Part shown: in pieces, positions 1-64,000 of the stretch
Layout: each line of letters begins with the position of its first letter
How positions within the stretch are numbered: position 1 is the first letter of the stretch
NCBI GenBank assembly: GCA_965248925.1
Contig: CBDFLE010000006.1
Location: 5,056,001 to 5,120,000, forward strand
Length of the DNA: 64,000 nucleotides
Reading direction: 5' to 3'
Origin: Candidatus Multivoradales bacterium
Lineage (GTDB): Bacteria; Acidobacteriota; Thermoanaerobaculia; Multivoradales; J023
Made by a program: the position numbers and the translations under genes
The notes under the pieces: generated by a model
Seen by the model: only the letters and a program-made list of their open reading frames with translations
Databases searched by the model: none
Told to the model about the DNA's origin: nothing

Positions 1-216
1 GCAAGCAGCAAAAAGCTGCATCTTGTTGGTCGGGTTCTTGGCGATCGCGCATTCGTTCTGGTAGTTGGCCAAACGTGACACGTTGACGTCGGCACTGCCG
101 GTAATCTGGGCGCTGGAGGTGAAGGTCCAGGAGAATCCGGCCAACCCGGCAAGGAGGAGCACGAGGGTGAAGGTCGGCAGTTGCAAAGAAGAGGTACGCT
201 GCGATTTGCTGATCAT
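1..216 (-). CDS. Secreted protein, 5' part only (runs off window); possibly sialidase-like/BNR beta-propeller
   Basis: Manual translation from ATG at 216: MISKSQRTSSLQLPTFTLVLLLAGLAGFSWTFTSSAQITGSADVNVSRLANYQNECAIAKNPTNKMQLFAAC. Signal-peptide-like N-terminus; the NE..IA.NPTN stretch resembles first blades of sialidase-like propellers; purine-rich AAGGGG upstream. Confidence 0.6.
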   Translation of the reverse strand, partial: MISKSQRTSSLQLPTFTLVLLLAGLAGFSWTFTSSAQITGSADVNVSRLANYQNECAIAKNPTNKMQLFAAC

Positions 217-229
217 TTCTATTTACCCC

Positions 230-700
230 TTAGATGAGTTGCGGTGGAGCCCATAGGCCGCGTTTGGCTTCCTTGGCTTGGCGCTCGGCAGCGGCCAATT
301 CGCCGTATTTGAAGTCCATATCTGTCTTTCGCCGGGCCAGTCCGGCACGCAGTACTTCGACCGCTACTTCCTGGATGCCGGTGAGCGGGTCGTCGGTGAA
401 CAGCCGGCAGGTCATCTCACCGTCTTTTGTCCGGCCTTCGAAACGCATGCGAACCGGCTTGTTGAGCACCATGTTGGAGACCATTTCGGTGGCTGCTCGG
501 GTGATCGATGCGTCTTCCGGCATCTCGAGACCGACCAAGCGGAGTTCGTACTGGCCACTGCCATAGTCGAAGACGACGAGGTCGGCACTCCTAACCTCGA
601 TGACTTTGCCGTAGAGCGAGTCTCCGGCATGGGAGGGGGCTAGTCCGGCGATGCACATCAGCAGTGTCGCCAGACCTACGGAGGTTCTTCTTTGTAGCAT
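230..700 (-). CDS. Secreted thermonuclease (SNase)-family protein with degenerate active site
   Basis: Signal peptide; G.V..V...D, LRLVGLEMPE, LRAGLA and AAERQAKEAKRGLW match the SNase fold pattern. Confidence 0.8.
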   Translation of the reverse strand: MLQRRTSVGLATLLMCIAGLAPSHAGDSLYGKVIEVRSADLVVFDYGSGQYELRLVGLEMPEDASITRAATEMVSNMVLNKPVRMRFEGRTKDGEMTCRLFTDDPLTGIQEVAVEVLRAGLARRKTDMDFKYGELAAAERQAKEAKRGLWAPPQLI

Positions 701-920
701 CTGATTTTCCTCGAAAACGTGTTTGATCCCGACGACCGAATGGCTCCGGCGGCAGAACCGTTATTGACTTGCGTGGCTTACTGCTAGATAGGACGGGCGA
801 TGATTGGAGACTCACTCACCCCTAGCGAAGAAAAAGACCGCCCCACCGCCTCGAAACCTCCTCGCCGTGGAGCCGTAGATAAAGCAACACATCACGACGA
901 ACCCACACCTTGGGGGTGAC

Positions 921-2753
921 ATGCGCCGACCAGTTCTACTTTGCCTTCTCGGATTGCTCTGGGTATCCACGGCGGCGAGCCTCGCCGAAGTCCGCGACGG
1001 CAAGATGTTCGATGCCGGGCTACGGTTGGAAGCCCCAGCGGACAACGCGCCCGAGGCCTTGGGTCAGCTGTCTGGCTGGGTTGGGGATTGGGATCTAGAG
1101 CTGGTGATCCACCGCCAGGGGCAAGAGAGCCAGCAGTCTGTCGGCATCGCCAAGGTGACTTACATGAACCGCGGTCACGGTCTGATGGAGCGCACTCGAA
1201 TCGCTGATATCGACGGCCAGGGACACTCCCAGGCGATCCTCGGCATGGTGGCGGTGAATGGCAACGGTGTTTGGACGGTCAGCGAGGGGGATAGCTGGAG
1301 GGAAGTGATCACGATTTGGAGTGGCGCCTTCGCTGGCTCCGAGCTGGTGCTGCACGACGCTGGCCGGCCAGGAGGCGGTAGCGCTCTAGTACTGAGGCGC
1401 AGGACCTATGCCCAGACCAGCGATCAGCAGCGGTCGTTGAAGATCGAAGTTTCCCGGGATTTCGGCGTCTCTTGGACTTTGGTGGGTGAGCGCACCTACC
1501 GGCGGCGGTCGCCGCGTCCGGACTTCTTTCCGGTCGGTAGCGATATTGGCCTGGCGGCTCCTGATCGCCCGGCCGGGGCTGCCGAGTTTGACTTTTTACT
1601 CGGCGAGTTCCAAGCCAGTCACTTCTTGCAGTTGCCCCAAGGACCGATCCGCCTGGCTGCCAACGCCTCCGCGGTAAGGGCGCTCGACGGTCACGGTATT
1701 CTGGAGTTCGGCTGGCATGATCTGAATCCTGCTTTGCCCAATGCCGCCACCACGATTCTGCGTATTTACAACCGATCGATGCGGCACTGGGAGAGTCTCT
1801 TTCTATCCAACCGCACCAATACGCCGTTGCATTTCGGCGGCGTGCGCGAGGGTCGGCGAATCGTCCTGCACCCGTTTGCCGCTCAGACCGGGTCGGCGAC
1901 ACTGTGGCAGTGGATCTTCTTCGACCAACGACCCGACGCTTACCGATGGAAAGGGCTGACCAGCAACGATCGTGGACGGACCCAACAGATCAGCTGGACG
2001 ATCGACTTCGTTCGCCAAGGGACCGAGCCGGCGGCCGTGGGGAGTTTCGAAGAGGTCCGTACCAGCAGCTCCGACGGTCTCAAAATCGTTGGCGATCACT
2101 ACCGAGCGGCCCTACCCGCGGCGACGACCGTGCTGCTTTTCCATCAGGCCGGCGCCAATGCTCAGGGCGAGTACGGCAGCACCGCGCGGCGCCTGGCGGA
2201 GGCAGGATTCGAGGTCTTCGCCTGGGATGCGCGCGGTGGTGGCGATCGATTCGACGCGATCAATCGCACTCTAGCGGCCAGCCCATCAGCGCGCGATCAG
2301 TCCTTCTGTGCCGCCTATCCAGACTTGCAAGCAGCCCTGCGGTATGCGGTTCTCCAGGGGTCCGGTGGGCCGATTTTCGTTGTCGGCAGCAGCTACAGCG
2401 CCGCCTTGGTGGTGCGGCTGGCCGCCGAACATGGCCCTCAGCTGGCCGGGGTCGCCGCCTTCTCGCCGGCCAGCGGCAGAATGGAAGCCTGCGCTGTCGA
2501 CACTTGGCTGCCGCTCCTTGACGACACCCCTTTGTGGGTGGCCAGGCCCGAAGTTGAAACTACCCACCCAGGGGTTATTGCTCAGGCTGAGCTGTTGGCC
2601 GAACACGGGGTCGAAGTGTTGGTGGTCGCCGACGCTAGCCACGGCGCGGCGATGCTCGACGCGGAGCGCTCCGCCGGTGATGTCGAGGAGACTTGGCAGC
2701 GGCTGCTGGCGTTCTTCGCCGATCCCAAGGCGGCTAGCGGCCCGTCGCGTTAG
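921..2753 (+). CDS. Secreted fusion: two DUF1579-like beta domains plus C-terminal alpha/beta hydrolase
   Basis: Signal peptide; repeated L..WVGDW / FDFLLGEF domain starts; LLFHQAG, WDARGGG, nucleophile elbow GSSYS and late SHGA His motif. Confidence 0.7.
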   Translation: MRRPVLLCLLGLLWVSTAASLAEVRDGKMFDAGLRLEAPADNAPEALGQLSGWVGDWDLELVIHRQGQESQQSVGIAKVTYMNRGHGLMERTRIADIDGQGHSQAILGMVAVNGNGVWTVSEGDSWREVITIWSGAFAGSELVLHDAGRPGGGSALVLRRRTYAQTSDQQRSLKIEVSRDFGVSWTLVGERTYRRRSPRPDFFPVGSDIGLAAPDRPAGAAEFDFLLGEFQASHFLQLPQGPIRLAANASAVRALDGHGILEFGWHDLNPALPNAATTILRIYNRSMRHWESLFLSNRTNTPLHFGGVREGRRIVLHPFAAQTGSATLWQWIFFDQRPDAYRWKGLTSNDRGRTQQISWTIDFVRQGTEPAAVGSFEEVRTSSSDGLKIVGDHYRAALPAATTVLLFHQAGANAQGEYGSTARRLAEAGFEVFAWDARGGGDRFDAINRTLAASPSARDQSFCAAYPDLQAALRYAVLQGSGGPIFVVGSSYSAALVVRLAAEHGPQLAGVAAFSPASGRMEACAVDTWLPLLDDTPLWVARPEVETTHPGVIAQAELLAEHGVEVLVVADASHGAAMLDAERSAGDVEETWQRLLAFFADPKAASGPSR

Positions 2754-3024
2754 AGCTGTTTTCGACTTGAACCTCGCCGCTGCGACGCTGTGGCCCTCCC
2801 TTTGGCCGATCGCATTGTGGCGGTACCTCGATCTGTTGGTTAGTCTCGCGGCCTGACCGGGCTCGGTCGGGCTTGCCGATCTTTCGTTGGCAAGAACTTG
2901 CGTCCGATGGTCCGTTGAGGGCGCAGATTACGCGTTTAACCAATAGACGCCTGGTCCGGTAGGTCTTCGTCCACAAGACGGCGAGGGTGCGCGTCCGTTC
3001 CGGCCCCACATGTCGAGTTGATGG

Positions 3025-6000
3025 ATGATCTCTAGATCGAATTCTACCTTTGGCTGGCCGTTCCTAGGGCTGGTTCTCGCTCTTGTGCTGGCCAGCCAAA
3101 TTGTCCGAGCTGACGGTCCTGAATCCGTACCGCTGGTTTTTGCGGCCGGCAGCGCGCGGGGCAACTACAGCGCCCTGGCGAGTGCCATCGCCGCGAAGAC
3201 TGAGGGTTCGCAAAGGACAATTCGGGTAAGACAAACCACCGGTTCCTATGAGAATGCCGGCCTGCTGCGCGATGGTGAAGCTGATCTCGCGCTTTTGCAG
3301 AGCGATGTTGCCTACATGGAGCACTACAACGGTCGCCCCTTTGTAGCTCTTGCGTCGGTCTACACTGAGCCGATTCACGTGATCGCCTATCGCGGTCTCG
3401 ACCTGCACCGGCTTTCCGAAGTGATTTCACTGCTGGAAGAGCGGAGCCTGACCGTCGCCGTTGGCGCTCCCGGAAGCGGCAGCAGCGCCCACGCCTTCGC
3501 TCTCTTGGACGAACTCGGTCTGGCGCCGGAGCGGATCTCTAAGCTACCTTTGTCTCTCGGGACAGCAGCTTCGGGCCTGCGTGACCGGAGTATTGATCTG
3601 GCATTCTTGACTTCCGCTGTTCCGGCGACAGTGATCAAGGAACTCGCTGATGACCGGATCATCTCGCTGCTGGACATTGATCGAGACATAGCGCAGCTAC
3701 TGCGACGCAAGAATCCCTTCTTCGTCGTGGCTGAGATTCCCTTCGAAGCCTATGGCGTCAGCAAGCGCAACGTGCAAACCCTTGGCACTCGCACACTGCT
3801 GGTAGCCCGGCCTGATCTCGACGGCGATGCCATCTGGCAAGTGCTCGACGCACTCGACTTGGTTGCTGTTGCGGCACCCGCGGAGGGGCCGCTGTCCATG
3901 CTGCGGGACCTCTCGCCATCTACTGCCTTGCGTGGTTTGCCAATTCCAGTTCACCCTGCGGCACAGCAGTACTACACAGAGAGAACCAGTCTGGTTCGCC
4001 GCTGCTTCGATGCGCTACGACGAAATGCAGCGTTGATCTTCGTGCTCGGTACGCTGGTGCTGGCTTCGTCTCGGCTTTCCCCCCTAGCCTACTTTGTGCA
4101 TCAATTTGTCTTGGGAAGAGTTCTGTTGGCCCTGGTCATGGTCTGGCTGCTGGGTTCTGTAAGTATGCACTTGATAGAGGGTTCCAAGAACAGCGCCTTC
4201 AGATCCTTTGGCTCCTCCGCGGTTGCTATCTTGCATTATTTGTTCAGTGGCCTGGAGTCCAGCTACCCGGTCACCCCCGCCGGCCACGGGATTGCTATTC
4301 TGGTGCTCTCGCTGGGTGTCGCGGTGGCGACCCTCTTCACAGCGACCTTGGTGACCTTGTTAGTCGAGCAGGCACTCAACATCAAGACCCTGCGCCGCAA
4401 GCCAATTCCCTTTCTCAAGCTCTCCGGTCATGTCGTACTAGCTGGCTGGTCAAGCCGCACGCGACGGATTATTCAACAGCTTCGCAATCCAGAATTGCGT
4501 TTCAAACCTGCTGTGGTGGTGATAGCTCCAGAGGCTACCAAGACGACAGTGAGAAGTCGCCGGGGATTTCGCGGAGTTTGGGTGGTGGAGGGAGATCGGA
4601 CTCAGGCCAGCACCTTACTCGAGGCCGATATCACCACCGCGTCTCATGCCATCGTCCTCACCGACTCCTCTGCTGACAACGGTGAAGACTTGTCGACGAT
4701 TTGCAGCAGCATGGCGATTAGGCGTCTGGCTCCAGAGATTCACACCGTGGTCGAAGTACGCGCTTCGACTGGAGCCGAACGCTTGCTCCGCGACCGGACT
4801 CGCGAGGTTGTCGATACCGAAACTCTGGCCGAACGGCTGGTGAGCCAATGTGTAATTACCCCTGGGATCGCGCAGGTGTTTGACGAGCTATTGTCTTTTG
4901 GTGCCAACTCGCAGGAAATCTATATCTTGCCACTCGAGCGCCACTTGGACGGATCGAGCTTCGCTGAGTTGCGCGTCCGGTTGCGAACCTACGAATTGAT
5001 TCTACTCGGCTATTGGCTCAGCGGTGAGCGCAGTCCGCGTCTCAATCCAGATCGACGGGCGGCCAGCATTCCCCTGAAGTTTATTAGCGGTCAGCAAGGG
5101 GACAGCCTACTAGTCCTTGCAGACTCTCCGCGAGCTCTCAACTCAAGACTCGCGCGACTGAAGCAATGGAGGACCTCGATGAGCAAGACAACACCGTTGG
5201 CAACCCTCGAGTCGCCAGCCGCAACGGCAACGCAGGATCGCGCTGTTGAGTCAGGTGACGGCCCGACGCAGCGGGCCAGCCGGATAGGGATCTGCGGTTG
5301 GAACGACCAAGCTAGAGCGGTCATTAGTCAGCTCCAAGAATCGGTGATAGCGAGCCATCAGGAATTCGAGATCACGGTGATCGACGGGCCGACAGGGGGT
5401 GGTGGCAAGCACGAGTGCAGCAGTGGCGTGCGATTTGTATTCGGCGATCCGACTCGCAGCGCGGTGCTGGAGAATGCTGGTGTTAATGATATGGAGACGT
5501 TGGTCGTGCTGGCTGATCGCGGCGGCGCGGAGAGCGAGAGATTTTCCGATCACCGTTCTTTGGTGATCTGTCTCTCCGCCAGAGACGTCAAACCCGATCT
5601 CCACCTAGTGGTCGAGGTCTTGCAATCCGCTAACCAAGAACACTTCGAGCGACTTGCCGGTGTCGAGGTGGTTTCGGTTGAGGATCTGGCCGAGAAGCTC
5701 TTGGCTCAAGCGGTGATCAGTGTCGGTATCACCAGCGTGTTTCTGGAGCTGCTGACGGCCACCGAGGATTCCAACGAGGTTTATGTCGTCCCGGTGCCCG
5801 AGCGCTGGCGGGGGAAGACGTTCAGTCATATCGCCGTTGAGGTCGAGGAGAGTGAGCTAGCGGTTGTTGTTCTGGGCTATCGGGCGATGCCCGCTGAGGG
5901 GCGGCCGGTGATAGTGCTCAATCCCCGACACCGTAAGACCGAACGCGGTGGGGTGGTTGACTGGCGGCAGCAGCCGTTGGTCAGCGAAGACGCGCTGGTG

Positions 6001-6030
6001 GTGATGGCTTTCGAGGAGCCAGACTGGTAG
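3025..6030 (+). CDS. TAXI-family solute-binding domain fused to a 2TM-pore ion channel and two RCK (TrkA-N) domains
   Basis: TAXI motifs GS..GNY, TTGSYEN, ALLQSDVA, YTEPIH, VGAPGSG, PIPVHPAA; hydrophobic helices with pore-like LFSGLESSYPVTPAG; RCK starts HVVLAGWS and IGICGWN with GD.T motifs. Confidence 0.85.
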   Translation: MISRSNSTFGWPFLGLVLALVLASQIVRADGPESVPLVFAAGSARGNYSALASAIAAKTEGSQRTIRVRQTTGSYENAGLLRDGEADLALLQSDVAYMEHYNGRPFVALASVYTEPIHVIAYRGLDLHRLSEVISLLEERSLTVAVGAPGSGSSAHAFALLDELGLAPERISKLPLSLGTAASGLRDRSIDLAFLTSAVPATVIKELADDRIISLLDIDRDIAQLLRRKNPFFVVAEIPFEAYGVSKRNVQTLGTRTLLVARPDLDGDAIWQVLDALDLVAVAAPAEGPLSMLRDLSPSTALRGLPIPVHPAAQQYYTERTSLVRRCFDALRRNAALIFVLGTLVLASSRLSPLAYFVHQFVLGRVLLALVMVWLLGSVSMHLIEGSKNSAFRSFGSSAVAILHYLFSGLESSYPVTPAGHGIAILVLSLGVAVATLFTATLVTLLVEQALNIKTLRRKPIPFLKLSGHVVLAGWSSRTRRIIQQLRNPELRFKPAVVVIAPEATKTTVRSRRGFRGVWVVEGDRTQASTLLEADITTASHAIVLTDSSADNGEDLSTICSSMAIRRLAPEIHTVVEVRASTGAERLLRDRTREVVDTETLAERLVSQCVITPGIAQVFDELLSFGANSQEIYILPLERHLDGSSFAELRVRLRTYELILLGYWLSGERSPRLNPDRRAASIPLKFISGQQGDSLLVLADSPRALNSRLARLKQWRTSMSKTTPLATLESPAATATQDRAVESGDGPTQRASRIGICGWNDQARAVISQLQESVIASHQEFEITVIDGPTGGGGKHECSSGVRFVFGDPTRSAVLENAGVNDMETLVVLADRGGAESERFSDHRSLVICLSARDVKPDLHLVVEVLQSANQEHFERLAGVEVVSVEDLAEKLLAQAVISVGITSVFLELLTATEDSNEVYVVPVPERWRGKTFSHIAVEVEESELAVVVLGYRAMPAEGRPVIVLNPRHRKTERGGVVDWRQQPLVSEDALVVMAFEEPDW

Positions 6031-6080
6031 CTCTCGTATCTCGCTGTAGTAGGATGGCTACTGACTAGGGGAGATTCTAG

Positions 6081-7046
6081 ATGATCCAGTTTTTGCAGAC
6101 CTACCGTCGGGTGGTAGCGGCGCTGAGCATTCCTGTGCTCTTGGCTCTTACTTCTTGTGCCACGGTCGACCCGCAGCCGTTTTCCAACTTTCAGCGCGCC
6201 GCGCAAACCCTGCGCGACTCTTCGGCCAGCGCGCTGAAGGCGGTGGAAAAAGAGGCCAAGACCGAGGATCTAGTGCGGGTGGCGGAAAATCCTCTGCAAT
6301 TCTCCGGGCTGCGGTTGCAGTTTCTCGAGCCGGCTTTCAACTGGACTTACCCGCAGGGGGAGAAGGCGCTGTTGTTCACCAGTCTGGCGTCGCGCAACCA
6401 GGTGGCGACCAAGCTCAATGCGGCCTTTGCCGACTATGCCGGCCTGTTGGTCAATCTGACCAGCGCTGGTCAGATGACTCAAGCGCAGCTCGATCAGCAG
6501 GTGGCCGATATCAACGCCAATGCGCAGACCGTGCTCGATGCTCTGGGTGCCAAAGTGCCGGCCGGATCGATCGAGCTGTTTTCGCATGCCGGCGTGGATC
6601 TGGCCGCGGGATTGGTAGATCGGGCTCGGCGGCGGGCCTTGGAGAAAATGTTGGCCGCCAATCAAGGGGCGGTGGATAAATTCGCCGCCCTCGGCGCCCA
6701 GCTGATGGTGGACAACAGCAACGATATCAACACTCAATACGACGATGACTTTGTCGAGCTACAGCGCGGTTTCGTACCGGCGTCGGTCGACGGCCGGGGG
6801 CCGGTTCTTGATCAGGTGCTGAGCCTCAACCAAGCGACCGGCTCGGCGATGGATCTCAGTGCGCAGCTCTACGCTTCTTACCGCCAGCTACCCGCCGCTC
6901 ACCGCCAACTGCTCGATAGCTTGAATAACCAGCGGCCGAGTTTGACCGACATCGACGATTTTCTCGGCCGTGCCACGCAGTTGGCCAAGCTGGCTGAGCA
7001 GGTGGTAGCAGAAAAGAAGAAGCCGGCGAATTCGCCGGCCAACTAG
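6081..7046 (+). CDS. Helical lipoprotein of unknown function
   Basis: Lipobox-like LALTSC after a basic/hydrophobic N-terminus; GGGGAG RBS; Ala/Leu/Gln-rich helical composition. Confidence 0.75.
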   Translation: MIQFLQTYRRVVAALSIPVLLALTSCATVDPQPFSNFQRAAQTLRDSSASALKAVEKEAKTEDLVRVAENPLQFSGLRLQFLEPAFNWTYPQGEKALLFTSLASRNQVATKLNAAFADYAGLLVNLTSAGQMTQAQLDQQVADINANAQTVLDALGAKVPAGSIELFSHAGVDLAAGLVDRARRRALEKMLAANQGAVDKFAALGAQLMVDNSNDINTQYDDDFVELQRGFVPASVDGRGPVLDQVLSLNQATGSAMDLSAQLYASYRQLPAAHRQLLDSLNNQRPSLTDIDDFLGRATQLAKLAEQVVAEKKKPANSPAN

Positions 7047-7081
7047 CGGCTTACCCAGACCCAACCCGCAAAGGAACACTC

Positions 7082-7456
7082 ATGGCGGACCAAGAACTCA
7101 ATCCCCTCCTGGGCGCAGCTGATCGGCGAGAGTTGATGCGCCAAGCGAACCGCATGCGTGGCAAGTTGATCGATCTCGAACTGGTGCTCTCGGTCAACAA
7201 CCTGCAAGATGAACTGGCCAAGGTGCGCGAACAGGAAAAGAAATTGTCGGCTGAAATTCGCCAGCTGCGAATTCAGATCGCCTCAGACTGGCGCGCCGAC
7301 GCTAGCGAGCTATTGCCGCAGATCGCCGAGGCCAACAGTCAAATCCAGCGGGCGATCCGCGATCTCTCCAATAAGGCAGAGACCGCCTCGCGAATCGCTA
7401 AGGTGATTGGGCTGGTGGGCAAGACCGTGGGGTTGGTCGGCGGAATACTGGCCTGA
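7082..7456 (+). CDS. Small coiled-coil protein with hydrophobic Gly-rich C-terminus
   Basis: AAGGA RBS; heptad-like sequence; ends IAKVIGLVGKTVGLVGGILA. Confidence 0.7.
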   Translation: MADQELNPLLGAADRRELMRQANRMRGKLIDLELVLSVNNLQDELAKVREQEKKLSAEIRQLRIQIASDWRADASELLPQIAEANSQIQRAIRDLSNKAETASRIAKVIGLVGKTVGLVGGILA

Positions 7457-7569
7457 GGGGTGAGGGCTGAATGCCCGGCAGCCGCAAGGGTTTCTGCAAT
7501 CGAAAATAGCGCTCGGTGAGGTGGTGGCGATCGGTGGAAGCCGACCACCACGCAGGGTGGCAGCCGAGA

Positions 7570-7971
7570 TCAGAGCGGAACGCAGGACAAGCCGAGACGT
7601 CCTCGCTTGCAGATGCCGCTGTCGAGGCCGTCGTGGGCGGCGCAGGCCGGCTGAGCTTGTGAACAGCAAGTCCCCAGCCCGGAGTCGGGGCAGCTGTACA
7701 GCAGGCCGATGCCGTCGTTGCATTTGAAGGTACAAGTGATCCCCGGCGTCTTGAAGACTGCCGCTTCTGTGTCGGCCTCGACTCGGCTGTCGAGTCTGGA
7801 GCTGGCAGCCTCGGCGCTGCCTAGCCTCTCGCCCGCCGCCGCCGCCACGGGCTCCTTCACCACATTTTCCGGTGTACCTTCAGGTGTTGCAGCATTGGGC
7901 GCTGCCGTTGCCGCTAGCACTGCTGCGCAGGCGATGGCCGTGAGCATCGACGTTTTCCACCACTTTTTCAT
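7570..7971 (-). CDS. Secreted small cysteine-rich protein
   Basis: AGGAGG 7 nt before the ATG at 7971 (MKKWWK...); signal peptide, low-complexity linker, C-terminal domain with 8 Cys. Confidence 0.7.
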   Translation of the reverse strand: MKKWWKTSMLTAIACAAVLAATAAPNAATPEGTPENVVKEPVAAAAGERLGSAEAASSRLDSRVEADTEAAVFKTPGITCTFKCNDGIGLLYSCPDSGLGTCCSQAQPACAAHDGLDSGICKRGRLGLSCVPL

Positions 7972-8062
7972 CAACAAGCCTCCTTTTCGAGCGGTCTCGG
8001 GACAGCCGTCTGCCGACCCTCTGGACCGGTCTCAGAGATCTATGCGCCAACTAGCTGCGAAG

Positions 8063-8132
8063 TGGCTAATCTGATTTGGCTAATCTGATTTGGCTAGTCT
8101 GGTTTGACTAGTTTGGTTTGGCTAGTTTGGTT
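8063..8132. repeat. 14-bp tandem repeat x5 (consensus TGGCTARTCTGRTT)
   Basis: Units start at 8063, 8077, 8091, 8105 and 8119; only one unit in the sister copy at about 11869. Confidence 0.9.
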
Positions 8133-8367
8133 TGGCAGTGGAGCCGTCCACTTCGCTAGCCGCCCAGTCGACTGGCTTGGAAGGACGGAGACCGATGTCG
8201 AATGCTCTGCTCAGGTGGGTCTGGTAGCGAGCAGCGGTCGGGCTGGCGAACAGGCGAGAATAACCGCCGCCGCGAAACACCCGCAGCGGCTCCGGCCTGG
8301 CGGCGACGACATCCGCTGACACTATGCGCGATCCGTCGGTGGCGCGCAGCGGCAGCTCGAAGGAGCC
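8122..8367 (-). pseudogene. Orphan 3' fragment of an FGE-sulfatase domain (paralogue of the end of 11872-14625)
   Basis: Translates GSFELPLRATDGSRIVSADVVAARPEPLRVFRGGGYSRLF...DIGLRPSKP, near-identical to the kinase C-terminus; no 5' part. Confidence 0.8.
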
Positions 8368-8441
8368 ACTTCGGGAGCTGTACTGTCCGCGAGCCACGGG
8401 ACGAGGAGCAAGCTCGGTCTCGCGAAACACTCACTGAAGTC

Positions 8442-8450
8442 TGCTATACT
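8442..8450 (+). promoter_or_regulatory. Possible extended -10 promoter element for the C25 gene
   Basis: TGcTATACT about 95 nt upstream of the ATG at 8546; motif match only. Confidence 0.35.
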
Positions 8451-8480
8451 GCTCTCTCTTCATGCTCCATTTGGTGGAGA

Positions 8481-8548
8481 GAGAGATGGTGGAGTGAGAG
8501 ATGGTGGAGTGAGAGATGGTGGAGTGAGAGATGGTGGAGTGAGAGATG
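8481..8548 (+). repeat. 15-bp tandem repeat x4.5 (GAGAGATGGTGGAGT) spanning the RBS and start codon
   Basis: Exact units at 8481, 8496, 8511 and 8526, plus a partial unit at 8541 that supplies the real ATG (8546). Confidence 0.95.
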
Positions 8549-11500
8549 TTTGACATTCTTTGGCGGGTTTTGTACACGCGTTACTTTTGGCTGGCGATTC
8601 TGACCCTCGCCGCCCTCGGCAGTGCCGGGCGTAGCCTGGCGGAGACCATCACCTGGACCGGTGCGGCAACCAACAGCTTCGATATCTCTGCGAACCAGAC
8701 CCTCGCGACGGCCGAGAACCCCTGCAACGGCGAGACCGTGACCGCGACTTTCAGCGATCCCGATTCGGCTGCGTCCGGCGCTTTCCCAGGAGTGGCATTC
8801 GGTACCATCCCTTACATGGCGATGAACGCCGCGGCGCCCAACGAGACGGTTCAGCTCGACCTGCTATTCGGCGGTGGTCTGCCGGTCGAAAACCTCTCCT
8901 TCCTCATCTATGACGTCGACCGGTCCAACGACAGCGGCAGCTCCTGGAACGATGTACTGACCGTCACCGCCGCCTTTGGACCCACTGCCACCGCTGTAAG
9001 CCTCGCCTGCAATGATGGTGATGGAATCTGTTCCTTTACCATCACCGGCAGCGGCACCACCAATGCGATCGCCACCAGCGGAACCAACAACCCGGTGTTT
9101 ACCTCTGCCAACGGCCAGGTCGTCGTCACCATCCCGGGCCCCGTCGATAGTGTCTCGATCGAGAACTTGGCCGGTGGCCCCGGCACAAACTTCCAGGTCA
9201 TCGGATTCGGGGACCTCGACTTCGACTGCTCGACCGTGCCGGTGACGGTGGCGGCCTTCGAGAGTTCGCTCGATGCCAAAGCGTTGAGTGCAACCTGGAC
9301 CACCTCTTCGGAGACCTCGAACCTCGGCTTCGAGCTGTGGGGAGAAAGCGAGGGTGAGTGGCAAGCACTCGACATGCCAATCGTACCGAGTGCTGCCGTA
9401 GACTCGCTGGTTCCTCAGTCCTACCACACGCAGATTTCGGCTCTCCGCCTCGACCGCTTGATGCTGGCCGAGATCGACACTCGTGGCCGGCGCCGCATGC
9501 ACGGACCGTTCGAGTTGGGCAAGTCTTACGGTGGAGCGGTCACTAACCGAGCGATCGACTGGGATGCGATCCGCAGAGAGCTTGAGCGCGGATCTAAACG
9601 CGGCGTCGCTCGACCCGCCATCGACCCTGGCACCGAGCCGGCAGCCGCGGAGCTTCGGGTCGAAGAAACCGGTATTTACCGAGTGACCTACGAGCAGCTG
9701 GCATCTGTCGGCCTCGACTTGGCTGGCGTCGATCCGACCTCGATCGCCCTGACCGAACGCGGTCTTGGTGTACCGCGCCGGGTGATCACCGGCACGAGAG
9801 CCAGCTTCGGCCCTGGCGGAAGCGTCGAATTCTTGGGGCAAGCCCTCGACACCCTCTTTACAAGAACGAACGTCTACCGGTTGTCCGTCAATCGCAGCCG
9901 CGTTCTCGCCGCAACCGAACGCGAGGTCTCCCCCGGCGCCACTGCCGCTGAGGCGTACACCGAAACCCGTTGGATCGCGCCGCAGAACCAGTACAGCTTC
10001 GGCACCCCGAGCAGTGACCCGTGGTTCGCCGACCGTCTGCTGGCTTTCACCACGCCGGTCAGCCGTGACTACCCTCTCGCCGTCGACCACTTGACCGCGG
10101 GAAAGGCCGAGTTGGTGGTCGAGCTCTGGGGGGTGACCAACCTTGACGAGTTCGCTCCAGACCATCACGTCGAGATAGCACTCAACGGAACGGCACTCGG
10201 CGAGCTGATCTTCAATGGCTTGCAGTCGCAGCATCTCGCGGTCGAGATTCCAGATGGCCTGCTTTCCGAGGGCGACAACACCCTCACTCTTACCTTGCCC
10301 GCGGATACGGGAGCACCTTTCGACTTGGTGCACCTCGAAGGCTACGGTGCGACTTACCCGCGTCGCTTCATAGCGACCGGCGACCGTCTCTCGTTCACCG
10401 ACAACGCTATCGATTTCGCTGTTGATGGCCTCGGCTCGTCCAAGGTCGTAGCCTACTCTTGGGACGGCAATGTGCTGCATCATCTCGGTCCGATCAAGGT
10501 CGAGCCGACGGCGCTCGGCAACGCCGCCCGGTTCCGCGGAATCCGCAGCCGAGGACAGACCTACTGGGTCTCGACCGTCGAGTCACTCCAAGTGCCGTCG
10601 GTCTCGCTCGCTCAGCCGGCGGCGGCGGATCTTCTGAGTGGCGAGGCGGAATACCTTGTCATCAGTCACCCTAGCTTCATCGACGGCCTCGCCCCCCTGC
10701 TCGAAGCACGGCAGCGGGATGGCTACTCGGTCAAGGTGGTCGACGTCGAGGATCTCTATCGACAGTACACGGGCGGAGTTTTCGACCCCGAGGCCATCCG
10801 TTCCTATCTGAGGGAAGCGGCATCGCGCCTAGGCACGCGTATGGTGCTCTTGGTCGGGGGTGATTCCTACGACTATCTCGACCACCTCGCCCTGGGATCA
10901 GTGAGTTTTTTGCCCACGCTTTACGCGCGCGTTCACCCGGTGGTGAGCTTCGCCCCCGCCGACTCCCTGCTGGCGGACCTCGACGGCGACGGTCTTCAGG
11001 ATCTGGCTATCGGACGGCTTCCGGTCCGCACCGCGGCTGAGCTAGATCAGGTGATCAGCAAGACCCTTGCCTACGGCATGGCCGCCCCGGCGGCGGTGGT
11101 TGCCGCCGACAGGCACGATGGCCGCACTTCGTTTCGCACCGCCAGCGAGCAAATCGCCGACACCCTACCCAGCTATTTCGAGATCACGCGAGCCTACGTC
11201 GACGACCTCGGAGCGGTAGCGGCCCACGACACGCTGTTGGCCGCGCTGGAAGACGGCGTGCCCATCGTCAGCTACACCGGACACTCCGGCCCGGCGGCAT
11301 GGAGCTTTGATAACCTCCTCACCACGACCGACGCCGACGGACTCGGCAACTTCACCAGCCCGACCGCGGTATTCGCGTGGGGCTGCTGGAACGCCTATCA
11401 CTCCGTGCCGCAGTACGACACCCTGAGTCACCGTCTGCTGTTGGCACCGGCAGGTGCCGCCGCCTTGGTCGGAGCCGCCACTCTGACCAGTGCCGACTCC

Positions 11501-11680
11501 GACCGCGCCTTGGCGGTCGAAGTCTTCCGCCAGGCTTTCAGCGGCGACGAAGAAGCCGGTCTCGCCTTGGGCGAGGCTCTTGTCCGAGCCAAGCATGCGC
11601 TCGCCCAAGAAGGCCATGGCGACGACGTCTTGGTTGGAGTAACCCTGCTGGGAGATCCTGCACTCAGACTCGAGAATTGA
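8546..11680 (+). CDS. Secreted peptidase C25 (gingipain-like) with N-terminal beta-rich domain
   Basis: Signal peptide; VPVTVAAF linker and W.T.SE..NLGF domain; GIYRVTY, VLLVGG, D.AIGRLPV; catalytic SYTGHSG and WGC; C-terminal LLGDPAL. Confidence 0.9.
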   Translation: MFDILWRVLYTRYFWLAILTLAALGSAGRSLAETITWTGAATNSFDISANQTLATAENPCNGETVTATFSDPDSAASGAFPGVAFGTIPYMAMNAAAPNETVQLDLLFGGGLPVENLSFLIYDVDRSNDSGSSWNDVLTVTAAFGPTATAVSLACNDGDGICSFTITGSGTTNAIATSGTNNPVFTSANGQVVVTIPGPVDSVSIENLAGGPGTNFQVIGFGDLDFDCSTVPVTVAAFESSLDAKALSATWTTSSETSNLGFELWGESEGEWQALDMPIVPSAAVDSLVPQSYHTQISALRLDRLMLAEIDTRGRRRMHGPFELGKSYGGAVTNRAIDWDAIRRELERGSKRGVARPAIDPGTEPAAAELRVEETGIYRVTYEQLASVGLDLAGVDPTSIALTERGLGVPRRVITGTRASFGPGGSVEFLGQALDTLFTRTNVYRLSVNRSRVLAATEREVSPGATAAEAYTETRWIAPQNQYSFGTPSSDPWFADRLLAFTTPVSRDYPLAVDHLTAGKAELVVELWGVTNLDEFAPDHHVEIALNGTALGELIFNGLQSQHLAVEIPDGLLSEGDNTLTLTLPADTGAPFDLVHLEGYGATYPRRFIATGDRLSFTDNAIDFAVDGLGSSKVVAYSWDGNVLHHLGPIKVEPTALGNAARFRGIRSRGQTYWVSTVESLQVPSVSLAQPAAADLLSGEAEYLVISHPSFIDGLAPLLEARQRDGYSVKVVDVEDLYRQYTGGVFDPEAIRSYLREAASRLGTRMVLLVGGDSYDYLDHLALGSVSFLPTLYARVHPVVSFAPADSLLADLDGDGLQDLAIGRLPVRTAAELDQVISKTLAYGMAAPAAVVAADRHDGRTSFRTASEQIADTLPSYFEITRAYVDDLGAVAAHDTLLAALEDGVPIVSYTGHSGPAAWSFDNLLTTTDADGLGNFTSPTAVFAWGCWNAYHSVPQYDTLSHRLLLAPAGAAALVGAATLTSADSDRALAVEVFRQAFSGDEEAGLALGEALVRAKHALAQEGHGDDVLVGVTLLGDPALRLEN

Positions 11681-11727
11681 TGCTGTAGCTCACCATTGCT
11701 AATATCGACGGTGAGTCTGCATGGCTG

Positions 11728-11761
11728 GATTGGGAAGGCCGCCAGCGGAACCTTCCCAATC
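11728..11761. terminator. Hairpin between convergent genes
   Basis: GATTGGGAAGG ... CCTTCCCAATC, a perfect 11-bp stem; no strong adjacent U-tract. Confidence 0.5.
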
Positions 11762-11770
11762 TCTGAGTCG

Positions 11771-12117
11771 TTTTCATCAACAAACCTCCTTTTCGAGCGG
11801 TCTCGGGACAGCCGTCTGCCGACCCTCTGGACCGGTCTCAGAGATCTATGCGCCAACTAGTCGCGAAGTGGCTAGTCTGGTTTGGCAGTGGAGCCGTCCA
11901 ATTCGCTAACCGCCAACTCGACTGGCTTGGAAGGACGGAGGCCGATGTCGAATGCTTTGCTCAGGTGGATCTGGTAGCGAGCAGCGGTCCGGCTGGCGAA
12001 CAGGCGATCATAGCCGCCGCCGCGAAACACCCGCAGCGGCTCCGGCATGGCGGCGACGACATCCGCCGGCACTAAGCGCAATCCGTCGGTGGCGCGCAGC
12101 GGCAGCTCGAATGAGCC
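11771..12117. repeat. Direct repeat copy 2
   Basis: Matches 7965-8367 with scattered substitutions (about 17 counted in the coding part). Confidence 0.9.
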
Positions 12118-14625
12118 GAAGTCGCGACACCACTCCCAGACGTTGCCGACCGTGTCGTGCAGGCCGAATGGGTTGGCGCGGTAGCTGCCTACCGGCGCGG
12201 TGTGCTGGTAACCGTCGTCCCAGGGTGCGGCTCGGCTCTTCTCGATCCGGCCGGTGCGGTAGTAGCGCTGGTCGCCGATGTTGGCGGTGCCGCGGACGCT
12301 CTCAAACCGATCGCCTGCCCACCACACGCTGCTAGTGCCGGCGCGGGCCGCGTACTCCCACTGCGCTTCGGTGGGTAGGGTCAGACCGAGTCGCCGCATG
12401 GTCTTGTCGGCCGCCCACCAGTTGACCCTCTCGACCGGATGGCGCAGGTTGTGTAGCTGCCCATCGACCCACTCGCCGGCTGGCCGGGAACTGGGATTTT
12501 GGTGATTGATCCGCTGCCACTGCCCCTGGGTCATTTCGTATTTGGAGAGGAAGAAGGGATCGCCGAGGGTCACCCTGTGTATCGGCCCTTCGGAGCTGCG
12601 GGCCCAGGGGTCGAGATTGGCGCCGCTGATCTTGGCATCGTCACTTGGCGGTTGCTCCGCGCCCATGCGAAAAGTCCCCGCCGGGATCAGGACGAACACT
12701 AAGCTGGTGGTGATGCCGATCCGCAGCTGGCCATCGTTGCCGCGACCTGGAATTTCGCCAGTAGGCAGGTGGGCGAATTCCCACAGACCGCTGTGGGGAT
12801 CGCGGCCGACCGGCACCAAGCCTAGTTGAGGGGCGATTCTCAGGCCCTCGTAGGCGGGGCTGCGTTGCGGGTCGGCGATCGCCGTGATGGCCTCTTGCCA
12901 CAGCTCACCGGGTTCCTCCACGGTCTGCCGCCGGACGTTGCGGGCGACCGTCAGTCGTTGGCGCAGGCGCGCGATCTGACCGGCCTTGGGGTGGGTCAGC
13001 TGTTCGAGTTTCTCAACCAGCTCGGCGAGAAGCTGATGGCGGAACTCGGTTGCCACGTCGGCGAACACCTCGCGGCTGACCGGCCGGCCGGCAGAGTCGG
13101 CGTGCACCCGGCGGGTGGTCTCACCACCGTGCGAGCGCAGCTCTTTGAGCTGCTGCCGGTACTGGGGTAGGCGCTGTGCCAACTGGTTTGCATCGCCGGC
13201 TAGCCAGCGCTCCATGGCGTCGATCTTCTGCGGCTGGGCGGGCCAGATCTCGTCGGCTTCGCGGAGCACCCGAGCGAGCAGCTCGCGGTCCGAGAGCCGT
13301 AGCAGCTGATCGCTCTTCCCTTGACTCTCGAAGTAGAAGTGAGTGCTGACCACCAAGCCGAGGATCAAGGCTAGAAAGACCGCCGTGACGGCGCCGAAGA
13401 ACGCCCTATGACGTTGCACCAGGCGGCCCAGACGGTAGCTGAAGCTGGCGCCGCGGGCCAGCACCGCCTCGCCGCGCAGATGGCGGTCGAGGTCGGCGAG
13501 CAGCTCCGACACCGACGAGTAGCGCTGTTCGCGATCCTCCGCGAGGGTGGTTTGGACGATGGCATCGAGATCGCCGCGCAGGGCCAGAGTGAGTTGGCGC
13601 GGGCCGCTGCCGCGCTCGGCAGCGATCGCGGCGCGGCGGGTGCCGGCTCGAGCCAACCGTCCGCTGGGCGTCGGCGGCTCGCTGGCCGCCTGGGCCGAGC
13701 GTGCCGCGCTGCTGCCGGCTAGCCCGGCCGCTTCGCCATGGGGCAGTTCGCCGCACAGCAGCTCGAAGAGCACCACACCGAGGGAGTAGATATCAGAGCG
13801 GGTGTCGACCGAGGGATTCCAGGGATCGGCCTGTTCCGGGCTCATGTAGGCCGGCGTGCCCATCAGCGTGCCGAGGCAGGTGTGCAGGGTCTTGTCGGTC
13901 AGCGGTCGATCGAGGGCTTTGGCGATACCGAAGTCGATCACCTTTGGCTGCGGCTCTTGATCCTCCGGTACGAGGATGTTGGAAGGCTTCAGATCGCGGT
14001 GAATGATGCCTTTCTCATGGGCGTGCTGAACCGCTCGGCAGACTTTGGTCAACAGCCGTAATCGGGCTCGCAGGTCGAGGCGGTGGTAGTTGCAGTAGGT
14101 GGTGATCGGCAGCCCTTCGACGTACTCCATGGCGAAGTAAGGCCGCCCGCTGTCGCTGATTCCGGCGTCAAAGACAGCCGCGATCCCGGGGTGATTCATC
14201 ATCGCCAACGCCTGGCGTTCCTGCTCGAAGCGGGCGACGATCTCGCCGGTCTCCATCTCCGGCTTGAGCACTTTCAGTGCCACCCGACGTTCCACCGGCT
14301 GTTGTTGAGCCGCCAGATAGACCACCCCCATTCCACCCTCGCCGAGCTGGCTGATGATGCGGTACGGGCCGAGCCAGTCGGCAACGCTGAGTTGGGAGTG
14401 GGGTGCCACGCCGCGGGCGGGGTAGGGAACGCCGAGCTGATCGCCACCCGCGGGAACTTCGAGAAAGGTCTCGGCTGCCTTGAGATGAGCGAGCAGGGAC
14501 AGGGCTTCTTCCGCTAGCGCCTGATCGTCGCCGGCGGATTCGCGGACCGAGGCGCGGCGTCGTCGAGTGGTCGGATAGCGGATAGCGCGAGCGAAAATCT
14601 GCTCGACCGCGGGCCGCTGGGTCAC
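11872..14625 (-). CDS. Membrane Ser/Thr protein kinase with C-terminal FGE-sulfatase (SUMF1-like) domain
   Basis: GEGGMGVV, VALK, HRDLKPSN, DFG, GTPAYMSPE; one TM helix; F.MG, YEMTQ, HPVE.V.W, LPTEAQWEYAAR, NPFGLHD..GNVWEW. The GTG start at 14625 overlaps the sigma TGA (GTGA); the track's extension to 15450 is not credible. Confidence 0.9.
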   Translation of the reverse strand: MTQRPAVEQIFARAIRYPTTRRRRASVRESAGDDQALAEEALSLLAHLKAAETFLEVPAGGDQLGVPYPARGVAPHSQLSVADWLGPYRIISQLGEGGMGVVYLAAQQQPVERRVALKVLKPEMETGEIVARFEQERQALAMMNHPGIAAVFDAGISDSGRPYFAMEYVEGLPITTYCNYHRLDLRARLRLLTKVCRAVQHAHEKGIIHRDLKPSNILVPEDQEPQPKVIDFGIAKALDRPLTDKTLHTCLGTLMGTPAYMSPEQADPWNPSVDTRSDIYSLGVVLFELLCGELPHGEAAGLAGSSAARSAQAASEPPTPSGRLARAGTRRAAIAAERGSGPRQLTLALRGDLDAIVQTTLAEDREQRYSSVSELLADLDRHLRGEAVLARGASFSYRLGRLVQRHRAFFGAVTAVFLALILGLVVSTHFYFESQGKSDQLLRLSDRELLARVLREADEIWPAQPQKIDAMERWLAGDANQLAQRLPQYRQQLKELRSHGGETTRRVHADSAGRPVSREVFADVATEFRHQLLAELVEKLEQLTHPKAGQIARLRQRLTVARNVRRQTVEEPGELWQEAITAIADPQRSPAYEGLRIAPQLGLVPVGRDPHSGLWEFAHLPTGEIPGRGNDGQLRIGITTSLVFVLIPAGTFRMGAEQPPSDDAKISGANLDPWARSSEGPIHRVTLGDPFFLSKYEMTQGQWQRINHQNPSSRPAGEWVDGQLHNLRHPVERVNWWAADKTMRRLGLTLPTEAQWEYAARAGTSSVWWAGDRFESVRGTANIGDQRYYRTGRIEKSRAAPWDDGYQHTAPVGSYRANPFGLHDTVGNVWEWCRDFGSFELPLRATDGLRLVPADVVAAMPEPLRVFRGGGYDRLFASRTAARYQIHLSKAFDIGLRPSKPVELAVSELDGSTAKPD

Positions 14626-15203
14626 CGGCTGTGGCCTTTGGCAGAGATCTTTGGACGGTCCAGTCGTTGGTGCAGCCAGGCCTTGGCGTAGCTCCAGTCG
14701 AGTTTGACGGTCGCTGGCGATACCTCCAGGGCAGTGGCGGTTTCGGCGATCGACAAGCCGCCGAAATAGCGCAGCTTGACTACCAGGGCCTTGCGCGGCG
14801 CCAGTGCTTCGAGATCGGCCAATGCCTGGTCGAGAGCCAGCAGCTCGCTGTCTAGAGTGCTGCCGGCTGGTTCGGCCAGCTGGCTGAGAGACGCCGGTTG
14901 TTGACCGCCGCCGCGCTTGGCGCGGCCACGCCGGCGGGCAGACTCGATGAGGATGCGGCGCATCGCCTCGCCGCAGGCGGCGAAGAAGTGCCGCCGGTTC
15001 TGCCACGAGCTGCTGCCCCGCAGACGCAAGTAGGCCTCGTGGACCAGGGCGGTAGGTTGCAGGGTGATACGGCGCCTCTCGGCCGCCATCCGACCCCGGG
15101 CCATGCTGAGCAGCACAGCGTAGACTTTCGGCATCAGCCGTTGCCCGAGCTCTTCGGGATCGTCGCCGTAGCGCCGCAGGATGTCTGTGATGACGCCGCT
15201 CAT
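14622..15203 (-). CDS. ECF sigma factor (TIGR02999-like, kinase-associated)
   Basis: TLQPTALVHEAYLRL, RRHFFA, MRRILI..AR, LRYFGGLS..ETA..L.VS..TV..DW..AKAWL; start 15203 or 15218. Confidence 0.9.
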   Translation of the reverse strand: MSGVITDILRRYGDDPEELGQRLMPKVYAVLLSMARGRMAAERRRITLQPTALVHEAYLRLRGSSSWQNRRHFFAACGEAMRRILIESARRRGRAKRGGGQQPASLSQLAEPAGSTLDSELLALDQALADLEALAPRKALVVKLRYFGGLSIAETATALEVSPATVKLDWSYAKAWLHQRLDRPKISAKGHSR

Positions 15204-15473
15204 TTGCTCTCGGATCAAGAAAGGTCGATTTCGCCCAGAATTCTAGCAGCCGCCTCTGCCGCGTCAGGAATCCGGCGGCTGGGTCACGCCAGCCAGTGAA
15301 TTCAGCATCTTCCTCGTCCTGACAGCGCAATCGGGCTGGATCGTCAATGTAATCGGGCTGGTGGGCAAGACCGTCGGGTTGGTGGGTGGACTGGTGGCCT
15401 GACTGTGAAGCCCTCTCTCCTCTTGTTGCGGATCGTTGGAGGCCTCGCACTGCTCAGGTAGACATGCCGAAGA

Positions 15474-16301
15474 CTAGGACCGAGCCCCCAGGGCACCGCG
15501 GGATTCGGCGGCTCGCTCATTGACTCTGGCGAGAGCGTCGTTCAAGTCGACAACAGAACTGACCATGGCTCGATGGATGCCGCGGGCTTCTAAGGATCGC
15601 CGCAGAACCCGGAGGCAACTGTAGATTCTGCGGTAGAGCTGCTGGGTGCCGATGTCTAGTTTATCAGCGAGAGAACTGACTGTTTGACCACTGAAACGCA
15701 GCTCCAGAAGCAGGCGATCCTCAGCTTTGAGATCCCCCAGGGCCGAGGCCAGAGATCGTGCCAGGGTTCTGGCCTGGTTGGCTTGTTCAGGATCCCCGGC
15801 TCGACGATCACTGCGCTGCGGTGCAGGCAGCAAGTTCAGGCAGTCTTCGCCGATGTTCTTGGGCCGTTGTCGCAGGGGCAGGCTGGTCGCACAGGACTCG
15901 AGTTCGGCTCGCGACGCCCCCGGAGTCCGCTGATGTACCCATCTCACTGCCTCGGCCGGGGACATCTGGTCGCGATTGATCAGACGATCCAGCTCAGTCG
16001 CCATGGTGCCCAGTCGCCGGGACTGAGCGCATGGGCGCCATTTCCCCCACTTCTTTGTTCGATAGTCGAGCAGGAAACGATGGGCGACAACGGTGAGGTA
16101 GGTTCGGCGACTGCTGAGGCCGGAGAAGCTACGCAGCACTCGGCAGTCACTGTCCCATAGGCGCATCATCGCATACGAGTGGAGATCCTCCCGCTCGCCA
16201 GCATCGAGTCGTTGCCGGGCGCCAAGCCCTCGCAGAACGTCTTCAATTAGTGGTAACTGTTCCTCGAGCAGCAGGGCAGCGCTCATAGATGAGCTGGCCA
16301 T
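15474..16301 (-). CDS. Sigma-70/ECF-type sigma factor with internal insertion
   Basis: Region-2-like TYLTVVAHRFLLDYR, WGKWRP insertion, region-4-like DRLLLELRF.GQTVS.LA..L; GGAGG RBS. Confidence 0.8.
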   Translation of the reverse strand: MASSSMSAALLLEEQLPLIEDVLRGLGARQRLDAGEREDLHSYAMMRLWDSDCRVLRSFSGLSSRRTYLTVVAHRFLLDYRTKKWGKWRPCAQSRRLGTMATELDRLINRDQMSPAEAVRWVHQRTPGASRAELESCATSLPLRQRPKNIGEDCLNLLPAPQRSDRRAGDPEQANQARTLARSLASALGDLKAEDRLLLELRFSGQTVSSLADKLDIGTQQLYRRIYSCLRVLRRSLEARGIHRAMVSSVVDLNDALARVNERAAESRGALGARS

Positions 16302-16654
16302 GGTCTTCCTCCTTCGGCTGGGCAGCGAGATTCGCTTCGCTCGCGCCGCACCTGCCGGAAAATGTTTTGTAGGTCCACAAGGGAGTCAACGCCTGGTCGC
16401 GGAGGACCGAACAGTTGGAAGGAACTTTCTGGGTCTCCACCCTGGCCCGTGGCCAGGGCCGAGAGAGGTTCGACTTGCTAGACTGCCGAACACTTCAGGG
16501 TGAATTCGGCTGGGTTGGGGCCGAGCAGAGTTCGCCGGCCAAGGGCTACAACTGCCGATGGGAGCCAACAAGCGGCGCCCGTTCACGGGCCGGCGCGGTT
16601 GCCCTGCCACTCTTGGCTTGGATCATCAAGGGACCTCAAGGAGGGGACTAGAAG

Positions 16655-17284
16655 ATGGGCCGCGGCTCGGAACTACAGGATAGCGACCAGGATCTCGGTC
16701 TTCGCAGCGTCGAGAGGCAGCTGGTTGGGCACACCACCCTGCGGCTCCTGGAGCAGGTGCGGTTGGGCGATCAACAAGCGCGAGAGGCATTGTGCAGTCG
16801 TTTCTTGGCTCCCTTGCAGGGCTGGGCTCGCGGTCAGCTGCCGATTTGGGCGCGGCGGCGCTTCGACACCGACGATCTGGTCCAGGAGACCATGCTGAGG
16901 ACTCTGCGCCGGATCGAGGATTTTGAACAGCGGCGCCAAGGCGGCTTGCTGGCCTACTTGCGCCAGATCCTTCGCAATCTCATCCGCGACGAGATCAGGC
17001 GGCTGAAACGTCGGCCGACTCCGGTGGATACGGAGCGCGACGCGGAGTCACCCGAGCCAACGCCTCTGGAGCTGGCCATCGGCCGTGACGGCTTGCAGCG
17101 TTTCGAGTCAGCTTTGGCCACTTTGAGTGATTCAGATCAGGAAGCGATCATCGCTCGGGTCGAACTTGGATTGAGTTACCGCGAGATCGCCGAGCACCTA
17201 GGCAAGCCAAGTGCCGATGCTGCTCGCATGGCAGTCAGCCGGGCATTGTTGCGTTTAGCCAAGGGAATGGGGCACGGTGGCTGA
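16655..17284 (+). CDS. ECF sigma factor
   Basis: GDQQAREAL, DDLVQET, YLRQILRNLIRD, LSYREIAE.LG..S..AARM.V.RAL; overlaps the kinase start. Confidence 0.9.
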   Translation: MGRGSELQDSDQDLGLRSVERQLVGHTTLRLLEQVRLGDQQAREALCSRFLAPLQGWARGQLPIWARRRFDTDDLVQETMLRTLRRIEDFEQRRQGGLLAYLRQILRNLIRDEIRRLKRRPTPVDTERDAESPEPTPLELAIGRDGLQRFESALATLSDSDQEAIIARVELGLSYREIAEHLGKPSADAARMAVSRALLRLAKGMGHGG

Positions 17285-19757
17285 GACTCAGTGGCTTCTC
17301 GATCTTGCGTCCGGCGTGGGTGATCAACGGCCGGTGAGCTGGGCCGCTGCCGAGGCGCAGTCTCATTCCCAGCAGGACCGCGATGTGGTGCGAGCGCTAG
17401 CTCTGATTGCCCAGATCTCAAGCGCCTGCCAGACACCTCCGAAGCAGACGGGCGATTCGGCGATTGGGATCTCTAGTGGTGAACTGGGTCGCTGGAAAGA
17501 TCTCGAACTACTGGAGAAGGTCGGCGAAGGAGGTTTTGCGCAGGTCTACCGGGCTCACGATCTACAGCTCGACCGGCAAGTGGCGCTGAAGCTCTTACTC
17601 TCGGACCCTGCGGGTTCAAGCACGCTGGACACGGTGCTGCAAGAAGCCCGTTTGCTGGCCAAAATTAGACATCCGAACATCGCCAATGTCTTCGGTGCGG
17701 CAGAATCCGAGGGTCGGGTCGGATTCTGGATGGAGTTTGTTCGTGGCCAGTCACTGGCGGTCTTGCTCAGCGAGCAAGGACCCTTGAGCGCCCGGGAGAC
17801 AGCTTTGATCGGCATCGATCTCTGCGGCGCGCTGGCGGCGGTACATGGCCAGGGCATCGTCCATCGTGATGTGAAAGCGGACAATGTGATGCGCGAGGAG
17901 GGGGGGCGGATTCTGTTGGTGGACTTCGGCATCGGCCGAGATCTGGAGCAGGAAGAACACCCTGGCTCCCTCTCCGGCACGCCGCTCTACCTGGCTCCTG
18001 AGATTCTGGCCGGTGGCCCTGCGACTGCGAGTTCGGATATCTACAGTCTTGGGGTCTTGCTGTTCCAGCTGGTGAGCAGCCGGTTCCCGGTCGAAGGTGA
18101 TGATCTCGCGGGCATTTGCGACCGTCACCGGAAAGGTCGCAGACAGCGCCTCCGCGACCTCCGCCCCGATCTGCCTCTCGGCTTCGAAACCGCGGTCGAT
18201 GGTGCTCTAGCGGCCGACCCTGCTGAGCGTTTCGAGACCGCTGGCCAACTACAAGAGGCTTTGGGACGGACCCTGGAGCTAACTCCGGCTGCTGCTTCGG
18301 CGGTTGTACGGAAGCCCACAAGAGATCTTCTAGTCCGCTGGGTTTATGCTGTCGCCTGCTTGATCTTGCTCCTGCTAACAACCTGGACTTTTTGCGCTGT
18401 CCGCTACCGGGCGTCACCGTTGGCGGTGATGAACTATCTCCGGGCTGAGACTGCCTATCGCCAGGATTCTATCGAGCGCTCGCTGCGGTTGATGGACAGA
18501 AGTCTCGAGTCAAGTCCTCGGTTTGTCCGAGCGCAGCTCAAACGGAGTGTCTATCTGACCGCCCTCGGTCGGCATGTCGAGGCTCGGCAGGGAGCCCGCC
18601 AGGCCTACGATTTGCGACAGTATGCAGGCCCGCGAACAGCCTCCATGGTCGAGCACAACTTCTTTGTCCTGCAGCTCGATTTCCAGCAAGCGATCGACAG
18701 TTTGCTCGAGTTGCCGGCCAACCACGACGATCCATTCGCCCAACGCCAGCTGGCTACCCAATACAGCAAGGCTGGCAAGTTGCCGGATGCGCGGCGGGCG
18801 ATCGAGCGGGCGATTCAACTGGATCCCGAGGACTTCAAGAATCTTGGCCTCAAGCTCATCCTCTTGGTGGAGGACGGGGAGCCTGAGTTGGCAGTGGATC
18901 TCTTCGAACAGCATCGACAGCGAATCTCACAGCAGGCCGGGGGCTTCTATCTCTACTGGGGTGCTGGCCTTGCCCAATTGCATCGCGGTCAGAGTGCTGC
19001 CGCGGAGCAGCTCTTCAACCTGATGAAGGCAGGTGGTGGCCCCTACGCCGAGAATGCCCAGTCGCTCCAGGCGCGGCGGTTGATGCTCGACGGGAAGCTC
19101 GAGGAAGTCCTCGATTTCCTCGATCGCAACGCGGCAGGGATTCCGCCAGACATTGTTCATGTCGACCGCAGTACCGAGGCCCTGTGGCGGGCCTGGATCC
19201 ACTTCCTCCTAGGCGACCCCCAGGAGGCGGCCGGCGCTCTAGAGGAGATGCTCTCGGGGCTGGATCGGGCCGCCCCTATTCATGCGCGGAAAATTCGCGA
19301 TGCGGCCTTCCTCTTCTTGCATATCGGGGATCGCGATGCGGCCGAGGAATTGCGCCAAGTGCTTGAGAGTCTGCCGAGTGAGAGTATCCTGATCCAGGCC
19401 TTTCAGGACCAAATCGAGGGACTCCTGGCGGCGGGTGCGGGGGAGCACCAGAGAGCGACAGACCTGCTGCGCAGCGCGCGCAAGCTTCACCGGGACGGGT
19501 TGATTTTGTGGTCCTTGGGGCGGCACTACGAGGTCCAAGGTGAATTCACCAAAGCAGCACCGGTTTTTCAGGAATTGGTCGATATGAAGGGGCGTTTATT
19601 GCGCCACAACGAATTTATCGGCCTGTGGCCGTTGGCCAACCTTCGCCTGGCCCGTTGTCAGCGTGAACTCGGCCGCGAGGCCTCGGCGGCGGCCAGTTAC
19701 CGGGCATTCCTACAGTCTTGGGGTAGCCTGTCGTTGCCCGCCGATTGGGTTTCTTGA
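17277..19757 (+). CDS. Membrane Ser/Thr protein kinase with C-terminal TPR-like sensor
   Basis: GEGGFAQV, VALK, HRDVKADN, DFG, GTPLYLAPE; TM helix VYAVACLILLLL; helical repeats. Confidence 0.9.
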   Translation: MAETQWLLDLASGVGDQRPVSWAAAEAQSHSQQDRDVVRALALIAQISSACQTPPKQTGDSAIGISSGELGRWKDLELLEKVGEGGFAQVYRAHDLQLDRQVALKLLLSDPAGSSTLDTVLQEARLLAKIRHPNIANVFGAAESEGRVGFWMEFVRGQSLAVLLSEQGPLSARETALIGIDLCGALAAVHGQGIVHRDVKADNVMREEGGRILLVDFGIGRDLEQEEHPGSLSGTPLYLAPEILAGGPATASSDIYSLGVLLFQLVSSRFPVEGDDLAGICDRHRKGRRQRLRDLRPDLPLGFETAVDGALAADPAERFETAGQLQEALGRTLELTPAAASAVVRKPTRDLLVRWVYAVACLILLLLTTWTFCAVRYRASPLAVMNYLRAETAYRQDSIERSLRLMDRSLESSPRFVRAQLKRSVYLTALGRHVEARQGARQAYDLRQYAGPRTASMVEHNFFVLQLDFQQAIDSLLELPANHDDPFAQRQLATQYSKAGKLPDARRAIERAIQLDPEDFKNLGLKLILLVEDGEPELAVDLFEQHRQRISQQAGGFYLYWGAGLAQLHRGQSAAAEQLFNLMKAGGGPYAENAQSLQARRLMLDGKLEEVLDFLDRNAAGIPPDIVHVDRSTEALWRAWIHFLLGDPQEAAGALEEMLSGLDRAAPIHARKIRDAAFLFLHIGDRDAAEELRQVLESLPSESILIQAFQDQIEGLLAAGAGEHQRATDLLRSARKLHRDGLILWSLGRHYEVQGEFTKAAPVFQELVDMKGRLLRHNEFIGLWPLANLRLARCQRELGREASAAASYRAFLQSWGSLSLPADWVS

Positions 19758-20003
19758 GATTCGAGGTGGAAAAACGCTCATGGGTCCGTCTATGAGAGCG
19801 AACGAAGTGCCAAGCCGCTAGTCAGTGGCGCGGCATCACAACTTATTCCTGGGGCTAGGGACTAGTCTGAGCCTTGCGGGACCAGCAAGCTTGGCGTTGC
19901 GGGGACTCTGAGAGGTTTGATGCAGGCACGCTGTGAAAGCATGTCGCTCATTGCGAGGCTCGCGGCTGGTCACCGGCTACCACGGCGAAAAAGGAGACTG
20001 ATA

Positions 20004-20795
20004 ATGGCGATAGAAACCAGCGGGGGAATCTGGACCGCAGTGGGGCGGCTCTGTATTGATGACGATTTTGCGGCAACTCTGTTCGGAGTCACCAATAGCA
20101 TAAGTCAGCCAAGACCCACGACAGCGGACAGTGAGAGTCTTAACCGACTGCTGAATGAGGATCTTGGGTTTGCGATCGATTTGGATTCTTCCGTCTATTT
20201 TCATATCCTGGTATGGAAGTTGAGGAATTTTCTTGGCAGTACAATCGAGAAGGTGCAGCAACGGTATGCCTTGGCTCTTGGTTCGAACCGGTTGTCGGAC
20301 GTGGTGCGGTCGAGCAATTTCTACGCTGCTGTCGGGCTAGCGTGCATCGACGGAATCTATCGCGATGAGTTGGAAAAAGGTGCTGCCACTCGTGCTGCGT
20401 TCGAAGCGGCGCTTGCTAAGTCTCCCGGTTTTTTGCCTGAAACCCTCGAATTGCCTGTTCTACACGCCTTGTTTGTGGATGCTGGATTCCGTGACGCGAT
20501 TCAAGAGACACACGACAAGGGATGGAGGGATCCGGAAATTCCGAAGTCAGCTTGGCCGAAAAAATGTAAGCAAGCCCTGCGCTTTTCGAGTGAGTACATC
20601 TATATCGACACACCGATGGTGATCAACATGGTCCATTCGCTCTATTTGAGCCTCAATAGTTCTACCGATCCTGACCCGGCGGCGATGCGCGAAAAACTGG
20701 TGGCGATTCACTCCGCCGCTGAGATTCTAGAGGACCCCAAGGAGCAAGTGCGGGTCTTGGCCGAGGCGGTAGGGTTCGATCCCACCGAGCTCTAG
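20004..20795 (+). CDS. Hypothetical protein with internal repeats
   Basis: AAGGAG RBS before the ATG at 20004; repeated AVG(R/L)(L/A)CID..(F/Y) motif. Confidence 0.65.
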   Translation: MAIETSGGIWTAVGRLCIDDDFAATLFGVTNSISQPRPTTADSESLNRLLNEDLGFAIDLDSSVYFHILVWKLRNFLGSTIEKVQQRYALALGSNRLSDVVRSSNFYAAVGLACIDGIYRDELEKGAATRAAFEAALAKSPGFLPETLELPVLHALFVDAGFRDAIQETHDKGWRDPEIPKSAWPKKCKQALRFSSEYIYIDTPMVINMVHSLYLSLNSSTDPDPAAMREKLVAIHSAAEILEDPKEQVRVLAEAVGFDPTEL

Positions 20796-22292
20796 CAGCC
20801 CGTGGTGAAAGTCCCGATTACGGCCGTCTTGGCGATCTTCCCTGGTAGAATCTTTCCACCCGAGGGAGGTAGCGACCATGGCGATGGGCAGGCGAAGCAA
20901 ACGAAGACAGCGGCAGCTCTGGGTGGAAACCCAGGCGCTGGCCAAGTCCCCAGGACATCCTTTCTACGAGCGTCTGTCCAAGATTCTCGACAAGCACGGT
21001 TTCGATCGCTTTATCGAGGAGCAGTGCGCGAGGTTTTACGCTACGAGGATGGGACGGCCTTCGCTGGCGCCCGCGGTGTATTTTCGGTTGCTGTTGATCG
21101 GCTTCTTCGAGGGTATCGACTCTGAGCGAGGTATCGCATGGCGGCTTGCGGATTCGATGACTCTGCGCGACTTTCTGGGCTTCGAACTCTCGGACCAGAC
21201 CCCGGACCATTCGACGCTCTCTCGGACCCGTCGCCTGATCGATCTCGAGACCCATGAGGCGGTGTTTGCTTGGGCTTTGCAAGTACTGGCGAAGGCTGGC
21301 TTGCTCCGGGGAAAGACGCTGGGCATCGATGCGACGACCCTCGAGGCGAACGCGGCGATGCGCAGCATCGTGCGTCGAGACTCGGGCGAGAGCTACGAAG
21401 AGTTTCTCACGCGCCTGGCCGAGGCTTCGGGTGTGGAGACCCCGACGCGAGCGGATCTGGCGCGTTTTGACCGCCAAAGGAAGAACAAAAAGACGTCGAA
21501 CGGCGACTGGAAGAACCCCCACGATCCCGACGCCAAAGTCACGCGAATGAAGGATGGGCGGACGCATCTGGCGCACAAAGCCGAGCATGCGGTGGATATG
21601 GAGACGGGTGCGGTTGTGGCGGTGACGGTGCAACCTGCAGACCGAGGGGACACGTCGAGCCTAGAGCGGACGTTGGATGAAGTCGCTGCGGTGCTGGAAG
21701 ATGTCGTTGAGGATTCGGAGGCTGGCGATCACTTGAGCGAGAAAGTCCGTTCAGAGCTGGTGGCTGACAAGGGCTATCACAGTAACGCGGTCATGAAGGC
21801 ACAGCGTCAAGGGAAGATTCGAACCTATATTTCGGAACCGGATCGAGGCCGACGCAACTGGTGCGGCAAAGAGGCGGAGAAGCAAGCGGTGTATGCCAAC
21901 CGTCGACGGATCAAGGGTCGTCGAGGCCGCGAGCTGTCGCGGCGTCGAGGAGAGAAAGTAGAACGCACCTTTGCCCATTGCTACGAGACTGGCGGTATGA
22001 GAAGGACCCACCTTCGAGGTCACGACAACATCCGCAAAAGGTTGCTGATTCACATCGCGGGATTCAATCTTGGGCTGCTGCTTCGTCAAATGTATGGAGC
22101 CGGCACTCCACGGGCCCTTCAGGGCTTTCTTTCGGCTCTCGAACAGGGCTTTCGCGCCGTATATAGCTTGCTGAGCTGGCTTCTGCCGCACGAGAGCGGA
22201 TATTGGCCACTAAGATCTTCGATCAGACCACCTGCGCCGGCTGGCCTCAATTTAGGCCACATTTTGTAGAAACGGACTTCTGCCACGGGCTG
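20796..22292 (+). mobile_element. IS1182-like insertion sequence (IS5-related), 1497 bp
   Basis: Terminal IRs CAGCCCGTGG(TGA/CAG)AAGTCC (19 bp, 3 mismatches); CTAG on both flanks (20792-20795, 22293-22296). Confidence 0.85.
20878..22269 (+). CDS. DDE transposase (DUF772/IS1182-like)
   Basis: GRPS, TPDHSTLSR, IDAT, DPDAK, ADKGY, VER.FA motifs; GGAGG RBS. Confidence 0.9.
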   Translation: MAMGRRSKRRQRQLWVETQALAKSPGHPFYERLSKILDKHGFDRFIEEQCARFYATRMGRPSLAPAVYFRLLLIGFFEGIDSERGIAWRLADSMTLRDFLGFELSDQTPDHSTLSRTRRLIDLETHEAVFAWALQVLAKAGLLRGKTLGIDATTLEANAAMRSIVRRDSGESYEEFLTRLAEASGVETPTRADLARFDRQRKNKKTSNGDWKNPHDPDAKVTRMKDGRTHLAHKAEHAVDMETGAVVAVTVQPADRGDTSSLERTLDEVAAVLEDVVEDSEAGDHLSEKVRSELVADKGYHSNAVMKAQRQGKIRTYISEPDRGRRNWCGKEAEKQAVYANRRRIKGRRGRELSRRRGEKVERTFAHCYETGGMRRTHLRGHDNIRKRLLIHIAGFNLGLLLRQMYGAGTPRALQGFLSALEQGFRAVYSLLSWLLPHESGYWPLRSSIRPPAPAGLNLGHIL

Positions 22293-22645
22293 CTAGTAGG
22301 TTGGGCCTGCCATGCGGTGCTGGTTGTAATTACTATCCTTGGCGCATGGCAGATCCCATCACCTCGCAGACCTTCTCTAACTACCTCTGATCCTGCTGCT
22401 CGATGCGGCTCGCTGGCTGCTCGACGAGCGGCTGTTCTCGGCCCCCGGCAACCCGTGCTACGCCGGCCAGTGAATTCAGCATGTTCCTCGTCTTGGCCGT
22501 GCAGTTGGGCCGTCTCCGACCTCGGAGCTGGTTGGCGGGCAGCCCGGCGCTGGCGACCTGCTGCAATTCTCTGCGCTGCTATGCTGCGGACTTTCTTACG
22601 CACTCGTCGTTGCCAGATCTTCTCGCCATTAGCCAGGAGCCAGAT

Positions 22646-24004
22646 ATGCCGAAAGCCTCCGCCGTGGCCTTGTTGGGTTGTCTCTTATCGTTGGTAGCCG
22701 TCCGCTTGCCGGCCGAGCCAGCCCAAGGGAGGGTGATTAATGGCCCCGCCGCGGTGCTCGATCAGCGCCAGCGTCCCGCCCAGATCAACCGCTTGCTACG
22801 CGATCGGCTCGATCACTTGCTGCCGCGGTTGATGCGCCAGGCAGGGATCGACTTGTGGCTGGTGATCAACCGCGAATATGCTGAAGATCCGGTGTATTTC
22901 ACCTTGGTGCCGGAGCCGGTGTTCGCCGCTCGCCGCACCACCATGCTGGTGTTTCATGACCGTGGCGTTGAGCGGGGCGTCGAGCGCCTGACGGTCAGCC
23001 GCTATCCGCTGGCGGACTTCTACGACAAGGTCTGGGAGGGTGGTGATTTGGAGCAGCAGTGGCAACGCCTCGGCGAGCTGTTGAGCGAGCGCCAGCCGCG
23101 TCGGATCGGTATTGATGTTAGCCGCCATTGGCCGGTGGCCGATGGCCTCACAGCTAGCTTGCGAGATCGCCTGCTCGAGGTACTGCCCGAGGGTTTCGAA
23201 GATCGCTTGGTGAGTGCCGAAGAGCTGGTGATCCGCTGGACCGAAACCCGCAGCGAGCTCGAGCTGGAGATCTATCCGCAGATCGTGGCGATCGCTCGCG
23301 GGGCGGTCGCCGAGGCTTTTTCCGCGCGGGTGATCACCGCCGGCGTGACCACCACCGACGACGTGGCCTGGTACATCCGCCGCCGCTTCGACGAGCTCGA
23401 TCTGCCGATCTGGTTCATGCCCGATGTCAATGTTCAGCGCGCCGGCGAGCAGTGCGCAAAAGAGAGCGATTTCTGTGGCGAGGAGGGTCTGATTGGTCGC
23501 GGCGATGTGCTTCACACTGATGTCGGTATCTGCTATCTGCGCCTGTGCACCGACACCCAGGAGATGGGCTATGTTCTGCGCCTCGGCGAATCCACGGTGC
23601 CGGCCGGACTGCGGCACGCTCTAGCCACCGGCAATCGCTGGCAAGATCTCTTCACCGCCGAGTTCGTCAGCGGACGCAGCGGCAACCAAATCCTTGCCGC
23701 GGCCCGAGCCGCCACTACCGCCGCAGGTATCAACCACCGCATCTACACCCATCCGCTGGGCAACTTCGGCCACGCGCCGGGCCCCACTATCGGCATGTGG
23801 GACAACCAAGGGCCGACCCCGGTGCGCGGAGATTGGCCGCTTTACGCCAACACGGTTTACGCCATCGAGGGCAACGTCAAAGCCGAAGTGCCCGAGTGGG
23901 ACGGCCAGCTGGTGCAGATCAAACTCGAACAGGACGCGGTCTTCGACGGTCGGCGGGTGATCTATTTGGCCGGTCGCCAAACCCGTTGGCATCTGGTGCG
24001 CTGA
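22646..24004 (+). CDS. Secreted M24-family metallopeptidase (Xaa-Pro aminopeptidase-like)
   Basis: AGGAG RBS before the ATG at 22646; signal peptide; metal ligands HTDVG, TDTQ, THPLGNFGH, YAIE, LEQD. Confidence 0.85.
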   Translation: MPKASAVALLGCLLSLVAVRLPAEPAQGRVINGPAAVLDQRQRPAQINRLLRDRLDHLLPRLMRQAGIDLWLVINREYAEDPVYFTLVPEPVFAARRTTMLVFHDRGVERGVERLTVSRYPLADFYDKVWEGGDLEQQWQRLGELLSERQPRRIGIDVSRHWPVADGLTASLRDRLLEVLPEGFEDRLVSAEELVIRWTETRSELELEIYPQIVAIARGAVAEAFSARVITAGVTTTDDVAWYIRRRFDELDLPIWFMPDVNVQRAGEQCAKESDFCGEEGLIGRGDVLHTDVGICYLRLCTDTQEMGYVLRLGESTVPAGLRHALATGNRWQDLFTAEFVSGRSGNQILAAARAATTAAGINHRIYTHPLGNFGHAPGPTIGMWDNQGPTPVRGDWPLYANTVYAIEGNVKAEVPEWDGQLVQIKLEQDAVFDGRRVIYLAGRQTRWHLVR

Positions 24005-24190
24005 AGCGGCTAGCTGCTCCAGTCTTCAAGCTGTGAGCTTCTGACGCGCCTCACCTAATTCGGACTTCGACTGGCAACACAACCCCGATAGCGGCAGGTG
24101 CCGCCCCAAGAAAGTCCGAGTAAGCGGCACCGGCTGGCTAGCGATCGCAACCTAAGGGACTATCACCGACTGGTAGTCTTGAGGATTGAT

Positions 24191-25463
24191 CACTGCTGTC
24201 CCGTTAACTTCCGACGATTACCAGTTGTCTTTCGTCTAGTCCTGGGATCGGCGGCGGCTCTCGTTTCAAGAGGGCCATGAGGTCGCGGCGCTCAAAGAGG
24301 TTCAATTGAAGGAGGCGCAAGGCCTCCCGTAAACTACTGGAAAGACGGTGCTTGTGCTTGATGAAAGCGAGCAATAGGTAGACGCACATGGCGATCCAAA
24401 GCTGAGTCAGCACGGCGTTGCGGCTGGTGCCGACGAAAGTCTTGATCTTCAGATTCTGCTTGATCCACTTGAAGAAGAGTTCAATTTGCCAACGTTCGTG
24501 GTAGATATCGGCAATGGTCTGAGGTGACAGGCGGAACAGGTTCGTCAAGAAATAGTAGATCTTGCCGGTCTCAGGGTCGCGATAGCCTACTCTCCGCAGA
24601 GGCATCGGGCAGTCACGACACGCCTTCACACCGGTCCATTCGATCGTTTGGTCGCTCATCAAACCCTTGGAACGATTGACTCTTCGACGTTCGGTCACGC
24701 GGTACTTGGCCCCGCGCTTCAGACGGGTCACAAAGAAAAGACCCTTCTCGCTCAGCTGACGAAACCAGCTGTAGCTGTTGTAACCACGATCACAAGCTAC
24801 GATGCTTCCTCGTGGCAGCGTCAGGCTCTTGCAGCCCGCGATGTCACCTGTTTTTCCATCCGAGATCGCAACGAAGGCAGGCAAGTAGCCACCGTGATCC
24901 AACCCCACATGCAGCTTGATCGCTCCCTTGGTCGTACGAAACTTCGCCCATGGGAATATCGACAGACAGAGGTCTATCACCGAGGCGTCAAGCGAGAACA
25001 AGCGGTTCTTGAACCGGAACGTATGCTTGGGCGCCACTGCCTGAGCATGCCCCAGAAGTCTCCCAAATAGCTCTTCAAAAAGGAGATAGGGCTTCTCTTC
25101 GTTGATCCGTGCCAAGTTAGATCGCGACAGGACTCGGCAGCCGAGATGGTAGAGCTTGTGCCGCTGCGCTCGTAGATTGTCAACGATGTCGCGCAAGCTA
25201 GAACGCCCGGACAGCTGGGCCATCATCAGAGCCACCAGCTGCGACCAGCGGCTCGCAGTGCGGAACTGGCGACCGGCGTGGTGGCGTTTTGCGAGGGCCT
25301 CGAATTCATGTCTCGAAATCAGTTGCAGTAGCTGGGCGAAGACGGTGCTATGATGTGCCAAGGCTCAGATCTCCCTTTGATTCAGCCGTTTAGCGATGAC
25401 TGATTCTATCAAGACCAGGGAGGTTTGAGCCTATTTTTCTGCGAAGTTAACGGGACAGCAGTG
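24191..25463 (-). mobile_element. IS4-family insertion sequence, 1273 bp
   Basis: Perfect 21-bp terminal IR CACTGCTGTCCCGTTAACTTC; 9-bp target duplication AGGATTGAT (24182-24190, 25464-25472). Confidence 0.95.
24204..25361 (-). CDS. IS4-family transposase (DUF4372 plus DDE)
   Basis: AQLSGRSSLRDI, LDASVI, KLH, DRGY, and the YREK signature YHERWQIELFFK. Confidence 0.95.
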   Translation of the reverse strand: MAHHSTVFAQLLQLISRHEFEALAKRHHAGRQFRTASRWSQLVALMMAQLSGRSSLRDIVDNLRAQRHKLYHLGCRVLSRSNLARINEEKPYLLFEELFGRLLGHAQAVAPKHTFRFKNRLFSLDASVIDLCLSIFPWAKFRTTKGAIKLHVGLDHGGYLPAFVAISDGKTGDIAGCKSLTLPRGSIVACDRGYNSYSWFRQLSEKGLFFVTRLKRGAKYRVTERRRVNRSKGLMSDQTIEWTGVKACRDCPMPLRRVGYRDPETGKIYYFLTNLFRLSPQTIADIYHERWQIELFFKWIKQNLKIKTFVGTSRNAVLTQLWIAMCVYLLLAFIKHKHRLSSSLREALRLLQLNLFERRDLMALLKREPPPIPGLDERQLVIVGS

Positions 25464-26206
25464 AGGATTGATACACCACACTTGATTGGGCTGGCTGCAA
25501 GTCCGCCAATCCAACAGGGTGGTTGGTTCTGTCTTGACCTCGAATTTCTCGGCGGCGGCACCCTGTGGATGGGTGTAGTTGTTGAAGTTCGACTTCAGCG
25601 TTGGCATCACTTGCAGCCATTCGCTGTAGTCCATGGGGGGGGAATTCATCGCTATATCTCAGCCAGCCATCGGCCGGGCAGCTGGCGATGTATTGGTTGC
25701 GGAGCAGCATCCAATCGCGGAGGTGTTTGAAGTGGTTGGTCGCCGGCCGGGGGGTGCCAATCATGGCTACGGCTTGCTGGTTGTTGAGCAGGGTGCTGTC
25801 GACCACGCGGATGGCGCTGGAGGAGATGCCCTGAACGCCGGTGACATTCCCTTCGAGGTGACATTCGGCGACCCAAGTGCTGGGGTCCACAACCGGGTTG
25901 GCCCACAGCGGCCAGGAATCGTTGGCTTCGAAGTAGATGCCCGCACCTTGGTTGTTGGTGATCGAGCAGCCTTCGATGGCCAATGCCTGATTCTCGTAGT
26001 CGAACCAAAGACCGTTGCCGTAGTTGCCGTCGGCGATGATGTCGACCACATGTCCTTGGGCAAGCTTGCGTACTTGGCACCGGTGGTGGCGTTGCCGATC
26101 ACCCCGGCCTGGCGTCCGCGCCAGTTGTTGCGCGAAAACTCTTCGCCGATTACCGCGAAGTCGCGGGCGCTGCCCAGAGTCCAGAACTCCTGACATACCC
26201 TTTTTC

Positions 26207-28600
26207 TCAAATGTCCGGTTGAGCCTCTCCGGAGGTGTTCCGAGGCCCTGGGAAGGCCAGGCTCCGGGGTGGCGCCTTCTTGATCGCGAACCGCATCCGT
26301 AGCTCGGTGCCGGGGAAGTGGGTGGCGGTAGCGTTGAGTTCTTCGCAGACGGCGGCGATCGCCGCCGTCTTGTGGGGAGAGCTGAGCGGGTCGATGGAAA
26401 GGAGCAGCACGGTGTCGGTAACCTCCATATCGCCGCCGGCCGCGAAAGCGCTTTGGATCAGGGTGCGTCCCTCCTGCTCGGTGCGGCGGTAGTGGGGTGA
26501 TAGGAGCCGGAGAAGATCACCTTCGGCCTGGTAGGCGACCATCTTGAGAATATCGGTGAGGTGCTTGCGCTCGACGGACAGCTTGATGACATCCGCTTCG
26601 ACGACCTCTTGGACGGGGACGCGGACGGGGAGGGTCGCGCGCTGGTTCTCGAGTTCGGTGATCTGCTCTATCGCTGCCCGGACCCTGGCGGAGATGGCGG
26701 CGTTGGCGATCTTGAATCCGCGCATCGTGCGCCGCCGATCCTCGCGGTTTTCAAGAGCAGCGATCCCGATGTGGGCCCGGAGCTGCTCGAGATGTGCGTG
26801 AGCTTTGCGCAGCTCTGCATTGATCTTGCCGCGCTCGGGATTCGGCACATCGCGGGCGGCGTCCGCTGGCTCGGTGCCATAGTCCACCAGGGCATCGAGT
26901 GCGAATTCTTCGCGCAGGTATTTGAAGAAGTTCTCTTGCCTCCAACGATCGAACATGCGGTAGGCGACCTCGAGTGTGGAGAGGTCGCGGCGGGAGGTGA
27001 TGATGGACGTCTGGTGGCCGTTGTCGCAGAGGCGGGTGACCTGGCGCAGGTACAGCCGCTTGCGCTTCTTCCTCGGGCCATACTCGAGGTAGATACGCTG
27101 ATCGGCGAGGAGGTACTCGAGCTTCCGACCGTGGATCGTGTCCTTGATCTGCCCGAACTTGCTCAACGGCACCGGACGAAAGGGGGCCTTTCGGTATGTG
27201 AGGATGTCGAACTTCTTGGCGATGAGCTTCGCAAACAGCTTCGGGCTCCAACCCCCACGGTCGAAGACGACGGTGACTCGCCGGTCTCCGAGTAGCTTTC
27301 GTACCTCTTCGAGAATGAGGGGAAGCATCGTCGCAAGCCCCTTGTTGGCCTCGGTGGGGACCACGAAGAGAGGCTCGCTCTCAGCATCGTTGACCCAGTA
27401 GTCGGTGGTGGCCGGCATCGCGATCCGCATCCGCGCTACGTGTGTCTTGGGAATCTCTCGGCCACCGTGGTAGGCGCGCACATGCCCGTCCACGTAGAGG
27501 AAGCCCATGGCATGGCCCCTGGTGGCGACCCGGCGCTGAGCGAGGGCGCGACCGAGATCCGCGGCCAGGCCATGCGCGGCCAGCCGAGCGAGCTTGTTGC
27601 GCAAGGTTTTCACTTCCGGCGCTCGGTCGAGCCCGAGAAGCTGACCCAAATGCCGGGGTGAGCGCTCCTTGAGCCCTTCGGGTCGCTTGACCCGCAACAG
27701 TGCCATCAGCAGCAGGGTTACCAGAGTGGTGCGCAGCCCATAGAAGGCCGGCCCGATGCTGCCGTACAGCTCCTGCGCGATGGAGAGCACGCCGCTGTCC
27801 ACCAGGGCGGGAATCGCCAGCAGAGCACCGGCGCCCGGTAGCTGGGTCGCCGCTCCGAAGATCGGCGCCGCATCATCGAGGAATCCCAGCCTCGCCAGCA
27901 GCCGATCGCTGGCGCGATCCGCTGGATCGAGGTCCAGCGAGAGGGGAACCTGATCTTGCTCGGACGCAGAAGCGGACAGTTTTGGGTCCGCAGCCGCTGG
28001 GTCACCGCCACCCTCAGCGTCGAGCGCAAGATCCGCAGTTTTCAGGGGGCCGTCGACCTGCTGCTCATCAGAGGCGGACAGTTTTGGGTCCGCACTCTCG
28101 AAGGGCATCGTCATCTGCACTACCGACCGCTCTTTCCAGCCCAGGCGCTTGGCGAGCTTGCGAACGGCCTTCTCATCGATGCCCAGCCGCCGGCCAATCT
28201 CGCGATTCGACACACCCTCGGCCTTCCAGCCGTTGACCGCGTCCAGGCGGCCCTGCGCTACCCGAGACTGACCCCGGGGAAAACCGCGCGGCCGGCCCAG
28301 AGCAGCCAGCCCACCTTCTTCGAAGCGGCGCTGATTCCGGCGCACAGTCCGCACATCACAAGCGAACGCAAGGGCCACCTCGCGTTGCTGTGCCCAGCCC
28401 AATTCAACGAGACTCACCATCGCGTGGGCCTCGCCTGTCCTGTCGCCGGCAGCGAAGTGAGCGAGCGGCATGCCGCTGACCACCACCACCCGATAGCCGC
28501 CCCTCTGCTGGAGGCGGCAGCGGTCGTTGATCACCACAACCCCATCGGGGACCCCGGCGTGGTCTGGGAACAGGACGGTGTGCTCGCTCGTCAGTGCCAT
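26207..28600 (-). CDS. 797-aa putative DDE transposase with two N-terminal HTH motifs
   Basis: HTH-like QREVA.AF....RTV.R and SNREIGRRLGI; YVDGH, FDRGG, RWRQENFFK; fills the IR-bounded element. Confidence 0.85.
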   Translation of the reverse strand: MALTSEHTVLFPDHAGVPDGVVVINDRCRLQQRGGYRVVVVSGMPLAHFAAGDRTGEAHAMVSLVELGWAQQREVALAFACDVRTVRRNQRRFEEGGLAALGRPRGFPRGQSRVAQGRLDAVNGWKAEGVSNREIGRRLGIDEKAVRKLAKRLGWKERSVVQMTMPFESADPKLSASDEQQVDGPLKTADLALDAEGGGDPAAADPKLSASASEQDQVPLSLDLDPADRASDRLLARLGFLDDAAPIFGAATQLPGAGALLAIPALVDSGVLSIAQELYGSIGPAFYGLRTTLVTLLLMALLRVKRPEGLKERSPRHLGQLLGLDRAPEVKTLRNKLARLAAHGLAADLGRALAQRRVATRGHAMGFLYVDGHVRAYHGGREIPKTHVARMRIAMPATTDYWVNDAESEPLFVVPTEANKGLATMLPLILEEVRKLLGDRRVTVVFDRGGWSPKLFAKLIAKKFDILTYRKAPFRPVPLSKFGQIKDTIHGRKLEYLLADQRIYLEYGPRKKRKRLYLRQVTRLCDNGHQTSIITSRRDLSTLEVAYRMFDRWRQENFFKYLREEFALDALVDYGTEPADAARDVPNPERGKINAELRKAHAHLEQLRAHIGIAALENREDRRRTMRGFKIANAAISARVRAAIEQITELENQRATLPVRVPVQEVVEADVIKLSVERKHLTDILKMVAYQAEGDLLRLLSPHYRRTEQEGRTLIQSAFAAGGDMEVTDTVLLLSIDPLSSPHKTAAIAAVCEELNATATHFPGTELRMRFAIKKAPPRSLAFPGPRNTSGEAQPDI

Positions 28601-28648
28601 GCTCGATCATGCCTCGGCACCGAAAAAAGCGGACAGTTTTGGGTCCGC
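27972..28648. repeat. Three exact copies of the 20-bp palindromic motif GCGGAC-AGTTTTGG-GTCCGC
   Basis: At 27972-27991 and 28074-28093 (inside the CDS, encoding ADPKLSA twice) and 28629-28648 (upstream of the start). Confidence 0.9.
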
Positions 28649-30478
28649 ACCACCTCTGAGGGGCGGTCCTGTGTTTTCAGAGGGTTAGGAGGGGTAGGTC
28701 AGGAGGTCTGGAGTCTCGCCGCCGATGCCGTTGTCGTTGGCTTGATTGCGCATCAACAGGATGTCATTGAGGGGATTGGGCGACTGTCCGCCGACGCCGA
28801 GGCCGTGGGAATTGTTCCAATCAAAGAGGTTCTCGAGCAGGGTCAGGCGCTGTGAGTTGAACAGCCCGACCGCGCTGCTGAGCATCGGGAAGCGGCAGTC
28901 CGGGGAGTCTTCGTTGCCCAGGCAGCCCCCTTGTTGGGCGATGTCGTAGGCGCCGGTGCTGTGTTGGAAATGCAGGCCGCGGAGCTGCCAGTCGTAGACG
29001 TAGTTCAACCACAGCAGCCGAGGTTGTACGGCGATCTCGACCTTGGCCTGATTCATGTTGACGCCGGGTGGCGGCAGAACGCGAATCGGGCAAGGGGCGG
29101 GTTCGGTGCATAGACCTGAAACCCAACGATTGTTTTCTTGATGATTGTAGCCGCCGTAGCCGACCCCGTCTTCGACCAGAAAGCTGCCCGGATCCATGTC
29201 GGCGGTGGCCTGCTCCTGGCGCAAGGGTTGGCCGTCGATGAAGACCATCTCAGCGCGCCGCATCAGTGGCAGCAGTTCTCCCCAATATGTACTCTTGCGG
29301 GCCAAGCCCCAATCGTGGAGCCAACTTTTCTGGGACGAATCGTTGACATAGAAGGTCTGGGTCGTCGAGGTGGAGGCATGCGCCGGGGTGAAGTAGGTCC
29401 ACAGGTAGTCGCGGGGGGTGGTATCGAACCTGTTGTTGTATCGCAAGATAGGCGCTACCATCGGTGCCGTCCTTGGCGGATATTCTGAAAACTTTATTGA
29501 CCGACGCTGAGTAGCCGAGGGTTGGCAGGTCCGGAATGAACTGGATGTTGACGTCGACCAGGCTCTTCTGCCAGATAGCCCGATTGAATCCTGAACCTTG
29601 CAACAACTCGTTGTGGCTGTTCTCGGTGATGGTGACGTTGTCGGGCAGCCAGACCCCGGACCAATCTTCGGAACCCGAGATCACCGCGCTATGGCGGGTT
29701 ACGGACTCGACCACTACTTGGGCCAGTCCTGGTGGATTGATCACTCGTCCGTCGATGCCGTCATAGCCTTCGCGGTAGGTTCCTTCGCAGACCAGCACGG
29801 TGGTGTTGCGACCGCTTTCTTGGCGGTTGATGGCGGCGTCGATGCCGTCGTTGAATTTACAGAAGGGACCTCCCTGGCTGCCGTCCTGAGTGCCGTTCAC
29901 AGTGCAGCCCGGACCATTGACAAAGAGCACCTCGGACGGCTCCCACGGGCTGACAAAACCCTGGTCACAGACCGAGCACTGCTTGGCGTCGACGTAATTC
30001 GGCCAGCATTGCTCGATCGGGTTACCGAGGTCGATGCATTTGAGGTAGGTCTGCCACAGGTACTTGCCCTTGGCGTTGCTACAGTCGGCCCGCTCGCTCT
30101 CGCACGCCTTCAGGCATTGCAGATCCTCGCTGCCGGTGCCGTAGCTCTGGATGGCAGCCGCCGCGCCGCAGAGTTCGGCGCAGTTGTGCTGCCAAGCGGC
30201 CGCCGGGGTGTTGGCCAGCAAGACGAGGAGGAGCCCGCAGAGGGGCAGGCCGGATAGCAAGAGGGGCTTTCTGGGGGACGGGGGCGAGATCATCGGTATT
30301 CTCCTAAGTGGGTTTTTTCGAGGCGGCTCCACCGCTGCTCGTCTCAATCCACGAGAATTCCGCGAACAGCCTGCCAAAAAAGATTGTCTACAGAGCCAGC
30401 CATGGCGAATGAACACCCACTTCCGGAGGTAGAGTTCGCTAGTGGAGAGTTCACCCAGTTGCCATGGAGAGTACGCAT

Positions 30479-32212
30479 ATGAAAAACACCCAAGAGAGTC
30501 GCCAGCTGCGGATTTGGCCGGCGGTGGTGATCGTCGCCTTGCAGTGGCTGTTAGCCTTCGGCATCGGCGCGGTGGCGCCGGGGACGCCGGCCAAGTTCTT
30601 CGGCATGATGGCCGGTCCACCGCTGGGCTTGCTGCTGCTCTTTGGGTGGTGGATGTTCGCCAGCCGGGCTCCGCGGGGCGAGCGTTGGATGGGTGTCCTG
30701 CTACCGCTGGCGGGGTTTGTGGCGGCTTTTGTCCTGGCCCATCGGTCGGCGACGACGGCGGTCTTTTCTTATGGCATCCCCGTCTTCTGCCTGCTTTTCT
30801 TGCTCTGGTCGGTGCTGGCTCAGCGTTGGCCGGGGCGACGACGGCGGCTCTCATTGATCGCTTTGATCTTGATTTCCACCCTGGGTTGGGCTCTGCTGCG
30901 CAGCGCGGGAGTTGATGGCGACATGGCGATCGATCTTTCCTGGCGCTGGAGTCAGACTGCCGAGCAGCGTCTGTTGGCGGCTGATTTCGAAACCGGCCCG
31001 GCCGTGACCGCCGACGATCCGGCTATTGGTTCAGGCACAGCGGCTTGGCCGGGCTTCAGAGGTGCGGCCCGAGATGGGGTGGTTTCCTCACCGCGTATCG
31101 CCACCAACTGGTCTGCCACACCACCAGAGCAGCTGTGGAAGCAGCCGGTGGGTCCCGGTTGGTCGTCTTTTGCCGTCGCCGGAGAGCTGATCTTCACTCA
31201 GGAGCAACGCGGTGAAGAAGAGATCGTGGTGGCCTACCGGGCGGCCACTGGCGACAAGGTTTGGCAGCACGCGGATTTGGTCCGCTTCTGGGAACCGATG
31301 GCTGGGGCCGGGCCTCGGGCAACGCCACAGATCGAGGGTGGTCGGCTGTTCAGCCTGGGAGCCACCGGCATTCTCAATGCCCTCGATGCCGCAACCGGGT
31401 CGCTGATCTGGTCCCGTGACGTGGCCACGGACAGCGGAGCGGCGGTCCCCGAGTGGGGCTTCGCCAGCTCGCCGCTGCGGATCGACGACCTGGTGGTGAT
31501 CTACACCGGCGCCGGTGATGGCAAGGCGGTGGTGGCCTACGGCGCCGAAGGTGGCGAGCCGAGGTGGTTCGCGGCGGCGGGAGCACCGAGTTACAGCTCT
31601 GTGCACGAGTTGACTTTGCAGGGTGTTCGCCAGTTGTTGATCCTCACCGGTGGCGGTGCCACCAGCCTGGCGCCGGCCGATGGGGCAGTGCTGTGGCAGC
31701 ACGAGTGGCTGGCGGTTCTCGGCGGCGCGCGGATCGTGCAGCCGGTGGTGACCGCCGCTGGAGATGTGTTGATCGGCACCGGTCTCGGCCAGGGGCTGCG
31801 CAGCCTGGCGGTCGAGCATGACGCTGGTGGCTGGCATACTGAGGCGCGTTGGACGAGCAAGAGGCTGAAGCCTTATTTCAACGACTTCGTGGTTCATCGT
31901 GGGCATATCTATGGTTTCGATGACCGCATCATGAGCTGCTTGGATGTCACTAACGGCGAGCGCAGGTGGAAGGGGGGCCGCTACGGCAGTGGCCAGCTGC
32001 TGTTGCTCGCCGATCAAGATCTGCTGCTTGTGCTCTCGGATCGCGGCAAAGTGGCGGTGGTCGCGGCCACTCCGCAGGGCTTCTCCGAGTTGGCAAGCCT
32101 GCAAGCCATCGCCGGCAAGACCTGGAACCACCCGGTAATCGCCGACGGTGTGCTCTATGTGCGCAACAGTGAGGAGATGGCAGCCTTCCGCCTACCGCTG
32201 GAGCAGGGATAG
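30479..32212 (+). CDS. PQQ-binding-like (BamB-type) beta-propeller protein with N-terminal TM helices
   Basis: About five hydrophobic segments, then WPGFRG..RDG, GPGWSS, GPRATP, ALDA.TG..IW, WGFASSP, TWNHPVI. Confidence 0.85.
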   Translation: MKNTQESRQLRIWPAVVIVALQWLLAFGIGAVAPGTPAKFFGMMAGPPLGLLLLFGWWMFASRAPRGERWMGVLLPLAGFVAAFVLAHRSATTAVFSYGIPVFCLLFLLWSVLAQRWPGRRRRLSLIALILISTLGWALLRSAGVDGDMAIDLSWRWSQTAEQRLLAADFETGPAVTADDPAIGSGTAAWPGFRGAARDGVVSSPRIATNWSATPPEQLWKQPVGPGWSSFAVAGELIFTQEQRGEEEIVVAYRAATGDKVWQHADLVRFWEPMAGAGPRATPQIEGGRLFSLGATGILNALDAATGSLIWSRDVATDSGAAVPEWGFASSPLRIDDLVVIYTGAGDGKAVVAYGAEGGEPRWFAAAGAPSYSSVHELTLQGVRQLLILTGGGATSLAPADGAVLWQHEWLAVLGGARIVQPVVTAAGDVLIGTGLGQGLRSLAVEHDAGGWHTEARWTSKRLKPYFNDFVVHRGHIYGFDDRIMSCLDVTNGERRWKGGRYGSGQLLLLADQDLLLVLSDRGKVAVVAATPQGFSELASLQAIAGKTWNHPVIADGVLYVRNSEEMAAFRLPLEQG

Positions 32213-32347
32213 CGCTCGTCTTCTAAGGGATCAACCCGGTGGTGGATGAGCGCCGGTGAGCCAGCGCCAGATCGAGAATCTGTCGGGCGTCTTGGCGGCC
32301 CGGATCCTGCCGCCGGTCAGCGTCTCGCCAGTTCGCTCAGCACAGGC

Positions 32348-32675
32348 TCAGTGGCAGCAGCAGAGCGACCCAAGCCAGGCGGCGAAATCGCTTTGCCAAC
32401 TTACTGCGACCGCGATGACCAGCGGCCGCGCGACTTCTAGGACCCTAAGAGCCGCGCCGAATGAGGCGCAAGCCAGCGCCGCCAGAATCGCCGACAAGAG
32501 GTTGGCGAGGAAAGCCGTAGAACCCAGTGGAACCCAGCGGGTAAAGGCGTGATTGAGCAACAGGTAAGCGGGGTAGCCGGTGGGGTGAGGGGTTCCCAGA
32601 TGCCTACCCAAGAATTGGAATTTCACCGTGTCACTCGAACCCCCGATCCCGGGTTGCAGGGTCGGCGCGTCGACG
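32348..32675 (-). pseudogene. Fragment of a DUF2723/TMEM260-like membrane glycosyltransferase
   Basis: PTLQPGIGGSSDTVKFQ..LGTPHPTGYPAYLLL..ANLLSA matches the family N-terminal HP.GYP motif; only about 110 codons and no clear start. Confidence 0.6.
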
Positions 32676-32727
32676 GCCGGTCTCGGTCACGCCTTTTCGC
32701 TGCTGCGGGTCGAGGCGCTAGGATGCA

Positions 32728-35700
32728 GTGGTGAATTCACCGTCACTCCCCTGGTTAGGCCAACTGCTGAAACGCTGCCGCCCTCTTTCCGTGCTGTGCT
32801 TACTGGGTGGTATTGCACTGGTCTCGGCCGGCCCTGGTGTGGCGACAAATACGGTTTCGAACCTGGCGCTGGGTGAGACTCAAGAGGGGGAAATCAGCGC
32901 CGCCGAGGTCCAAACTTGGCAGATCCAGCTTCCTGGTTCGGCCGCGGTCTTGCTGCGGGTGGAGCAGTTGGGGGTTGATCTGACGGTGGCGATCAGAGAT
33001 CCGCAAGGGACGCCGCTGCTGGCGATCGACAGCCCGGTCGATCGGCTCGGCGAAGAGGTAGCGCTGCTGGAAGCCATGGAGGCTGGTCTCTACCGGATCG
33101 AGATCAGGGCTCGCGAGCTTGGTGCGCCGCCGGGGCGCTACAGCCTGCACGCCGAATCGCTGTCGGGCGACGATCGCCGCTTGCCTGCCTGGCGGCAGAT
33201 GACTCGGGCTGCTGCTGGCTATCGCGTGGGAGGCGCGGAGGGGATGCAAGCAGGGGTTGCCGCCTACCGGCGAGCACAGCAGCTGTTTGCCGCCACGATG
33301 GCCCGCCGGCCCGCGGCTGAGGCTGCGTATCGAGCCGCGGTGCTGCTGCGTTTGGTGGACGACACGGCGGCGGCGGTGGACCTCGCTAGCCGCGCTCTGG
33401 CCATGTGGCTAGCACTCGGCGAGGAGGCGCGGATGGCGGCCAATGCCTGGAATGAAATCGGCCTCGACCGCTGGGCTTTAGGCGAGGTCCCGGCGGCTCG
33501 TTCCGCGTTTCAGAGCGCGCTCGAAATCTACCGCCAGCAGGGCGAACGCTATGGCGAGGGCGCGGCCTTGGCCAACCTCTGCCTGATGGATCTGGTCGCT
33601 GGTGATTTGCGGGCCGGCTTGCATTGCTACCAGCAAGCGTTGCCGATCTTGGCTGAGGTGGGTGCGGTCGAGCTCGAGGCGGCAGCCCAGATCAGTGCCG
33701 GCCGAGCTTGGCAGGTGCTAGGCGAACTCGATCCCGCCCGCCGCAGCTACCGTCGAGCGTTGGCGATGATGGCGGCAGCTGGCAATCGTCGCGGCGAGGC
33801 GCAAGTGCTGAACAACCTGGGTGTCTTGCAGCAGAGTGCTGGTCAGCTGGAGGCTGCGCTGGGGGCTTTTGACCGTTCGCTGGAGATCTTTCGCCAGCTC
33901 GGCGAACGTCGTTGGCAGGCGCGAGTGCTGAACAATCTAGGTTTTGCTTACCAAGAACTCGGCGAGCCTCGGCGTGGCCTGGTGTTTCTCCAGCAAGCGC
34001 TGGCCGGCTGGCGGCAGGTGCAGGACCGTCGTGGTGAGATCCAGACCCTGTCCAACTTGAGCCGGGCGCGGCTCGACCTTGGCGAGCCGGTGCCAGCGAT
34101 CGAGCTGTTGCGCCAGGCGCTGGTAGAAGCCCGTGCCCTCGACGACCCGCGGGCTGAAGGGATTGCCCTCTACGAGCTGGCGCGGGCTACTGCCGAGGTT
34201 GAAGGGCAGCTTTCGCGGCGGCCTCTGGAGCTGTTCGATGCGGCGTTGCTGAAACTCGCCGCAGCTGCCGAGCGGCGCACCGAGGCTGCCGCCTTGCTGG
34301 AGCGGGGCGAGCTGCGTTTGGCACTGGCTGAACCGGCTGCCTCGGCGGCCGATATCGAGCGGGCGCTCGGCATCGCCCGCGACATCGGCGACGGTGCTGC
34401 CGAGGCTCGCGGTCTCTACTTGGCGGCCCGTCTCGACCGTGCTCGTGGTCATCCCGAAGGGGCGCGACAGCGCCTCGAAACGTCGATTGAGATCATCGAG
34501 GGCCTGCGCACTCGAATCAGCCATCCGCAGTTGCGCGCCATCTTCGCCAGCGTGCAACCGCGGGCCTACGAGCTGTTGGTCGATCTGACCATGGCGGAGC
34601 ATCGAGCGGCGCCGTCGGTGGGCCACCACCAGACCGCGTTCGAGATCAGCGAGCGCGGCCGAGCCCGTGGTCTCGCGGAGCTGCTGGCCGAGGCCCGCGC
34701 GGATCTTGGGCTAGGGGTCGATCCAGCGCTGCAAAAGCGCCGCCGAACTTTGCTCGAAAAATTGAACGCTCGCGCCGAGCGGGCGCTCCAGGGGCGCTCC
34801 GTGCTTGACGACGGAATTGCCGCTAGTGCTGAGCAATCTGAACTCCTGCGTCAGCTCGATCTGATAGAGGCTGAGATGCGTCAACGGCGGCCGGCTTTCT
34901 CGGATTTGACCCGCCCCGAGCCGCTCACCGTCGCCGAGGCGCAAGCGCAGCTAGTGGACCAGGATGGCGCCACGCGGATTGACCAGCCAGGTCCGTTGCT
35001 GCTGGTCTATAGCCTAGGGGAGCAGAGGAGTTTTCTCTGGGCCTTGACTTCTGAGTCCTTCGCCAGTTTCGAGTTGCCGCCCCGACGAGTTCTAGAAGAA
35101 GCGGTGCGGCAGCTCTACCCCCGCTTGTCGACCCTTTCGCCGGCGCAGCGGCCCGCCGAAATCAGAGCGGCGGCCAAGCTGAGCCGTCAGTTGCTCGGGC
35201 CGGTGGCTGATCTGCTGGCAGATCGGCAGCTGGTGATCGTCCCTGACGGCGCCCTGCATTACTTGCCCTGGGCGGCTTTGCCACGACCTGGGGGCAGCGC
35301 CGACGCACCGCTGCCAGCGTTGGTCGAGAGCCAGCCGCTGGTGCTGTTGCCGGCAGCACGACTGCTGGTGTCTCTGCGCCGCGACCGCAAGCCGCGAACA
35401 GCAGCGGCCAAGCGCATCGCGGTGCTTGCCGATCCGGTGTTCGACGCCGCCGATCCAAGGTTGGCCAGGGTTCTCGACAAGCCTGCGGTCGCCACCATTG
35501 CCGAGCCGTCAACCGCAGTGCAGCGCGACGGCTTGGCCCGTCTGCCATGGACTGCCGCTGAGGCACAGGCGATTGTCGAGCTAGTGCCGGCAGATCAGCT
35601 TTGGGTCGGACTGGGGCTTGCCGCTAATCGTCAGCAAGTGCTCGCCGGTCTGCTGAGTGACTACGCGGTGGTGCATCTGGCGACTCACGGCATTCTGGAC

Positions 35701-36111
35701 ACTGAGAATCCAGTCCTGTCGGGCTTGGTGTTGTCGCTGGTCGACTCCCAGGGCCAGCCGCAGCGGGGCTTCTTGCAACTCGCCGACATCTATCAACTAC
35801 GTTTAGCGGCGGACTTGGTGGTGTTGTCGGGTTGTAAGACAGCGCTGGGCAAGGAGATTCACGGCGAGGGACTGGTCGGGCTGACTCGAGGGTTTCTCTA
35901 CGCTGGTGCCTCGCGGGTGGTCGCCAGCCTGTGGCGGGTGGAGGACCGCGCCACCGCCGAGTTGATGAGCCGGTTTTACCGGGCGTTGTGGCGGCAAGGG
36001 CTCGATCCGGCATCGGCCCTACGTGCTGCGCAAATCTCGATTCGAGCTGAGCGGCGCTGGCGTGATCCATATTTCTGGGCCGGGTGGGTGCTGATCGGTG
36101 ATTGGCGCTAG
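32728..36111 (+). CDS. Exported TPR-repeat protein with C-terminal CHAT (caspase-like) protease domain
   Basis: Hydrophobic N-terminus, VEQLGVDL pre-peptidase-like domain, EA.VLNNLG repeats, VPDGALH..P, catalytic HLATHG and LSGC, VVASLW.V.D, PYFWAG. Confidence 0.92.
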   Translation: MVNSPSLPWLGQLLKRCRPLSVLCLLGGIALVSAGPGVATNTVSNLALGETQEGEISAAEVQTWQIQLPGSAAVLLRVEQLGVDLTVAIRDPQGTPLLAIDSPVDRLGEEVALLEAMEAGLYRIEIRARELGAPPGRYSLHAESLSGDDRRLPAWRQMTRAAAGYRVGGAEGMQAGVAAYRRAQQLFAATMARRPAAEAAYRAAVLLRLVDDTAAAVDLASRALAMWLALGEEARMAANAWNEIGLDRWALGEVPAARSAFQSALEIYRQQGERYGEGAALANLCLMDLVAGDLRAGLHCYQQALPILAEVGAVELEAAAQISAGRAWQVLGELDPARRSYRRALAMMAAAGNRRGEAQVLNNLGVLQQSAGQLEAALGAFDRSLEIFRQLGERRWQARVLNNLGFAYQELGEPRRGLVFLQQALAGWRQVQDRRGEIQTLSNLSRARLDLGEPVPAIELLRQALVEARALDDPRAEGIALYELARATAEVEGQLSRRPLELFDAALLKLAAAAERRTEAAALLERGELRLALAEPAASAADIERALGIARDIGDGAAEARGLYLAARLDRARGHPEGARQRLETSIEIIEGLRTRISHPQLRAIFASVQPRAYELLVDLTMAEHRAAPSVGHHQTAFEISERGRARGLAELLAEARADLGLGVDPALQKRRRTLLEKLNARAERALQGRSVLDDGIAASAEQSELLRQLDLIEAEMRQRRPAFSDLTRPEPLTVAEAQAQLVDQDGATRIDQPGPLLLVYSLGEQRSFLWALTSESFASFELPPRRVLEEAVRQLYPRLSTLSPAQRPAEIRAAAKLSRQLLGPVADLLADRQLVIVPDGALHYLPWAALPRPGGSADAPLPALVESQPLVLLPAARLLVSLRRDRKPRTAAAKRIAVLADPVFDAADPRLARVLDKPAVATIAEPSTAVQRDGLARLPWTAAEAQAIVELVPADQLWVGLGLAANRQQVLAGLLSDYAVVHLATHGILDTENPVLSGLVLSLVDSQGQPQRGFLQLADIYQLRLAADLVVLSGCKTALGKEIHGEGLVGLTRGFLYAGASRVVASLWRVEDRATAELMSRFYRALWRQGLDPASALRAAQISIRAERRWRDPYFWAGWVLIGDWR

Positions 36112-36220
36112 CTTCGGTCCGAGAAAGTACCCTGCCAGGGTGCGATCGATCGGTCTCCCGTCCCACAGAGTGATTGAGAACACGGGTCAGATTCGGTCCC
36201 AGAACAACAAGGAGAGTGCC

Positions 36221-36592
36221 ATGACCTTGAGTGATTACGTAGGTAGCTACTGTGTGCGGACTGCCAATTTGGGAGTTCCAGTGGGTTGGATTTACGCCGG
36301 GCCGTCAGTGGTGGTGGGGCAGATGGTGGTGATCGCCAGCAGTGGCGAGGACAAAGCGATCGTCACCATCGACGGTCAAGACTTCGACTTCGACTGGTCG
36401 GACGCAAGCCAGACTCTGCAAAGATCGTTCGATGTCATCGCCGCCCCACCGGGATCCTCAGCGGAATTCCTACCGGCCCTCAACCAGATCTCCCTGATCG
36501 AAAATGGCAAATTCAAAGCGATCTACGCCGCCAGCATAGCCGGCGATCCACAGCAGGTCGGGGTTTGGGGCGCGGACAACGGCGGCGGCTGA
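36221..36592 (+). CDS. Small hypothetical protein
   Basis: AAGGAG RBS before the ATG at 36221; 123 aa, beta-rich, ends VGVWGADNGGG. Confidence 0.7.
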   Translation: MTLSDYVGSYCVRTANLGVPVGWIYAGPSVVVGQMVVIASSGEDKAIVTIDGQDFDFDWSDASQTLQRSFDVIAAPPGSSAEFLPALNQISLIENGKFKAIYAASIAGDPQQVGVWGADNGGG

Positions 36593-36657
36593 GAATGCCC
36601 TGAGCGTCCTGGTCGCGGATCGGCCGCGGATCGAGTTGGGTGCTCGGTTACAATGGC

Positions 36658-36705
36658 GGCTCATGACTGGCAAGGCTCATGACTGGCAAGGCTCATGACT
36701 GGCAA
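36658..36705 (+). repeat. 16-bp tandem repeat x3 (GGCTCATGACTGGCAA) containing the sigma start codon
   Basis: Exact units at 36658, 36674 and 36690; ATGs at 36663, 36679 and 36695. Confidence 0.95.
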
Positions 36706-37384
36706 TAAAGTGCTGTCCGGACAGTCTTCGCCGCCGCTTGCGGCAGCGGGGCCTGAGTCGCTAGTGAGTCGGATCGAGGCCGGAGACCCGCAGGCCGAAG
36801 AAGACTTGGTGGTTCGCTATGGGCGCTCCGTGGCACTGCTTCTGCAACGGCATACTGGCGGCCGACCGGAGGCCGAGGATCTCTTTCAGGACACTTTTGC
36901 GGTGGCCCTGACCCAACTGCGCCGGGGCGAGTTGCGACAGCCGTCACGGCTGCCTGGATACCTCGCCGGCATCGCCCGCAGCTTGGCCATCGAGCAGTAC
37001 CGCAAGGCTGCGCGGCGCAAGACCGAGCCCAACACCGAGGCGGTGGACGGCCGGGCGAAGGCGCCCGCCGGGCAGCTCGGCGAGTTACTCAGCTCGGAAA
37101 CCGCCAGCCTGGTGCGCCGTCTGCTCGATGGGCTGCGTAACGAGCGTGATCGCGAGTTGCTTTTCCGCTTTTATGTTGCTGAGGAAGAACGTGGCACGAT
37201 CGCCGCTGACTTTGGTCTCGACAGTCTGCAATTCAATCGCGTCCTGCACCGAGCACGGCAGCGCTACAAGACGCTTTATTTGGCCCACCAAAACGGTTTG
37301 GACGGCCAGCGACGGACCTTCCTAAAGGTCGCTAATATTCTTCTTCTGCTGACCTTGGTGCGGGCCCTTGGAGATCCTCGGTGA
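36695..37384 (+). CDS. ECF sigma factor
   Basis: GDPQAEEDLV.RY, AEDLFQDTF, YL.GIAR, RDRELL.RFY, VLHRARQR; GTGA overlap with the next gene. Confidence 0.88.
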   Translation: MTGNKVLSGQSSPPLAAAGPESLVSRIEAGDPQAEEDLVVRYGRSVALLLQRHTGGRPEAEDLFQDTFAVALTQLRRGELRQPSRLPGYLAGIARSLAIEQYRKAARRKTEPNTEAVDGRAKAPAGQLGELLSSETASLVRRLLDGLRNERDRELLFRFYVAEEERGTIAADFGLDSLQFNRVLHRARQRYKTLYLAHQNGLDGQRRTFLKVANILLLLTLVRALGDPR

Positions 37385-38247
37385 TGGATCACGGTTACAT
37401 CGAAGAGCAAGCGCTGATCGAGCGCTACTTTCGTGGTGATTTGCCAGCTGTCGAGGAAGCAGCTTTCGAACAACACTTCTTCGCTTGTGAGCGCTGCCAG
37501 GGCGAGCTCGAGGTGGCGCGGGAAATGGGGCGTGGACTGAAGGCGGTGGCGGCTCAGCAGGCGGTCCGACCGGCCGTCGTGTCAGGAGCTGTACTCGGTT
37601 GGCTGGCCCGCCGCTCGGCTCTCCAGCTGGGTCTGCTGGCGGCGACTCTGTTGGCGGCCTTGGCCCTACCCCTGTTGGTTTTCTATGGCCAGCAGCGCGA
37701 ACTCGACGAGCAGCTACTCGCCGCCCATTCCACCACTCAAGAACTGCGGCAAGACCTGGTCGATGAACGTCAGCGAGCCAACCAGGCCAGCCAGCGTCTG
37801 GTCGTTTCCGCGAGTGATTGGCAAGCACAGCGTCAGCAACTCGAGGAGAAGCTCAAGGAACTCGCTGCCAGCGAATCACCAGCTACGGGGCTGTCCCAGC
37901 CGCTGGTCGACGCGGCGGTCTACCTGCTGGCCGCCATGCGTGACTCGGCGGCGCGGCCAGTGGTGGTTGTGCGCCGGCCGAGCGCTGCGGAGGGCGCCTT
38001 CAGCTTGGCCGTCGATGTGGGTGCCGCTGCCTACGATAGCTATCGCGTAACCATTGTCGATGGTGATGGCGAGCGCCGTTTCGAGCGTGCAGGCTTGAAG
38101 CTCAACGTCCTGGAAGTGGTGATGGTCACTTTCCCCGCTCGCTTCCTCTCGCCGGGCGACTATCGCCTCGAGCTTGCCGGTCGCGAGCCTGGTGGCAAGC
38201 TCACGGTGTTGGCGAGCCACCGTTTTCGCGTTGCCGGGGATTCTTGA
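37381..38247 (+). CDS. Zinc-finger (zf-HC2/ZAS) anti-sigma factor with TM helix, coiled coil and extracytoplasmic domain
   Basis: FEQHFFACERC (HxxxCxxC); TM LGLLAATLLAALALPLLVF; C-terminal PGDYRLEL. Confidence 0.85.
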   Translation: MMDHGYIEEQALIERYFRGDLPAVEEAAFEQHFFACERCQGELEVAREMGRGLKAVAAQQAVRPAVVSGAVLGWLARRSALQLGLLAATLLAALALPLLVFYGQQRELDEQLLAAHSTTQELRQDLVDERQRANQASQRLVVSASDWQAQRQQLEEKLKELAASESPATGLSQPLVDAAVYLLAAMRDSAARPVVVVRRPSAAEGAFSLAVDVGAAAYDSYRVTIVDGDGERRFERAGLKLNVLEVVMVTFPARFLSPGDYRLELAGREPGGKLTVLASHRFRVAGDS

Positions 38248-38373
38248 TCACCCGCTGCTTGAAGTTTCTCTTCGGGGGCGTTGCCCTGGCCTTTTTGCCG
38301 CTAGAATCGCCTTCATCCGGGCCGGCTCTGCTGCTGGCCCAAACCTTCGAACCGCTAGTTGTGGGGACACACG

Positions 38374-39138
38374 ATGGACTTTTCGCTCGATCACATCGTT
38401 ACCTTGGGGCTTCTGGTCCTGCTTCAGGCGGTGCTTGGCTTCGACAATCTGCTCTACATTTCGCTCGAATCGAAGCGCGCCCCGGCCGACCAGCAGGCGC
38501 GGGTTCGGCGGCTCGGCATCGGTTTGGCGATCGGCTTGCGGATCGTCCTGCTCTTTGTGCTGATCAAGCTGATTGCGGTCTTCGAGAAGCCGGTGTTTGG
38601 TCTCCATTGGTCGGGTGTGGCCGAGGGTGAATTCAACATTCACAGCTTGATAGTGCTCCTTGGCGGCGCTTTTATCCTCTATACCGCGACCAAGGAAATC
38701 CTCCACATGATGAAACTAGAGCACGATGGGTACGCCGCGGCTAGCGCCACATCGGTGGGCAAGATCATCTTCTGGATCGTCGTCATGAACCTGGTGTTCT
38801 CGTTCGACTCGATTCTCTCGGCGATGGCTTTGAGCGATGTTTTCTGGGTAATGGCGACGGCGATCGTGATCAGTGGCTTGCTGATGATCTGGCTCAGCGA
38901 TCGCGTGGCGACCTTTCTGCAGAAGAATCGCATGTACGAGGTTTTGGGCCTCTTCGTGCTCTTCGTCGTCGGTATCCTGCTGCTCTCCGAGGGCGGCCAC
39001 CTGGCCCACTTGCAGCTGTTCGGCAATCCGGTGACGCCGATGACCAAGACCACCTTCTACTTCGTCATCGGTGTCCTGGTGCTGACCGACATCGTCCAGT
39101 CGCGCTATCAGAAGAAGCTGCTGCGCGAACAGTCCTGA
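38374..39138 (+). CDS. TerC-family membrane protein
   Basis: LQAVLGFDNL, GIGLA...RI.LL, MNLVFSFDSILSA; multiple TM segments. Confidence 0.9.
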   Translation: MDFSLDHIVTLGLLVLLQAVLGFDNLLYISLESKRAPADQQARVRRLGIGLAIGLRIVLLFVLIKLIAVFEKPVFGLHWSGVAEGEFNIHSLIVLLGGAFILYTATKEILHMMKLEHDGYAAASATSVGKIIFWIVVMNLVFSFDSILSAMALSDVFWVMATAIVISGLLMIWLSDRVATFLQKNRMYEVLGLFVLFVVGILLLSEGGHLAHLQLFGNPVTPMTKTTFYFVIGVLVLTDIVQSRYQKKLLREQS

Positions 39139-39275
39139 AATCGGGCTGCGAAGCCGGTCTAGGGGAATCTGGATATCGAAGCGGTCTCTGAATGTCGGCC
39201 TTGGCACTCTTGGGGATCCCTCGACGATGGCAGTTTTCAATCGATGGACTCTCGGCGGCTTCCCAAGCCTAGCTT

Positions 39276-39408
39276 GCCCGAGTCGGCGGCGATGGGCCGT
39301 GGGCAGCGAGGCCTGAATATTCCGGCGGACTGGTCGAAAGACCTGGCCCGCGGGCCGGAGCTTGCTGGGCTTGGTCGGGGCGGATAGGCTGATTGCCGTC
39401 AGAGTCAA
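39276..39408. repeat. 133-bp intergenic direct repeat, copy 1
   Basis: Near-identical to 41255-41387 (about 6 substitutions). Confidence 0.9.
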
Positions 39409-39589
39409 CGGGGTTCGCTCAAGTTTCGAGATCTATTGGGAGCGAACGGTGACTCATTTGCTGGAGCTTCTTCTGGCTCATTTGCGTCGCCGGTCGGATC
39501 AGCAGGACGTAGTGGATAAGGGGCCCACATTTCGGTAGCCTAGAGGTGAAGCGTTGGAGCCCCTCCTCCAAGACCCTCTCGGAGAGGTC

Positions 39590-39961
39590 ATGTCGGTACC
39601 CAGCAGCATGAGAAAAATCCTCAAGAGCCTCGGTACTTTAGGTCGACAATCGGTCAGTGTCGCGTCGAGTTCCTTGGTCGAAGTAGGGCCGATGCCTCCG
39701 CGCCAGACTTTGCCTTGGAAGATTCGTGCGACCCGGCCCGAGGTCAGCCTGCTATTCCGGGCGGCGGATAACCGCGAGTTTATCCGCCAGCCTGACCTGC
39801 GCCAGGCTTATCGTCAGGAGACGATCAGCTTTCCTTGGCGGGCAGGAGTCCTGCTGATGCTCGACAACCTGACGGTGGCCCATGGCCGGGAGCCGGTCGA
39901 GGGCGATCGCAAAGTGGCGGTCGGCATGTCGGAGCCCGGTAGTTGGAGCGGGTTGGGATGA
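39590..39961 (+). pseudogene. Internally deleted paralogue of the TauD gene at 42992
   Basis: First ~66 and last ~55 residues align with 42992-44044; the central part with the HxE iron motif is missing; frame still open; upstream ~60 bp also homologous. Confidence 0.85.
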
Positions 39962-41217
39962 GCTTGGCGAGGGGCTGGCGCCGGCCGATCTTTTGGCTGG
40001 CAATGATGCTCGGCCTACTTGCCTTGTTCGAGTTGAGTTCACTCCTGGGGCTGCTGATTCTCGGGGAGTCACCGTTCAGCGTGGCGCGGAGCCGGGGAAT
40101 GCTGCTCAGCGGGGTCGTTAACCTGGAGTCACCGCGTCGAGTGCGTTCGGTGCTACACCCTCTTATTGGTTACGTCCGTGAGGAGACCGGCGCGGGAGCA
40201 GCAATGCCGGGACCGAGCCTCGAAAGAGCCCGGTCGGTTTACGGCACGGTCAATCGCGATCCGGCTGTGCCACGGCGGGGTGCCGGGCAGGTGATCGTGG
40301 CGTTGACCGGCGGCTCGGTGGCACAGCAAGTAGCCGATCTCGGCGGTGAAGTGCTGGTGCGGCGCTTGCAGAGGTCGCGGCGCTATGCCGGCAAAGAGGT
40401 GCTCGTCGTGAGCCTCGCGGCCGGCGGTTTCAAACAACCGCAACAGCTGATGGGTTTGCAGTACTTGTTGGTTCTCGGTGCTGAGATCGATGTGCTGGTC
40501 AACCTCGATGGTTTCAATGAGGTGGCGCTGCATCCGTTCGAGAACGCACCCAGCCGGACTTTCTATGCCTACCCCAGACTGTGGCAAGCGATGACCGGCA
40601 TCCTCTATCGCGACAATGCTCGGATCCTCGGCAAGCTTGCTTTCTTTCGCTCTCTTAGACTCCGCTGGGCAGCCTACTTCGAGCAATCATTCGGCGGTCG
40701 TACAGCCTCTGGAAACCTGCTTTGGGAAGTTGGGAACCGGATGATCGATCGACGGGTTCTCAAGGCGGGAACGGCCTTGAGGTTGATCGAAGAACAGCAA
40801 GCCCTGGCCGCAGGCGCCGGCCCGCCGACCGGCGAGGCGCAGATGTACCAGCAATTGGTCGAGCTGTGGACAGAAGCCTCAATGCAGTTGGATCGGCTGT
40901 GTCGGGCCAACGGAATTCGCTATTTTCATTTTCTGCAGCCCAATCAGTACGTTGTCGGCTCGAAGCCGATGAGCGCCGAAGAACGCTCGCTGGCCATCTC
41001 TGAGGGACAGGGGTATCGGGTGGGCGCTGAGTTCGGCTATCCCTTGCTGATCGAGGCGGGCCGCAGCAAGCTGCAGGGTGCGGTGGCCTACACCGATCTG
41101 ACAATGCTCTTCGCCGAAACTCGAGAAGTGGTCTATACCGACGACTGCTGCCACTTCAATCGCCGAGGGGTGCGAAAAATCGCCCAGCGGATTGCCGATG
41201 AGATCCTGCGCCTCTGA
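39958..41217 (+). CDS. Membrane-anchored SGNH-hydrolase-like protein
   Basis: N-terminal TM helix; TGGSVA, GGFKQPQQ, DGFNE, FLQPN, DCCHFN..G blocks; ATGA overlap with the upstream ORF. Confidence 0.75.
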   Translation: MSLARGWRRPIFWLAMMLGLLALFELSSLLGLLILGESPFSVARSRGMLLSGVVNLESPRRVRSVLHPLIGYVREETGAGAAMPGPSLERARSVYGTVNRDPAVPRRGAGQVIVALTGGSVAQQVADLGGEVLVRRLQRSRRYAGKEVLVVSLAAGGFKQPQQLMGLQYLLVLGAEIDVLVNLDGFNEVALHPFENAPSRTFYAYPRLWQAMTGILYRDNARILGKLAFFRSLRLRWAAYFEQSFGGRTASGNLLWEVGNRMIDRRVLKAGTALRLIEEQQALAAGAGPPTGEAQMYQQLVELWTEASMQLDRLCRANGIRYFHFLQPNQYVVGSKPMSAEERSLAISEGQGYRVGAEFGYPLLIEAGRSKLQGAVAYTDLTMLFAETREVVYTDDCCHFNRRGVRKIAQRIADEILRL

Positions 41218-41254
41218 TCAGGCTTGGGTACCGTTGGACCGGAGCCGTCGGCCC

Positions 41255-41387
41255 GCCCGAGTCGGCGGCGATGGGCCGCGGGCAGCGGGGCCTGAGTATT
41301 CCGGCGGACTGGTCTAAAGACCTGGCCCGCGGGCCGGAGCTTGCCGGGCTTGGTCGGGGCGGATAGGCTGATTGCTGTCAGAGTCAA
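41255..41387. repeat. 133-bp intergenic direct repeat, copy 2
   Basis: Near-identical to 39276-39408. Confidence 0.9.
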
Positions 41388-41500
41388 GTTCTTCCACTCC
41401 GCATGCCTGAACATCTAGCACCTGGTGACCTCGCGCCCTGCGAGTGACCGGGAAAGAACTCCCTGACAGTGCGGGCGTCCGCGCCCTGGGGGATCGAGTC

Positions 41501-42700
41501 ATGGTGGCGAAAAGAAGCTGGAAGAGAGCCCTGCTGCCCGCCCTGGGCAAGCTGACGCTGCTGGCAGTCGGCTTCGGCGTAGGGTTGTTGATCGCAGAAG
41601 TTGGAGTGCGGCTGATCGCTCCCCAAGCACTCTGGCAATGGCATCCCGGACCCTTCGTTGAAGACGGCGAAGGATTCTTTCGTTTGCGCCCTGGGCTGCA
41701 CAGTGAGTCGAAGAACCGGGTCGAATTCGAGCACCAGGTGGAGGTCAACGCGGCGGGACTGCGGGGACCCGAGCTGGAGGCCAAGGCTGCGGGGGAATGC
41801 CGCATCCTGGCAATTGGCGATTCCTTCACCTTTGGGGTTGGTGTCGAGGGTGCCGAGGTCTTCCATCAGCAAGCAGCGCTGAGGCTCCGCCAGCAGGGAG
41901 TCTCGGCGACCACTCTCAACGGCGGTATTCCGGCGATTGGTGTACCGCAGGCAGTTCGCTGGCTGCGCCGACACGGGTTGAAGACCGAGCCCGATGTGGT
42001 GTTGCTCTCGTTCTTTGTCGGCAACGATCTGCAGGATGCCAGCTCACGGAACGAATGGGTGATCGACGAAGGACAGCTGGTGATTGGCGCGCGGACCAAG
42101 GGGTGGAAGCGATGGTTCTATCGCAACTCCCATCTCTACGTGCTGTTGAAGAAGTCGCTTTCCGCCAGGCTGCTGGCGCGGTTTGGGCTGCGGGAGCCTT
42201 GGAGTCTGCGCAGTGCGCGAGATAGTTTCGCGGTGTACCAACTGGCTCCGTCGCAGTTGATCGAAGAGGGGCTGCGAAATACCGACCTGGCTCTCACCGA
42301 ATTGGTCGAGCTAGCAGAGGCACATGGTTTTCGGCTAGTTGCGATGCTGATTCCAGACATTCTCCAAGTGGATGACCAGCGTTGGCAGTCGGCTTTGCGG
42401 CAGCTTGAGCTAGCGCCGGCGGATTATCATCCGCGGCGGCCGAGCACAATTCTGCAAGATCTGTTCGCCAGCCATCAGATTCCGTTTCACGACCTGACAG
42501 ATGCTTTCGATGCTGGCTTCGATGCTGGCGAGGCGCTCTACTTTCCAATCGACCGTCATTGGACACCAGCCGGACACCGGCTGGCGGCAGCGGAAATTGT
42601 CGACCAATTGCTCGTGGCAAACGAGGTTTGCAGCTCAGCCGCAAGCGCTGCCGAAGCGCCAGTAGGTCAGGAGCCTCCGGTCAGCGACTCGACTGGCTGA
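41501..42700 (+). CDS. Membrane-anchored SGNH/GDSL hydrolase or acyltransferase
   Basis: N-terminal TM helix; N..GLRG, IGDSFTFG, GND, DRHWT..GH; start 41501 (ATG) or 41444. Confidence 0.85.
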   Translation: MVAKRSWKRALLPALGKLTLLAVGFGVGLLIAEVGVRLIAPQALWQWHPGPFVEDGEGFFRLRPGLHSESKNRVEFEHQVEVNAAGLRGPELEAKAAGECRILAIGDSFTFGVGVEGAEVFHQQAALRLRQQGVSATTLNGGIPAIGVPQAVRWLRRHGLKTEPDVVLLSFFVGNDLQDASSRNEWVIDEGQLVIGARTKGWKRWFYRNSHLYVLLKKSLSARLLARFGLREPWSLRSARDSFAVYQLAPSQLIEEGLRNTDLALTELVELAEAHGFRLVAMLIPDILQVDDQRWQSALRQLELAPADYHPRRPSTILQDLFASHQIPFHDLTDAFDAGFDAGEALYFPIDRHWTPAGHRLAAAEIVDQLLVANEVCSSAASAAEAPVGQEPPVSDSTG

Positions 42701-42991
42701 GGATGAAGGAGTTCGGGTTGTTGGCAATCTCCTCGGCGCCCAGGCCGGCTGTGGTGAGCAAACTCCCGACTGCCTTCTGCCCTACTCTGCTTGCTGCCCT
42801 TTCGCTCTCCCATTCCTCTTGATACGGAATTTGGCGTGCGCTGGAGCGGAAATCGTTCTCTGATAACCCGGCATGAATTCTGTGGGAAAGTGAAATTCTA
42901 CTAGTCAAGATATTCTTGCTCGAACGCCCGCCTTCGGTAGTCTAAGAGAAGAGCCGTTGGAGCCTTCCTTCTAGACCTTCTCGGAGATTTC

Positions 42992-44044
42992 ATGTCAGCC
43001 CCCAGCAACAAGCAGAAGAGTCTCAAGAGCCTCGGTAAGCTACGTCGGCGGTCGGTCCGCATCACGTCGAGTTCGTTGGTTGAGGAAGGGGCGATAGATC
43101 CAGGTCAGACCCTCCCCTGGAAGATTCACGCTACCCGACCCGATGTCAGCCTGCTGTCCTGGGCAGCGGACCACCGCGAGCATATTCGTGAGCTCGTCCT
43201 GCGCCACGGAGGGGTTCTTTTCCGCGGTTTCAAGGAACGTGGAGTAGAAGACTTCGAGAGCCTGATTGGCGTCGTCTCCGACAAGCTCTTGGAATACAAG
43301 GAGCGCTCTTCGCCGCGCAGTCAAGTCCAGGGCAACGTCTACACATCGACCGACTATCCGCCTGATCAGGAGATCTTTCTGCACAATGAGAACTCCTATC
43401 AAAGCGGTTGGCCGCAGAAGATTTTTTTCTTTTGCTTGCGGTCTGCGACAGAGGGGGGAGCGACGCCGCTAGCCGATTGCCGTCAGGTGTTTCAGCGGCT
43501 GGCGCCGGAGATTCGCCAGCGCTTTGATGATTTGGGTTGGATGTATGTGCGCAATTTCGGCGATGGCTTCGGCTTGTCGTGGCAAACAGTTTTCCAGACC
43601 GAGGATCGCGCGGTGGTCGAGGCCCATTGTCGTCGCAACGGAGTTGCGATCGAGTGGAAAGATGGGGGCCGGCTTCGTACCCGTGCCATCCGCCCGACGG
43701 CTTTGCGCCATCCGCAATCCGGCGAACTAACTTGGTTCAACCACGCGACGTTCTTCAACATCTCGACCTTGGCGCCGTCGATTCGTGAGGCTTTGCTGGG
43801 AGAATTCGCGATCGAGGACGTTCCCGCTCACACTTACTATGGCGACGGGACAGCGATCGAAAGCGAGGTTCTGGACGACTTGCGGCAGGCCTATAGCCAG
43901 GAAACTACCCGCTTCTCCTGGCAGGAAGGGGATCTGCTAATGCTCGACAACCTGACGGTAGCTCATGGCCGGGATTCTTTCGCCGGCGACCGCAAAGTGG
44001 TCGTCGGCATGGCCGAACCTGGTAGTTGGAGCGAGTTAGAGTGA
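42992..44044 (+). CDS. TauD/TfdA-family Fe(II)/2-oxoglutarate dioxygenase, SyrP-like
   Basis: GGVLFRGF, SSPRS, VYTSTDYP, LHNENSY, WFNH, DN..VAHGR; GGAG RBS. Confidence 0.92.
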   Translation: MSAPSNKQKSLKSLGKLRRRSVRITSSSLVEEGAIDPGQTLPWKIHATRPDVSLLSWAADHREHIRELVLRHGGVLFRGFKERGVEDFESLIGVVSDKLLEYKERSSPRSQVQGNVYTSTDYPPDQEIFLHNENSYQSGWPQKIFFFCLRSATEGGATPLADCRQVFQRLAPEIRQRFDDLGWMYVRNFGDGFGLSWQTVFQTEDRAVVEAHCRRNGVAIEWKDGGRLRTRAIRPTALRHPQSGELTWFNHATFFNISTLAPSIREALLGEFAIEDVPAHTYYGDGTAIESEVLDDLRQAYSQETTRFSWQEGDLLMLDNLTVAHGRDSFAGDRKVVVGMAEPGSWSELE

Positions 44045-45319
44045 GCTGGTGGGCTCTCCGGCCCCTTCTATAGCCAGGCGATGTAGTAGCTCAGCTGTCT
44101 CTTCAGCGGCTTCTTGATTGCCCTGCTGGCGATGGTAGCGCTCGAGCAAGACGGCGTCGGCGTGGGTCCAAACGCCGCCCTGGGCGAGGTGAATGTGGGC
44201 GAAGAGTTCTTCCACTCGGTCCTCGGCCCCTTGCTGGTCGAGCAAGAGGCGGATCAGCAAGCTGACCGATGGCAGGTGCAGCGAGCGTCCGCCACAGGCT
44301 CCCGAGCAGCAGCTGCGAACTTCGCTGTCGAGCAAGCTGATGGCCTCGGCTGGCCGCTCGAGACGGTCGAGGACCCCAGCTAGTCGTTGGGTGAAGTCCT
44401 GCTGGGCTGGGAAGCGGCGATGGGCGTTGGCGAGAAACTCGGCTGCTTCGGGCCAGCGCTCTGAACTTTGCAGAGCAGCGGCATAGGCGGCGGTGAGCGC
44501 CGGGTCGAAATGCTGTGGCGGGCTGATCTCGGCGAGCCGGGTCAGCACGGCTTCGGGTTCACCGGCGGCGAGTTGCGCTTCGCTCCACAGGGTGGGCAGA
44601 GACAGGGCGCCTGCGTGATCGAAGGGTTCGACTCCGAAGACCTCCCAAACAGCTTCGAAATCAGCCCGAGCCCCTACCCCATCTCCCTGCAGCAGCCGGC
44701 AACGGCCGCGTTCCAAGCGCAGGGCCGGCTCGCTCGGAAACTGCTCGCAGAGAACCTCGAGGGTTTCGGCAGCGGTGGCCGTGTCACCGGTATTGAGGGC
44801 AACCCAGGCGGGCCGAAAAGCTTCCGGCAGCCGTTGCCAGAGGCCGACCACCTCGTCGACTAACGAGTCGAGCAGGGCGTGGTAGTGAGCCTCGAATTCG
44901 ATCTCCGCCGCCGGTCGATCGTCGGCCGCGCGGTCGGCAAGGGCCTGCGCTTCGGTCGTGGCAGCGGCTTCCGCTTGCTCGTCGATCCGTCGCTGAAAAA
45001 TCCTAGCTCGCTGCTTCAAGGGGCGGCGGATGTCGATGTCCGAAGCTCGTTCCAGCGCCACCTGGGTGTAGTCCAGGGCCTCTTCCCAAAGTTCTGCTCG
45101 CTCGGCAACGTCGACCCGCTCGATGGCGATGGCAAGCAGCCGCGCGTCGGCCTGATCGGCGAGCTCGCGGGCGCGCTCTTGCAGCCGTCCTTCGCTGCGA
45201 TGCTCTACTCGCCGCGCCAGCGCCAACGCTCGCGATGGGTCGTCTCGCTTTAGCAATTCGCTGGCTTGCACCAGCAATGCCGCTGGATCGCGGCCAAACA
45301 ATCGTCCAAGAAGGCTCAT
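44036..45319 (-). CDS. TPR-like helical protein with CCSGAC motif
   Basis: GGAG upstream of the ATG at 45319 (MSLLGRLFGR); helical repeats; RSCCSGACGG near the C-terminus. Confidence 0.7.
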   Translation of the reverse strand: MSLLGRLFGRDPAALLVQASELLKRDDPSRALALARRVEHRSEGRLQERARELADQADARLLAIAIERVDVAERAELWEEALDYTQVALERASDIDIRRPLKQRARIFQRRIDEQAEAAATTEAQALADRAADDRPAAEIEFEAHYHALLDSLVDEVVGLWQRLPEAFRPAWVALNTGDTATAAETLEVLCEQFPSEPALRLERGRCRLLQGDGVGARADFEAVWEVFGVEPFDHAGALSLPTLWSEAQLAAGEPEAVLTRLAEISPPQHFDPALTAAYAAALQSSERWPEAAEFLANAHRRFPAQQDFTQRLAGVLDRLERPAEAISLLDSEVRSCCSGACGGRSLHLPSVSLLIRLLLDQQGAEDRVEELFAHIHLAQGGVWTHADAVLLERYHRQQGNQEAAEETAELLHRLAIEGAGEPTSSL

Positions 45320-45606
45320 CGATCTGGATCTCCAAGGTAAGCGAGAGGTTTGCTCTGGCAGCGACAATAGTGCTGCTGGCTGGCCTTTACAACAATTTTA
45401 CCCGGCCGGGTTCGGCCGTCGCCGAGGCCGCAAAGAGTATGACCAGTGCGCCTCACCGCAGCATTTCGAGGTCTGGGAGGAAGTAGCCGCTGGCTGACGC
45501 CGAGGATTGTAAGCAGCGGTGGCAGAACTCCGGCCGAGGAGTCTGCGTAGCAGCTGGTATCGTCCGCCAGTGGCCTGATTCCAACCCCTCCCAAGGAGCC
45601 CATATC

Positions 45607-46911
45607 GTGACGTCTTTGGCCCGGTCTGTGCCCCAGTCCAATCCGATCTCCGAGTCTGCCGCAGAATCGCCCTATCGGCACGAGGCTCCCCGGCGTTCGT
45701 TTCTGCGCGAGCAGGCTACCTTGGCGCGTTTGGCTTGGCGGACTCTCACCGAGATCTCCCCCCGAGCACTGCTCAAGATGCTCTACCTCTATGCCGGCAA
45801 AGGGGCGGCGGCGGTGTGGGCTTACAAACGGCGATTGGCCAAGGGCGAGCTGTACCCGCCTTTCTTGTTCATCGCCGTCACCAACACCTGCAATCTGCGC
45901 TGCCACGGCTGCTGGGTCGAGAAGGAAGGGCAAGCTCATTTCCTCACCGACCAAGATCTCGACCGGATGATCGTCAGCGGCAAGCGGCAGAAGTCCTACT
46001 TCTACACCCTGCTCGGTGGTGAGCCCTACCTGTTCAAGGGCATTTGGGAAGTCTTTGAGCGGCATTCGGATTGCTATTTCCAGACCATCACCAACGGCAT
46101 GTTGTTCACCGACGAGAATGTCGCCAGGCTGCGGCGCACTGGCAACGTGACGCCGCTGATCAGCCTCGACGGGTTCGAGTCGCAGAATGATTTGCGTCGT
46201 GGTGAAGGAGTGTGGGACGCGGCCCTCGCCGGCATGGAGCGGTTGCGGAAAGCGAAGCTCTTTTACGGCGTGGCGACCACCGCGACGGCGCTGAACATGG
46301 AAGAGGTCATGTCGGACGACTACGTGAACTTCTTTATTGAACGCGGCGCCATGTATCTCTGGTATTACGTCTACCGGCCGATGAGTCCCGAGCCGCACAC
46401 CGAGTACTGCGTCAGCGAAGAGCAGTTGCTGTGGATGCGGCGTCGCCTGCTGGAATTGCGCCGCCGTCACCCGATTCTGATTATCGACACCTACTGGACC
46501 GCTGATGGCGAGGCGTTTTGCCCGGCGGCCACCGGCCTAGGCTTTCACATCGGGCCGCAGGGATCGGTGGAGATCTGCCCGGCCCTGTCTTTCGCCACCG
46601 CCACCGTGCGTGGTGAGCGGGAAGACCTTTATGACACCTTCAACGGCAGCGATTTCTTGCGCGGTTTTCAGGGCTTCGTCAAAGAGCGCACCAAGGGCTG
46701 CGTGATTCTCGAGCATCCGCAAGAGCTGCGCGACTACATCGAAGACGCTGGCGCTCGGGACTACAGTGGGCGCGGCACCGCTTTCTCCGAACTCGGCGCG
46801 CTGTCGCCGCGGCATAGCCACCACCTGCCGGGGCGTGAGATACCCGAGGATTTCTGGTTTTATCGGTTGCTCAAGAAGAACGTATTCTTCGGCATGGGCG
46901 CCAACGGGTGA
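45607..46911 (+). CDS. Radical SAM protein with C-terminal Cys-containing extension
   Basis: CNLRCHGC, LGGEP, TNG, ISLDG; later FCPAA, EICP, GCVILE; AGGAG RBS. Confidence 0.92.
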   Translation: MTSLARSVPQSNPISESAAESPYRHEAPRRSFLREQATLARLAWRTLTEISPRALLKMLYLYAGKGAAAVWAYKRRLAKGELYPPFLFIAVTNTCNLRCHGCWVEKEGQAHFLTDQDLDRMIVSGKRQKSYFYTLLGGEPYLFKGIWEVFERHSDCYFQTITNGMLFTDENVARLRRTGNVTPLISLDGFESQNDLRRGEGVWDAALAGMERLRKAKLFYGVATTATALNMEEVMSDDYVNFFIERGAMYLWYYVYRPMSPEPHTEYCVSEEQLLWMRRRLLELRRRHPILIIDTYWTADGEAFCPAATGLGFHIGPQGSVEICPALSFATATVRGEREDLYDTFNGSDFLRGFQGFVKERTKGCVILEHPQELRDYIEDAGARDYSGRGTAFSELGALSPRHSHHLPGREIPEDFWFYRLLKKNVFFGMGANG

Positions 46912-48119
46912 GGGGTGATTCCGAGCCGGTGATCTACCTCGATCACCACGCCACGACCCCCTGTGATCCGCGGGTTCTTGAGGCCATGTTGCCGTATTTC
47001 ACGGAGAACTTTGGCAATCCATCGAGCACCCAGCATGCCTATGGTCGTCGTGCGGAGGCGGTGGTGGCGGCGGCGCGAGCCGAAGTAGCGGCGCTGATCG
47101 GTGCCAGAGCGAGCGAGATCGTCTTCACCTCGGGAGCCACCGAGGCCGACAATCTGGCTCTCTTCGGGGTGGTCGCGGCAAGCCGCTCGCGGGGACGCCA
47201 TGTCATCACCCAAGTGACCGAGCATCGGGCGGTGCTCGACGCCTGTGGCGAGCTCGAGCGCCAGGGCTGCGAAGTGACCTATCTGGTGGTGGAGTCTGAC
47301 GGTCGGGTAGATCCAGATCGAGTCGCGGCGGCTTTGCGATCCGACACAGTTCTGGTGTCGATCATGCTGGCCAACAACGAGATTGGAACGCTACAGCCGA
47401 TCGCTGAGATCGCCGCCCGCTGTCGCCGCCAGGGCGTACCGCTGCACACCGATGCGGCCCAAGCCCTGGCGCTAGTCGATTGCCACCTAGAGAGCCTAGG
47501 GGTGGATCTGATGTCCTTTTCGGCCCACAAGGCTTATGGCCCCAAGGGTATCGGCGCTCTCTATGTGCGCCGTCGCCAACCGCGAGTGCGGCTGCTGGCG
47601 CGGCAATTCGGCGGCGGCCATGAGCGAGGCCGTCGCTCTGGAACTCTCGACGTACCTTCCATCGTTGGTCTGGCCACTGCTAGTTCTCTGGTGACCGCGG
47701 AGCGTGACAGCGATGCCCGACGCCTGGCCGGCTTGCGGCAGCGCTTACTTTCGGGGTTGCGTCGAGCGCTTCCGGGAGTTGAGGTCAACGGTTCGCTCGA
47801 GCATCGATTGGCCAATAATCTCAATGTCAGTTTACCCGGGATTCATGCCGATCTCGTGCTGCAGGAAGTCTCGGGGGTGGCGTTTTCGAGTGGCGCCGCG
47901 TGTACCTCGCCAGCAGGTTCAAGTTCTCATGTGTTGGCGGCTCTGCCGGAGGGGCGCCAGCGGGCGGATAGGGCGCTGCGGTTCGGCTTGGGTCGTGGCA
48001 CCACCGCTGGCCAGATCGATGCTGCGGTGGCTGAGATAGCCAGGGCTGCCAGCGCGGTGGGGAGCCGGCCACTGGCAGCGGAAGAATCCTGTGCGGTAGC
48101 CGTCTGTGAGGTGCTGTAG
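46908..48119 (+). CDS. iscS: Cysteine desulfurase (IscS/NifS group I)
   Basis: IYLDHHATTP, FGNPSS, FTSGATE, NNEIG, HTDAAQ, SAHK (PLP lysine), SSGAACTS. Confidence 0.92.
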   Translation: MRGDSEPVIYLDHHATTPCDPRVLEAMLPYFTENFGNPSSTQHAYGRRAEAVVAAARAEVAALIGARASEIVFTSGATEADNLALFGVVAASRSRGRHVITQVTEHRAVLDACGELERQGCEVTYLVVESDGRVDPDRVAAALRSDTVLVSIMLANNEIGTLQPIAEIAARCRRQGVPLHTDAAQALALVDCHLESLGVDLMSFSAHKAYGPKGIGALYVRRRQPRVRLLARQFGGGHERGRRSGTLDVPSIVGLATASSLVTAERDSDARRLAGLRQRLLSGLRRALPGVEVNGSLEHRLANNLNVSLPGIHADLVLQEVSGVAFSSGAACTSPAGSSSHVLAALPEGRQRADRALRFGLGRGTTAGQIDAAVAEIARAASAVGSRPLAAEESCAVAVCEVL

Positions 48120-48131
48120 TTGAGAGACACG

Positions 48132-48650
48132 GTGAAGTTCAACAGCTTAGTGCCGTCGGAAGACCTGCCGCCGAAAAACCTACGACCGCGAGACTTCGTT
48201 CGCTTTCGCCGGCACCGGTTTGTCGCCAAATTCCCCCGCTCCTACCGCTACAGCCCGGCCCACTTCTGGCTCTGCGAAGACGAGGGCGTGCAACACATCG
48301 GCCTCACCCATTTCGCCACCCGGATGCTGGGGGAGATTGTTGAATTCGACTTCGAAACCAAACCCGGCAATGCAGTCGAGGATGGGCAGGTGATTGGCTG
48401 GATCGAAGGCATGAAAGCGGTGACCGATCTTTTCTGTGTGGCGCGCGGCAGCTTCGCCGGGGTCAACTCGACCGCCCTCGACGACCCCGAGTTGGTGTGC
48501 AAAGACCCCTATGGATATGGCTGGCTTTACGCCGTTCACGGCCAGCCCGGCACCGGCACTCTGGATCTCGACCAATACCTCGAAATGCTCGGCGAGACGA
48601 TCGACGCGATGGAGGAGCAGCCTTGGAAAACACCGCAGATGGCGACTTGA
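48132..48650 (+). CDS. Glycine-cleavage H-protein-like lipoyl carrier
   Basis: Y...H.W, IGLT.FA...LG.I, IEGMKAV (lipoyl-Lys position), N, DPYG.GWL; start 48132 (GTG) or 48120. Confidence 0.85.
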   Translation: MKFNSLVPSEDLPPKNLRPRDFVRFRRHRFVAKFPRSYRYSPAHFWLCEDEGVQHIGLTHFATRMLGEIVEFDFETKPGNAVEDGQVIGWIEGMKAVTDLFCVARGSFAGVNSTALDDPELVCKDPYGYGWLYAVHGQPGTGTLDLDQYLEMLGETIDAMEEQPWKTPQMAT

Positions 48651-49840
48651 GTCGCAGCCTGAAGAGCGCCGCCAACCTCACCGCCAACCGCGCTGCTAAG
48701 GCACCGCGGGCGCGCTACATGATGATCGGTGGCTTTCTCGGCGCCGGTAAGTCCACCGCTGTTGGTCAGCTGGCCCGGAGGTTCACCGAGCGGGGGATTC
48801 GGGTCGGTCTGATCACCAACGATCAAGGCCGTGGCCTGGTGGATAGCCGCAGCCTCAGACACCAAGGCTTCGCCGTGGAAGAGATCGCTGGCGGTTGTTT
48901 CTGCTGCCGTTTCGATTCGTTGAAGGGCGCCGCCGACCGCTTGACCAAGCAGCAGCGTCCTGAGGTCTTCATTGCCGAGCCGGTCGGTAGCTGTACCGAT
49001 CTGGTGGCGACGGTCAGCTATCCGCTGCGCCGCCTTTATGGCGACCGCTTCGCTATTGCCCCTCTTTCCGTGTTGGTCGATCCGCTGCGGGCGGCGCGGG
49101 TACTGGGGATCGAAGAAGGGCGGAAATTCTCCGCCAAAGTGCGTTACGTCTATCTCAAGCAGCTCGAAGAAGCGCATGTGCTGGTGATCAACAAGATCGA
49201 CTTATTGGACGATCTCAAGCGCCGGGCTTTACGCCGCGAACTTGCCGAGCGCTTTCCCACCGCACGGATCTTCGAAGTCTCGGCCCGCCAGGGAGCGGGT
49301 CTCGAAAAGTGGTTCGAGTATCTAGAGCAGAACTCCATCCCCAGTTCGCCGACCCTGGAGATCGATTATCAGCGCTATGGCGAGGGCGAAGCTCTGCTCG
49401 GCTGGCTCAACGGCACCCTCAGGCTGCGGGCTGATCAAGAACTCGACGGCAATGCCTGGACCGTGGCCTTCGCCCGTCGCTTGCAGCAGCGGCTGCTGGC
49501 CGAAGAGGTTGAAGTTGCCCACTTGAAGATGACCCTATCGCCGCTGGCCGAGGCCGGCAGTAGGGATGCCAACAGTGAAGACGAGGAAGTGCTGCCCGGC
49601 GATTTGGCCCTGGTCAACCTGGTTAACAACGACTTCGTTCCCGAAATCTCAGAGCGGTTGGCCGCGCCGTTGCGCCATGGGCAGTTAGTGGTCAATCTGC
49701 GTGCCGAGGCCGCGCCGGCAATCCTCCTGCGGGCTTTCGAAGCGGTGATCGATGGGCGCCCAGAGTTGCGCTTGGAACATGTCGAATGCTTCGAACCGGG
49801 ACAGCCGCGACCCACTCACCGGATGACTTTTGGGAGCTGA
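48623..49840 (+). CDS. CobW/P47K (COG0523) family metallochaperone GTPase
   Basis: GGFLGAGKS, ITND, GGCFCC, EPVG, INKID; start uncertain (TTG 48623 after GGAGGAG, or TTG 48647). Confidence 0.88.
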   Translation: MENTADGDLSRSLKSAANLTANRAAKAPRARYMMIGGFLGAGKSTAVGQLARRFTERGIRVGLITNDQGRGLVDSRSLRHQGFAVEEIAGGCFCCRFDSLKGAADRLTKQQRPEVFIAEPVGSCTDLVATVSYPLRRLYGDRFAIAPLSVLVDPLRAARVLGIEEGRKFSAKVRYVYLKQLEEAHVLVINKIDLLDDLKRRALRRELAERFPTARIFEVSARQGAGLEKWFEYLEQNSIPSSPTLEIDYQRYGEGEALLGWLNGTLRLRADQELDGNAWTVAFARRLQQRLLAEEVEVAHLKMTLSPLAEAGSRDANSEDEEVLPGDLALVNLVNNDFVPEISERLAAPLRHGQLVVNLRAEAAPAILLRAFEAVIDGRPELRLEHVECFEPGQPRPTHRMTFGS

Positions 49841-49845
49841 CCAGA

Positions 49846-50226
49846 ATGGAAACCACGGCAGCCAACTCAGCTGAACGGCGCATTCTTTACTGCCACTGCG
49901 CCTTCTCGCGGGTGGTGAAGGAGGAGGTGAAATCGGCGGTATTCGCTGGCCTGGCCAGCTCGGGCCAAGCCTTCGACGCCGTGCCCGATCTCTGCGAATT
50001 GGCCGCCAGGCAAGATCCGGCGCTACATCGACTGGCCGCCGGCCGCCGGCCGGTCGAAATCGTCGCCTGCTACCCGCGAGCGGTGCGTTGGCTGTTTCAT
50101 GCCGCGGAGGCTGATCTACCCGAGGACAATGTGCGGATTCACAACATGCGGGCCGAGGAGTCGACCACTATTCTCGAGCGCTTGCTCAAAGAAGACAGCC
50201 TCGCCGACCCGGAGACTAGAGGTTGA
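49846..50226 (+). CDS. Small Cys-motif protein, possibly Fe-S or metal binding
   Basis: ILYCHC...DLC...VACYPR pattern, reminiscent of HdrA N-terminal-like modules; GGGAG RBS. Confidence 0.7.
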   Translation: METTAANSAERRILYCHCAFSRVVKEEVKSAVFAGLASSGQAFDAVPDLCELAARQDPALHRLAAGRRPVEIVACYPRAVRWLFHAAEADLPEDNVRIHNMRAEESTTILERLLKEDSLADPETRG

Positions 50227-51044
50227 ACCCCTTACAACAAGACCGGCTGCGGGTGGTGATCGACCGCGGCGAGAGGCCAGCGGTAGCGCCACAAGTTGCG
50301 CTCTTGGAAAAGCTCCTGAGCAGCGGCGTGGCACTGACGGCGAGTGGCGAAGGTGCGGTGGCGCCGCTCGACGACGCCGAGCTGCTGGTGCTTGAGACCA
50401 CCACGAAAGCCAACGTTGAGACGGCGAAATCGACCGCCGAAGAAGGGGTCCAGCTGACCAAGATGGCGGTGGGTGGCCTCGACCCTGCCGAGGTTTTGAG
50501 TCGGGTCGAGGCCAAGGGCCAGGGCAAGCCGGCCGGTGGCTGGACGCCGTGGTTTCCAGTGATCGACTACGATCGCTGTACTAACTGCATGCAATGCCTC
50601 AGCTTCTGCCTTTTCGGGGTCTACGATGTCGACGCTGAAAAGCAGATCGACGTCAAGCATCCCGAACGTTGCAAGACCCTCTGCCCGGCCTGCTCGCGGG
50701 TCTGTCCGGAAGTGGCGATCCTCTTTCCCAAATACAAAGCTGGTCCGATCAATGGCGATGTGGTGAAAGACGCCGATCTGGCGCGGGAGAAGATGAAGAC
50801 CGATATCTCCTCCCTGCTCGGAGGCGATATCTACTCCTTGCTACGCCAGCGAACCGAGAAGGCGGCTTCCAGATTTTCCAAGGAACGCGACGAAGATCGA
50901 GCACTCAAAGAACGCCAGCGTTGTCTGGCCAAGCTCAAGAAAGATCTCGACATTCCCGACGAGGTCCTATCCCAACTACCGACCGCCGAAGCCATCCGGG
51001 CGCGCGCCAGCGAACTTCTGGCGGCGCGCACCAAGGGAGAATGA
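50223..51044 (+). CDS. 2x[4Fe-4S] ferredoxin-domain protein
   Basis: CTNCMQCLSFC and CKTLCPACSRVCP; 4-bp overlaps at both ends. Confidence 0.88.
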   Translation: MNPLQQDRLRVVIDRGERPAVAPQVALLEKLLSSGVALTASGEGAVAPLDDAELLVLETTTKANVETAKSTAEEGVQLTKMAVGGLDPAEVLSRVEAKGQGKPAGGWTPWFPVIDYDRCTNCMQCLSFCLFGVYDVDAEKQIDVKHPERCKTLCPACSRVCPEVAILFPKYKAGPINGDVVKDADLAREKMKTDISSLLGGDIYSLLRQRTEKAASRFSKERDEDRALKERQRCLAKLKKDLDIPDEVLSQLPTAEAIRARASELLAARTKGE

Positions 51045-52762
51045 TCATGCCACTGCCGGTGATGAGTCTGCCAAAGGTCATGATGCCGCGCCTCGAAAGG
51101 CCGGTGCAAGCCAATATTCCGCCGACCCGAGAGCAACGCGACGAGCTGCTGGCCCGGATCCGCGAATTCACTGCGACGACGGATCTGGTGCCGCCATTGC
51201 CTCTCGCTGACTTGCAGGTCGAGGCGGAGAAGATCTGTCGACGGCATGGATTTGATCCTGCCTTCAGCGAATTCGCCGCTCTGTTGATTAGCAACGAGTT
51301 GTGGCGTGAGTCGTTGGCCTCAGTGCCTTTCGAGCGCCGCCTGTTGCTGTTGCCCAAATGCATGCGGGTCGAAGAGCACTGCCCAGCTCCCTTCGATGAG
51401 TTGGGTCTGCTATGCAAGAAGTGTGGCCTGTGTTCGATCGAGGATCTGCAAGAAGAAGCCGAGCGCATGGGATATGCCGTCTTGGTGGCGGAGGGCTCGC
51501 CGATCGTCATGGCGATAATCGAGACCGGCCAGATCGAGGCCATCGTCGGGGTCAGTTGTCTCAACGTGCTGGAGCGGGTATACGGCTATATGGAGGCCGC
51601 GGCCATTCCCGGCATCGCCCTACCGCTGTTGCAAGATGATTGTCTGGACACCAACGTCGATCTCGATTGGGTGTGGGATTCAGTCCATCTGACCAGCGAC
51701 GACAAGACCCGGCGTTTGGATCTTGGCGGGTTGCGTGACCAGGTCGCCACCTGGTTCGGGGCGCTGGCCCTGCAGGAGATCCTGGGCGAAGCAGAGACCG
51801 AGACTGAAAAGATTGGCCAAGAGTGGTTGGCCCAAGGAGGCAAGCGCTGGCGCCCCTTCCTGACCGTCGCTCTGCATCAAGCCTTGCAAGAAGAACCCGG
51901 TGCCGAGATCTCCAAGGTCATCCGGCAAGTCGCCTTGGCGGTGGAGTGCTTCCACAAGGCTTCGCTGATTCACGATGACATCGAAGACGGTGATGATCTG
52001 CGCGATGGCCGCGAGACTTTGCACAGCCGGCTGGGGGTGCCCCTAGCGCTCAATGTCGGCGACTATCTGGTCGGCGAAGGCTACCGCCTGCTAGCCACCG
52101 TCGAAGCCCCCGCCGAAAGCATCGCGGAGATGCTGCGCTTGGCGGCGGAGGGGCATCGCACTTTGTGTCTGGGCCAGGGCGATGATCTGGCGTGGTCGCA
52201 AGAGCCCAAGATCCTGAAGCCGATCGAGGTGGTGAAGATCTTCAAGAACAAGACCGCGCCAGCTTTCGAAATTGCCTTGCGACTGGGTGCGGCCTGCGCC
52301 AGCGCCAGTGCCGAGTTGCACGACACCCTGAGCGCCTTCAGCGACGCCTTGGGAGTGGCCTATCAAATTCGTGACGATCTCGGCGAGTTGCGTGAAGCCG
52401 CTACCGCCGGAGAGGCGCCAGAACGCCGGCCGACCTTGGTCTGGGCGTTGGCCTATGCCGCGGCCAAGAAAGCGCGGCGAGCCGAGGTCAAGGCAGCGTG
52501 GATCGACGGTCAAGGAGCGCCGGCCGAGCTGCACGCCCTGTTGACCGATCTCGGTGCGGACACGAGAGCCGAGGAATTCCTCAACGCCTATCGAGACGAA
52601 GCGATCCGCTCTCTGCGGTTGTTGCAGGACGCCAATGTCAAGGGTCTCCTGCGGCGGGTGCTGGGCAAGATTTTCGACGAGCTCAAGATCGAGGGGTGGT
52701 GTAGTGAGTTTGAGACTGGAGATGTTGCAAGTCGCCAGGCTGGCGCCGCGGTTGCTGGGTGA
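51041..52762 (+). CDS. DUF116 plus polyprenyl diphosphate synthase fusion
   Basis: RRLLLLPKC, CKKCGLC, GVSC, PL...C (DUF116-like); GGKRWRP, HDDIED, GQ, KTA, YQIRDD. Confidence 0.88.
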   Translation: MIMPLPVMSLPKVMMPRLERPVQANIPPTREQRDELLARIREFTATTDLVPPLPLADLQVEAEKICRRHGFDPAFSEFAALLISNELWRESLASVPFERRLLLLPKCMRVEEHCPAPFDELGLLCKKCGLCSIEDLQEEAERMGYAVLVAEGSPIVMAIIETGQIEAIVGVSCLNVLERVYGYMEAAAIPGIALPLLQDDCLDTNVDLDWVWDSVHLTSDDKTRRLDLGGLRDQVATWFGALALQEILGEAETETEKIGQEWLAQGGKRWRPFLTVALHQALQEEPGAEISKVIRQVALAVECFHKASLIHDDIEDGDDLRDGRETLHSRLGVPLALNVGDYLVGEGYRLLATVEAPAESIAEMLRLAAEGHRTLCLGQGDDLAWSQEPKILKPIEVVKIFKNKTAPAFEIALRLGAACASASAELHDTLSAFSDALGVAYQIRDDLGELREAATAGEAPERRPTLVWALAYAAAKKARRAEVKAAWIDGQGAPAELHALLTDLGADTRAEEFLNAYRDEAIRSLRLLQDANVKGLLRRVLGKIFDELKIEGWCSEFETGDVASRQAGAAVAG

Positions 52763-53642
52763 TTCCACCGAGCTGATCCGCGATTTCACCTTGGCGGCGC
52801 AGGCGCCGGACGGGGGATTCCGCGACCGCGGCGGCGACAGCGACCTCTATTACACGGTTTTCGGCCTCGACGTGTTGGCGATTCTCGAGGGTCTCGGTGC
52901 TAGCGGTAGTGAAGGAACTCAGACAGATGCTGAGGTCTGGCGCCGTGCCGGAGGTTTCTTGGCTAGCCTGGGTCACCAAGATCTCGATCTAGTGCATCTG
53001 ACCTGCCTGGCGCGATCCGCGGCAGCCGTTGCCGCGGGAACCAAGACCGCGGAGCTGCCCATCGATCATCAAGTCCTGGTCGATCGTCTTCTAGATCTTC
53101 GCCGTCAAGACGGAGGCTGGGCGATGACCTCGGGGGATTCCTCCAGCACCACCTATGGCACATTCCTGGCCATCGGCGCCCATCAAGACCTAGGGCTGCC
53201 CTTTGCCGCCCCCTCCTCGGCAGCGGCTTTCCTGGCGGCGGCGGTCGGCGAAGACGGCGGCTACGGCTCTGCCCCTTCGATGCCGGTGGCGACCACGCCG
53301 ACCACCGCGGCGGCGGTGGTGGCGCTGCGTCAGCTAGGTGCCGAAGCTCACCCCCAGACCGCCCGCTGGTTGCGCCGTCAGTTGCATCCTCAGGGAGGAT
53401 TTGTGGCGGCGGCTGGAGCTCCGATGCCCGACTTGCTGTCCACCGCGGTGGCCCTGCATGCGTTGTCCGTCTTGCAGGAGCCATGTGCCGATCTGGTCGA
53501 TTCGCTGCTCGATTTTGTCGATAGCCTGTGGACCTCGCGCGGTGCCTTCTTCGGCCATTGGGCGGACGATGCAGCAGATTGCGAGTACGCCTACTACGGC
53601 TTGTTGGCCCTGGGACATCTGGCGGTTTGGAGCGACGGATGA
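52704..53642 (+). CDS. Prenyltransferase/squalene-oxidase-repeat protein (single alpha-barrel, prenyltransferase beta-like)
   Basis: Repeats QAPDGGF, RQDGGW, EDGGYG, QLHPQGGF with DLYYT, DLLST and DCEYAYY; GTG at 52704 after GAGGGG. Confidence 0.82.
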   Translation: MSLRLEMLQVARLAPRLLGDSTELIRDFTLAAQAPDGGFRDRGGDSDLYYTVFGLDVLAILEGLGASGSEGTQTDAEVWRRAGGFLASLGHQDLDLVHLTCLARSAAAVAAGTKTAELPIDHQVLVDRLLDLRRQDGGWAMTSGDSSSTTYGTFLAIGAHQDLGLPFAAPSSAAAFLAAAVGEDGGYGSAPSMPVATTPTTAAAVVALRQLGAEAHPQTARWLRRQLHPQGGFVAAAGAPMPDLLSTAVALHALSVLQEPCADLVDSLLDFVDSLWTSRGAFFGHWADDAADCEYAYYGLLALGHLAVWSDG

Positions 53643-55507
53643 GCATCGCGGCCGCGCGCAGCCCACCATCGCCAGCCAAGGCCTCCGCAGCCGAACTTGA
53701 CCGCGTCTTGGGTGAAGTGCGGGCCGAACTCGTGCGCCGTTTTCAGCCTCGTGGCCACTGGCGAGGCGGTTTGTCATCGAGTGCTCTGTCGACCGCGGTG
53801 GCCTGCTTCGCTATCACCTTGGTTAGCGAGCAGCGAGGACAGTGGCCAGAAGACTCGCGCGCCTTGGCCCGTCGCGGACTAGATTGGTTGGCTGCCCATG
53901 CCAATGCCGACGGTGGTTGGGGAGATACGGTCCGGTCGGTATCCAACTTGCCCACCACGGTTCTGGCCTGGGCTGCGCTGCGGGCGGCGAGGGACTCCGA
54001 AGTCGGTGCGGTCACAGGTCTTGCATTGGCCATCGACGGTGCCGAAAGCTGGATTGTGCGCCGCACGGGGGACTTGCAACCAGACTCGCTGCGACGGACG
54101 ATCGAAGACCTCTACGGCAAGGACAAAACCTTCTCCGTACCTATTCTCACCCTGGTCGCGCTAGCCGGGCTGCTGGGCCCAGAACCCGATTGCTGGCGCG
54201 GTATCACCCCTTTGCCTTTCGAGTTGGGGGCGTTACCCCAGGCGACTTTTCGCTTCATCGGCCTACCGGTAGTGAGTTACGCCTTACCGGCGTTGATCGC
54301 TGTCGGCCAGGTACAGCACCATCGTCGACCGTCGAAGAACCTGTTGGCGCGCTGGCTACGGCAGATCTTGCGCGCTACCACTCTGCGCCGCTTGCAAACC
54401 CTGCAGCCCTCGAGCGGTGGATTTCTGGAAGCGATTCCGCTCACTGGCTTCGTCACCTTGAGCCTCGCCGGAGCGGGGGAGTGCGATCACGCCGTGGTGC
54501 GAAAGGCGCAGGAGTTCTTCGCTCAGTCGGTGCGCGAAGATGGCAGCTGGCCGATCGATGTAGATCTGGCCACCTGGATCACCACCCTGTCGATTCAGGG
54601 ACTGCGAGAATCAGGGGGAGTGGCAGCAGCGGTGGGCGTGGCTGGGGTGGCAAGCTTACGCCGCTTCTTGCTCCAACAGCAGTACAAAGAGATTCACCCC
54701 TTCACCGGTGCGGCTCCCGGAGGCTGGGCCTGGACCGATCTGCCGGGGGGCGTTCCTGATGGCGACGATACTCCTGGAGCGGTCTTGGCCCTGCGGCATC
54801 TCGGACCAATCGACGACCAGGTTCGGGCCGCTGCCGCCGCCGGTTTGCGCTGGCTTATCGGCTTACAAAATCGCGATGGCGGCATACCGACCTTTTGCCG
54901 CGGCTGGGGCACCCTGCCCTTCGATCGCAGTTCTCCCGACCTCACCGCCCATGCACTGCGCGCGATCCACGCCTGGCGCGACGAGCTTGCTGAGGACCTT
55001 CGGTCCAGCCTCGATCTCTGTGCCCGCCGCTGTCGGCAGTATCTGCACCGGGTCCAACACGCCGATGGCTCGTGGGTACCCTTGTGGTTTGGCCACGAAG
55101 CTGCGCCGTCGAACGAGAATCGGGTCTTTGGAACCGCCCGAGTTCTGCGCGCCTTGGTCGAGTTGCAGGATCCTACGGTGGCATCGATGATCGAGGCCGG
55201 CCGAGCCTACTTGCTAGCGGCCCGCAACAACGACGGAGGTTGGGGTGGCGGCGAGGGCATCGCTTCGTCGATGGAGGAAACCGCACTAGCGCTCGATGCG
55301 CTGTCGCGTCTAGAAGACCCAGATCTAGCACCAATTCTTCAGCAAGCCGCCGGTTTTTTGTGCCGGGCCTGGGATGCTGGCCGCTTCAAGCAGGCGACAC
55401 CGATTGGTTTTTACTTTGCTAATCTGTGGTACTTCGACGACGCCTATCCGCTGGTCTTCACCGCGGCGGCGCTGGGGCGGGCGCAGGGGGTCCTGGCGGT
55501 GCGTTGA
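53639..55507 (+). CDS. Squalene-hopene-cyclase-like class II terpene cyclase
   Basis: GHWRG.L, NADGGWG, GGWA, PDGDDT (DxDD), QNRDGG..TF, QHADGSW...W, NNDGGWG, EET, YP; ATGA overlap. Confidence 0.88.
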   Translation: MSIAAARSPPSPAKASAAELDRVLGEVRAELVRRFQPRGHWRGGLSSSALSTAVACFAITLVSEQRGQWPEDSRALARRGLDWLAAHANADGGWGDTVRSVSNLPTTVLAWAALRAARDSEVGAVTGLALAIDGAESWIVRRTGDLQPDSLRRTIEDLYGKDKTFSVPILTLVALAGLLGPEPDCWRGITPLPFELGALPQATFRFIGLPVVSYALPALIAVGQVQHHRRPSKNLLARWLRQILRATTLRRLQTLQPSSGGFLEAIPLTGFVTLSLAGAGECDHAVVRKAQEFFAQSVREDGSWPIDVDLATWITTLSIQGLRESGGVAAAVGVAGVASLRRFLLQQQYKEIHPFTGAAPGGWAWTDLPGGVPDGDDTPGAVLALRHLGPIDDQVRAAAAAGLRWLIGLQNRDGGIPTFCRGWGTLPFDRSSPDLTAHALRAIHAWRDELAEDLRSSLDLCARRCRQYLHRVQHADGSWVPLWFGHEAAPSNENRVFGTARVLRALVELQDPTVASMIEAGRAYLLAARNNDGGWGGGEGIASSMEETALALDALSRLEDPDLAPILQQAAGFLCRAWDAGRFKQATPIGFYFANLWYFDDAYPLVFTAAALGRAQGVLAVR

Positions 55508-55740
55508 CGGGTGGCTGGGGAAGGTTTGAGGTCAGCGGCGAAACTCCGTGGTGGCGGTTTTCGAACTAAGATCTTCTCCGTTTTTCGGGCATCTCCCAAA
55601 GAGGATTCGAGTCCCTTCAGGAATTTCTCTCGGTAGTGTTGTCAGGGGTGCGAGCAGGGATTGGTTTGCTAGTGTTATTTGAGCATTTCCTACCCCGGAA
55701 CACGCTTGGACCGCACCTCGGAAGACCTCCAACGCTAGCT

Positions 55741-58700
55741 ATGGCAACTCCACCCGTCTGTTCATCGCCGGCCTCAGCAAACAACCTGGTAGACCTGCTG
55801 CGGAGGCGTAGCAGGCAGCACCCTGACCGTATCGCCTTCATTTTCCTCAGCAATGGCGAGGAGGAGGGCGAGCGTCTGACCTATGGCGAACTCGATCAGC
55901 GGGCGCGGGTTCTCGGTTCCCATCTGCGCCGCAAGCTGCCAGCCGGTGAGCGGGCGCTGCTGCTCTATCCTCCTGGTTTGGAACTCATCGTCGGTTTCTT
56001 CGGTTGTCTCTATGCCGGCATGGTCGCTGTGTTGGCCCACCCGCCGCGCGGCCGGCGGACGCTGCCGCGCCTGGCGGCGATCGTTGCCGACGCCGCCCCT
56101 GGAGCGGTACTGAGTCAGACCGTCGAGATGCGCCGGATTGCCGCCTGGGCGAAGCAAGTTGAAGCTCTCGCTCGGGTCGAGCTGATCGCTTCGGATGCAC
56201 TCGCCGAGGAACTCGCCGACGGGTGGCGCGATCCACGAAGCGAGCCGCAGACACTGGCTTTCCTGCAATACACCTCAGGTTCCACCGCCGCTCCCAAAGG
56301 AGTGATGGTCAGCCATGGCAACCTGCTGCACAATGAACGCTTGATCCAGTCTGCCTTTCGCCAACCCGAGGGGACGGTGGTGGTCGGTTGGTTGCCGCCG
56401 CAGCACGACATGGGTCTGATCGGCAATGTAATACAACCGTTGTACATGGGTGGCCGCGCCATCCTGATGTCACCGGTGGCCTTTCTGCAGAGTCCGGTTC
56501 GCTGGCTGCGGGCGATCGATCGCTACCGGGCGAATGTCAGCGGTGGTCCCGATTTCGCTTACCAGCTGTGTGTCGATCGCATTGAGCGGCAGCTGTGTTC
56601 AACGATCGATTTGAGCTCCTGGGAAGTGGCCTTCAATGGCGCCGAGCCGGTGCGTGAGGAGACCCTGCGGCGGTTTTCCGAGCATTTCTCCGACGCCGGC
56701 TTCAGCGCCGCGCGGTTTTTCCCCTGCTATGGCCTGGCTGAAGCTACCTTGCTGGTGTCGGGTGGCCGCCAGGCCGCCGAGCCTGTGCGGCGGCTGGTGT
56801 CGTCGAAAGCCCTGGCGCTCGACCAGATCCGTCCGCCGGAGCCTGGCGATGAGGCCGGCCGTTGGTTAGTGAGTTCTGGCCGCTGCCATCCCGAGGTCGA
56901 GGTGGTGGTGGTCGAGCCGCAGACCGGCCGACCTGTAGAGCCCGGTGAGGTCGGCGAGATCTGGGTGTCGGGGCCGAGTGTTGCCGCCGGCTACTGGCAC
57001 AATCGCCAGGCCACCGCGGAGATTTTCGAAGTTGCCGTAGCCGGTCGGCCGGGGCGTTTCTTGCGTAGCGGCGATCTGGGCTTTGTCGATCAAGGAGAGC
57101 TCTTCGTCACCGGCCGGCTGAAGGATCTGATCATTATTCGCGGCCGCAACCACTACCCGCAGGATCTAGAGTTGACCATGGAGGGGTGCCACCCAGCGGC
57201 GATCAGCGGCCGTGGCGCGGCGTTTTCGGTAGATCGGGGAGGAGGAGAACGCTTGGTTCTGGTGCAAGAGGTGCTGCGCGATGCTGACTTGGTCGTCGAA
57301 GATCTGCTGAGCACCGTCTGTCAGGCCGTTGCCGAGCTGCATGAACTACAGGTTGAAGATCTGCTGCTGATCCGCCGTGGTTCTTTGCCGGTCACCACCA
57401 GCGGCAAAGTGCGTCGCCGACGGTGCCGCGAACTCTATCTCCAGGATCGACTGCGGGTGGTGGCGCAGTGGGGTCGCCAGCAGGGCGCGGCCAGCGCGGT
57501 GGGTGGCGTCATTGCCCGGCCTAGCCTTGACCGGCTGCGGACGATGGACCGGGAGCAGCGTCGGACCACTTTGGGGCCCTACCTATTGCAGCAGTTGGCG
57601 GACGGTCTGGAGATCGATGTCGCCCAACTCCGTCCGGATCGACCGTTGACCGCCCAGGGACTCGATTCGCTGAACGCGCTGGAACTCGGGCATCGGGTCG
57701 AGTCAGAGTTCGCTGTGAGGTTGTCGGTCGCCGAGCTGTTGGCCGGGGCGAGCCCGAGACAGGTGTTGGAGCGGCTGGTGGATGGCATCGACACGCGATC
57801 CAGCGCCAGTCCTGAGCACCGCCCCGAGAATTCGCTTGGAGACGCCCTTTCCTACGGCGAGAAATCGCTCTGGTTTCTCCATCAGTTGGCGCCCCTGAGC
57901 GCTGCCTACAACTTGTTCGGAGCGTTGCGGGTGCAGCCGGCTCTCGATCCTGGCCGGCTACGTCGGGCGGTGGCGGCCCTGGCCCGTCGGCATCCGGCGC
58001 TGCGCACGACCTACGGCACTCGCCAGGGCCAGCCCTATCGCCGGGTCGCGGCCGCCGCGGAAATGGCCGTGAACGTGGCTGTGGAGATTGAGCCTACTGC
58101 CGGCTGGAGCGTAGCGAAGCAGCATTCGCGAATGGTCGAACTGGCGCATCAGCCTATCGATCTCGAATCAGGACCGCTGCTGCGGGTGGTGCTGTTCACT
58201 GCTGATACCGACGACAGCCGGCTGTTGCTGGTGCTGCATCACATCGTCGGTGATTTCTGGTCGTTGGCCATTCTGGCGCAGGAATTGGGTCTGCTCTATG
58301 ACGATCTAGAATCTGTCTTGCCGACCTTGCTGACAACCTATGCTGAGTCCGTGCAACTGGCGGCGGCCGACCTTGATGGGCAGCGCGGCAAGGTCGATTG
58401 GAAGTACTGGCGGACGCTGCTCGCCGCCGCGTTCGAGGATCTCAATCTGCCCACTGACCGGCCGCGACCGGCGTCGCAGACTTTTGTCGGCGATCGCCGT
58501 CTGATCCACTGGCCGGCGCCTTTGAAGGCGGCGGTCGAGAGTTTGGCCAAGGACCATGGGGTTACTGTTTACGTAGTCTTGTTGGCGGTCTTTCAGGTGC
58601 TGCTGCACCGCCTGTCCGGCCAATCGAACTTTGCTGTCGGCTCACCTTTCGCCGGCCGCGAGCGGGCCGAACAGAAGAGTGTGGTCGGCTATTTCGTCAA

Positions 58701-61700
58701 TACGCCGGTGTTGCGGGCCGAGTTGGCCGATAGTCCGACCTTCTCGACTTTTCTTGGTCGGACTCGTGACATGGTGCTGGCCGCCCTGGAACATCAGTCT
58801 TTCCCCTTTGCCCTGCTCGCCGAGCGCCTGCGCCCGCAGCGCGATCCGTCACGGTCGCCACTCTTTCAGCACCTCTTCAGCTGGCACCGGCTACCGCCCG
58901 GCGCGCCAGCCGGTCTCACCGCTTGCGGCGTTGGCGAGGCTGGAATTGAGGTCGTCCTCGGTGAATTGCGGGCGACCAGCTTGTCGATCGCCAATCTCTC
59001 GGCGCAGTTTGATCTCGCTTTGTCGATCACCGAGGTCGACGATCAGCTGGTCGCTTGCTTGCAATTCAATACTGACCTTTTCGACTCCACTACCGCCCAG
59101 AGGTGGCTGGACAACCTGACCACGTTGACCACCACATTGACCACCACGGACAGTGCCGCGGCCGATCGGCCGCTGTCGCGATTAGAGCTGCTCAGTGCGG
59201 GGCAGCGTCAGCAGTTGATGGTTGAATGGAATGCCACCGAGCGGTCGCCGGCGGCCGACTCGGTAGGTGGCGTCGGCGCTGGCTTTGCCGCCCAGTTGGC
59301 GCGTTGGCCGCAGCGGATCGCTGTCGAGGACGGTTCAGGCCAACGCAGCTACGAAGCGGTGGATCGTCTGGCATCGGGGGTTGCGGAGGCCTTGCAAGGT
59401 CGCGGTCATGGGCCGCGATCGCGGATCGGAGTCTTTCTCGTCCGTTCCCTCGACCTGCCCGCAGTGCTGCTCGGCATTCTCCGTGCTGGCGCTGCCTACT
59501 TGCCGCTCGATCCGCGCTTTCCAGAACCTCGGCTGGAGATGATGATTGCCGACGCGCGGCCGGCGGTAGTGATTGTCGAGGATCAGCCGCCGGCTTTCAT
59601 CACCGCGTCGGGTGCCGAGCCGCTGCGCCTCGGCGAACTCCGCTCGCGGCTGCCGAGTCGTCGTCGAACTTACGCCGAACCAGCGGCGGAAAGCCTGGCC
59701 TATGTGCTTTTCACCTCAGGCTCTAGCGGCCGGCCCAAAGGAGTGCAGATCTCCCACCGGGCGCTCAACAATTTTCTGGCATCGATGGCAGAGCGCCCTG
59801 GGTTGACCGCCGAGGATCGTCTGCTGGCAGTCACTACTCTGTCCTTCGACATTTCCGTATTGGAGATCTTCCTGCCCCTGATGGTAGGTGCTCGACTGTG
59901 CTTGGCGAGTTCTGCCGCGGCGGCCGACGGCGAGGCTTTGGGCGAGTTGTCGCGGCGCTGGCGAGCGACCGTTTTGCAAGCTACACCGACCACCTGGCGG
60001 CTGTTGCTGGTGGCTGGCTGGTCGGGGAGCAACCAGCTCACCGCTTGGTGCGGCGGCGAAGGGTTGCCGGCCGACCTGGCTACCGCATTGTTGCAGCGCT
60101 GTGCTCGGCTGTGGAACCTCTACGGCCCGACCGAAACGACGGTGTGGTCGGCGATCGAGCGGATAGAGATGCCAATCGGGCGAATTGCGGTCGGTCGGCC
60201 GATCGCCAATACCAGGATTCAGCTTCTCGATCAGGCCCTTGAAGCTCGGCCGATCGGAGTTCCCGGAGAGCTATATATCGCCGGTGACGGTCTGTCCCAA
60301 GGCTACCTCGGCCGGCCCGCCTTGACCGCTGAGAAATTCCTACCGGAAGTGTCCGAGGGGCGTTCTGGTGCACGGATGTACGCCACCGGTGATCTTGCCC
60401 GATGGCTCGCCGATGGTCGGCTGGAATGTCTCGGTCGCACTGATCACCAGGTCAAGGTGCGCGGTTTTCGCATCGAGCTCGGTGAAATCGAAGCGGCGAT
60501 CTGCGCTCATCCAGAGATCCGTCAGGCGGTAGTGGTGGCTCGCCCCCAGCACCATGGCGACGCCGATCTGGTGGCCTATCTGGTCGCCGGCAGCGAAATC
60601 CAATGGGAAGATCTGAGGGTCGAGCTGCGGCGCTCATTGCCGGACTACATGGTACCGAGTAGGGCGGCTTTTCTGCTGTCGTTGCCGCTGACGCCGAATG
60701 GCAAAGTAGATCGTCGGCGCCTGCCGGAGCTGGCTGCTAACGCACCGCGGGGAGGGGGGGGAGAGTTGCGCTCGCCGCTGCAGGAGCTGCTCGCCGGGTT
60801 GTGGAGCGAGCTGCTGTCGGTTGCCGTGGTCGGGCCTCGCGACAACTTTTTCGAACTTGGCGGGCACTCCCTGAAGGCTGCCCAGCTGGCGGCCAGGGTT
60901 GGTCGTGCGGTGGCGGTCGAGCTGCCGGTGAGGAAAATTTTCGAAGCACCGATTCTGGCCGACCTGGCGACCGCTATCGAGCAGCTGCAGGGCCTTCCAC
61001 CGGCGCCAACGGAAGTTCTTTCGCGGGTCCCTGAGGATGGTCGGCGGCTGTCTTTCGCGCAACAGAGACTGTGGTTCTTCGATCGCCTGCAGCCGCTCAG
61101 CAGTGCTTACAACATGGCCGCGACGGTGGGCATCGAGGGCCGGCTGGAGCCAGCATCGTTGCGGGCGGCGCTACTTGGAGTCGTGCGTCGCCATCAGATC
61201 CTACGGACTGCCTATCCGGAGCGCGACGGGGAGGCCGCGGTAGAAGTTCTTCCCACCGTCGAGATCGAGTTGCCGCAGCTCGACTTGAGTTCCTTGGCGC
61301 CGGGTCTCCAGCGCCGGCAAGTGGCGGTGTTGGCAGCGGCGGAAGCTCGCCGGCCTTTCCGCCTCGACCGCGCACCCTTGCTTCGGGTTTGCTGGATTCG
61401 GCTTGGCGCTGCGGTTCATCAGCTGCTGATCACCGCTCACCACATGGTTGCCGATGGCTGGTCTATGGACCTGTTTTTCGATGAATTTACCGAACTCTAC
61501 TCGGCGGCGGTCGAGGACCGACCGCCGCGGCTGAGCCGCTTGAGAGTGGATTATGCCGACTACGCCGCCTGGCAGCGCCTAGCTCTGAGCAGCGCGGGAC
61601 TGGCCGCGGACGTAGCCCATTGGCGACAGAAGCTAAGCGATCCGCCAACCCTCGATTTGCCAACCGACCGGCCGCGGCGGGCGGTGCAGAGTTTTCGCGG

Positions 61701-64000
61701 AGAGCTGCTTCGACTGAGCCTGGAGCCGGCGTGCTGGGAACAGCTGCAAGCGCTTGCCCGGCGCTCTGAGGCAACGTCCTACATGGTCTTGCTGGCGGTT
61801 TTTGGCGCCTTCCTCGGTCGCTACGCTGGACAGCGGGACCTGGTTATCGGGGCGCCTTTCGCAGAGCGCGATCGACTCGAGACCGAGCCCTTGATCGGCT
61901 TCTTCGTCAACACCTTGGCTCTGCGTTTCGACTTGCGGGGCCAGCCCAGTATTGCGGAGTTGGCGCAGCGTGCCAAAGAGCTGGTGCTCGATGGCTATGC
62001 CCACCGGCGGCTGCCATTCGAGCAGGTTCTCGAAGAGCTCGAGATCGACCGCACCCTCAGCCACAATCCACTCTTCCAGGTCACTTTTTCTGCCCTCAAT
62101 CCGCTACCCCAACGCACTCTTTCAGCTGTCACCTGGAGCCCGAGAGTACTGCACAATGGCAGTGCCAAATTCGATCTCAGCCTGTTTGTCGTCACCGACC
62201 CGCGGGGTCCGGAGCTACAGCTAGAATATGCCTCAGATCTCTTCGACGGGGTTACGGCGAAGCGCATGTTGAGGCATTTCCATACTTTGCTCGGCGCCGG
62301 TTTGAGCCGCCCGGATCATTGCTTCTCCTCTCTGCCTCTGCTCAGCCTTGGCGAACGCGCGCAGCTGCAGGTGGAGTGGAACGACACCGCAGTGCCTCGC
62401 CATCTGGGTGCGGGCCGGGAAGATCGGAGCCTTGCTGGTGGGGTAGTTGAACGCTTCCGCGAACAAGCCATGACAACTCCCGACGCTTTGGCGGTAGTTG
62501 GCGGGGAGGGTCGGCTGAGCTATGCCGACCTCGACCTCGCCAGTGATCGATGGGCGGGGCACCTGCTGGGCGGCGGGGTAGGTCCGGAGTCCGTGGTCGG
62601 GGTGTGGGCGGATCGCTCGCTAGAATTGATCATTGCTTTGCTGGCGGTGCTCAAGGCGGGTGGTGCCTACTTGCCCCTCGATCCAGCGTTGCCTGCCGAG
62701 CGGGTGGCGGCGCAGCTCGGCGATGCTCGGGCCGGCTGGCTGTTGCGGGCGGGCCGCAACAGAACCGCGCTCCCCGGCGATTGGAGCGAACTATGGATGG
62801 ACCAGGGCTCACAGCCCCGAGGCGAGCTTGCCGGGGCTCTGCCACCGGCTGCCGTCGAGCCGCAGAATCTCGCTTATGTGATCTATACCTCGGGCTCTAC
62901 CGGCCGGCCGAAGGGAGTGGCCATCAGCCATCGCGGTCTGACTAATCTGGTGAGCTGGCACCAACGTCGCTACCGCATCGAGCCGGGACACCGGGCAACC
63001 CAGATGGCGGGGCTTGGTTTCGATGCCGTGGTGTGGGAGATCTGGCCCTATTTGACCGCTGGCGCCTGCCTATACCTGGCGGCGGAGGATCTCCAGGCCG
63101 ATCCAGCAAGGCTGCTCGATTGGTTGGCTAGGAAACGAATCGACTTCTGCTTCTTGCCCACTCCGCTGGCCGAAGCGTTGCTGGATGAGCCGCCGCGGAC
63201 AGAGATCGGGCTGCGGGTTCTGCTCACCGGTGGCGATCGGCTGCACGCTGGAAAACCGGACGGTTGGCCGTTCGAGCTGGTCAATCACTACGGCCCCACC
63301 GAGAGTTCGGTGGTCGCCACCGCTGGCCGGGTGGCGCCGGCCCGCCAGCTCGAGGTGGCGCCGGATATCGGCCGGGCGATCGACAACCTACAGGTTCATG
63401 TTGTCGATCAAGCTTTGCAGCTGGTGCCGATCGGGGTTGTCGGTGAACTGGTGATCGGCGGCAGGGGTCTGACCCGGGGCTACCTCGGCCGATCTCGCCG
63501 CACCGCCGAGGTACTAGTACCGGAACCTTTTGGTGCTGATGGGCGGCGGCTCTACCGCACCGGTGATCTGGTCCGCTGGCTGGGGTCAGGTCGCTTGGAG
63601 TTCCTCCGCCGGCTCGACGATCAGGTGCAGCTACGTGGCTTTCGCATTGAACTGGGGGAGATCGAGAGCGAGTGCCGGCGCCATCCAGCAGTCAGCGAGG
63701 CAGCGGTCGTGGTCCTTCGGCAAGGCCAGGCAGAATCCCGGTTGGTAGCCTACCTGGCCGCTTCCGAACTATCATCCGAAACCGATCTGACCGAACATCT
63801 TCGGCGGCGCCTACCAGGCTACATGGTGCCCTCGAACTTCATTTTTCTCGAACAGCTTCCAGTCAATGCTAACGGCAAGATAGACCGCCTTCGCCTGCCC
63901 CCACTCGAAGGTTCCGATTTGCTGCGAGGGGCGAGGTTTGTCGCGCCGCGCACCGATTTTGAAGAACTACTTGCCGAGATCTGGAGTGATCTACTGCAAG
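55741..64000 (+). CDS. Lipopeptide NRPS, 5' part: FAAL-ACP-C-A-PCP-C-A (runs off window)
   Basis: Manual translation, same frame at every checkpoint: LQYTSGSTAAPKG, WLP..HDMGL, GLDSL (~57660), HHIVGD (~58237), FTSGSSGRPKG (~59710), GGHSL (~60860), HHMVADG (~61438), YTSGSTGRPKG (~62885), NGKID (~63870). Missing from the ORF track, presumably because there is no stop in the window. Confidence 0.95.
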   Translation, partial: MATPPVCSSPASANNLVDLLRRRSRQHPDRIAFIFLSNGEEEGERLTYGELDQRARVLGSHLRRKLPAGERALLLYPPGLELIVGFFGCLYAGMVAVLAHPPRGRRTLPRLAAIVADAAPGAVLSQTVEMRRIAAWAKQVEALARVELIASDALAEELADGWRDPRSEPQTLAFLQYTSGSTAAPKGVMVSHGNLLHNERLIQSAFRQPEGTVVVGWLPPQHDMGLIGNVIQPLYMGGRAILMSPVAFLQSPVRWLRAIDRYRANVSGGPDFAYQLCVDRIERQLCSTIDLSSWEVAFNGAEPVREETLRRFSEHFSDAGFSAARFFPCYGLAEATLLVSGGRQAAEPVRRLVSSKALALDQIRPPEPGDEAGRWLVSSGRCHPEVEVVVVEPQTGRPVEPGEVGEIWVSGPSVAAGYWHNRQATAEIFEVAVAGRPGRFLRSGDLGFVDQGELFVTGRLKDLIIIRGRNHYPQDLELTMEGCHPAAISGRGAAFSVDRGGGERLVLVQEVLRDADLVVEDLLSTVCQAVAELHELQVEDLLLIRRGSLPVTTSGKVRRRRCRELYLQDRLRVVAQWGRQQGAASAVGGVIARPSLDRLRTMDREQRRTTLGPYLLQQLADGLEIDVAQLRPDRPLTAQGLDSLNALELGHRVESEFAVRLSVAELLAGASPRQVLERLVDGIDTRSSASPEHRPENSLGDALSYGEKSLWFLHQLAPLSAAYNLFGALRVQPALDPGRLRRAVAALARRHPALRTTYGTRQGQPYRRVAAAAEMAVNVAVEIEPTAGWSVAKQHSRMVELAHQPIDLESGPLLRVVLFTADTDDSRLLLVLHHIVGDFWSLAILAQELGLLYDDLESVLPTLLTTYAESVQLAAADLDGQRGKVDWKYWRTLLAAAFEDLNLPTDRPRPASQTFVGDRRLIHWPAPLKAAVESLAKDHGVTVYVVLLAVFQVLLHRLSGQSNFAVGSPFAGRERAEQKSVVGYFVNTPVLRAELADSPTFSTFLGRTRDMVLAALEHQSFPFALLAERLRPQRDPSRSPLFQHLFSWHRLPPGAPAGLTACGVGEAGIEVVLGELRATSLSIANLSAQFDLALSITEVDDQLVACLQFNTDLFDSTTAQRWLDNLTTLTTTLTTTDSAAADRPLSRLELLSAGQRQQLMVEWNATERSPAADSVGGVGAGFAAQLARWPQRIAVEDGSGQRSYEAVDRLASGVAEALQGRGHGPRSRIGVFLVRSLDLPAVLLGILRAGAAYLPLDPRFPEPRLEMMIADARPAVVIVEDQPPAFITASGAEPLRLGELRSRLPSRRRTYAEPAAESLAYVLFTSGSSGRPKGVQISHRALNNFLASMAERPGLTAEDRLLAVTTLSFDISVLEIFLPLMVGARLCLASSAAAADGEALGELSRRWRATVLQATPTTWRLLLVAGWSGSNQLTAWCGGEGLPADLATALLQRCARLWNLYGPTETTVWSAIERIEMPIGRIAVGRPIANTRIQLLDQALEARPIGVPGELYIAGDGLSQGYLGRPALTAEKFLPEVSEGRSGARMYATGDLARWLADGRLECLGRTDHQVKVRGFRIELGEIEAAICAHPEIRQAVVVARPQHHGDADLVAYLVAGSEIQWEDLRVELRRSLPDYMVPSRAAFLLSLPLTPNGKVDRRRLPELAANAPRGGGGELRSPLQELLAGLWSELLSVAVVGPRDNFFELGGHSLKAAQLAARVGRAVAVELPVRKIFEAPILADLATAIEQLQGLPPAPTEVLSRVPEDGRRLSFAQQRLWFFDRLQPLSSAYNMAATVGIEGRLEPASLRAALLGVVRRHQILRTAYPERDGEAAVEVLPTVEIELPQLDLSSLAPGLQRRQVAVLAAAEARRPFRLDRAPLLRVCWIRLGAAVHQLLITAHHMVADGWSMDLFFDEFTELYSAAVEDRPPRLSRLRVDYADYAAWQRLALSSAGLAADVAHWRQKLSDPPTLDLPTDRPRRAVQSFRGELLRLSLEPACWEQLQALARRSEATSYMVLLAVFGAFLGRYAGQRDLVIGAPFAERDRLETEPLIGFFVNTLALRFDLRGQPSIAELAQRAKELVLDGYAHRRLPFEQVLEELEIDRTLSHNPLFQVTFSALNPLPQRTLSAVTWSPRVLHNGSAKFDLSLFVVTDPRGPELQLEYASDLFDGVTAKRMLRHFHTLLGAGLSRPDHCFSSLPLLSLGERAQLQVEWNDTAVPRHLGAGREDRSLAGGVVERFREQAMTTPDALAVVGGEGRLSYADLDLASDRWAGHLLGGGVGPESVVGVWADRSLELIIALLAVLKAGGAYLPLDPALPAERVAAQLGDARAGWLLRAGRNRTALPGDWSELWMDQGSQPRGELAGALPPAAVEPQNLAYVIYTSGSTGRPKGVAISHRGLTNLVSWHQRRYRIEPGHRATQMAGLGFDAVVWEIWPYLTAGACLYLAAEDLQADPARLLDWLARKRIDFCFLPTPLAEALLDEPPRTEIGLRVLLTGGDRLHAGKPDGWPFELVNHYGPTESSVVATAGRVAPARQLEVAPDIGRAIDNLQVHVVDQALQLVPIGVVGELVIGGRGLTRGYLGRSRRTAEVLVPEPFGADGRRLYRTGDLVRWLGSGRLEFLRRLDDQVQLRGFRIELGEIESECRRHPAVSEAAVVVLRQGQAESRLVAYLAASELSSETDLTEHLRRRLPGYMVPSNFIFLEQLPVNANGKIDRLRLPPLEGSDLLRGARFVAPRTDFEELLAEIWSDLLQ

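Follow-up and report, generated by a model that had tools for sequence, protein, structure and literature searches.

A gene joining a TAXI binding domain, a P-loop pore with a rewritten filter and two RCK domains probably encodes a ligand-sensing cation channel

INTRODUCTION

CASTOR, POLLUX and DMI1 are Ca2+-regulated Ca2+ channels of the plant nuclear envelope. RCK rings usually regulate K+ pathways, and in MthK, GsuK and BK/Slo a pore of two transmembrane helices (2TM) runs directly into the RCK domain or domains, which in GsuK and Slo lie in tandem in a single chain. Such 2TM P-loop pores conduct inorganic ions, in a dehydrated or partly hydrated state, and do not pass amino acids. Four glutamates ringing the pore mouth are typical of NaV, CaV and CNG channels, and the filter motif of the bacterial NaV channels is T-L-E-S-W. 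To our knowledge, all characterised TAXI proteins serve transporters, few bacterial ligand-gated cation channels have a known outside ligand, and bacterial Ca2+ entry pathways are largely unidentified.

According to the CASTOR study (PMC6697748), this channel lacks TVGYG and was measured as Ca2+-selective, and its filter reads A-D-S/A-G-N-H-A, with a critical Asp. The text of Ger et al. 2010 (PMC2950845) describes GluR0 as a split S1/S2 binding domain around an inverted pore with a K+-type filter; the words 'TAXI', 'TRAP' and 'RCK' each occur zero times in that text. A 2025 paper on TAXI-GltS (PMC12344293) has TAXI serving, and fusing N-terminally to, a non-TRAP membrane protein. The same text presents TAXI binding proteins as solely two globular domains, and 'channel' occurs in it zero times.

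Here we analyse one gene in a window of 64,000 nucleotides (C6:5056001-5120000) from Candidatus Multivoradales bacterium. Because the gene joins a TAXI domain, a rewritten and conserved filter and a double-RCK ring, its product is probably, as judged from sequence, a ligand-sensing cation channel.

RESULTS AND DISCUSSION

One reading frame carries an outside sensor, a pore and an inside ring

A single ORF at 3025..6030 (+ strand) begins with ATG and encodes 1001 aa plus stop, with no internal stop. Along the protein, a signal peptide is followed by the TAXI domain, an extra transmembrane helix (TM0), an M1-P-M2 pore, RCK1 and RCK2.

3025..6030, + strand: whole ORF, TAXI - TM0 - pore - RCK1 - RCK2 (ORF translation, Pfam, NCBIfam)
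3025..3111, + strand: probable Sec signal peptide, aa 1-29 (read from the sequence: hydrophobic run aa 11-24, V-R-A before D30)
3130..3984, + strand: TAXI (NMT1_3) Venus-flytrap solute-binding domain, aa 36-320 (Pfam, NCBIfam, PDB sequence matches, fold)
3985..4071, + strand: linker helix and extra transmembrane helix TM0, aa 321-349 (model helices 311-333, 335-349)
4075..4107, + strand: conserved interfacial helix ahead of M1, aa 351-361 (model helix 351-360, conservation)
4108..4179, + strand: outer pore helix M1, aa 362-385 (full-length and pore-only models)
4207..4242, + strand: pore helix, aa 395-406 (helix 395-408 in the pore-only model; conservation 0.85)
4243..4269, + strand: filter segment F407-S-G-L-E411-S-S-Y-P415, replacing T-V-G-Y-G-D-x-Y-P (HMMER alignments, conservation 0.89)
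4276..4377, + strand: inner helix M2, aa 418-451; its G431 is invariant (pore-only model, KcsA alignment, conservation)
4420..5124, + strand: RCK1, aa 466-700; a conserved loop reads E621...F625...S629-Q-E631 (Pfam, DMI1/CASTOR alignment, invariant columns)
5125..5274, + strand: inter-RCK linker, aa 701-750, probably disordered (pLDDT <50 for aa 720-749; conservation 0.28)
5275..6027, + strand: RCK2, aa 751-1001; the corresponding loop reads ...S-N917-E918-x-Y920 (Pfam TrkA_N, conservation, fold)

A first-pass annotation had described an exported TAXI domain, a pore and two RCK domains. This architecture, with TAXI outside and a tandem RCK unit inside, is solid on both domain profiles and folds, and the two RCK domains are each seen by Pfam and by fold. 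Export of the TAXI domain is probable, given the basic residue, hydrophobic run and V-R-A before D30 at the N-terminus; the predicted model has a helix at 11-22 in this region, at low pLDDT. Misassembly into a chimeric ORF was ruled out, since 30 or more independent proteins from metagenomes and MAGs, as well as G162, share the architecture. With an intact ORF and conservation highest in the filter, decay was likewise ruled out. In public databases, relatives are annotated as 'TAXI family TRAP transporter solute-binding subunit', a label that conceals the channel part of these proteins.

The TAXI domain and its cleft

Pfam NMT1_3 (PF16868) matches aa 39-319 (E 3.5e-35; 122.5 bits, cut-off 27) and NCBIfam TIGR02122 TRAP_TAXI matches aa 16-319 (136.2 bits, cut-off 84.35). 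Among PDB sequences, 8u79 and 1us4 match at E ~1e-24. The AF2 model, confident over aa 40-320 (pLDDT ~90, mostly >=90), has the two-lobed Venus-flytrap fold of solved TAXI proteins, and Foldseek superposes it on 1us4 and 8u79 with TM 0.76 and rmsd 3.8-3.9 over ~300 columns.

In VcGluP, according to PMC11574862, the backbone of the bound glutamate is held by Y45, S75, Q93, E125 and G156. These align with Y48, S74, Q92, E115 and G152 of the window protein, which are kept in 26/26, 29/29, 30/30, 30/30 and 31/31 ungapped rows, respectively, among the 31 relatives that hold a TAXI domain. In the same rows, the cleft motifs G-N-Y48 (26/26), G-S74-Y-D/E-N (29/29), Q92-S-D94 (30/30), E115 with H118 (30/30), S151-G152 (31/31) and T196 with P200 (31/31) are retained throughout. 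Because conservation of these motifs far exceeds the TAXI-domain mean, it points to selection on the pocket. Since the cleft keeps the residues that contact the alpha-amino and alpha-carboxylate groups in VcGluP, the alignment makes an amino acid the probable ligand on the outside; these kept residues may, alternatively, be general features of TAXI proteins rather than markers of an amino-acid ligand. Four residues of the VcGluP side-chain site are changed (Y46->S49, H123->Y113, D157->S153, Y200->L195).

TM0 would carry the chain from the periplasm to the cytoplasm. Together with its linker it reaches a pLDDT of only 56-59 in the full-length model, and five arginines (320-333) on its necessarily periplasmic side run counter to the positive-inside rule. 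Conservation of TM0 is poor (0.43), compared to 0.73 for the interfacial helix ahead of M1, which is a candidate coupling element between sensor and pore.

A K+-channel-like pore with a rewritten filter

The pore segment LFSGLESSYP reported by the first-pass annotation at 4240-4269 is there exactly, as residues 406-415. HMMER pairs F-S-G-L-E-S-S-Y-P-V-T with t-v-g-y-g-d-l-Y-P-V-T of KcsA column by column, and it also aligns the filter with GYG-bearing relatives. The TVGYG signature is absent from the window protein, the aligned residues being F-S-G-L-E: relative to GYG, the first Gly is retained, Tyr is replaced by Leu, and the second Gly by Glu411. Because the residue in place of this second glycine is an invariant glutamate, four carboxylates would be expected at the outer mouth. 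Further along, G431 in M2 pairs with the inner-helix glycine of KcsA in the HMMER alignment. A pore of this kind would not be K+-selective in the canonical way and is more likely permeable to Na+ and/or Ca2+.

The departure from GYG is strongly conserved. Among 33 relatives, which share 34-66% identity overall, Y405, L406, S408, G409, E411 and P415 are invariant (33/33) and F407 is found in 32/33; at position 410, 28 relatives have L and 5 have F, and S413 of the window protein is K in 29/33. Majority fractions average 0.89 in the filter and 0.85 in the pore helix, compared to 0.54 for TAXI, 0.57 for RCK1 and 0.62 for RCK2, with 0.76 for the pore. Across 62 sequences that include TAXI fusions with one RCK domain, E385, F392, Y405, G409, E411, P415 and G420 stay invariant.

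An unconserved filter and a model with no pore-loop fold were the two outcomes that the first-pass annotation had held against its own proposal. Neither was found: the filter is the protein's most conserved stretch, and a pore-only AF2 model (pLDDT 86.8, pTM 0.73) consists of M1 (362-385), P-helix (395-408), loop (409-417) and M2 (418-450). In the full-length model, a helix at 395-411 passes through the filter. Foldseek with the pore model returned K+-channel-type pores at all ranks from 1 to 50, including MthK, MloK1 and KCNQ2, with E-values of 5e-3 to 5e-2 and none <=1e-3; KcsA matched with TM 0.72-0.78 and rmsd 2.1-2.9 over ~90 columns. In a wide VIA-align search, 49 of the top 50 entries were tetrameric cation-channel pores by title, the exception being 9nyi, with Z from 9.8 to 12.3, the best value lying below the tool's caution level of ~13 for helical models. 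By sequence, the PDB matches to the pore at E <=10 were K+-channel pores in 48/48 cases, at a best E of only 0.029. Pfam Ion_trans_2 had no match in the window protein at E up to 0.1, and it matched 8 of 39 scanned relatives, weakly (E 1e-5 to 1e-7). The predicted fold is that of the tetrameric P-loop cation channel superfamily. Assembly as a tetramer would follow from the family; a four-copy complex prediction of aa 322-470, run without controls, scored 0.04 and counts neither for nor against it.

A gating ring of the CASTOR/DMI1 type

In the C-terminal half, Pfam finds Slo-like_RCK (466-576), Castor_Poll_mid (600-677; 34.2 bits against a cut-off of 26.7) and TrkA_N (756-883). The best fold matches of the whole model are the gating rings of LjCASTOR and MtDMI1 (E 4e-26 to 1e-24; TM 0.74-0.77 over ~505 residues), followed by Slo2.2, Slo1 and GsuK. 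The best sequence matches of RCK1 are DMI1 (E 3e-11) and CASTOR (E 5e-8), and the RCK region also matches MthK by sequence.

According to PMC6697748, E493 of CASTOR is a chelator of Ca(II). This residue aligns with E631 of the window protein; the Ca(I) and Ca(III) ligands are not alignable by sequence. E621, F625, S629 and E631 are invariant among relatives, and N917, E918 and Y920 of RCK2 are at least 90% conserved. Because each RCK keeps an acidic loop that appears to correspond to a CASTOR Ca2+ site, opening is probably under the control of a cation inside the cell, Ca2+ being the likeliest.

Family and distribution

NMT1_3 and an RCK family occur together in 30 of 35 relatives, at lengths of 864-1372 aa. 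The genomes of the 40 nearest relatives contain no full-length copy, and in a sample of 301 genomes from the phylum at least 2 have a full-length copy. The gene is dispensable in its lineage, and the fusion is rare.

The wider family is large, with a filter of the type S-G-[L/F]-[E/D], and includes at least two TAXI-fused clades. The tree (FastTree on pore plus RCK1) has weak deep support (59), and the TAXI fusion may have arisen once or twice. The window protein sits in a distinct clade of 46 rows, for which support is high (99). In addition to this tandem-RCK clade, 26 TAXI-plus-pore proteins of 600-849 aa with a single RCK domain carry the same filter type; they share the three-module logic and differ in that a second RCK in the same chain is found in the tandem clade. 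One protein with TAXI and two RCK domains, P0047, has a filter that reads S-G-F-E. Unfused proteins with the same filter and no TAXI domain account for 58 of 176 examined, and GYG-bearing channels occupy the same sequence neighbourhood. Four unfused or truncated rows fall within the window protein's own clade; some 'unfused' rows are fragments of fused proteins, such as P0182 and P0187, which are short and belong to TAXI clusters.

No description of a TAXI-channel fusion was found in the literature searched, which takes in few subscription journals, nor was a TAXI channel described in the work on bacterial CASTOR relatives and GluR0-type surveys found there. A family of TAXI-sensor channels thus seems previously undescribed.

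Comparison with known systems

The closest likeness of the cytoplasmic half is to CASTOR, POLLUX and DMI1 (6o6j, 6o7a, 6o7c, 7vm8), absent from the first-pass annotation, which share its tandem RCK1-RCK2. As in the window protein, the pore of CASTOR is a P-loop without TVGYG whose filter holds an S/A-G dipeptide and an acidic residue that is conserved (PMC6697748). However, identity is only ~20%, and the window protein has the filter F-S-G-L-E-S, with its acidic residue at another filter position. CASTOR, moreover, is a eukaryotic protein of the nuclear envelope; unlike the window protein, it has four TM segments and lacks an extracellular binding domain.

The proposed precedent of GluR0 stands only as a functional analogy. 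GluR0 and the iGluRs share with the window protein the concept of a periplasmic-binding-protein-fold domain covalently joined to a tetrameric P-loop pore. The analogy fails for the binding-domain class, its split and the orientation of the pore. The GluR0 binding domain belongs to another binding-protein class, whereas here the TAXI domain is unsplit, lies at the N-terminus and is joined to the pore through an extra TM helix, and the order is TAXI-TM0-M1-P-M2-RCK-RCK rather than S1-M1-P-M2-S2. The K-channel orientation of the pore, the non-GYG filter and the RCK ring further set the window protein apart.

With MthK, GsuK and BK/Slo the protein shares a 2TM pore that continues into RCK, in tandem as in GsuK and Slo; unlike it, these channels all carry TVGYG and none has an extracellular binding domain. 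Its TAXI domain is a true one by profile and fold, like TtGluBP (1us4/8u79) and VcGluP (8s4j/9ibo), but the partner here is a channel, in contrast to the elevator-type transporter of TAXI-TRAP and TAXI-GltS. The likeness to bacterial NaV channels is confined to the tripeptide L-E-S: Pfam detects no voltage-sensor domain, and the protein has neither TLESW nor a 6TM arrangement.

Proposed mechanism and alternatives

Our preferred reading, which we hold with moderate confidence, is a P-loop cation channel built of four copies of this protein and bearing sensors on both sides of the membrane. The signal peptide would send the N-terminal Venus-flytrap domain to the periplasm, and TM0 would return the chain to the cytoplasm, from where the interfacial helix would enter the M1/pore-helix/filter/M2 pore, oriented as in KcsA and MthK. 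Four Glu411 carboxylates would ring the outer mouth, and M2, with its conserved hinge glycine, would continue straight into RCK1 and RCK2, so that eight RCK domains would make up the gating ring of the tetramer, after the pattern of CASTOR/DMI1/BK. Closure of the TAXI cleft upon an amino acid could then reach the gate by way of TM0 and the interfacial helix, while an intracellular cation, most likely Ca2+, could regulate opening at the RCK acidic loops. We infer ligand gating, non-K+ selectivity and dual gating from this anatomy.

The same architecture might instead serve a K+ channel, i.e. a ligand- and RCK-regulated valve for K+ efflux or uptake, comparable to MthK, GsuK and YugO. K+ conduction has to be considered because a single-glycine filter followed by L/F presumably resembles the K+-selective P-loops of Trk/Ktr/HKT. 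The pore has a K+-channel fold and its sequence matches are without exception K+-channel pores, the first filter glycine, the Y-P-V-T past the filter and the hinge glycine are all retained, GYG-bearing channels are neighbours in sequence, and RCK rings as a rule control K+ pathways. We nonetheless regard this as unlikely: T-V-G-Y-G is missing, with Y->L and second G->E invariant in 33/33, and a mouth ring of four glutamates is typical of Na+, Ca2+ or non-selective pores. Furthermore, CASTOR, the nearest gating-ring structure, lacks TVGYG and was measured as Ca2+-selective (PMC6697748).

Two other readings assign a different role to the TAXI domain. It could have lost ligand binding and persist as a structural periplasmic cap or assembly domain, leaving gating to the RCK ring. 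The four altered side-chain-site residues would fit, as would the lower conservation of TAXI than of the pore (0.54 versus 0.76) and the four unfused or truncated rows inside the clade; yet the cleft motifs are conserved well above the domain mean, and some of the 'unfused' rows, P0182 and P0187 among them, are fragments, which leaves this reading very improbable. Least probable in our estimate, at a very small chance, is a binding-protein-dependent facilitator in which TAXI is a tethered delivery module rather than a gate and the membrane part is the path of the bound solute, e.g. ammonium or a small organic cation. In its favour, the TAXI proteins characterised so far all feed a transporter, the cleft is conserved, and TAXI-GltS fusions place TAXI N-terminally on a non-TRAP partner (PMC12344293). 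Against delivery, the membrane part is predicted to be a 2TM P-loop pore, a type that passes inorganic ions and not amino acids, the RCK gating ring is a channel regulator, and the family is widespread without TAXI and with the same filter (the 58 unfused of 176).

Starting from the two-sided cation channel that we prefer, a bolder proposal can be made, which is possible and which we put forward tentatively. It holds that these proteins are an undescribed class of bacterial ionotropic receptor, in which an extracellular amino acid at TAXI would open a Ca2+/Na+ pore, lined by the ring of four glutamates, with CASTOR-type Ca2+ feedback inside, and that the S-G-[L/F]-[E/D] family is ancestral to plant CASTOR/DMI1. 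If true, nutrient signals in soil Acidobacteriota and other phyla would give rise directly to transients of cations or Ca2+, the uses of TAXI would extend from transporter subunits to channel sensors, and the family would be the prokaryotic stock of the plant CASTOR/DMI1 symbiosis channels. The family is a compact, testable candidate, with a ligand-screenable soluble sensor and a pore with a single mutable invariant glutamate. Kinship of its gating ring with that of CASTOR/DMI1 also makes it relevant to the missing pore structure of those plant channels: among the PDB matches, CASTOR and DMI1 are represented by gating-ring entries only, and an intact CASTOR structure including the pore was still needed as of 2019 (PMC6697748).

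Genomic surroundings

No neighbouring gene is conserved across 10 related loci. When six neighbours (230-700, 921-2753, 6081-7046, 7082-7456, 7709-8074 and 8546-11680) were compared with these loci by tblastn, a single weak, non-adjacent match was obtained (E 0.002), and Pfam identified unrelated genes next to the channel gene at loci L002 and L003. Two downstream helical proteins, considered as members of the system, were rejected because no neighbour is conserved and those at L002 and L003 are unrelated. A promoter scan of 2500-8700 gave 0 sigma-70-like sites, and the same interval has 9 terminator-like sites against 5.1 ± 2.3 in shuffles, not clearly above expectation. Sequencing runs listed for this DNA are four of DNA type, from a single study, and none of RNA type.

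As the first-pass annotation had noted, the window holds no DctM partner, and no fused DctQM-type membrane component adjoins the gene, as would mark a TAXI-TRAP subunit. DctM-family (PF06808) matches in the genome are at C5:241328, C5:723214, C6:3735435, C6:4036418 and C6:4520667, the nearest being >500 kb off. The genome also has two stand-alone TAXI genes, each of which adjoins one of these five DctM genes.

Domain organization

The window gene lies 270 bp from the upstream gene and 50 bp from the next gene. The architecture of its protein is near certain.

Features of the window gene and its protein
3025-6030, + strand: window gene, one unbroken ORF of 1001 codons (sequence reading)
aa 39-319: TAXI solute-binding domain (PF16868, E 3.5e-35)
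between TAXI and the first RCK: region of ~140 residues without a Pfam match (profile search)
aa 466-576: Slo-like_RCK (Pfam profile search)
aa 600-677: Castor_Poll_mid (Pfam profile search)
aa 756-883: TrkA_N (Pfam profile search)

The TAXI assignment is mirrored by TIGR02122, whose cut-off (84.35 bits) is exceeded by the score of 136.2 bits. The N-terminus resembles a Sec signal peptide, with a basic residue followed by a hydrophobic run and V-R-A ahead of D30, suggesting that the TAXI domain is exported.

The unmatched stretch as a pore domain

We modelled the full-length protein with AF2 from the 33-row alignment of its close family (pLDDT 83.3), obtaining helices at 311-333, 335-349, 351-360, 362-385, 395-411 and 418-451. 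In a pore-only model (aa 350-465, 62-row alignment, pLDDT 86.8, pTM 0.73), M1 spans 362-385 and M2 418-450, with a short helix (395-408) and a loop (409-417) between them. Three comparisons with solved structures concur in identifying the Pfam-unmatched stretch, as modelled, with a pore domain. With Foldseek, the 50 ranks listed held solely K+-channel-type pores, including MthK, MloK1 and KCNQ2; KcsA matched with TM 0.72-0.78 and rmsd 2.1-2.9 Å over ~90 columns (24-29% identity), and E-values were weak (5e-3 to 5e-2). VIA-align against 48,161 representative chains gave Z 9.8-12.3, to be read with the caution that a helical model may score about Z 13 from arrangement alone. Judged by entry titles, 49 of its best 50 matches were tetrameric P-loop cation channels (KCNQ, Kv, NaK, MthK pore, KvAP, NavRh, KcsA, TRP, TPC, AMPA-receptor TMD and CatSper among them), the exception being 9nyi. 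Among PDB sequences matching the pore with E no higher than 10, all 48 were K+-channel pores (best E 0.029).

In the HMMER alignment, F407-S-G-L-E-S-S-Y-P-V-T417 falls opposite KcsA t-v-g-y-g-d-l-Y-P-V-T, and G431 opposite the KcsA inner-helix glycine; GYG-bearing relatives give the same filter register. The first-pass annotation had placed LFSGLESSYP at nt 4240-4269, which corresponds exactly to residues 406-415. Fold, hinge glycine, filter conservation (see below) and RCK ring make it likely that the protein functions as a channel, with a putative tetrameric cation pore.

Filter conservation and selectivity

A word-indexed search recovered 35 relatives, 30 of which (864-1372 aa, 31-66% identity) carry both TAXI and RCK families. 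Y405, L406, S408, G409, E411 and P415 are invariant in the 33-row alignment. Of the 33 rows, 32 also keep F407; at position 410, 28 rows have L and the other 5 have F.

Regional conservation (mean majority fraction)
Filter: 0.89
Pore helix: 0.85
M2: 0.76
Interfacial helix: 0.73
RCK2: 0.62
RCK1: 0.57
TAXI: 0.54
TM0: 0.43
Inter-RCK linker: 0.28

The filter of this family is under strong selection. Decay of the gene, a possibility named in the first-pass annotation, is excluded by the invariance of the filter in the 33-row alignment and its top regional conservation. Codon 413 (window 4261-4263), two residues past the filter glutamate, encodes Ser in the window protein and Lys in 29 of 33 relatives.

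What the filter selects is a matter of two readings. CASTOR, in the available text of Kim et al. 2019 (PMC6697748), is a Ca2+-selective channel that has A-D-S/A-G-N-H-A instead of TVGYG. With this precedent, the loss of the Y and second G and the invariant Glu ring tip the balance toward non-K+ selectivity for the window protein. A serious alternative is a Trk/Ktr-like filter that selects K+.

The cytoplasmic half

For the whole model, the best structural matches were the gating rings of LjCASTOR and MtDMI1 (E 4e-26 to 1e-24; TM 0.74-0.77 over ~505 residues, 20% identity), followed by Slo2.2, Slo1/BK and GsuK. Sequence matches to RCK1 alone likewise ranked DMI1 (E 3e-11) and CASTOR (5e-8) above MthK. 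According to PMC6697748, Ca2+ gates CASTOR through several sites, one of them involving E493, which lies in a G-F-E-N-C-E loop. Sequence alignment places this loop opposite S-F-G-A-N-S-Q-E631 of the window protein. E621, F625, S629 and E631 of RCK1 are invariant in the family, and a parallel RCK2 motif, N917-E918-x-Y920, is at least 90% conserved. Neither RCK contains a G-x-G-x-x-G dinucleotide motif on reading of the sequence, which, together with the CASTOR-like loops, favours an ion as the inside ligand, probably Ca2+.

The outside domain, topology and possible ligand gating

Davies et al. 2024 (PMC11574862), in the text available, give the residues of VcGluP, a TAXI protein of a TRAP transporter, that hold L-glutamate. 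By HMMER alignment to the VcGluP chain, the backbone-holding Y45, S75, Q93, E125 and G156 correspond to Y48, S74, Q92, E115 and G152 here, all invariant across ungapped rows of the family, whereas residues near the glutamate side chain are changed (Y46 to S49, H123 to Y113, D157 to S153, Y200 to L195). Judging from these sequences, the cleft is maintained and would suit an alpha-amino acid ligand.

With TAXI outside and RCK inside, the chain has to cross the membrane three times; TM0, M1 and M2 would provide these passes, with the pore loop entering from outside as in KcsA. This reading is weakened by the pLDDT of TM0, only 56-59, and by several arginines on its periplasmic side. P0035, a 1372-aa metagenome relative, is enlarged between TM0 and M1 by a ~240-aa insertion of additional hydrophobic helices, which must have an even number of passes if the topology is kept. 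Gating by an outside ligand is plausible, the conserved cleft and TM0-M1 interfacial helix hinting at a transmission path; the signal would pass from the cleft through this helix to the pore.

Gene neighbourhood and precedents

No TRAP membrane partner lies near the window gene, in line with the first-pass annotation, which saw no DctM partner in the window; the two ordinary TAXI genes of the same genome each adjoin a TRAP membrane gene. In 10 related loci, the genes flanking the window gene do not reappear beside its relatives, so the two proteins encoded directly downstream are probably unrelated to the channel.

921-2753, + strand: 610-aa, probably secreted protein, C-terminal alpha/beta-hydrolase (S33 / dienelactone hydrolase-like); N-terminal half (~390 aa) without domain assignment
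6081-7046, + strand: 321-aa probable lipoprotein, directly downstream
7082-7456, + strand: 124-aa helical protein, weak apolipoprotein-like match, downstream
8546-11680, + strand: 1044-aa protein, C-terminal Peptidase_C25 (gingipain-type; E 2.6e-64)
11872-15450, - strand: 1192-aa protein, Ser/Thr protein kinase and FGE-sulfatase (formylglycine-generating-enzyme-like) domains

No description of a TAXI-channel fusion was found in the literature searched, whose coverage leaves out most subscription journals. In the accessible text of the 2025 TAXI-GltS paper (PMC12344293), the pairing of TAXI with a non-TRAP partner is called unprecedented, TAXI binding proteins are said to consist of the two lobes only, and the word 'channel' does not occur; the accessible text of a 2010 survey of prokaryotic GluR relatives (PMC2950845) mentions neither TAXI nor RCK. 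We place the protein with RCK-gated P-loop channels and with binding-protein-coupled channels, both of them known kinds, and do not regard it as categorically new.

The wider family

When aa 325-1001 were used as query in an exhaustive HMMER search, 2347 cluster representatives passed E 1e-3; the number fell to 813 at 1e-10 and to 62 at 1e-30. The S-G-[L/F]-[E/D] channel family is far bigger than the TAXI two-RCK fusion. Among 176 proteins examined, 72 combine TAXI and pore (46 of at least 850 aa, 26 of 600-849 aa); the filter motif [STAG]-G-[hydrophobic]-[E/D] occurs in 62 of these 72 and in 58 further, TAXI-less proteins, and GYG forms are few and distant. Pfam searches on 39 proteins chosen from the family list found NMT1_3 in 30 and a weak Ion_trans_2 in 8. 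ESM-Atlas neighbours fell in clusters of 51, 92 and 140 members with NMT1_3, two also with Slo-like_RCK; their commonest phyla were Acidobacteriota, Myxococcota and Bacteroidota.

In a FastTree tree of pore and RCK1 (151 rows), the window protein belongs to a clade of 46 rows (support 99), nearly all TAXI with two RCKs, and the majority of one-RCK TAXI fusions form a separate clade of 37 rows. Unfused lineages sit between the two; with deep support of 59, the tree is compatible with either one or two origins of the fusion. A one-RCK sub-clade (P0079, P0113, P0128, P0129, P0140, P0178 and P0110) has G-G-F-Q/E/T in place of S-G-L/F-E, and may represent a second selectivity type among TAXI-fused channels.

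The exact two-RCK TAXI fusion is rare. A search of a 185,579-species genome collection gave four loci, three in Acidobacteriota/Thermoanaerobaculia MAGs; the fourth, in an unclassified MAG, matched from residue 365 on at 31% identity, with no TAXI part shown. Metagenomes yielded six loci, one matching from residue 365 only. The fusion occurs in none of the 40 nearest relatives' genomes and in at least 2 of 301 genomes of a phylum sample, a floor count under a stricter filter. The window's own genome also encodes an unfused 444-aa relative (C5:1676531-1677865, + strand; L033:232-1566) with a 2TM pore, an S-G-L-E-D filter and one RCK, so the rewritten filter is present there without TAXI as well.

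Follow-up and report, generated by a model that had tools for sequence, protein, structure and literature searches.

Introduction

The cyclase treated here fits the clade that Santana-Molina et al. (2020) called 'SHC-like'; they suggested from its genomic context, with details in their supplementary figure S10, that it uses a non-squalene precursor (PMC7306690). A second account places this clade as the sister group of epoxy-polyprenyl cyclases with head-to-tail C25 and C40 substrates, and states that the gamma domain of its members is picked up by a 'triterpenoid' HMM and that its function has not been demonstrated (PMC12414744). The portions of the literature searched report no product for the clade. 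Radical SAM enzymes are described as tailoring enzymes for hopanoids (PMC13459092).

Here, we analyzed an operon in a Candidatus Multivoradales bacterium in which such a cyclase gene is joined to eight others. An earlier note on this DNA had known of no characterised product for the gene combination, in agreement with the literature searched, including PMC12414744 on the function of the clade. The cyclase family itself is not new, having already been recognised as the SHC-like clade (PMC7306690).

Results

Nine genes form a tightly packed operon

In the window (the whole stretch of 64,000 nucleotides that was analyzed), the ORF listing showed nine co-directional genes on the + strand at 45607-55507, overlapping or nearly abutting. 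Start codons were picked by Shine-Dalgarno-like bases upstream together with orthologue N-termini; g1 has a GTG start with AAGGAG upstream. The genes and their junctions are as follows.

g1, 45607..46911, + strand: radical SAM enzyme, 434 aa (Pfam PF04055, 60 bits); overlaps g2 by 4 bases
g2, 46908..48119, + strand: IscS/NifS-type cysteine desulfurase, 403 aa (PF00266, Aminotran_5, 247 bits); gap of 0-12 bases to g3
g3, 48120..48650, + strand: GcvH-like lipoyl-carrier-type protein, 172-176 aa (PF01597, GCV_H, 70 bits); 4-base overlap with g4 if g4 starts at TTG 48647, 68-base gap if at ATG 48719
g4, 48719..49840 (alternative TTG start 48647), + strand: COG0523/CobW-type GTPase, 373 aa (PF02492, cobW, 76 bits); gap of 5 bases to g5
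g5, 49846..50226, + strand: small four-Cys protein, 126 aa (no Pfam or NCBIfam family); overlaps g6 by 4 bases
g6, 50223..51044, + strand: ferredoxin-domain protein (4Fe-4S dicluster), 273 aa (Fer4_10 and related Pfam families); ATGA overlap with g7
g7, 51041..52762, + strand: DUF116 Cys-rich domain fused to a trans-polyprenyl diphosphate synthase, 573 aa (PF01976, 117 bits; PF00348, polyprenyl_synt, 144 bits); overlaps g8 by 41 bases
g8, 52722..53642, + strand: single alpha/alpha-toroid protein, 306 aa (PF00432, Prenyltrans, 51 bits); ATGA overlap with g9
g9, 53639..55507, + strand: 'SHC-like' class II terpenoid cyclase, 622 aa (Pfam PF13249, SQHop_cyclase_N, and PF13243, SQHop_cyclase_C)

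The earlier note had described this same run of overlapping or abutting genes; all nine ORFs were found, and each of its domain calls was reproduced with Pfam, g5 matching no family. A simple scan of the locus, which is uninformative on operon boundaries, detected no promoter of the sigma-70 kind, and its terminator-like hits did not outnumber those in shuffles.

On the same strand, an NRPS gene (>2788 aa) begins 129 bases past g9, and a TauD-family gene lies upstream of the operon, as might be expected if the nine genes supplied the terpene part of an NRPS-terpene hybrid cluster. However, a divergently oriented TPR gene lies between TauD and g1, and none of 80 related loci gave a tblastn match to TauD, TPR or NRPS; we give this explanation hardly any credence.

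The gene set is conserved across phyla

Gene presence in these 80 loci was scored by tblastn at E <= 1e-5. The complete nine-gene set was found in 13 of them, from phyla that include, as labelled, Acidobacteriota, Planctomycetota, Verrucomicrobiota and Hydrogenedentota; the absence of co-occurrence in other genomes, which the earlier note had named as a reason to abandon its reading, was thus not observed. Forty-six loci were flank-sufficient, having 8.5 kb or more of sequence upstream of g9, and in these tblastn found g6 (33), g7 (32), g5 (29), g8 (29), g3 (22), a g1-type radical SAM gene (20), g4 (17) and g2 (17); for g2, g3 and g4, roughly one half to two thirds of these loci gave no match. 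Gene order differed among lineages while linkage was kept, and even in a reduced Planctomycetaceae arrangement the GcvH-like and ferredoxin genes still adjoined the cyclase and synthase genes. g9 stood alone in 11 of the 46 loci. In Verrucomicrobiota-labelled MAGs with a lone g9, a full-length g7 orthologue was present elsewhere in all five genomes and was likewise alone in three of them, so the operon arrangement is not universal.

Furthermore, the cyclase and the DUF116-synthase fusion were found in nearly the same genomes. In the window's phylum, g9 was present in six of 121 genomes (G000 and the unpublished G054 included), and DUF116 occurred in frames of 579-1040 aa only in those six, while 15 other genomes had DUF116 frames of at most 495 aa. 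In a Planctomycetota sample with g9 in 33 of 151 genomes, long (fused) DUF116-polyprenyl synthase frames were present in 32 of the 33 g9-positive genomes versus one of the 118 g9-negative ones (hand tally). This co-occurrence is near-exclusive. These results collectively demonstrate that the nine-gene set is a real, tightly packed operon present in several bacterial phyla and that the linkage of its genes is not by chance.

The patchy presence of g2-g4 and the scattered genes of some Verrucomicrobiota-labelled genomes could also mean that two unrelated modules, one for Fe-S, sulfur or redox housekeeping (g2-g6) and one for terpenoids (g7-g9), merely adjoin without a common product. Stand-alone DUF116 genes, which lay in unrelated contexts with no isoprenoid genes seen beside them, also fit this idea, and DUF116 alone is thus no indicator of isoprenoids. 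Nevertheless, both sets are joined by translational overlaps, g5 is found with g7-g9 in 29 and g6 in 33 of the 46 loci, the nine genes stay together in differing orders in several phyla, and g2 and g3 are additional copies beside others in the genome. Two separate modules therefore seem quite improbable.

g9 is an SHC-like cyclase linked to a polyprenyl synthase

g9 carries a DxDD motif (D374-G-D376-D377, within VPDGDDT) that aligned with D374-D377 of Alicyclobacillus SHC in an alignment to the SHC structure 1gsz. Its homologue search gave at least 8000 candidates at E <= 0.001, with 563 stretches confirmed in species genomes, and D374, D376, D377 and H438 were kept in 120 of 120 homologues. 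g9 thus has both the DxDD motif and the two-domain architecture of canonical SHC, but it scored only 72.7 bits against the NCBIfam SHC model TIGR01507 (cut-off 431.1) and 100 bits against TIGR01787 (cut-off 322.7). These scores indicate that g9 is not a canonical SHC. g9 fits the published orphan 'SHC-like' clade.

In the synthase domain of g7, orthologue alignments showed a conserved GGKRWRP motif and both Asp-rich motifs: the FARM reads DDIED in all 26 sequences, and the SARM reads DDxxD in 25 of them, with DDLGE in the window copy. The domain resembles short-chain and long-chain enzymes to about the same degree. In polyprenyl synthases, an aromatic residue at the -5 position limits chain length. 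All 26 sequences have Ala at -5 and Ser at -4, where the best-matching GGPP synthase, 1wy0, has Tyr at -5; because Ala occupies the chain-limiting position, the g7 product is probably longer than C20. The DUF116 domain of g7, the only one in the genome, has seven invariant Cys, and its structure model (pLDDT 70) gave no match in a PDB fold search. In g8, hhalign against the g9 family (probability 88%, E 2.8e-6) set the invariant PDLLST opposite PDADDT of g9, which identifies g8 as a paralogue of the g9 beta domain without DxDD.

The architecture of g9, the hit of its clade with the 'triterpenoid' HMM (PMC12414744) and the known radical SAM tailoring of hopanoids (PMC13459092) would also suit a squalene-based route, in which g7 makes only FPP, a distant SQS_PSY enzyme makes squalene, and g9 turns this into a triterpene, hopanoid-like or other, which the radical SAM enzyme decorates as HpnH, HpnP or HpnR do. 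SQS_PSY genes were indeed found in the window's genome and in five of five other cyclase-positive genomes tested. However, neither the window's genome nor those five had an SQS_PSY gene linked to the operon, and g9 is linked instead to the polyprenyl synthase with Ala at -5. The operon contains no hpnCDE or sqs gene, as the earlier note had claimed, and the single SQS_PSY match of the genome (C6:814290) lies about 4.3 Mb away. In further distinction from hopanoid synthesis, the window's genome has no canonical SHC. In two of five genomes, canonical SHC/OSC and SHC-like genes coexisted at separate places; in one (G127), an SQS_PSY pair adjoins the canonical SHC and is separated from the SHC-like gene by about 1.5 Mb. 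Together with the HpnH score of g1 (37.5 bits, cut-off 225) and the non-squalene precursor proposed by Santana-Molina et al. (PMC7306690), these data make a squalene-based route unlikely.

Radical SAM, sulfur and redox genes of the operon

g1 contains CNLRCHGC (CxxxCxxC) and three more conserved Cys at its C-terminus. It fell far under the cut-offs of the NCBIfam equivalogs, scoring 64 against 500 for NirJ2 in addition to the HpnH result above, and its closest PDB match by sequence was SkfB (44 bits). Its family had 1483 matches at E <= 1e-20, with 63-82% identity to the query among the 120 matches listed. When 26 loci were examined one ORF at a time, the g1 slot was taken by a longer ORF in four; two of these four were scanned, and both were radical SAM proteins with B12-binding-type similarity. 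A radical SAM step thus appears to be kept even where the family differs, and with two families in one slot the chemistry may differ between lineages. This long radical SAM protein was the only extra recurrent family found beside the cluster; no epoxidase-like family recurred there.

g2 has SAHK and SSGAACTS motifs and scored 445 and 433 bits against IscS models, under their cut-offs of 548 and 643. The other IscS-like gene of the genome (C6:2046508) is 40% identical to g2, and cluster-linked copies in other phyla, at 33-62%, are no closer than that. g3 scored 69.6 against TIGR00527 (cut-off 115.85) and has Lys95, within E-G-(F/M)-K-A-x-(S/T)-D, in 18 of 18 orthologues; another GcvH-like gene (C6:657293) is 38% identical to it. 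g2 and g3 are thus second copies, apparently dedicated ones, alongside more divergent paralogues at other places in the genome. g4 (40 bits against the CobW equivalog, cut-off 332) has a conserved P-loop and CxCC (GCFCC), and its orthologues are 369-382 aa long. In g5, C16, C18, C50 and C75 were invariant in 17 of 17 sequences. Its AF2 model (pLDDT 87) alternates strands and helices and points weakly to a flavodoxin-like fold: the PDB search gave nothing at E <= 0.001, the top match, MvhD (5odc_D), was weak (E 0.036, TM 0.40), and an Atlas search returned unnamed clusters only. g5 is probably a metal or Fe-S electron carrier. g6 has two conserved Cys clusters, CTNCMQCLSFC and CKTLCPACSRVCP, and its PorD/HgcB-like NCBIfam matches were under cut-off.

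Protein prenylation alkylates thiols with allylic diphosphates and is catalysed by toroid proteins. Sulfur could accordingly be central here, an idea that the earlier note had raised as possible sulfur insertion: g2, g3 and g1 would put or relay it into the isoprenoid, or the chain would be tethered to the dithiol arm, and the result would be a thio-terpenoid or an intermediate bound to the carrier. The operon has a dedicated IscS, its GcvH paralogue keeps an invariant Lys, the GcvH-like and ferredoxin genes persist in the reduced Planctomycetaceae arrangement, and the nearest solved relative of g1 forms thioethers, at only 44 bits. In contrast, no lipoate ligase, LipA, LipS-type or methylthiotransferase signature scored above its NCBIfam cut-off, the conserved columns of g8, as far as they show, lack the Zn ligands of protein prenyltransferases, and tblastn did not find the IscS-like and GcvH-like genes in many loci. 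The need to load four Fe-S or metal proteins would equally lead one to expect a desulfurase, and the desulfurase, GcvH-like protein and CobW-type GTPase may just as well take part in Fe-S maturation or dithiol redox. We consider a sulfur-centred product rather improbable.

Discussion

The analysis establishes the gene structure, domain identities, conserved catalytic motifs and cross-phylum conservation of the operon. The earlier reading is partly supported: co-occurrence and a non-canonical cyclase stand, whereas the cyclase family was already recognised and sulfur insertion is only one candidate role for the sulfur-related genes. We lean towards an isoprenoid pathway that is complete in itself and independent of oxygen, with the orphan SHC-like cyclase at its centre, in which a regular polyprenyl chain would be cyclised and then modified by radical chemistry. 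Judging from its motifs, the g7 synthase domain would condense an allylic diphosphate with IPP to a regular head-to-tail polyprenyl diphosphate, probably beyond C20. With its conserved DxDD and His, g9 would protonate the terminal double bond and cyclise the distal isoprene units, giving a polycyclic polyprenoid, presumably other than hopene from squalene. g8, having lost DxDD, may be a non-catalytic accessory or substrate-handling subunit.

The radical modification of the isoprenoid would fall to g1. Low-potential electrons would reach it by way of the ferredoxin g6, the flavodoxin-like g5 with its four Cys and, perhaps, the Cys-rich DUF116 domain. Loading of the four Fe-S or metal proteins may be the task of g2, the IscS paralogue, together with the CxCC GTPase g4, and the lipoyl-type GcvH paralogue g3 may be a source of dithiol reducing power or sulfur. 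The product of the operon is probably a cyclic isoprenoid lipid.

Organization of the operon and its surroundings

An ORF scan found nine plus-strand genes across 45607-55507 of the window, with start codons picked from upstream purine-rich bases together with the N-termini and lengths of orthologues. The genes and their closest neighbours are as follows.

Genes of the operon (g1 to g9) and flanking genes, by window coordinates and strand
42992-44044, +, TauD-family dioxygenase, upstream of the operon
45607-46911, +, g1, radical SAM protein
46908-48119, +, g2, IscS-type protein
48120 or 48132 to 48650, +, g3, GcvH-like protein
48719 (or 48647) to 49840, +, g4, CobW-type GTPase
49846-50226, +, g5, four-Cys protein
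50223-51044, +, g6, ferredoxin
51041-52762, +, g7, DUF116-polyprenyl synthase fusion
52722-53642, +, g8, small toroid protein
53639-55507, +, g9, 'SHC-like' class II cyclase
55636-64000 and beyond the window end, +, NRPS of more than 2788 aa, starting 129 bases downstream of the operon

The genes overlap by 4 to 41 bases at five junctions out of eight, or at six with the g4 start at 48647; the remaining gaps measure 0-12 bases and 5 bases, and the g4 start at 48719 adds one of 68 bases. A simple motif scan gave no sigma-70-like promoter, and terminator-like sites were as common in shuffled sequence, so the scan does not bear on where the operon begins or ends. The earlier note had described nine co-directional genes that overlap or nearly abut, which these ORFs bear out, and Pfam reproduced each domain name it had given: Radical_SAM (g1), class V aminotransferase of the cysteine desulfurase type (g2), GCV_H (g3), cobW/HypB/UreG GTPase (g4), no family (g5), 4Fe-4S dicluster (g6), DUF116 plus polyprenyl_synt (g7), prenyltransferase toroid (g8) and SQHop_cyclase N and C (g9). 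None of the nine proteins reached an NCBIfam equivalog cut-off; thus, they differ from the named enzymes of housekeeping and of hopanoid synthesis.

In addition to the TauD-family gene, a minus-strand TPR protein gene lies upstream of the operon, and the part of the NRPS within the window carries three AMP-binding, two condensation and two PP-binding stretches. When the TauD, TPR and NRPS proteins were searched by tblastn, counterparts were found in 0 of 80 related loci, indicating that they are neighbours of the operon and not parts of the system. A hybrid NRPS-terpene cluster was ruled out on the same result. Further upstream, at about 39590-39955, are two short TauD-like fragments that match in pieces of 63-74% identity, and four more TauD paralogues occur elsewhere in the genome, which measures 8.0 Mb in 6 contigs. 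Unrelated to the operon are genes for a 1127-aa TPR-CHAT protein (32728-36111) and a TerC-family membrane protein (38359-39138), and a pair in which a zf-HC2 gene comes after one with sigma-70 region 2 (36695-38247); this pair probably encodes an ECF sigma factor with its anti-sigma factor. Four public runs from one study contain the stretch, and none of the runs listed is an RNA run.

g9 probably belongs to a named cyclase clade and is distinct from canonical SHC

Both PF13249 and PF13243 matched g9 over their cut-offs, giving two alpha/alpha-toroid domains (gamma and beta), and its translation contains QW-type repeats of the form xxxQxxDGGW. By phmmer against the Alicyclobacillus SHC (PDB 1gsz; overall similarity 43 bits), the PDGDDT motif of g9 aligned with PDVDDT, and DLTAH aligned with the stretch bearing His451, which makes H438 the His451 equivalent. 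D374, D376, D377 and His438 are kept in 120/120 homologues. The Alicyclobacillus enzyme and g9 thus share two-domain toroids, the DxDDT motif, the catalytic His position and QW-like repeats. However, g9 scored only 72.7 bits as a protein (57.1 bits in a six-frame genome search) against TIGR01507, whose cut-off is 431.1. The top TIGR01507 match in that six-frame search was g9 itself, with no canonical SHC elsewhere in the genome, and PF13243 matches occurred only inside g9. Unlike SHC, g9 also has no link to squalene synthesis (hpnCDE or sqs) in the window's genome, the sole genomic SQS_PSY match being approximately 4.3 Mb away. A canonical hopanoid cluster was therefore ruled out by HMM scores and gene context. 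Furthermore, 2 of 5 genomes with the SHC-like gene also carried a canonical SHC or OSC at another place, which argues for a separate role of the SHC-like gene.

The g9 family is large, with at least 8000 candidates at E <= 0.001 and identities of 49-64% among the 120 matches listed; in a one-genome-per-species collection, at least 563 of at least 569 matched stretches were confirmed. The best 80 g9 loci are labelled Acidobacteriota, Planctomycetota, Verrucomicrobiota, Lentisphaerae/Victivallales, Hydrogenedentota and Sumerlaeota, with one MAG labelled Chitinophaga. Previous work defined the 'SHC-like' cyclases, reported that among them the Planctomycetes members alone retain the catalytic residues, and noted that the context of the Planctomycetes genes suggests a non-squalene precursor, with details in supplementary figure S10 (Santana-Molina et al., 2020; PMC7306690). 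A 2025 study of triterpenoid cyclases placed a clade of 'unknown function' in the PVC and FCB groups as well as in Spirochaetota and Acidobacteriota; neither function nor structure had been demonstrated for it, and substitutions on its stem were unusually dense at the SHC-type dimer surface (PMC12414744). We provisionally assigned g9 to the 'SHC-like' clade by matching its PVC/Acidobacteriota range, its length (inside the clade's 550-700 aa), catalytic residues and non-squalene context to the published descriptions (PMC7306690; PMC12414744). The accessory set found here around g9, namely the DUF116 fusion, the DxDD-less toroid, the radical SAM, four-Cys and GcvH-like proteins, the CobW-type GTPase and IscS, goes beyond the main-text account in those two papers, and supplementary figure S10 may already show part of the context. 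No description of the nine-gene set was found in open-access full text and bioRxiv literature. The undescribed pathway proposed in the earlier note thus stands in that the linkage is conserved and biochemically uncharacterised, but not for the cyclase clade, which already had a name in the literature (PMC7306690; PMC12414744).

The operon genes are linked across phyla

The nine window proteins were searched by tblastn against the best 80 g9 loci, 46 of which extend 8.5 kb or more upstream of g9. In these 46, matches were found to g6 in 33 loci, g7 in 32, g8 in 29, g5 in 29, g3 in 22, the g1-type radical SAM in 20, and g4 and g2 in 17 each; g6, g7 and g8 occurred together with g9 in 27, and g9 stood alone in 11. 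The complete nine-gene set was present in 13 of the 80. The earlier note had staked its proposal on co-occurrence in other genomes; the genes do co-occur, so the attempt to refute the proposal on this point fails.

Gene order varies. The radical SAM and IscS genes come first in the window and in three Acidobacteriota-type loci, while the order in most other loci is GcvH-CobW-Cys-Fdx-rSAM-synthase-toroid-cyclase, sometimes with IscS after the cyclase. In Planctomycetaceae the order is GcvH-Fdx-cyclase-synthase, sometimes with the toroid gene next, and the radical SAM and CobW genes are divergent. That the linkage is held despite shuffled order argues for function and against inheritance as a frozen block.

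Lineage-specific extras were also observed. Three loci (L038:7702-9129, L048:7672-9075 and L066:8644-9927) carry MFS transporter genes within the cluster or next to it, which hints that a product or precursor crosses a membrane. In a Schlesneria-type arrangement seen in two loci (L042:4377-6165 and L067:6552-8291), the GcvH-like gene is immediately preceded by genes for a PLP aminotransferase of the DegT/DnrJ/EryC1 type and for a conserved protein of approximately 180 aa that matched no Pfam family; other lineages have IscS near the cluster instead. A methyltransferase gene is the extra in L046. Together, the MFS, aminotransferase and methyltransferase genes fit a decorated and transported small-molecule or lipid product.

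The cyclase and the DUF116-synthase fusion occur together

Among 121 genomes of the window's phylum, g9 was found in 6 (counting G000 and the unpublished G054; 5 of 120 without G054) and DUF116 in 21. DUF116 frames of 579-1040 aa, the fused form, occurred in exactly the 6 g9 genomes, and the frames in the other 15 reached at most 495 aa. The fused gene lies near g9 in 5 of the 6 and about 10 kb off in the sixth. In the Planctomycetota sample, g9 was present in 33/151 genomes and DUF116 in 60/151. A hand tally placed DUF116 frames of at least 546 aa in 32 of the 33 g9-positive genomes (the exception being G250) and in 1 of the 118 g9-negative ones (G216, a weak 57.5-bit match). In addition, all five Verrucomicrobiota-labelled MAGs with a lone g9 carry a full-length g7 orthologue elsewhere (52-57% identity), accompanied by most of the cluster in one case, by g8 and an IscS-like gene in another, and standing alone in three.

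The g7 synthase part matched PF00348 with 144 bits against a cut-off of 27. Its FARM is DDIED in 26/26 sequences and its SARM is DDxxD in 25/26, the window's own copy reading DDLGE; KRWRP, corresponding to the IPP-binding GGKRxRP motif, is conserved. No NCBIfam chain-length equivalog was reached. Ahead of the FARM, Ala at -5 and Ser at -4 are both present in 26/26, while GGPP synthase 1wy0, the best-matching solved enzyme, has Tyr at -5. By the rule that an aromatic residue at -4 or -5 halts elongation at C15-C20, Ala at -5 would favour a product longer than C20.

No other piece of the operon is as well conserved as the DUF116 part of g7, whose column identity averages 71% and which has seven invariant Cys, a CxxCxxC included. 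The model of this part is mediocre (pLDDT 70) and had no solved-fold match at E <= 0.001. The fusion holds the only DUF116 in the window's genome. DUF116 (PF01976, COG1852) was previously predicted to be a flavodoxin-like, metal-binding, electron-transfer domain, and a fusion to polyprenyl synthetase was seen in Pirellula staleyi Psta_0175 (Makarova et al., 2015; PMC5898192). The g7 domain resembles the published one in being Cys-rich with CxxCxxC; archaeal DUF116 proteins differ from g7 in having two N-terminal membrane helices and other neighbours, and that paper makes no mention of a link between the fusion and an SHC-like cyclase (PMC5898192).

Stand-alone DUF116 genes have other surroundings. 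At nine such loci of the window's phylum there were no matches to g1 or g3-g9, save weak matches to the DUF116 part of g7 in two, and there was one IscS-like match. Among the five Planctomycetota loci listed, the gene lies between fmt-like and rsmB-like ORFs in four, as read from N-termini. L115, L116, L117 and L119, from low-GC Planctomycetota, have DUF116 proteins of 147-165 aa and the same three neighbour ORFs, one locus being mirrored; these neighbours read as def-like, fmt-like and rsmB-like from their N-termini alone. The neighbours of stand-alone DUF116 genes are thus unrelated and lend nothing to an isoprenoid role. A cluster in a cultured Bipolaricaulota strain is reported to combine a stand-alone DUF116 with IspH, SHC, an HpnH-annotated radical SAM and a polyprenyl synthetase (10.1101/2025.11.21.689855, Fig. 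S12 legend). It is possibly an independent echo of the DUF116-cyclase association in another phylum.

g8 is a paralogue of the cyclase beta domain

g8 consists of a single toroid. By hhalign, its profile matched that of the g9 family over the beta domain (probability 88%, E 2.8e-6), with the invariant PDLLST of g8 placed on PDADDT of g9. Judged from this alignment, g8 is a paralogue of the g9 beta domain minus the acid motif. A protein prenyltransferase beta subunit is not favoured for g8, the cyclase beta domain being its top profile match; no conserved Asp/Cys/His zinc triad was seen in g8. Complex prediction for g9 and g8 (score 0.00, mark 0.32) was neutral on binding.

The radical SAM, sulfur and redox genes

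g1 matched PF04055 with 60 bits (cut-off 29.5). Its CNLRCHGC motif (CxxxCxxC) is conserved in 20 sequences, and three additional conserved Cys are C-terminal. Enzymes of the SPASM/twitch type are its closest relatives with a name, all scoring well under cut-off; the score against the adenosyl-hopene transferase HpnH (TIGR03470) was 37.5 bits, far below the cut-off of 225, and the 25 best of its 49 NCBIfam matches included no LipS model. In 4 of the 26 loci viewed ORF by ORF (L018, L038, L057 and L060, of Pirellulales and Phycisphaerae type), a longer ORF of another family (506-598 aa) occupies the g1 slot between ferredoxin and synthase. The two that were scanned, L018:5845-7434 and L060:5635-7428, are radical SAM proteins with B12-binding-type similarity that scored 80-88 bits against TIGR04013, under its cut-off of 251. 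All four loci are missing the GcvH-like, CobW-type and IscS-like genes. This non-orthologous replacement suggests that a radical SAM step is part of the pathway, and the radical SAM chemistry may differ between lineages. In a complete Planctomycetales genome, the radical SAM match (L110, G127:C1:3621323-3622600) contains one in-frame TGA.

Another IscS-like gene (40% identical to g2) and another GcvH-like gene (38% identical to g3) occur elsewhere in the genome, so g2 and g3 are dedicated extra copies. Against the glycine cleavage H model TIGR00527, g3 scored 69.6 bits (cut-off 115.85), and Pfam found no gcvT or gcvP within the operon. Lys95 of g3, which by sequence takes the lipoyl-attachment position in an E-x-x-K-A-x-S-D hairpin, is present in 18/18 orthologues. 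g4 matched PF02492 with 76 bits (cut-off 20.7), keeps the P-loop and has a conserved CxCC metal motif (GCFCC); it scored below the CobW and ZigA equivalog cut-offs. g6 has two ferredoxin-type Cys motifs.

g5 has four invariant Cys and no Pfam family match, and an Atlas search returned unnamed clusters only. Its model is flavodoxin-like (pLDDT 87). The fold matches, none at E <= 0.001, were weak and comprised flavodoxins and MvhD, the [2Fe-2S] subunit of heterodisulfide reductase complexes, with MvhD 5odc_D on top (E 0.036, TM 0.40). A RiPP-type precursor peptide was discarded for g5, since the model confidently predicts a flavodoxin-like fold of 126 aa.

Comparison with known systems

Three known systems share features with the operon. 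In sulfur-oxidising sHdr systems, lipoate-binding GcvH-like proteins occur with the radical SAM enzymes LipS1 and LipS2. The operon likewise encodes a GcvH paralogue that keeps the Lys and whose gene neighbours radical SAM and Fe-S genes, apart from those for glycine cleavage; unlike sHdr, it has no Hdr subunits or lipoate ligase, and its context is isoprenoid. In the Bacillus sporulenol route (HepS/HepT, YtpB and SqhC), a polyprenyl synthase also feeds an SHC-family cyclase, with a C35 non-squalene substrate (PMC7306690). However, that route has no radical SAM, Fe-S or GcvH partners, the operon is without a YtpB-type enzyme, and g9 falls in a different clade from SqhC.

The epoxy-polyprenyl cyclases Lon15 (C40) and AtoE (C25) form the sister of the 'SHC-like' clade in the published tree and act on head-to-tail polyprenyl substrates (PMC12414744), a substrate type that agrees with the polyprenyl synthase linked to g9. 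Lon15 and AtoE require an epoxidised substrate and hence oxygen. By contrast, no epoxidase recurring in the cluster was found in the loci viewed ORF by ORF, g9 keeps its DxDD, and it is partnered by Fe-S and radical SAM proteins, which are oxygen-sensitive; these three features point to an oxygen-independent route.

A proposed pathway and its implications

We lean slightly towards an outline in which the operon makes a regular polyprenyl chain, cyclises it and modifies it by radical chemistry; each detail is held much more weakly. In this outline, g7 would make a regular polyprenyl diphosphate longer than C20, and g9 would protonate the terminal double bond of that product so that its distal units are cyclised. 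g8 would be a catalytically dead partner, and a changed partner would agree with the altered dimer surface published for the clade. g1 would carry out radical chemistry on the isoprenoid, with electrons arriving via g6, g5 and perhaps DUF116, while g2 and g4 would load Fe-S or metal sites and g3 may serve as a dithiol or sulfur arm. Two observations count against this outline: g2-g4 were not found in many related loci, and the neighbours of stand-alone DUF116 genes are unrelated. In addition, SQS_PSY occurs in the window's genome and in 5/5 other carriers, so squalene may still be the substrate.

A more specific reading, which we regard as improbable, is that the operon encodes an oxygen-independent synthesis of tricyclohexaprenol-type polyprenoids, both regular and polycyclic, as parents of the tricyclic terpanes (cheilanthanes). 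Here, an Fe-S/DUF116-coupled synthase would supply the chain, a heteromeric pair of active and dead cyclases would fold it, and a lipoyl-carrier-dependent radical SAM step would functionalise or tether the product. We know of no organism that makes tricyclohexaprenol. It has been proposed as the parent of tricyclic terpanes (PMC12980184). If this reading were true, the radical SAM step would be terpenoid chemistry so far undescribed, and the operon would represent the long-postulated biological source of the tricyclic terpanes that serve as biomarkers in petroleum and old sediments.

What substrate the 'SHC-like' clade takes and what product it makes is a named question in the evolution of sterol and hopanoid cyclases, and the conserved gene set makes the substrate question directly testable. 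It points to a likely substrate-forming enzyme, the DUF116-polyprenyl synthase, and to a probable partner subunit. The redox and radical SAM helpers, lacking in a heterologous host, could leave expression of the single cyclase gene uninformative. New here are the complete set of conserved accessory genes, the nearly exclusive pairing of the cyclase with the DUF116-synthase fusion, g8 as a DxDD-less paralogue, g5 as a four-Cys flavodoxin-like protein, and the dedicated IscS and GcvH copies; for DUF116, the operon provides a first consistent functional partner. The operon represents a widespread, conserved pathway whose central enzyme comes from a previously named orphan cyclase clade, and since the family is very common, a cyclic lipid from these groups could matter for membrane biology and for the biomarker record.
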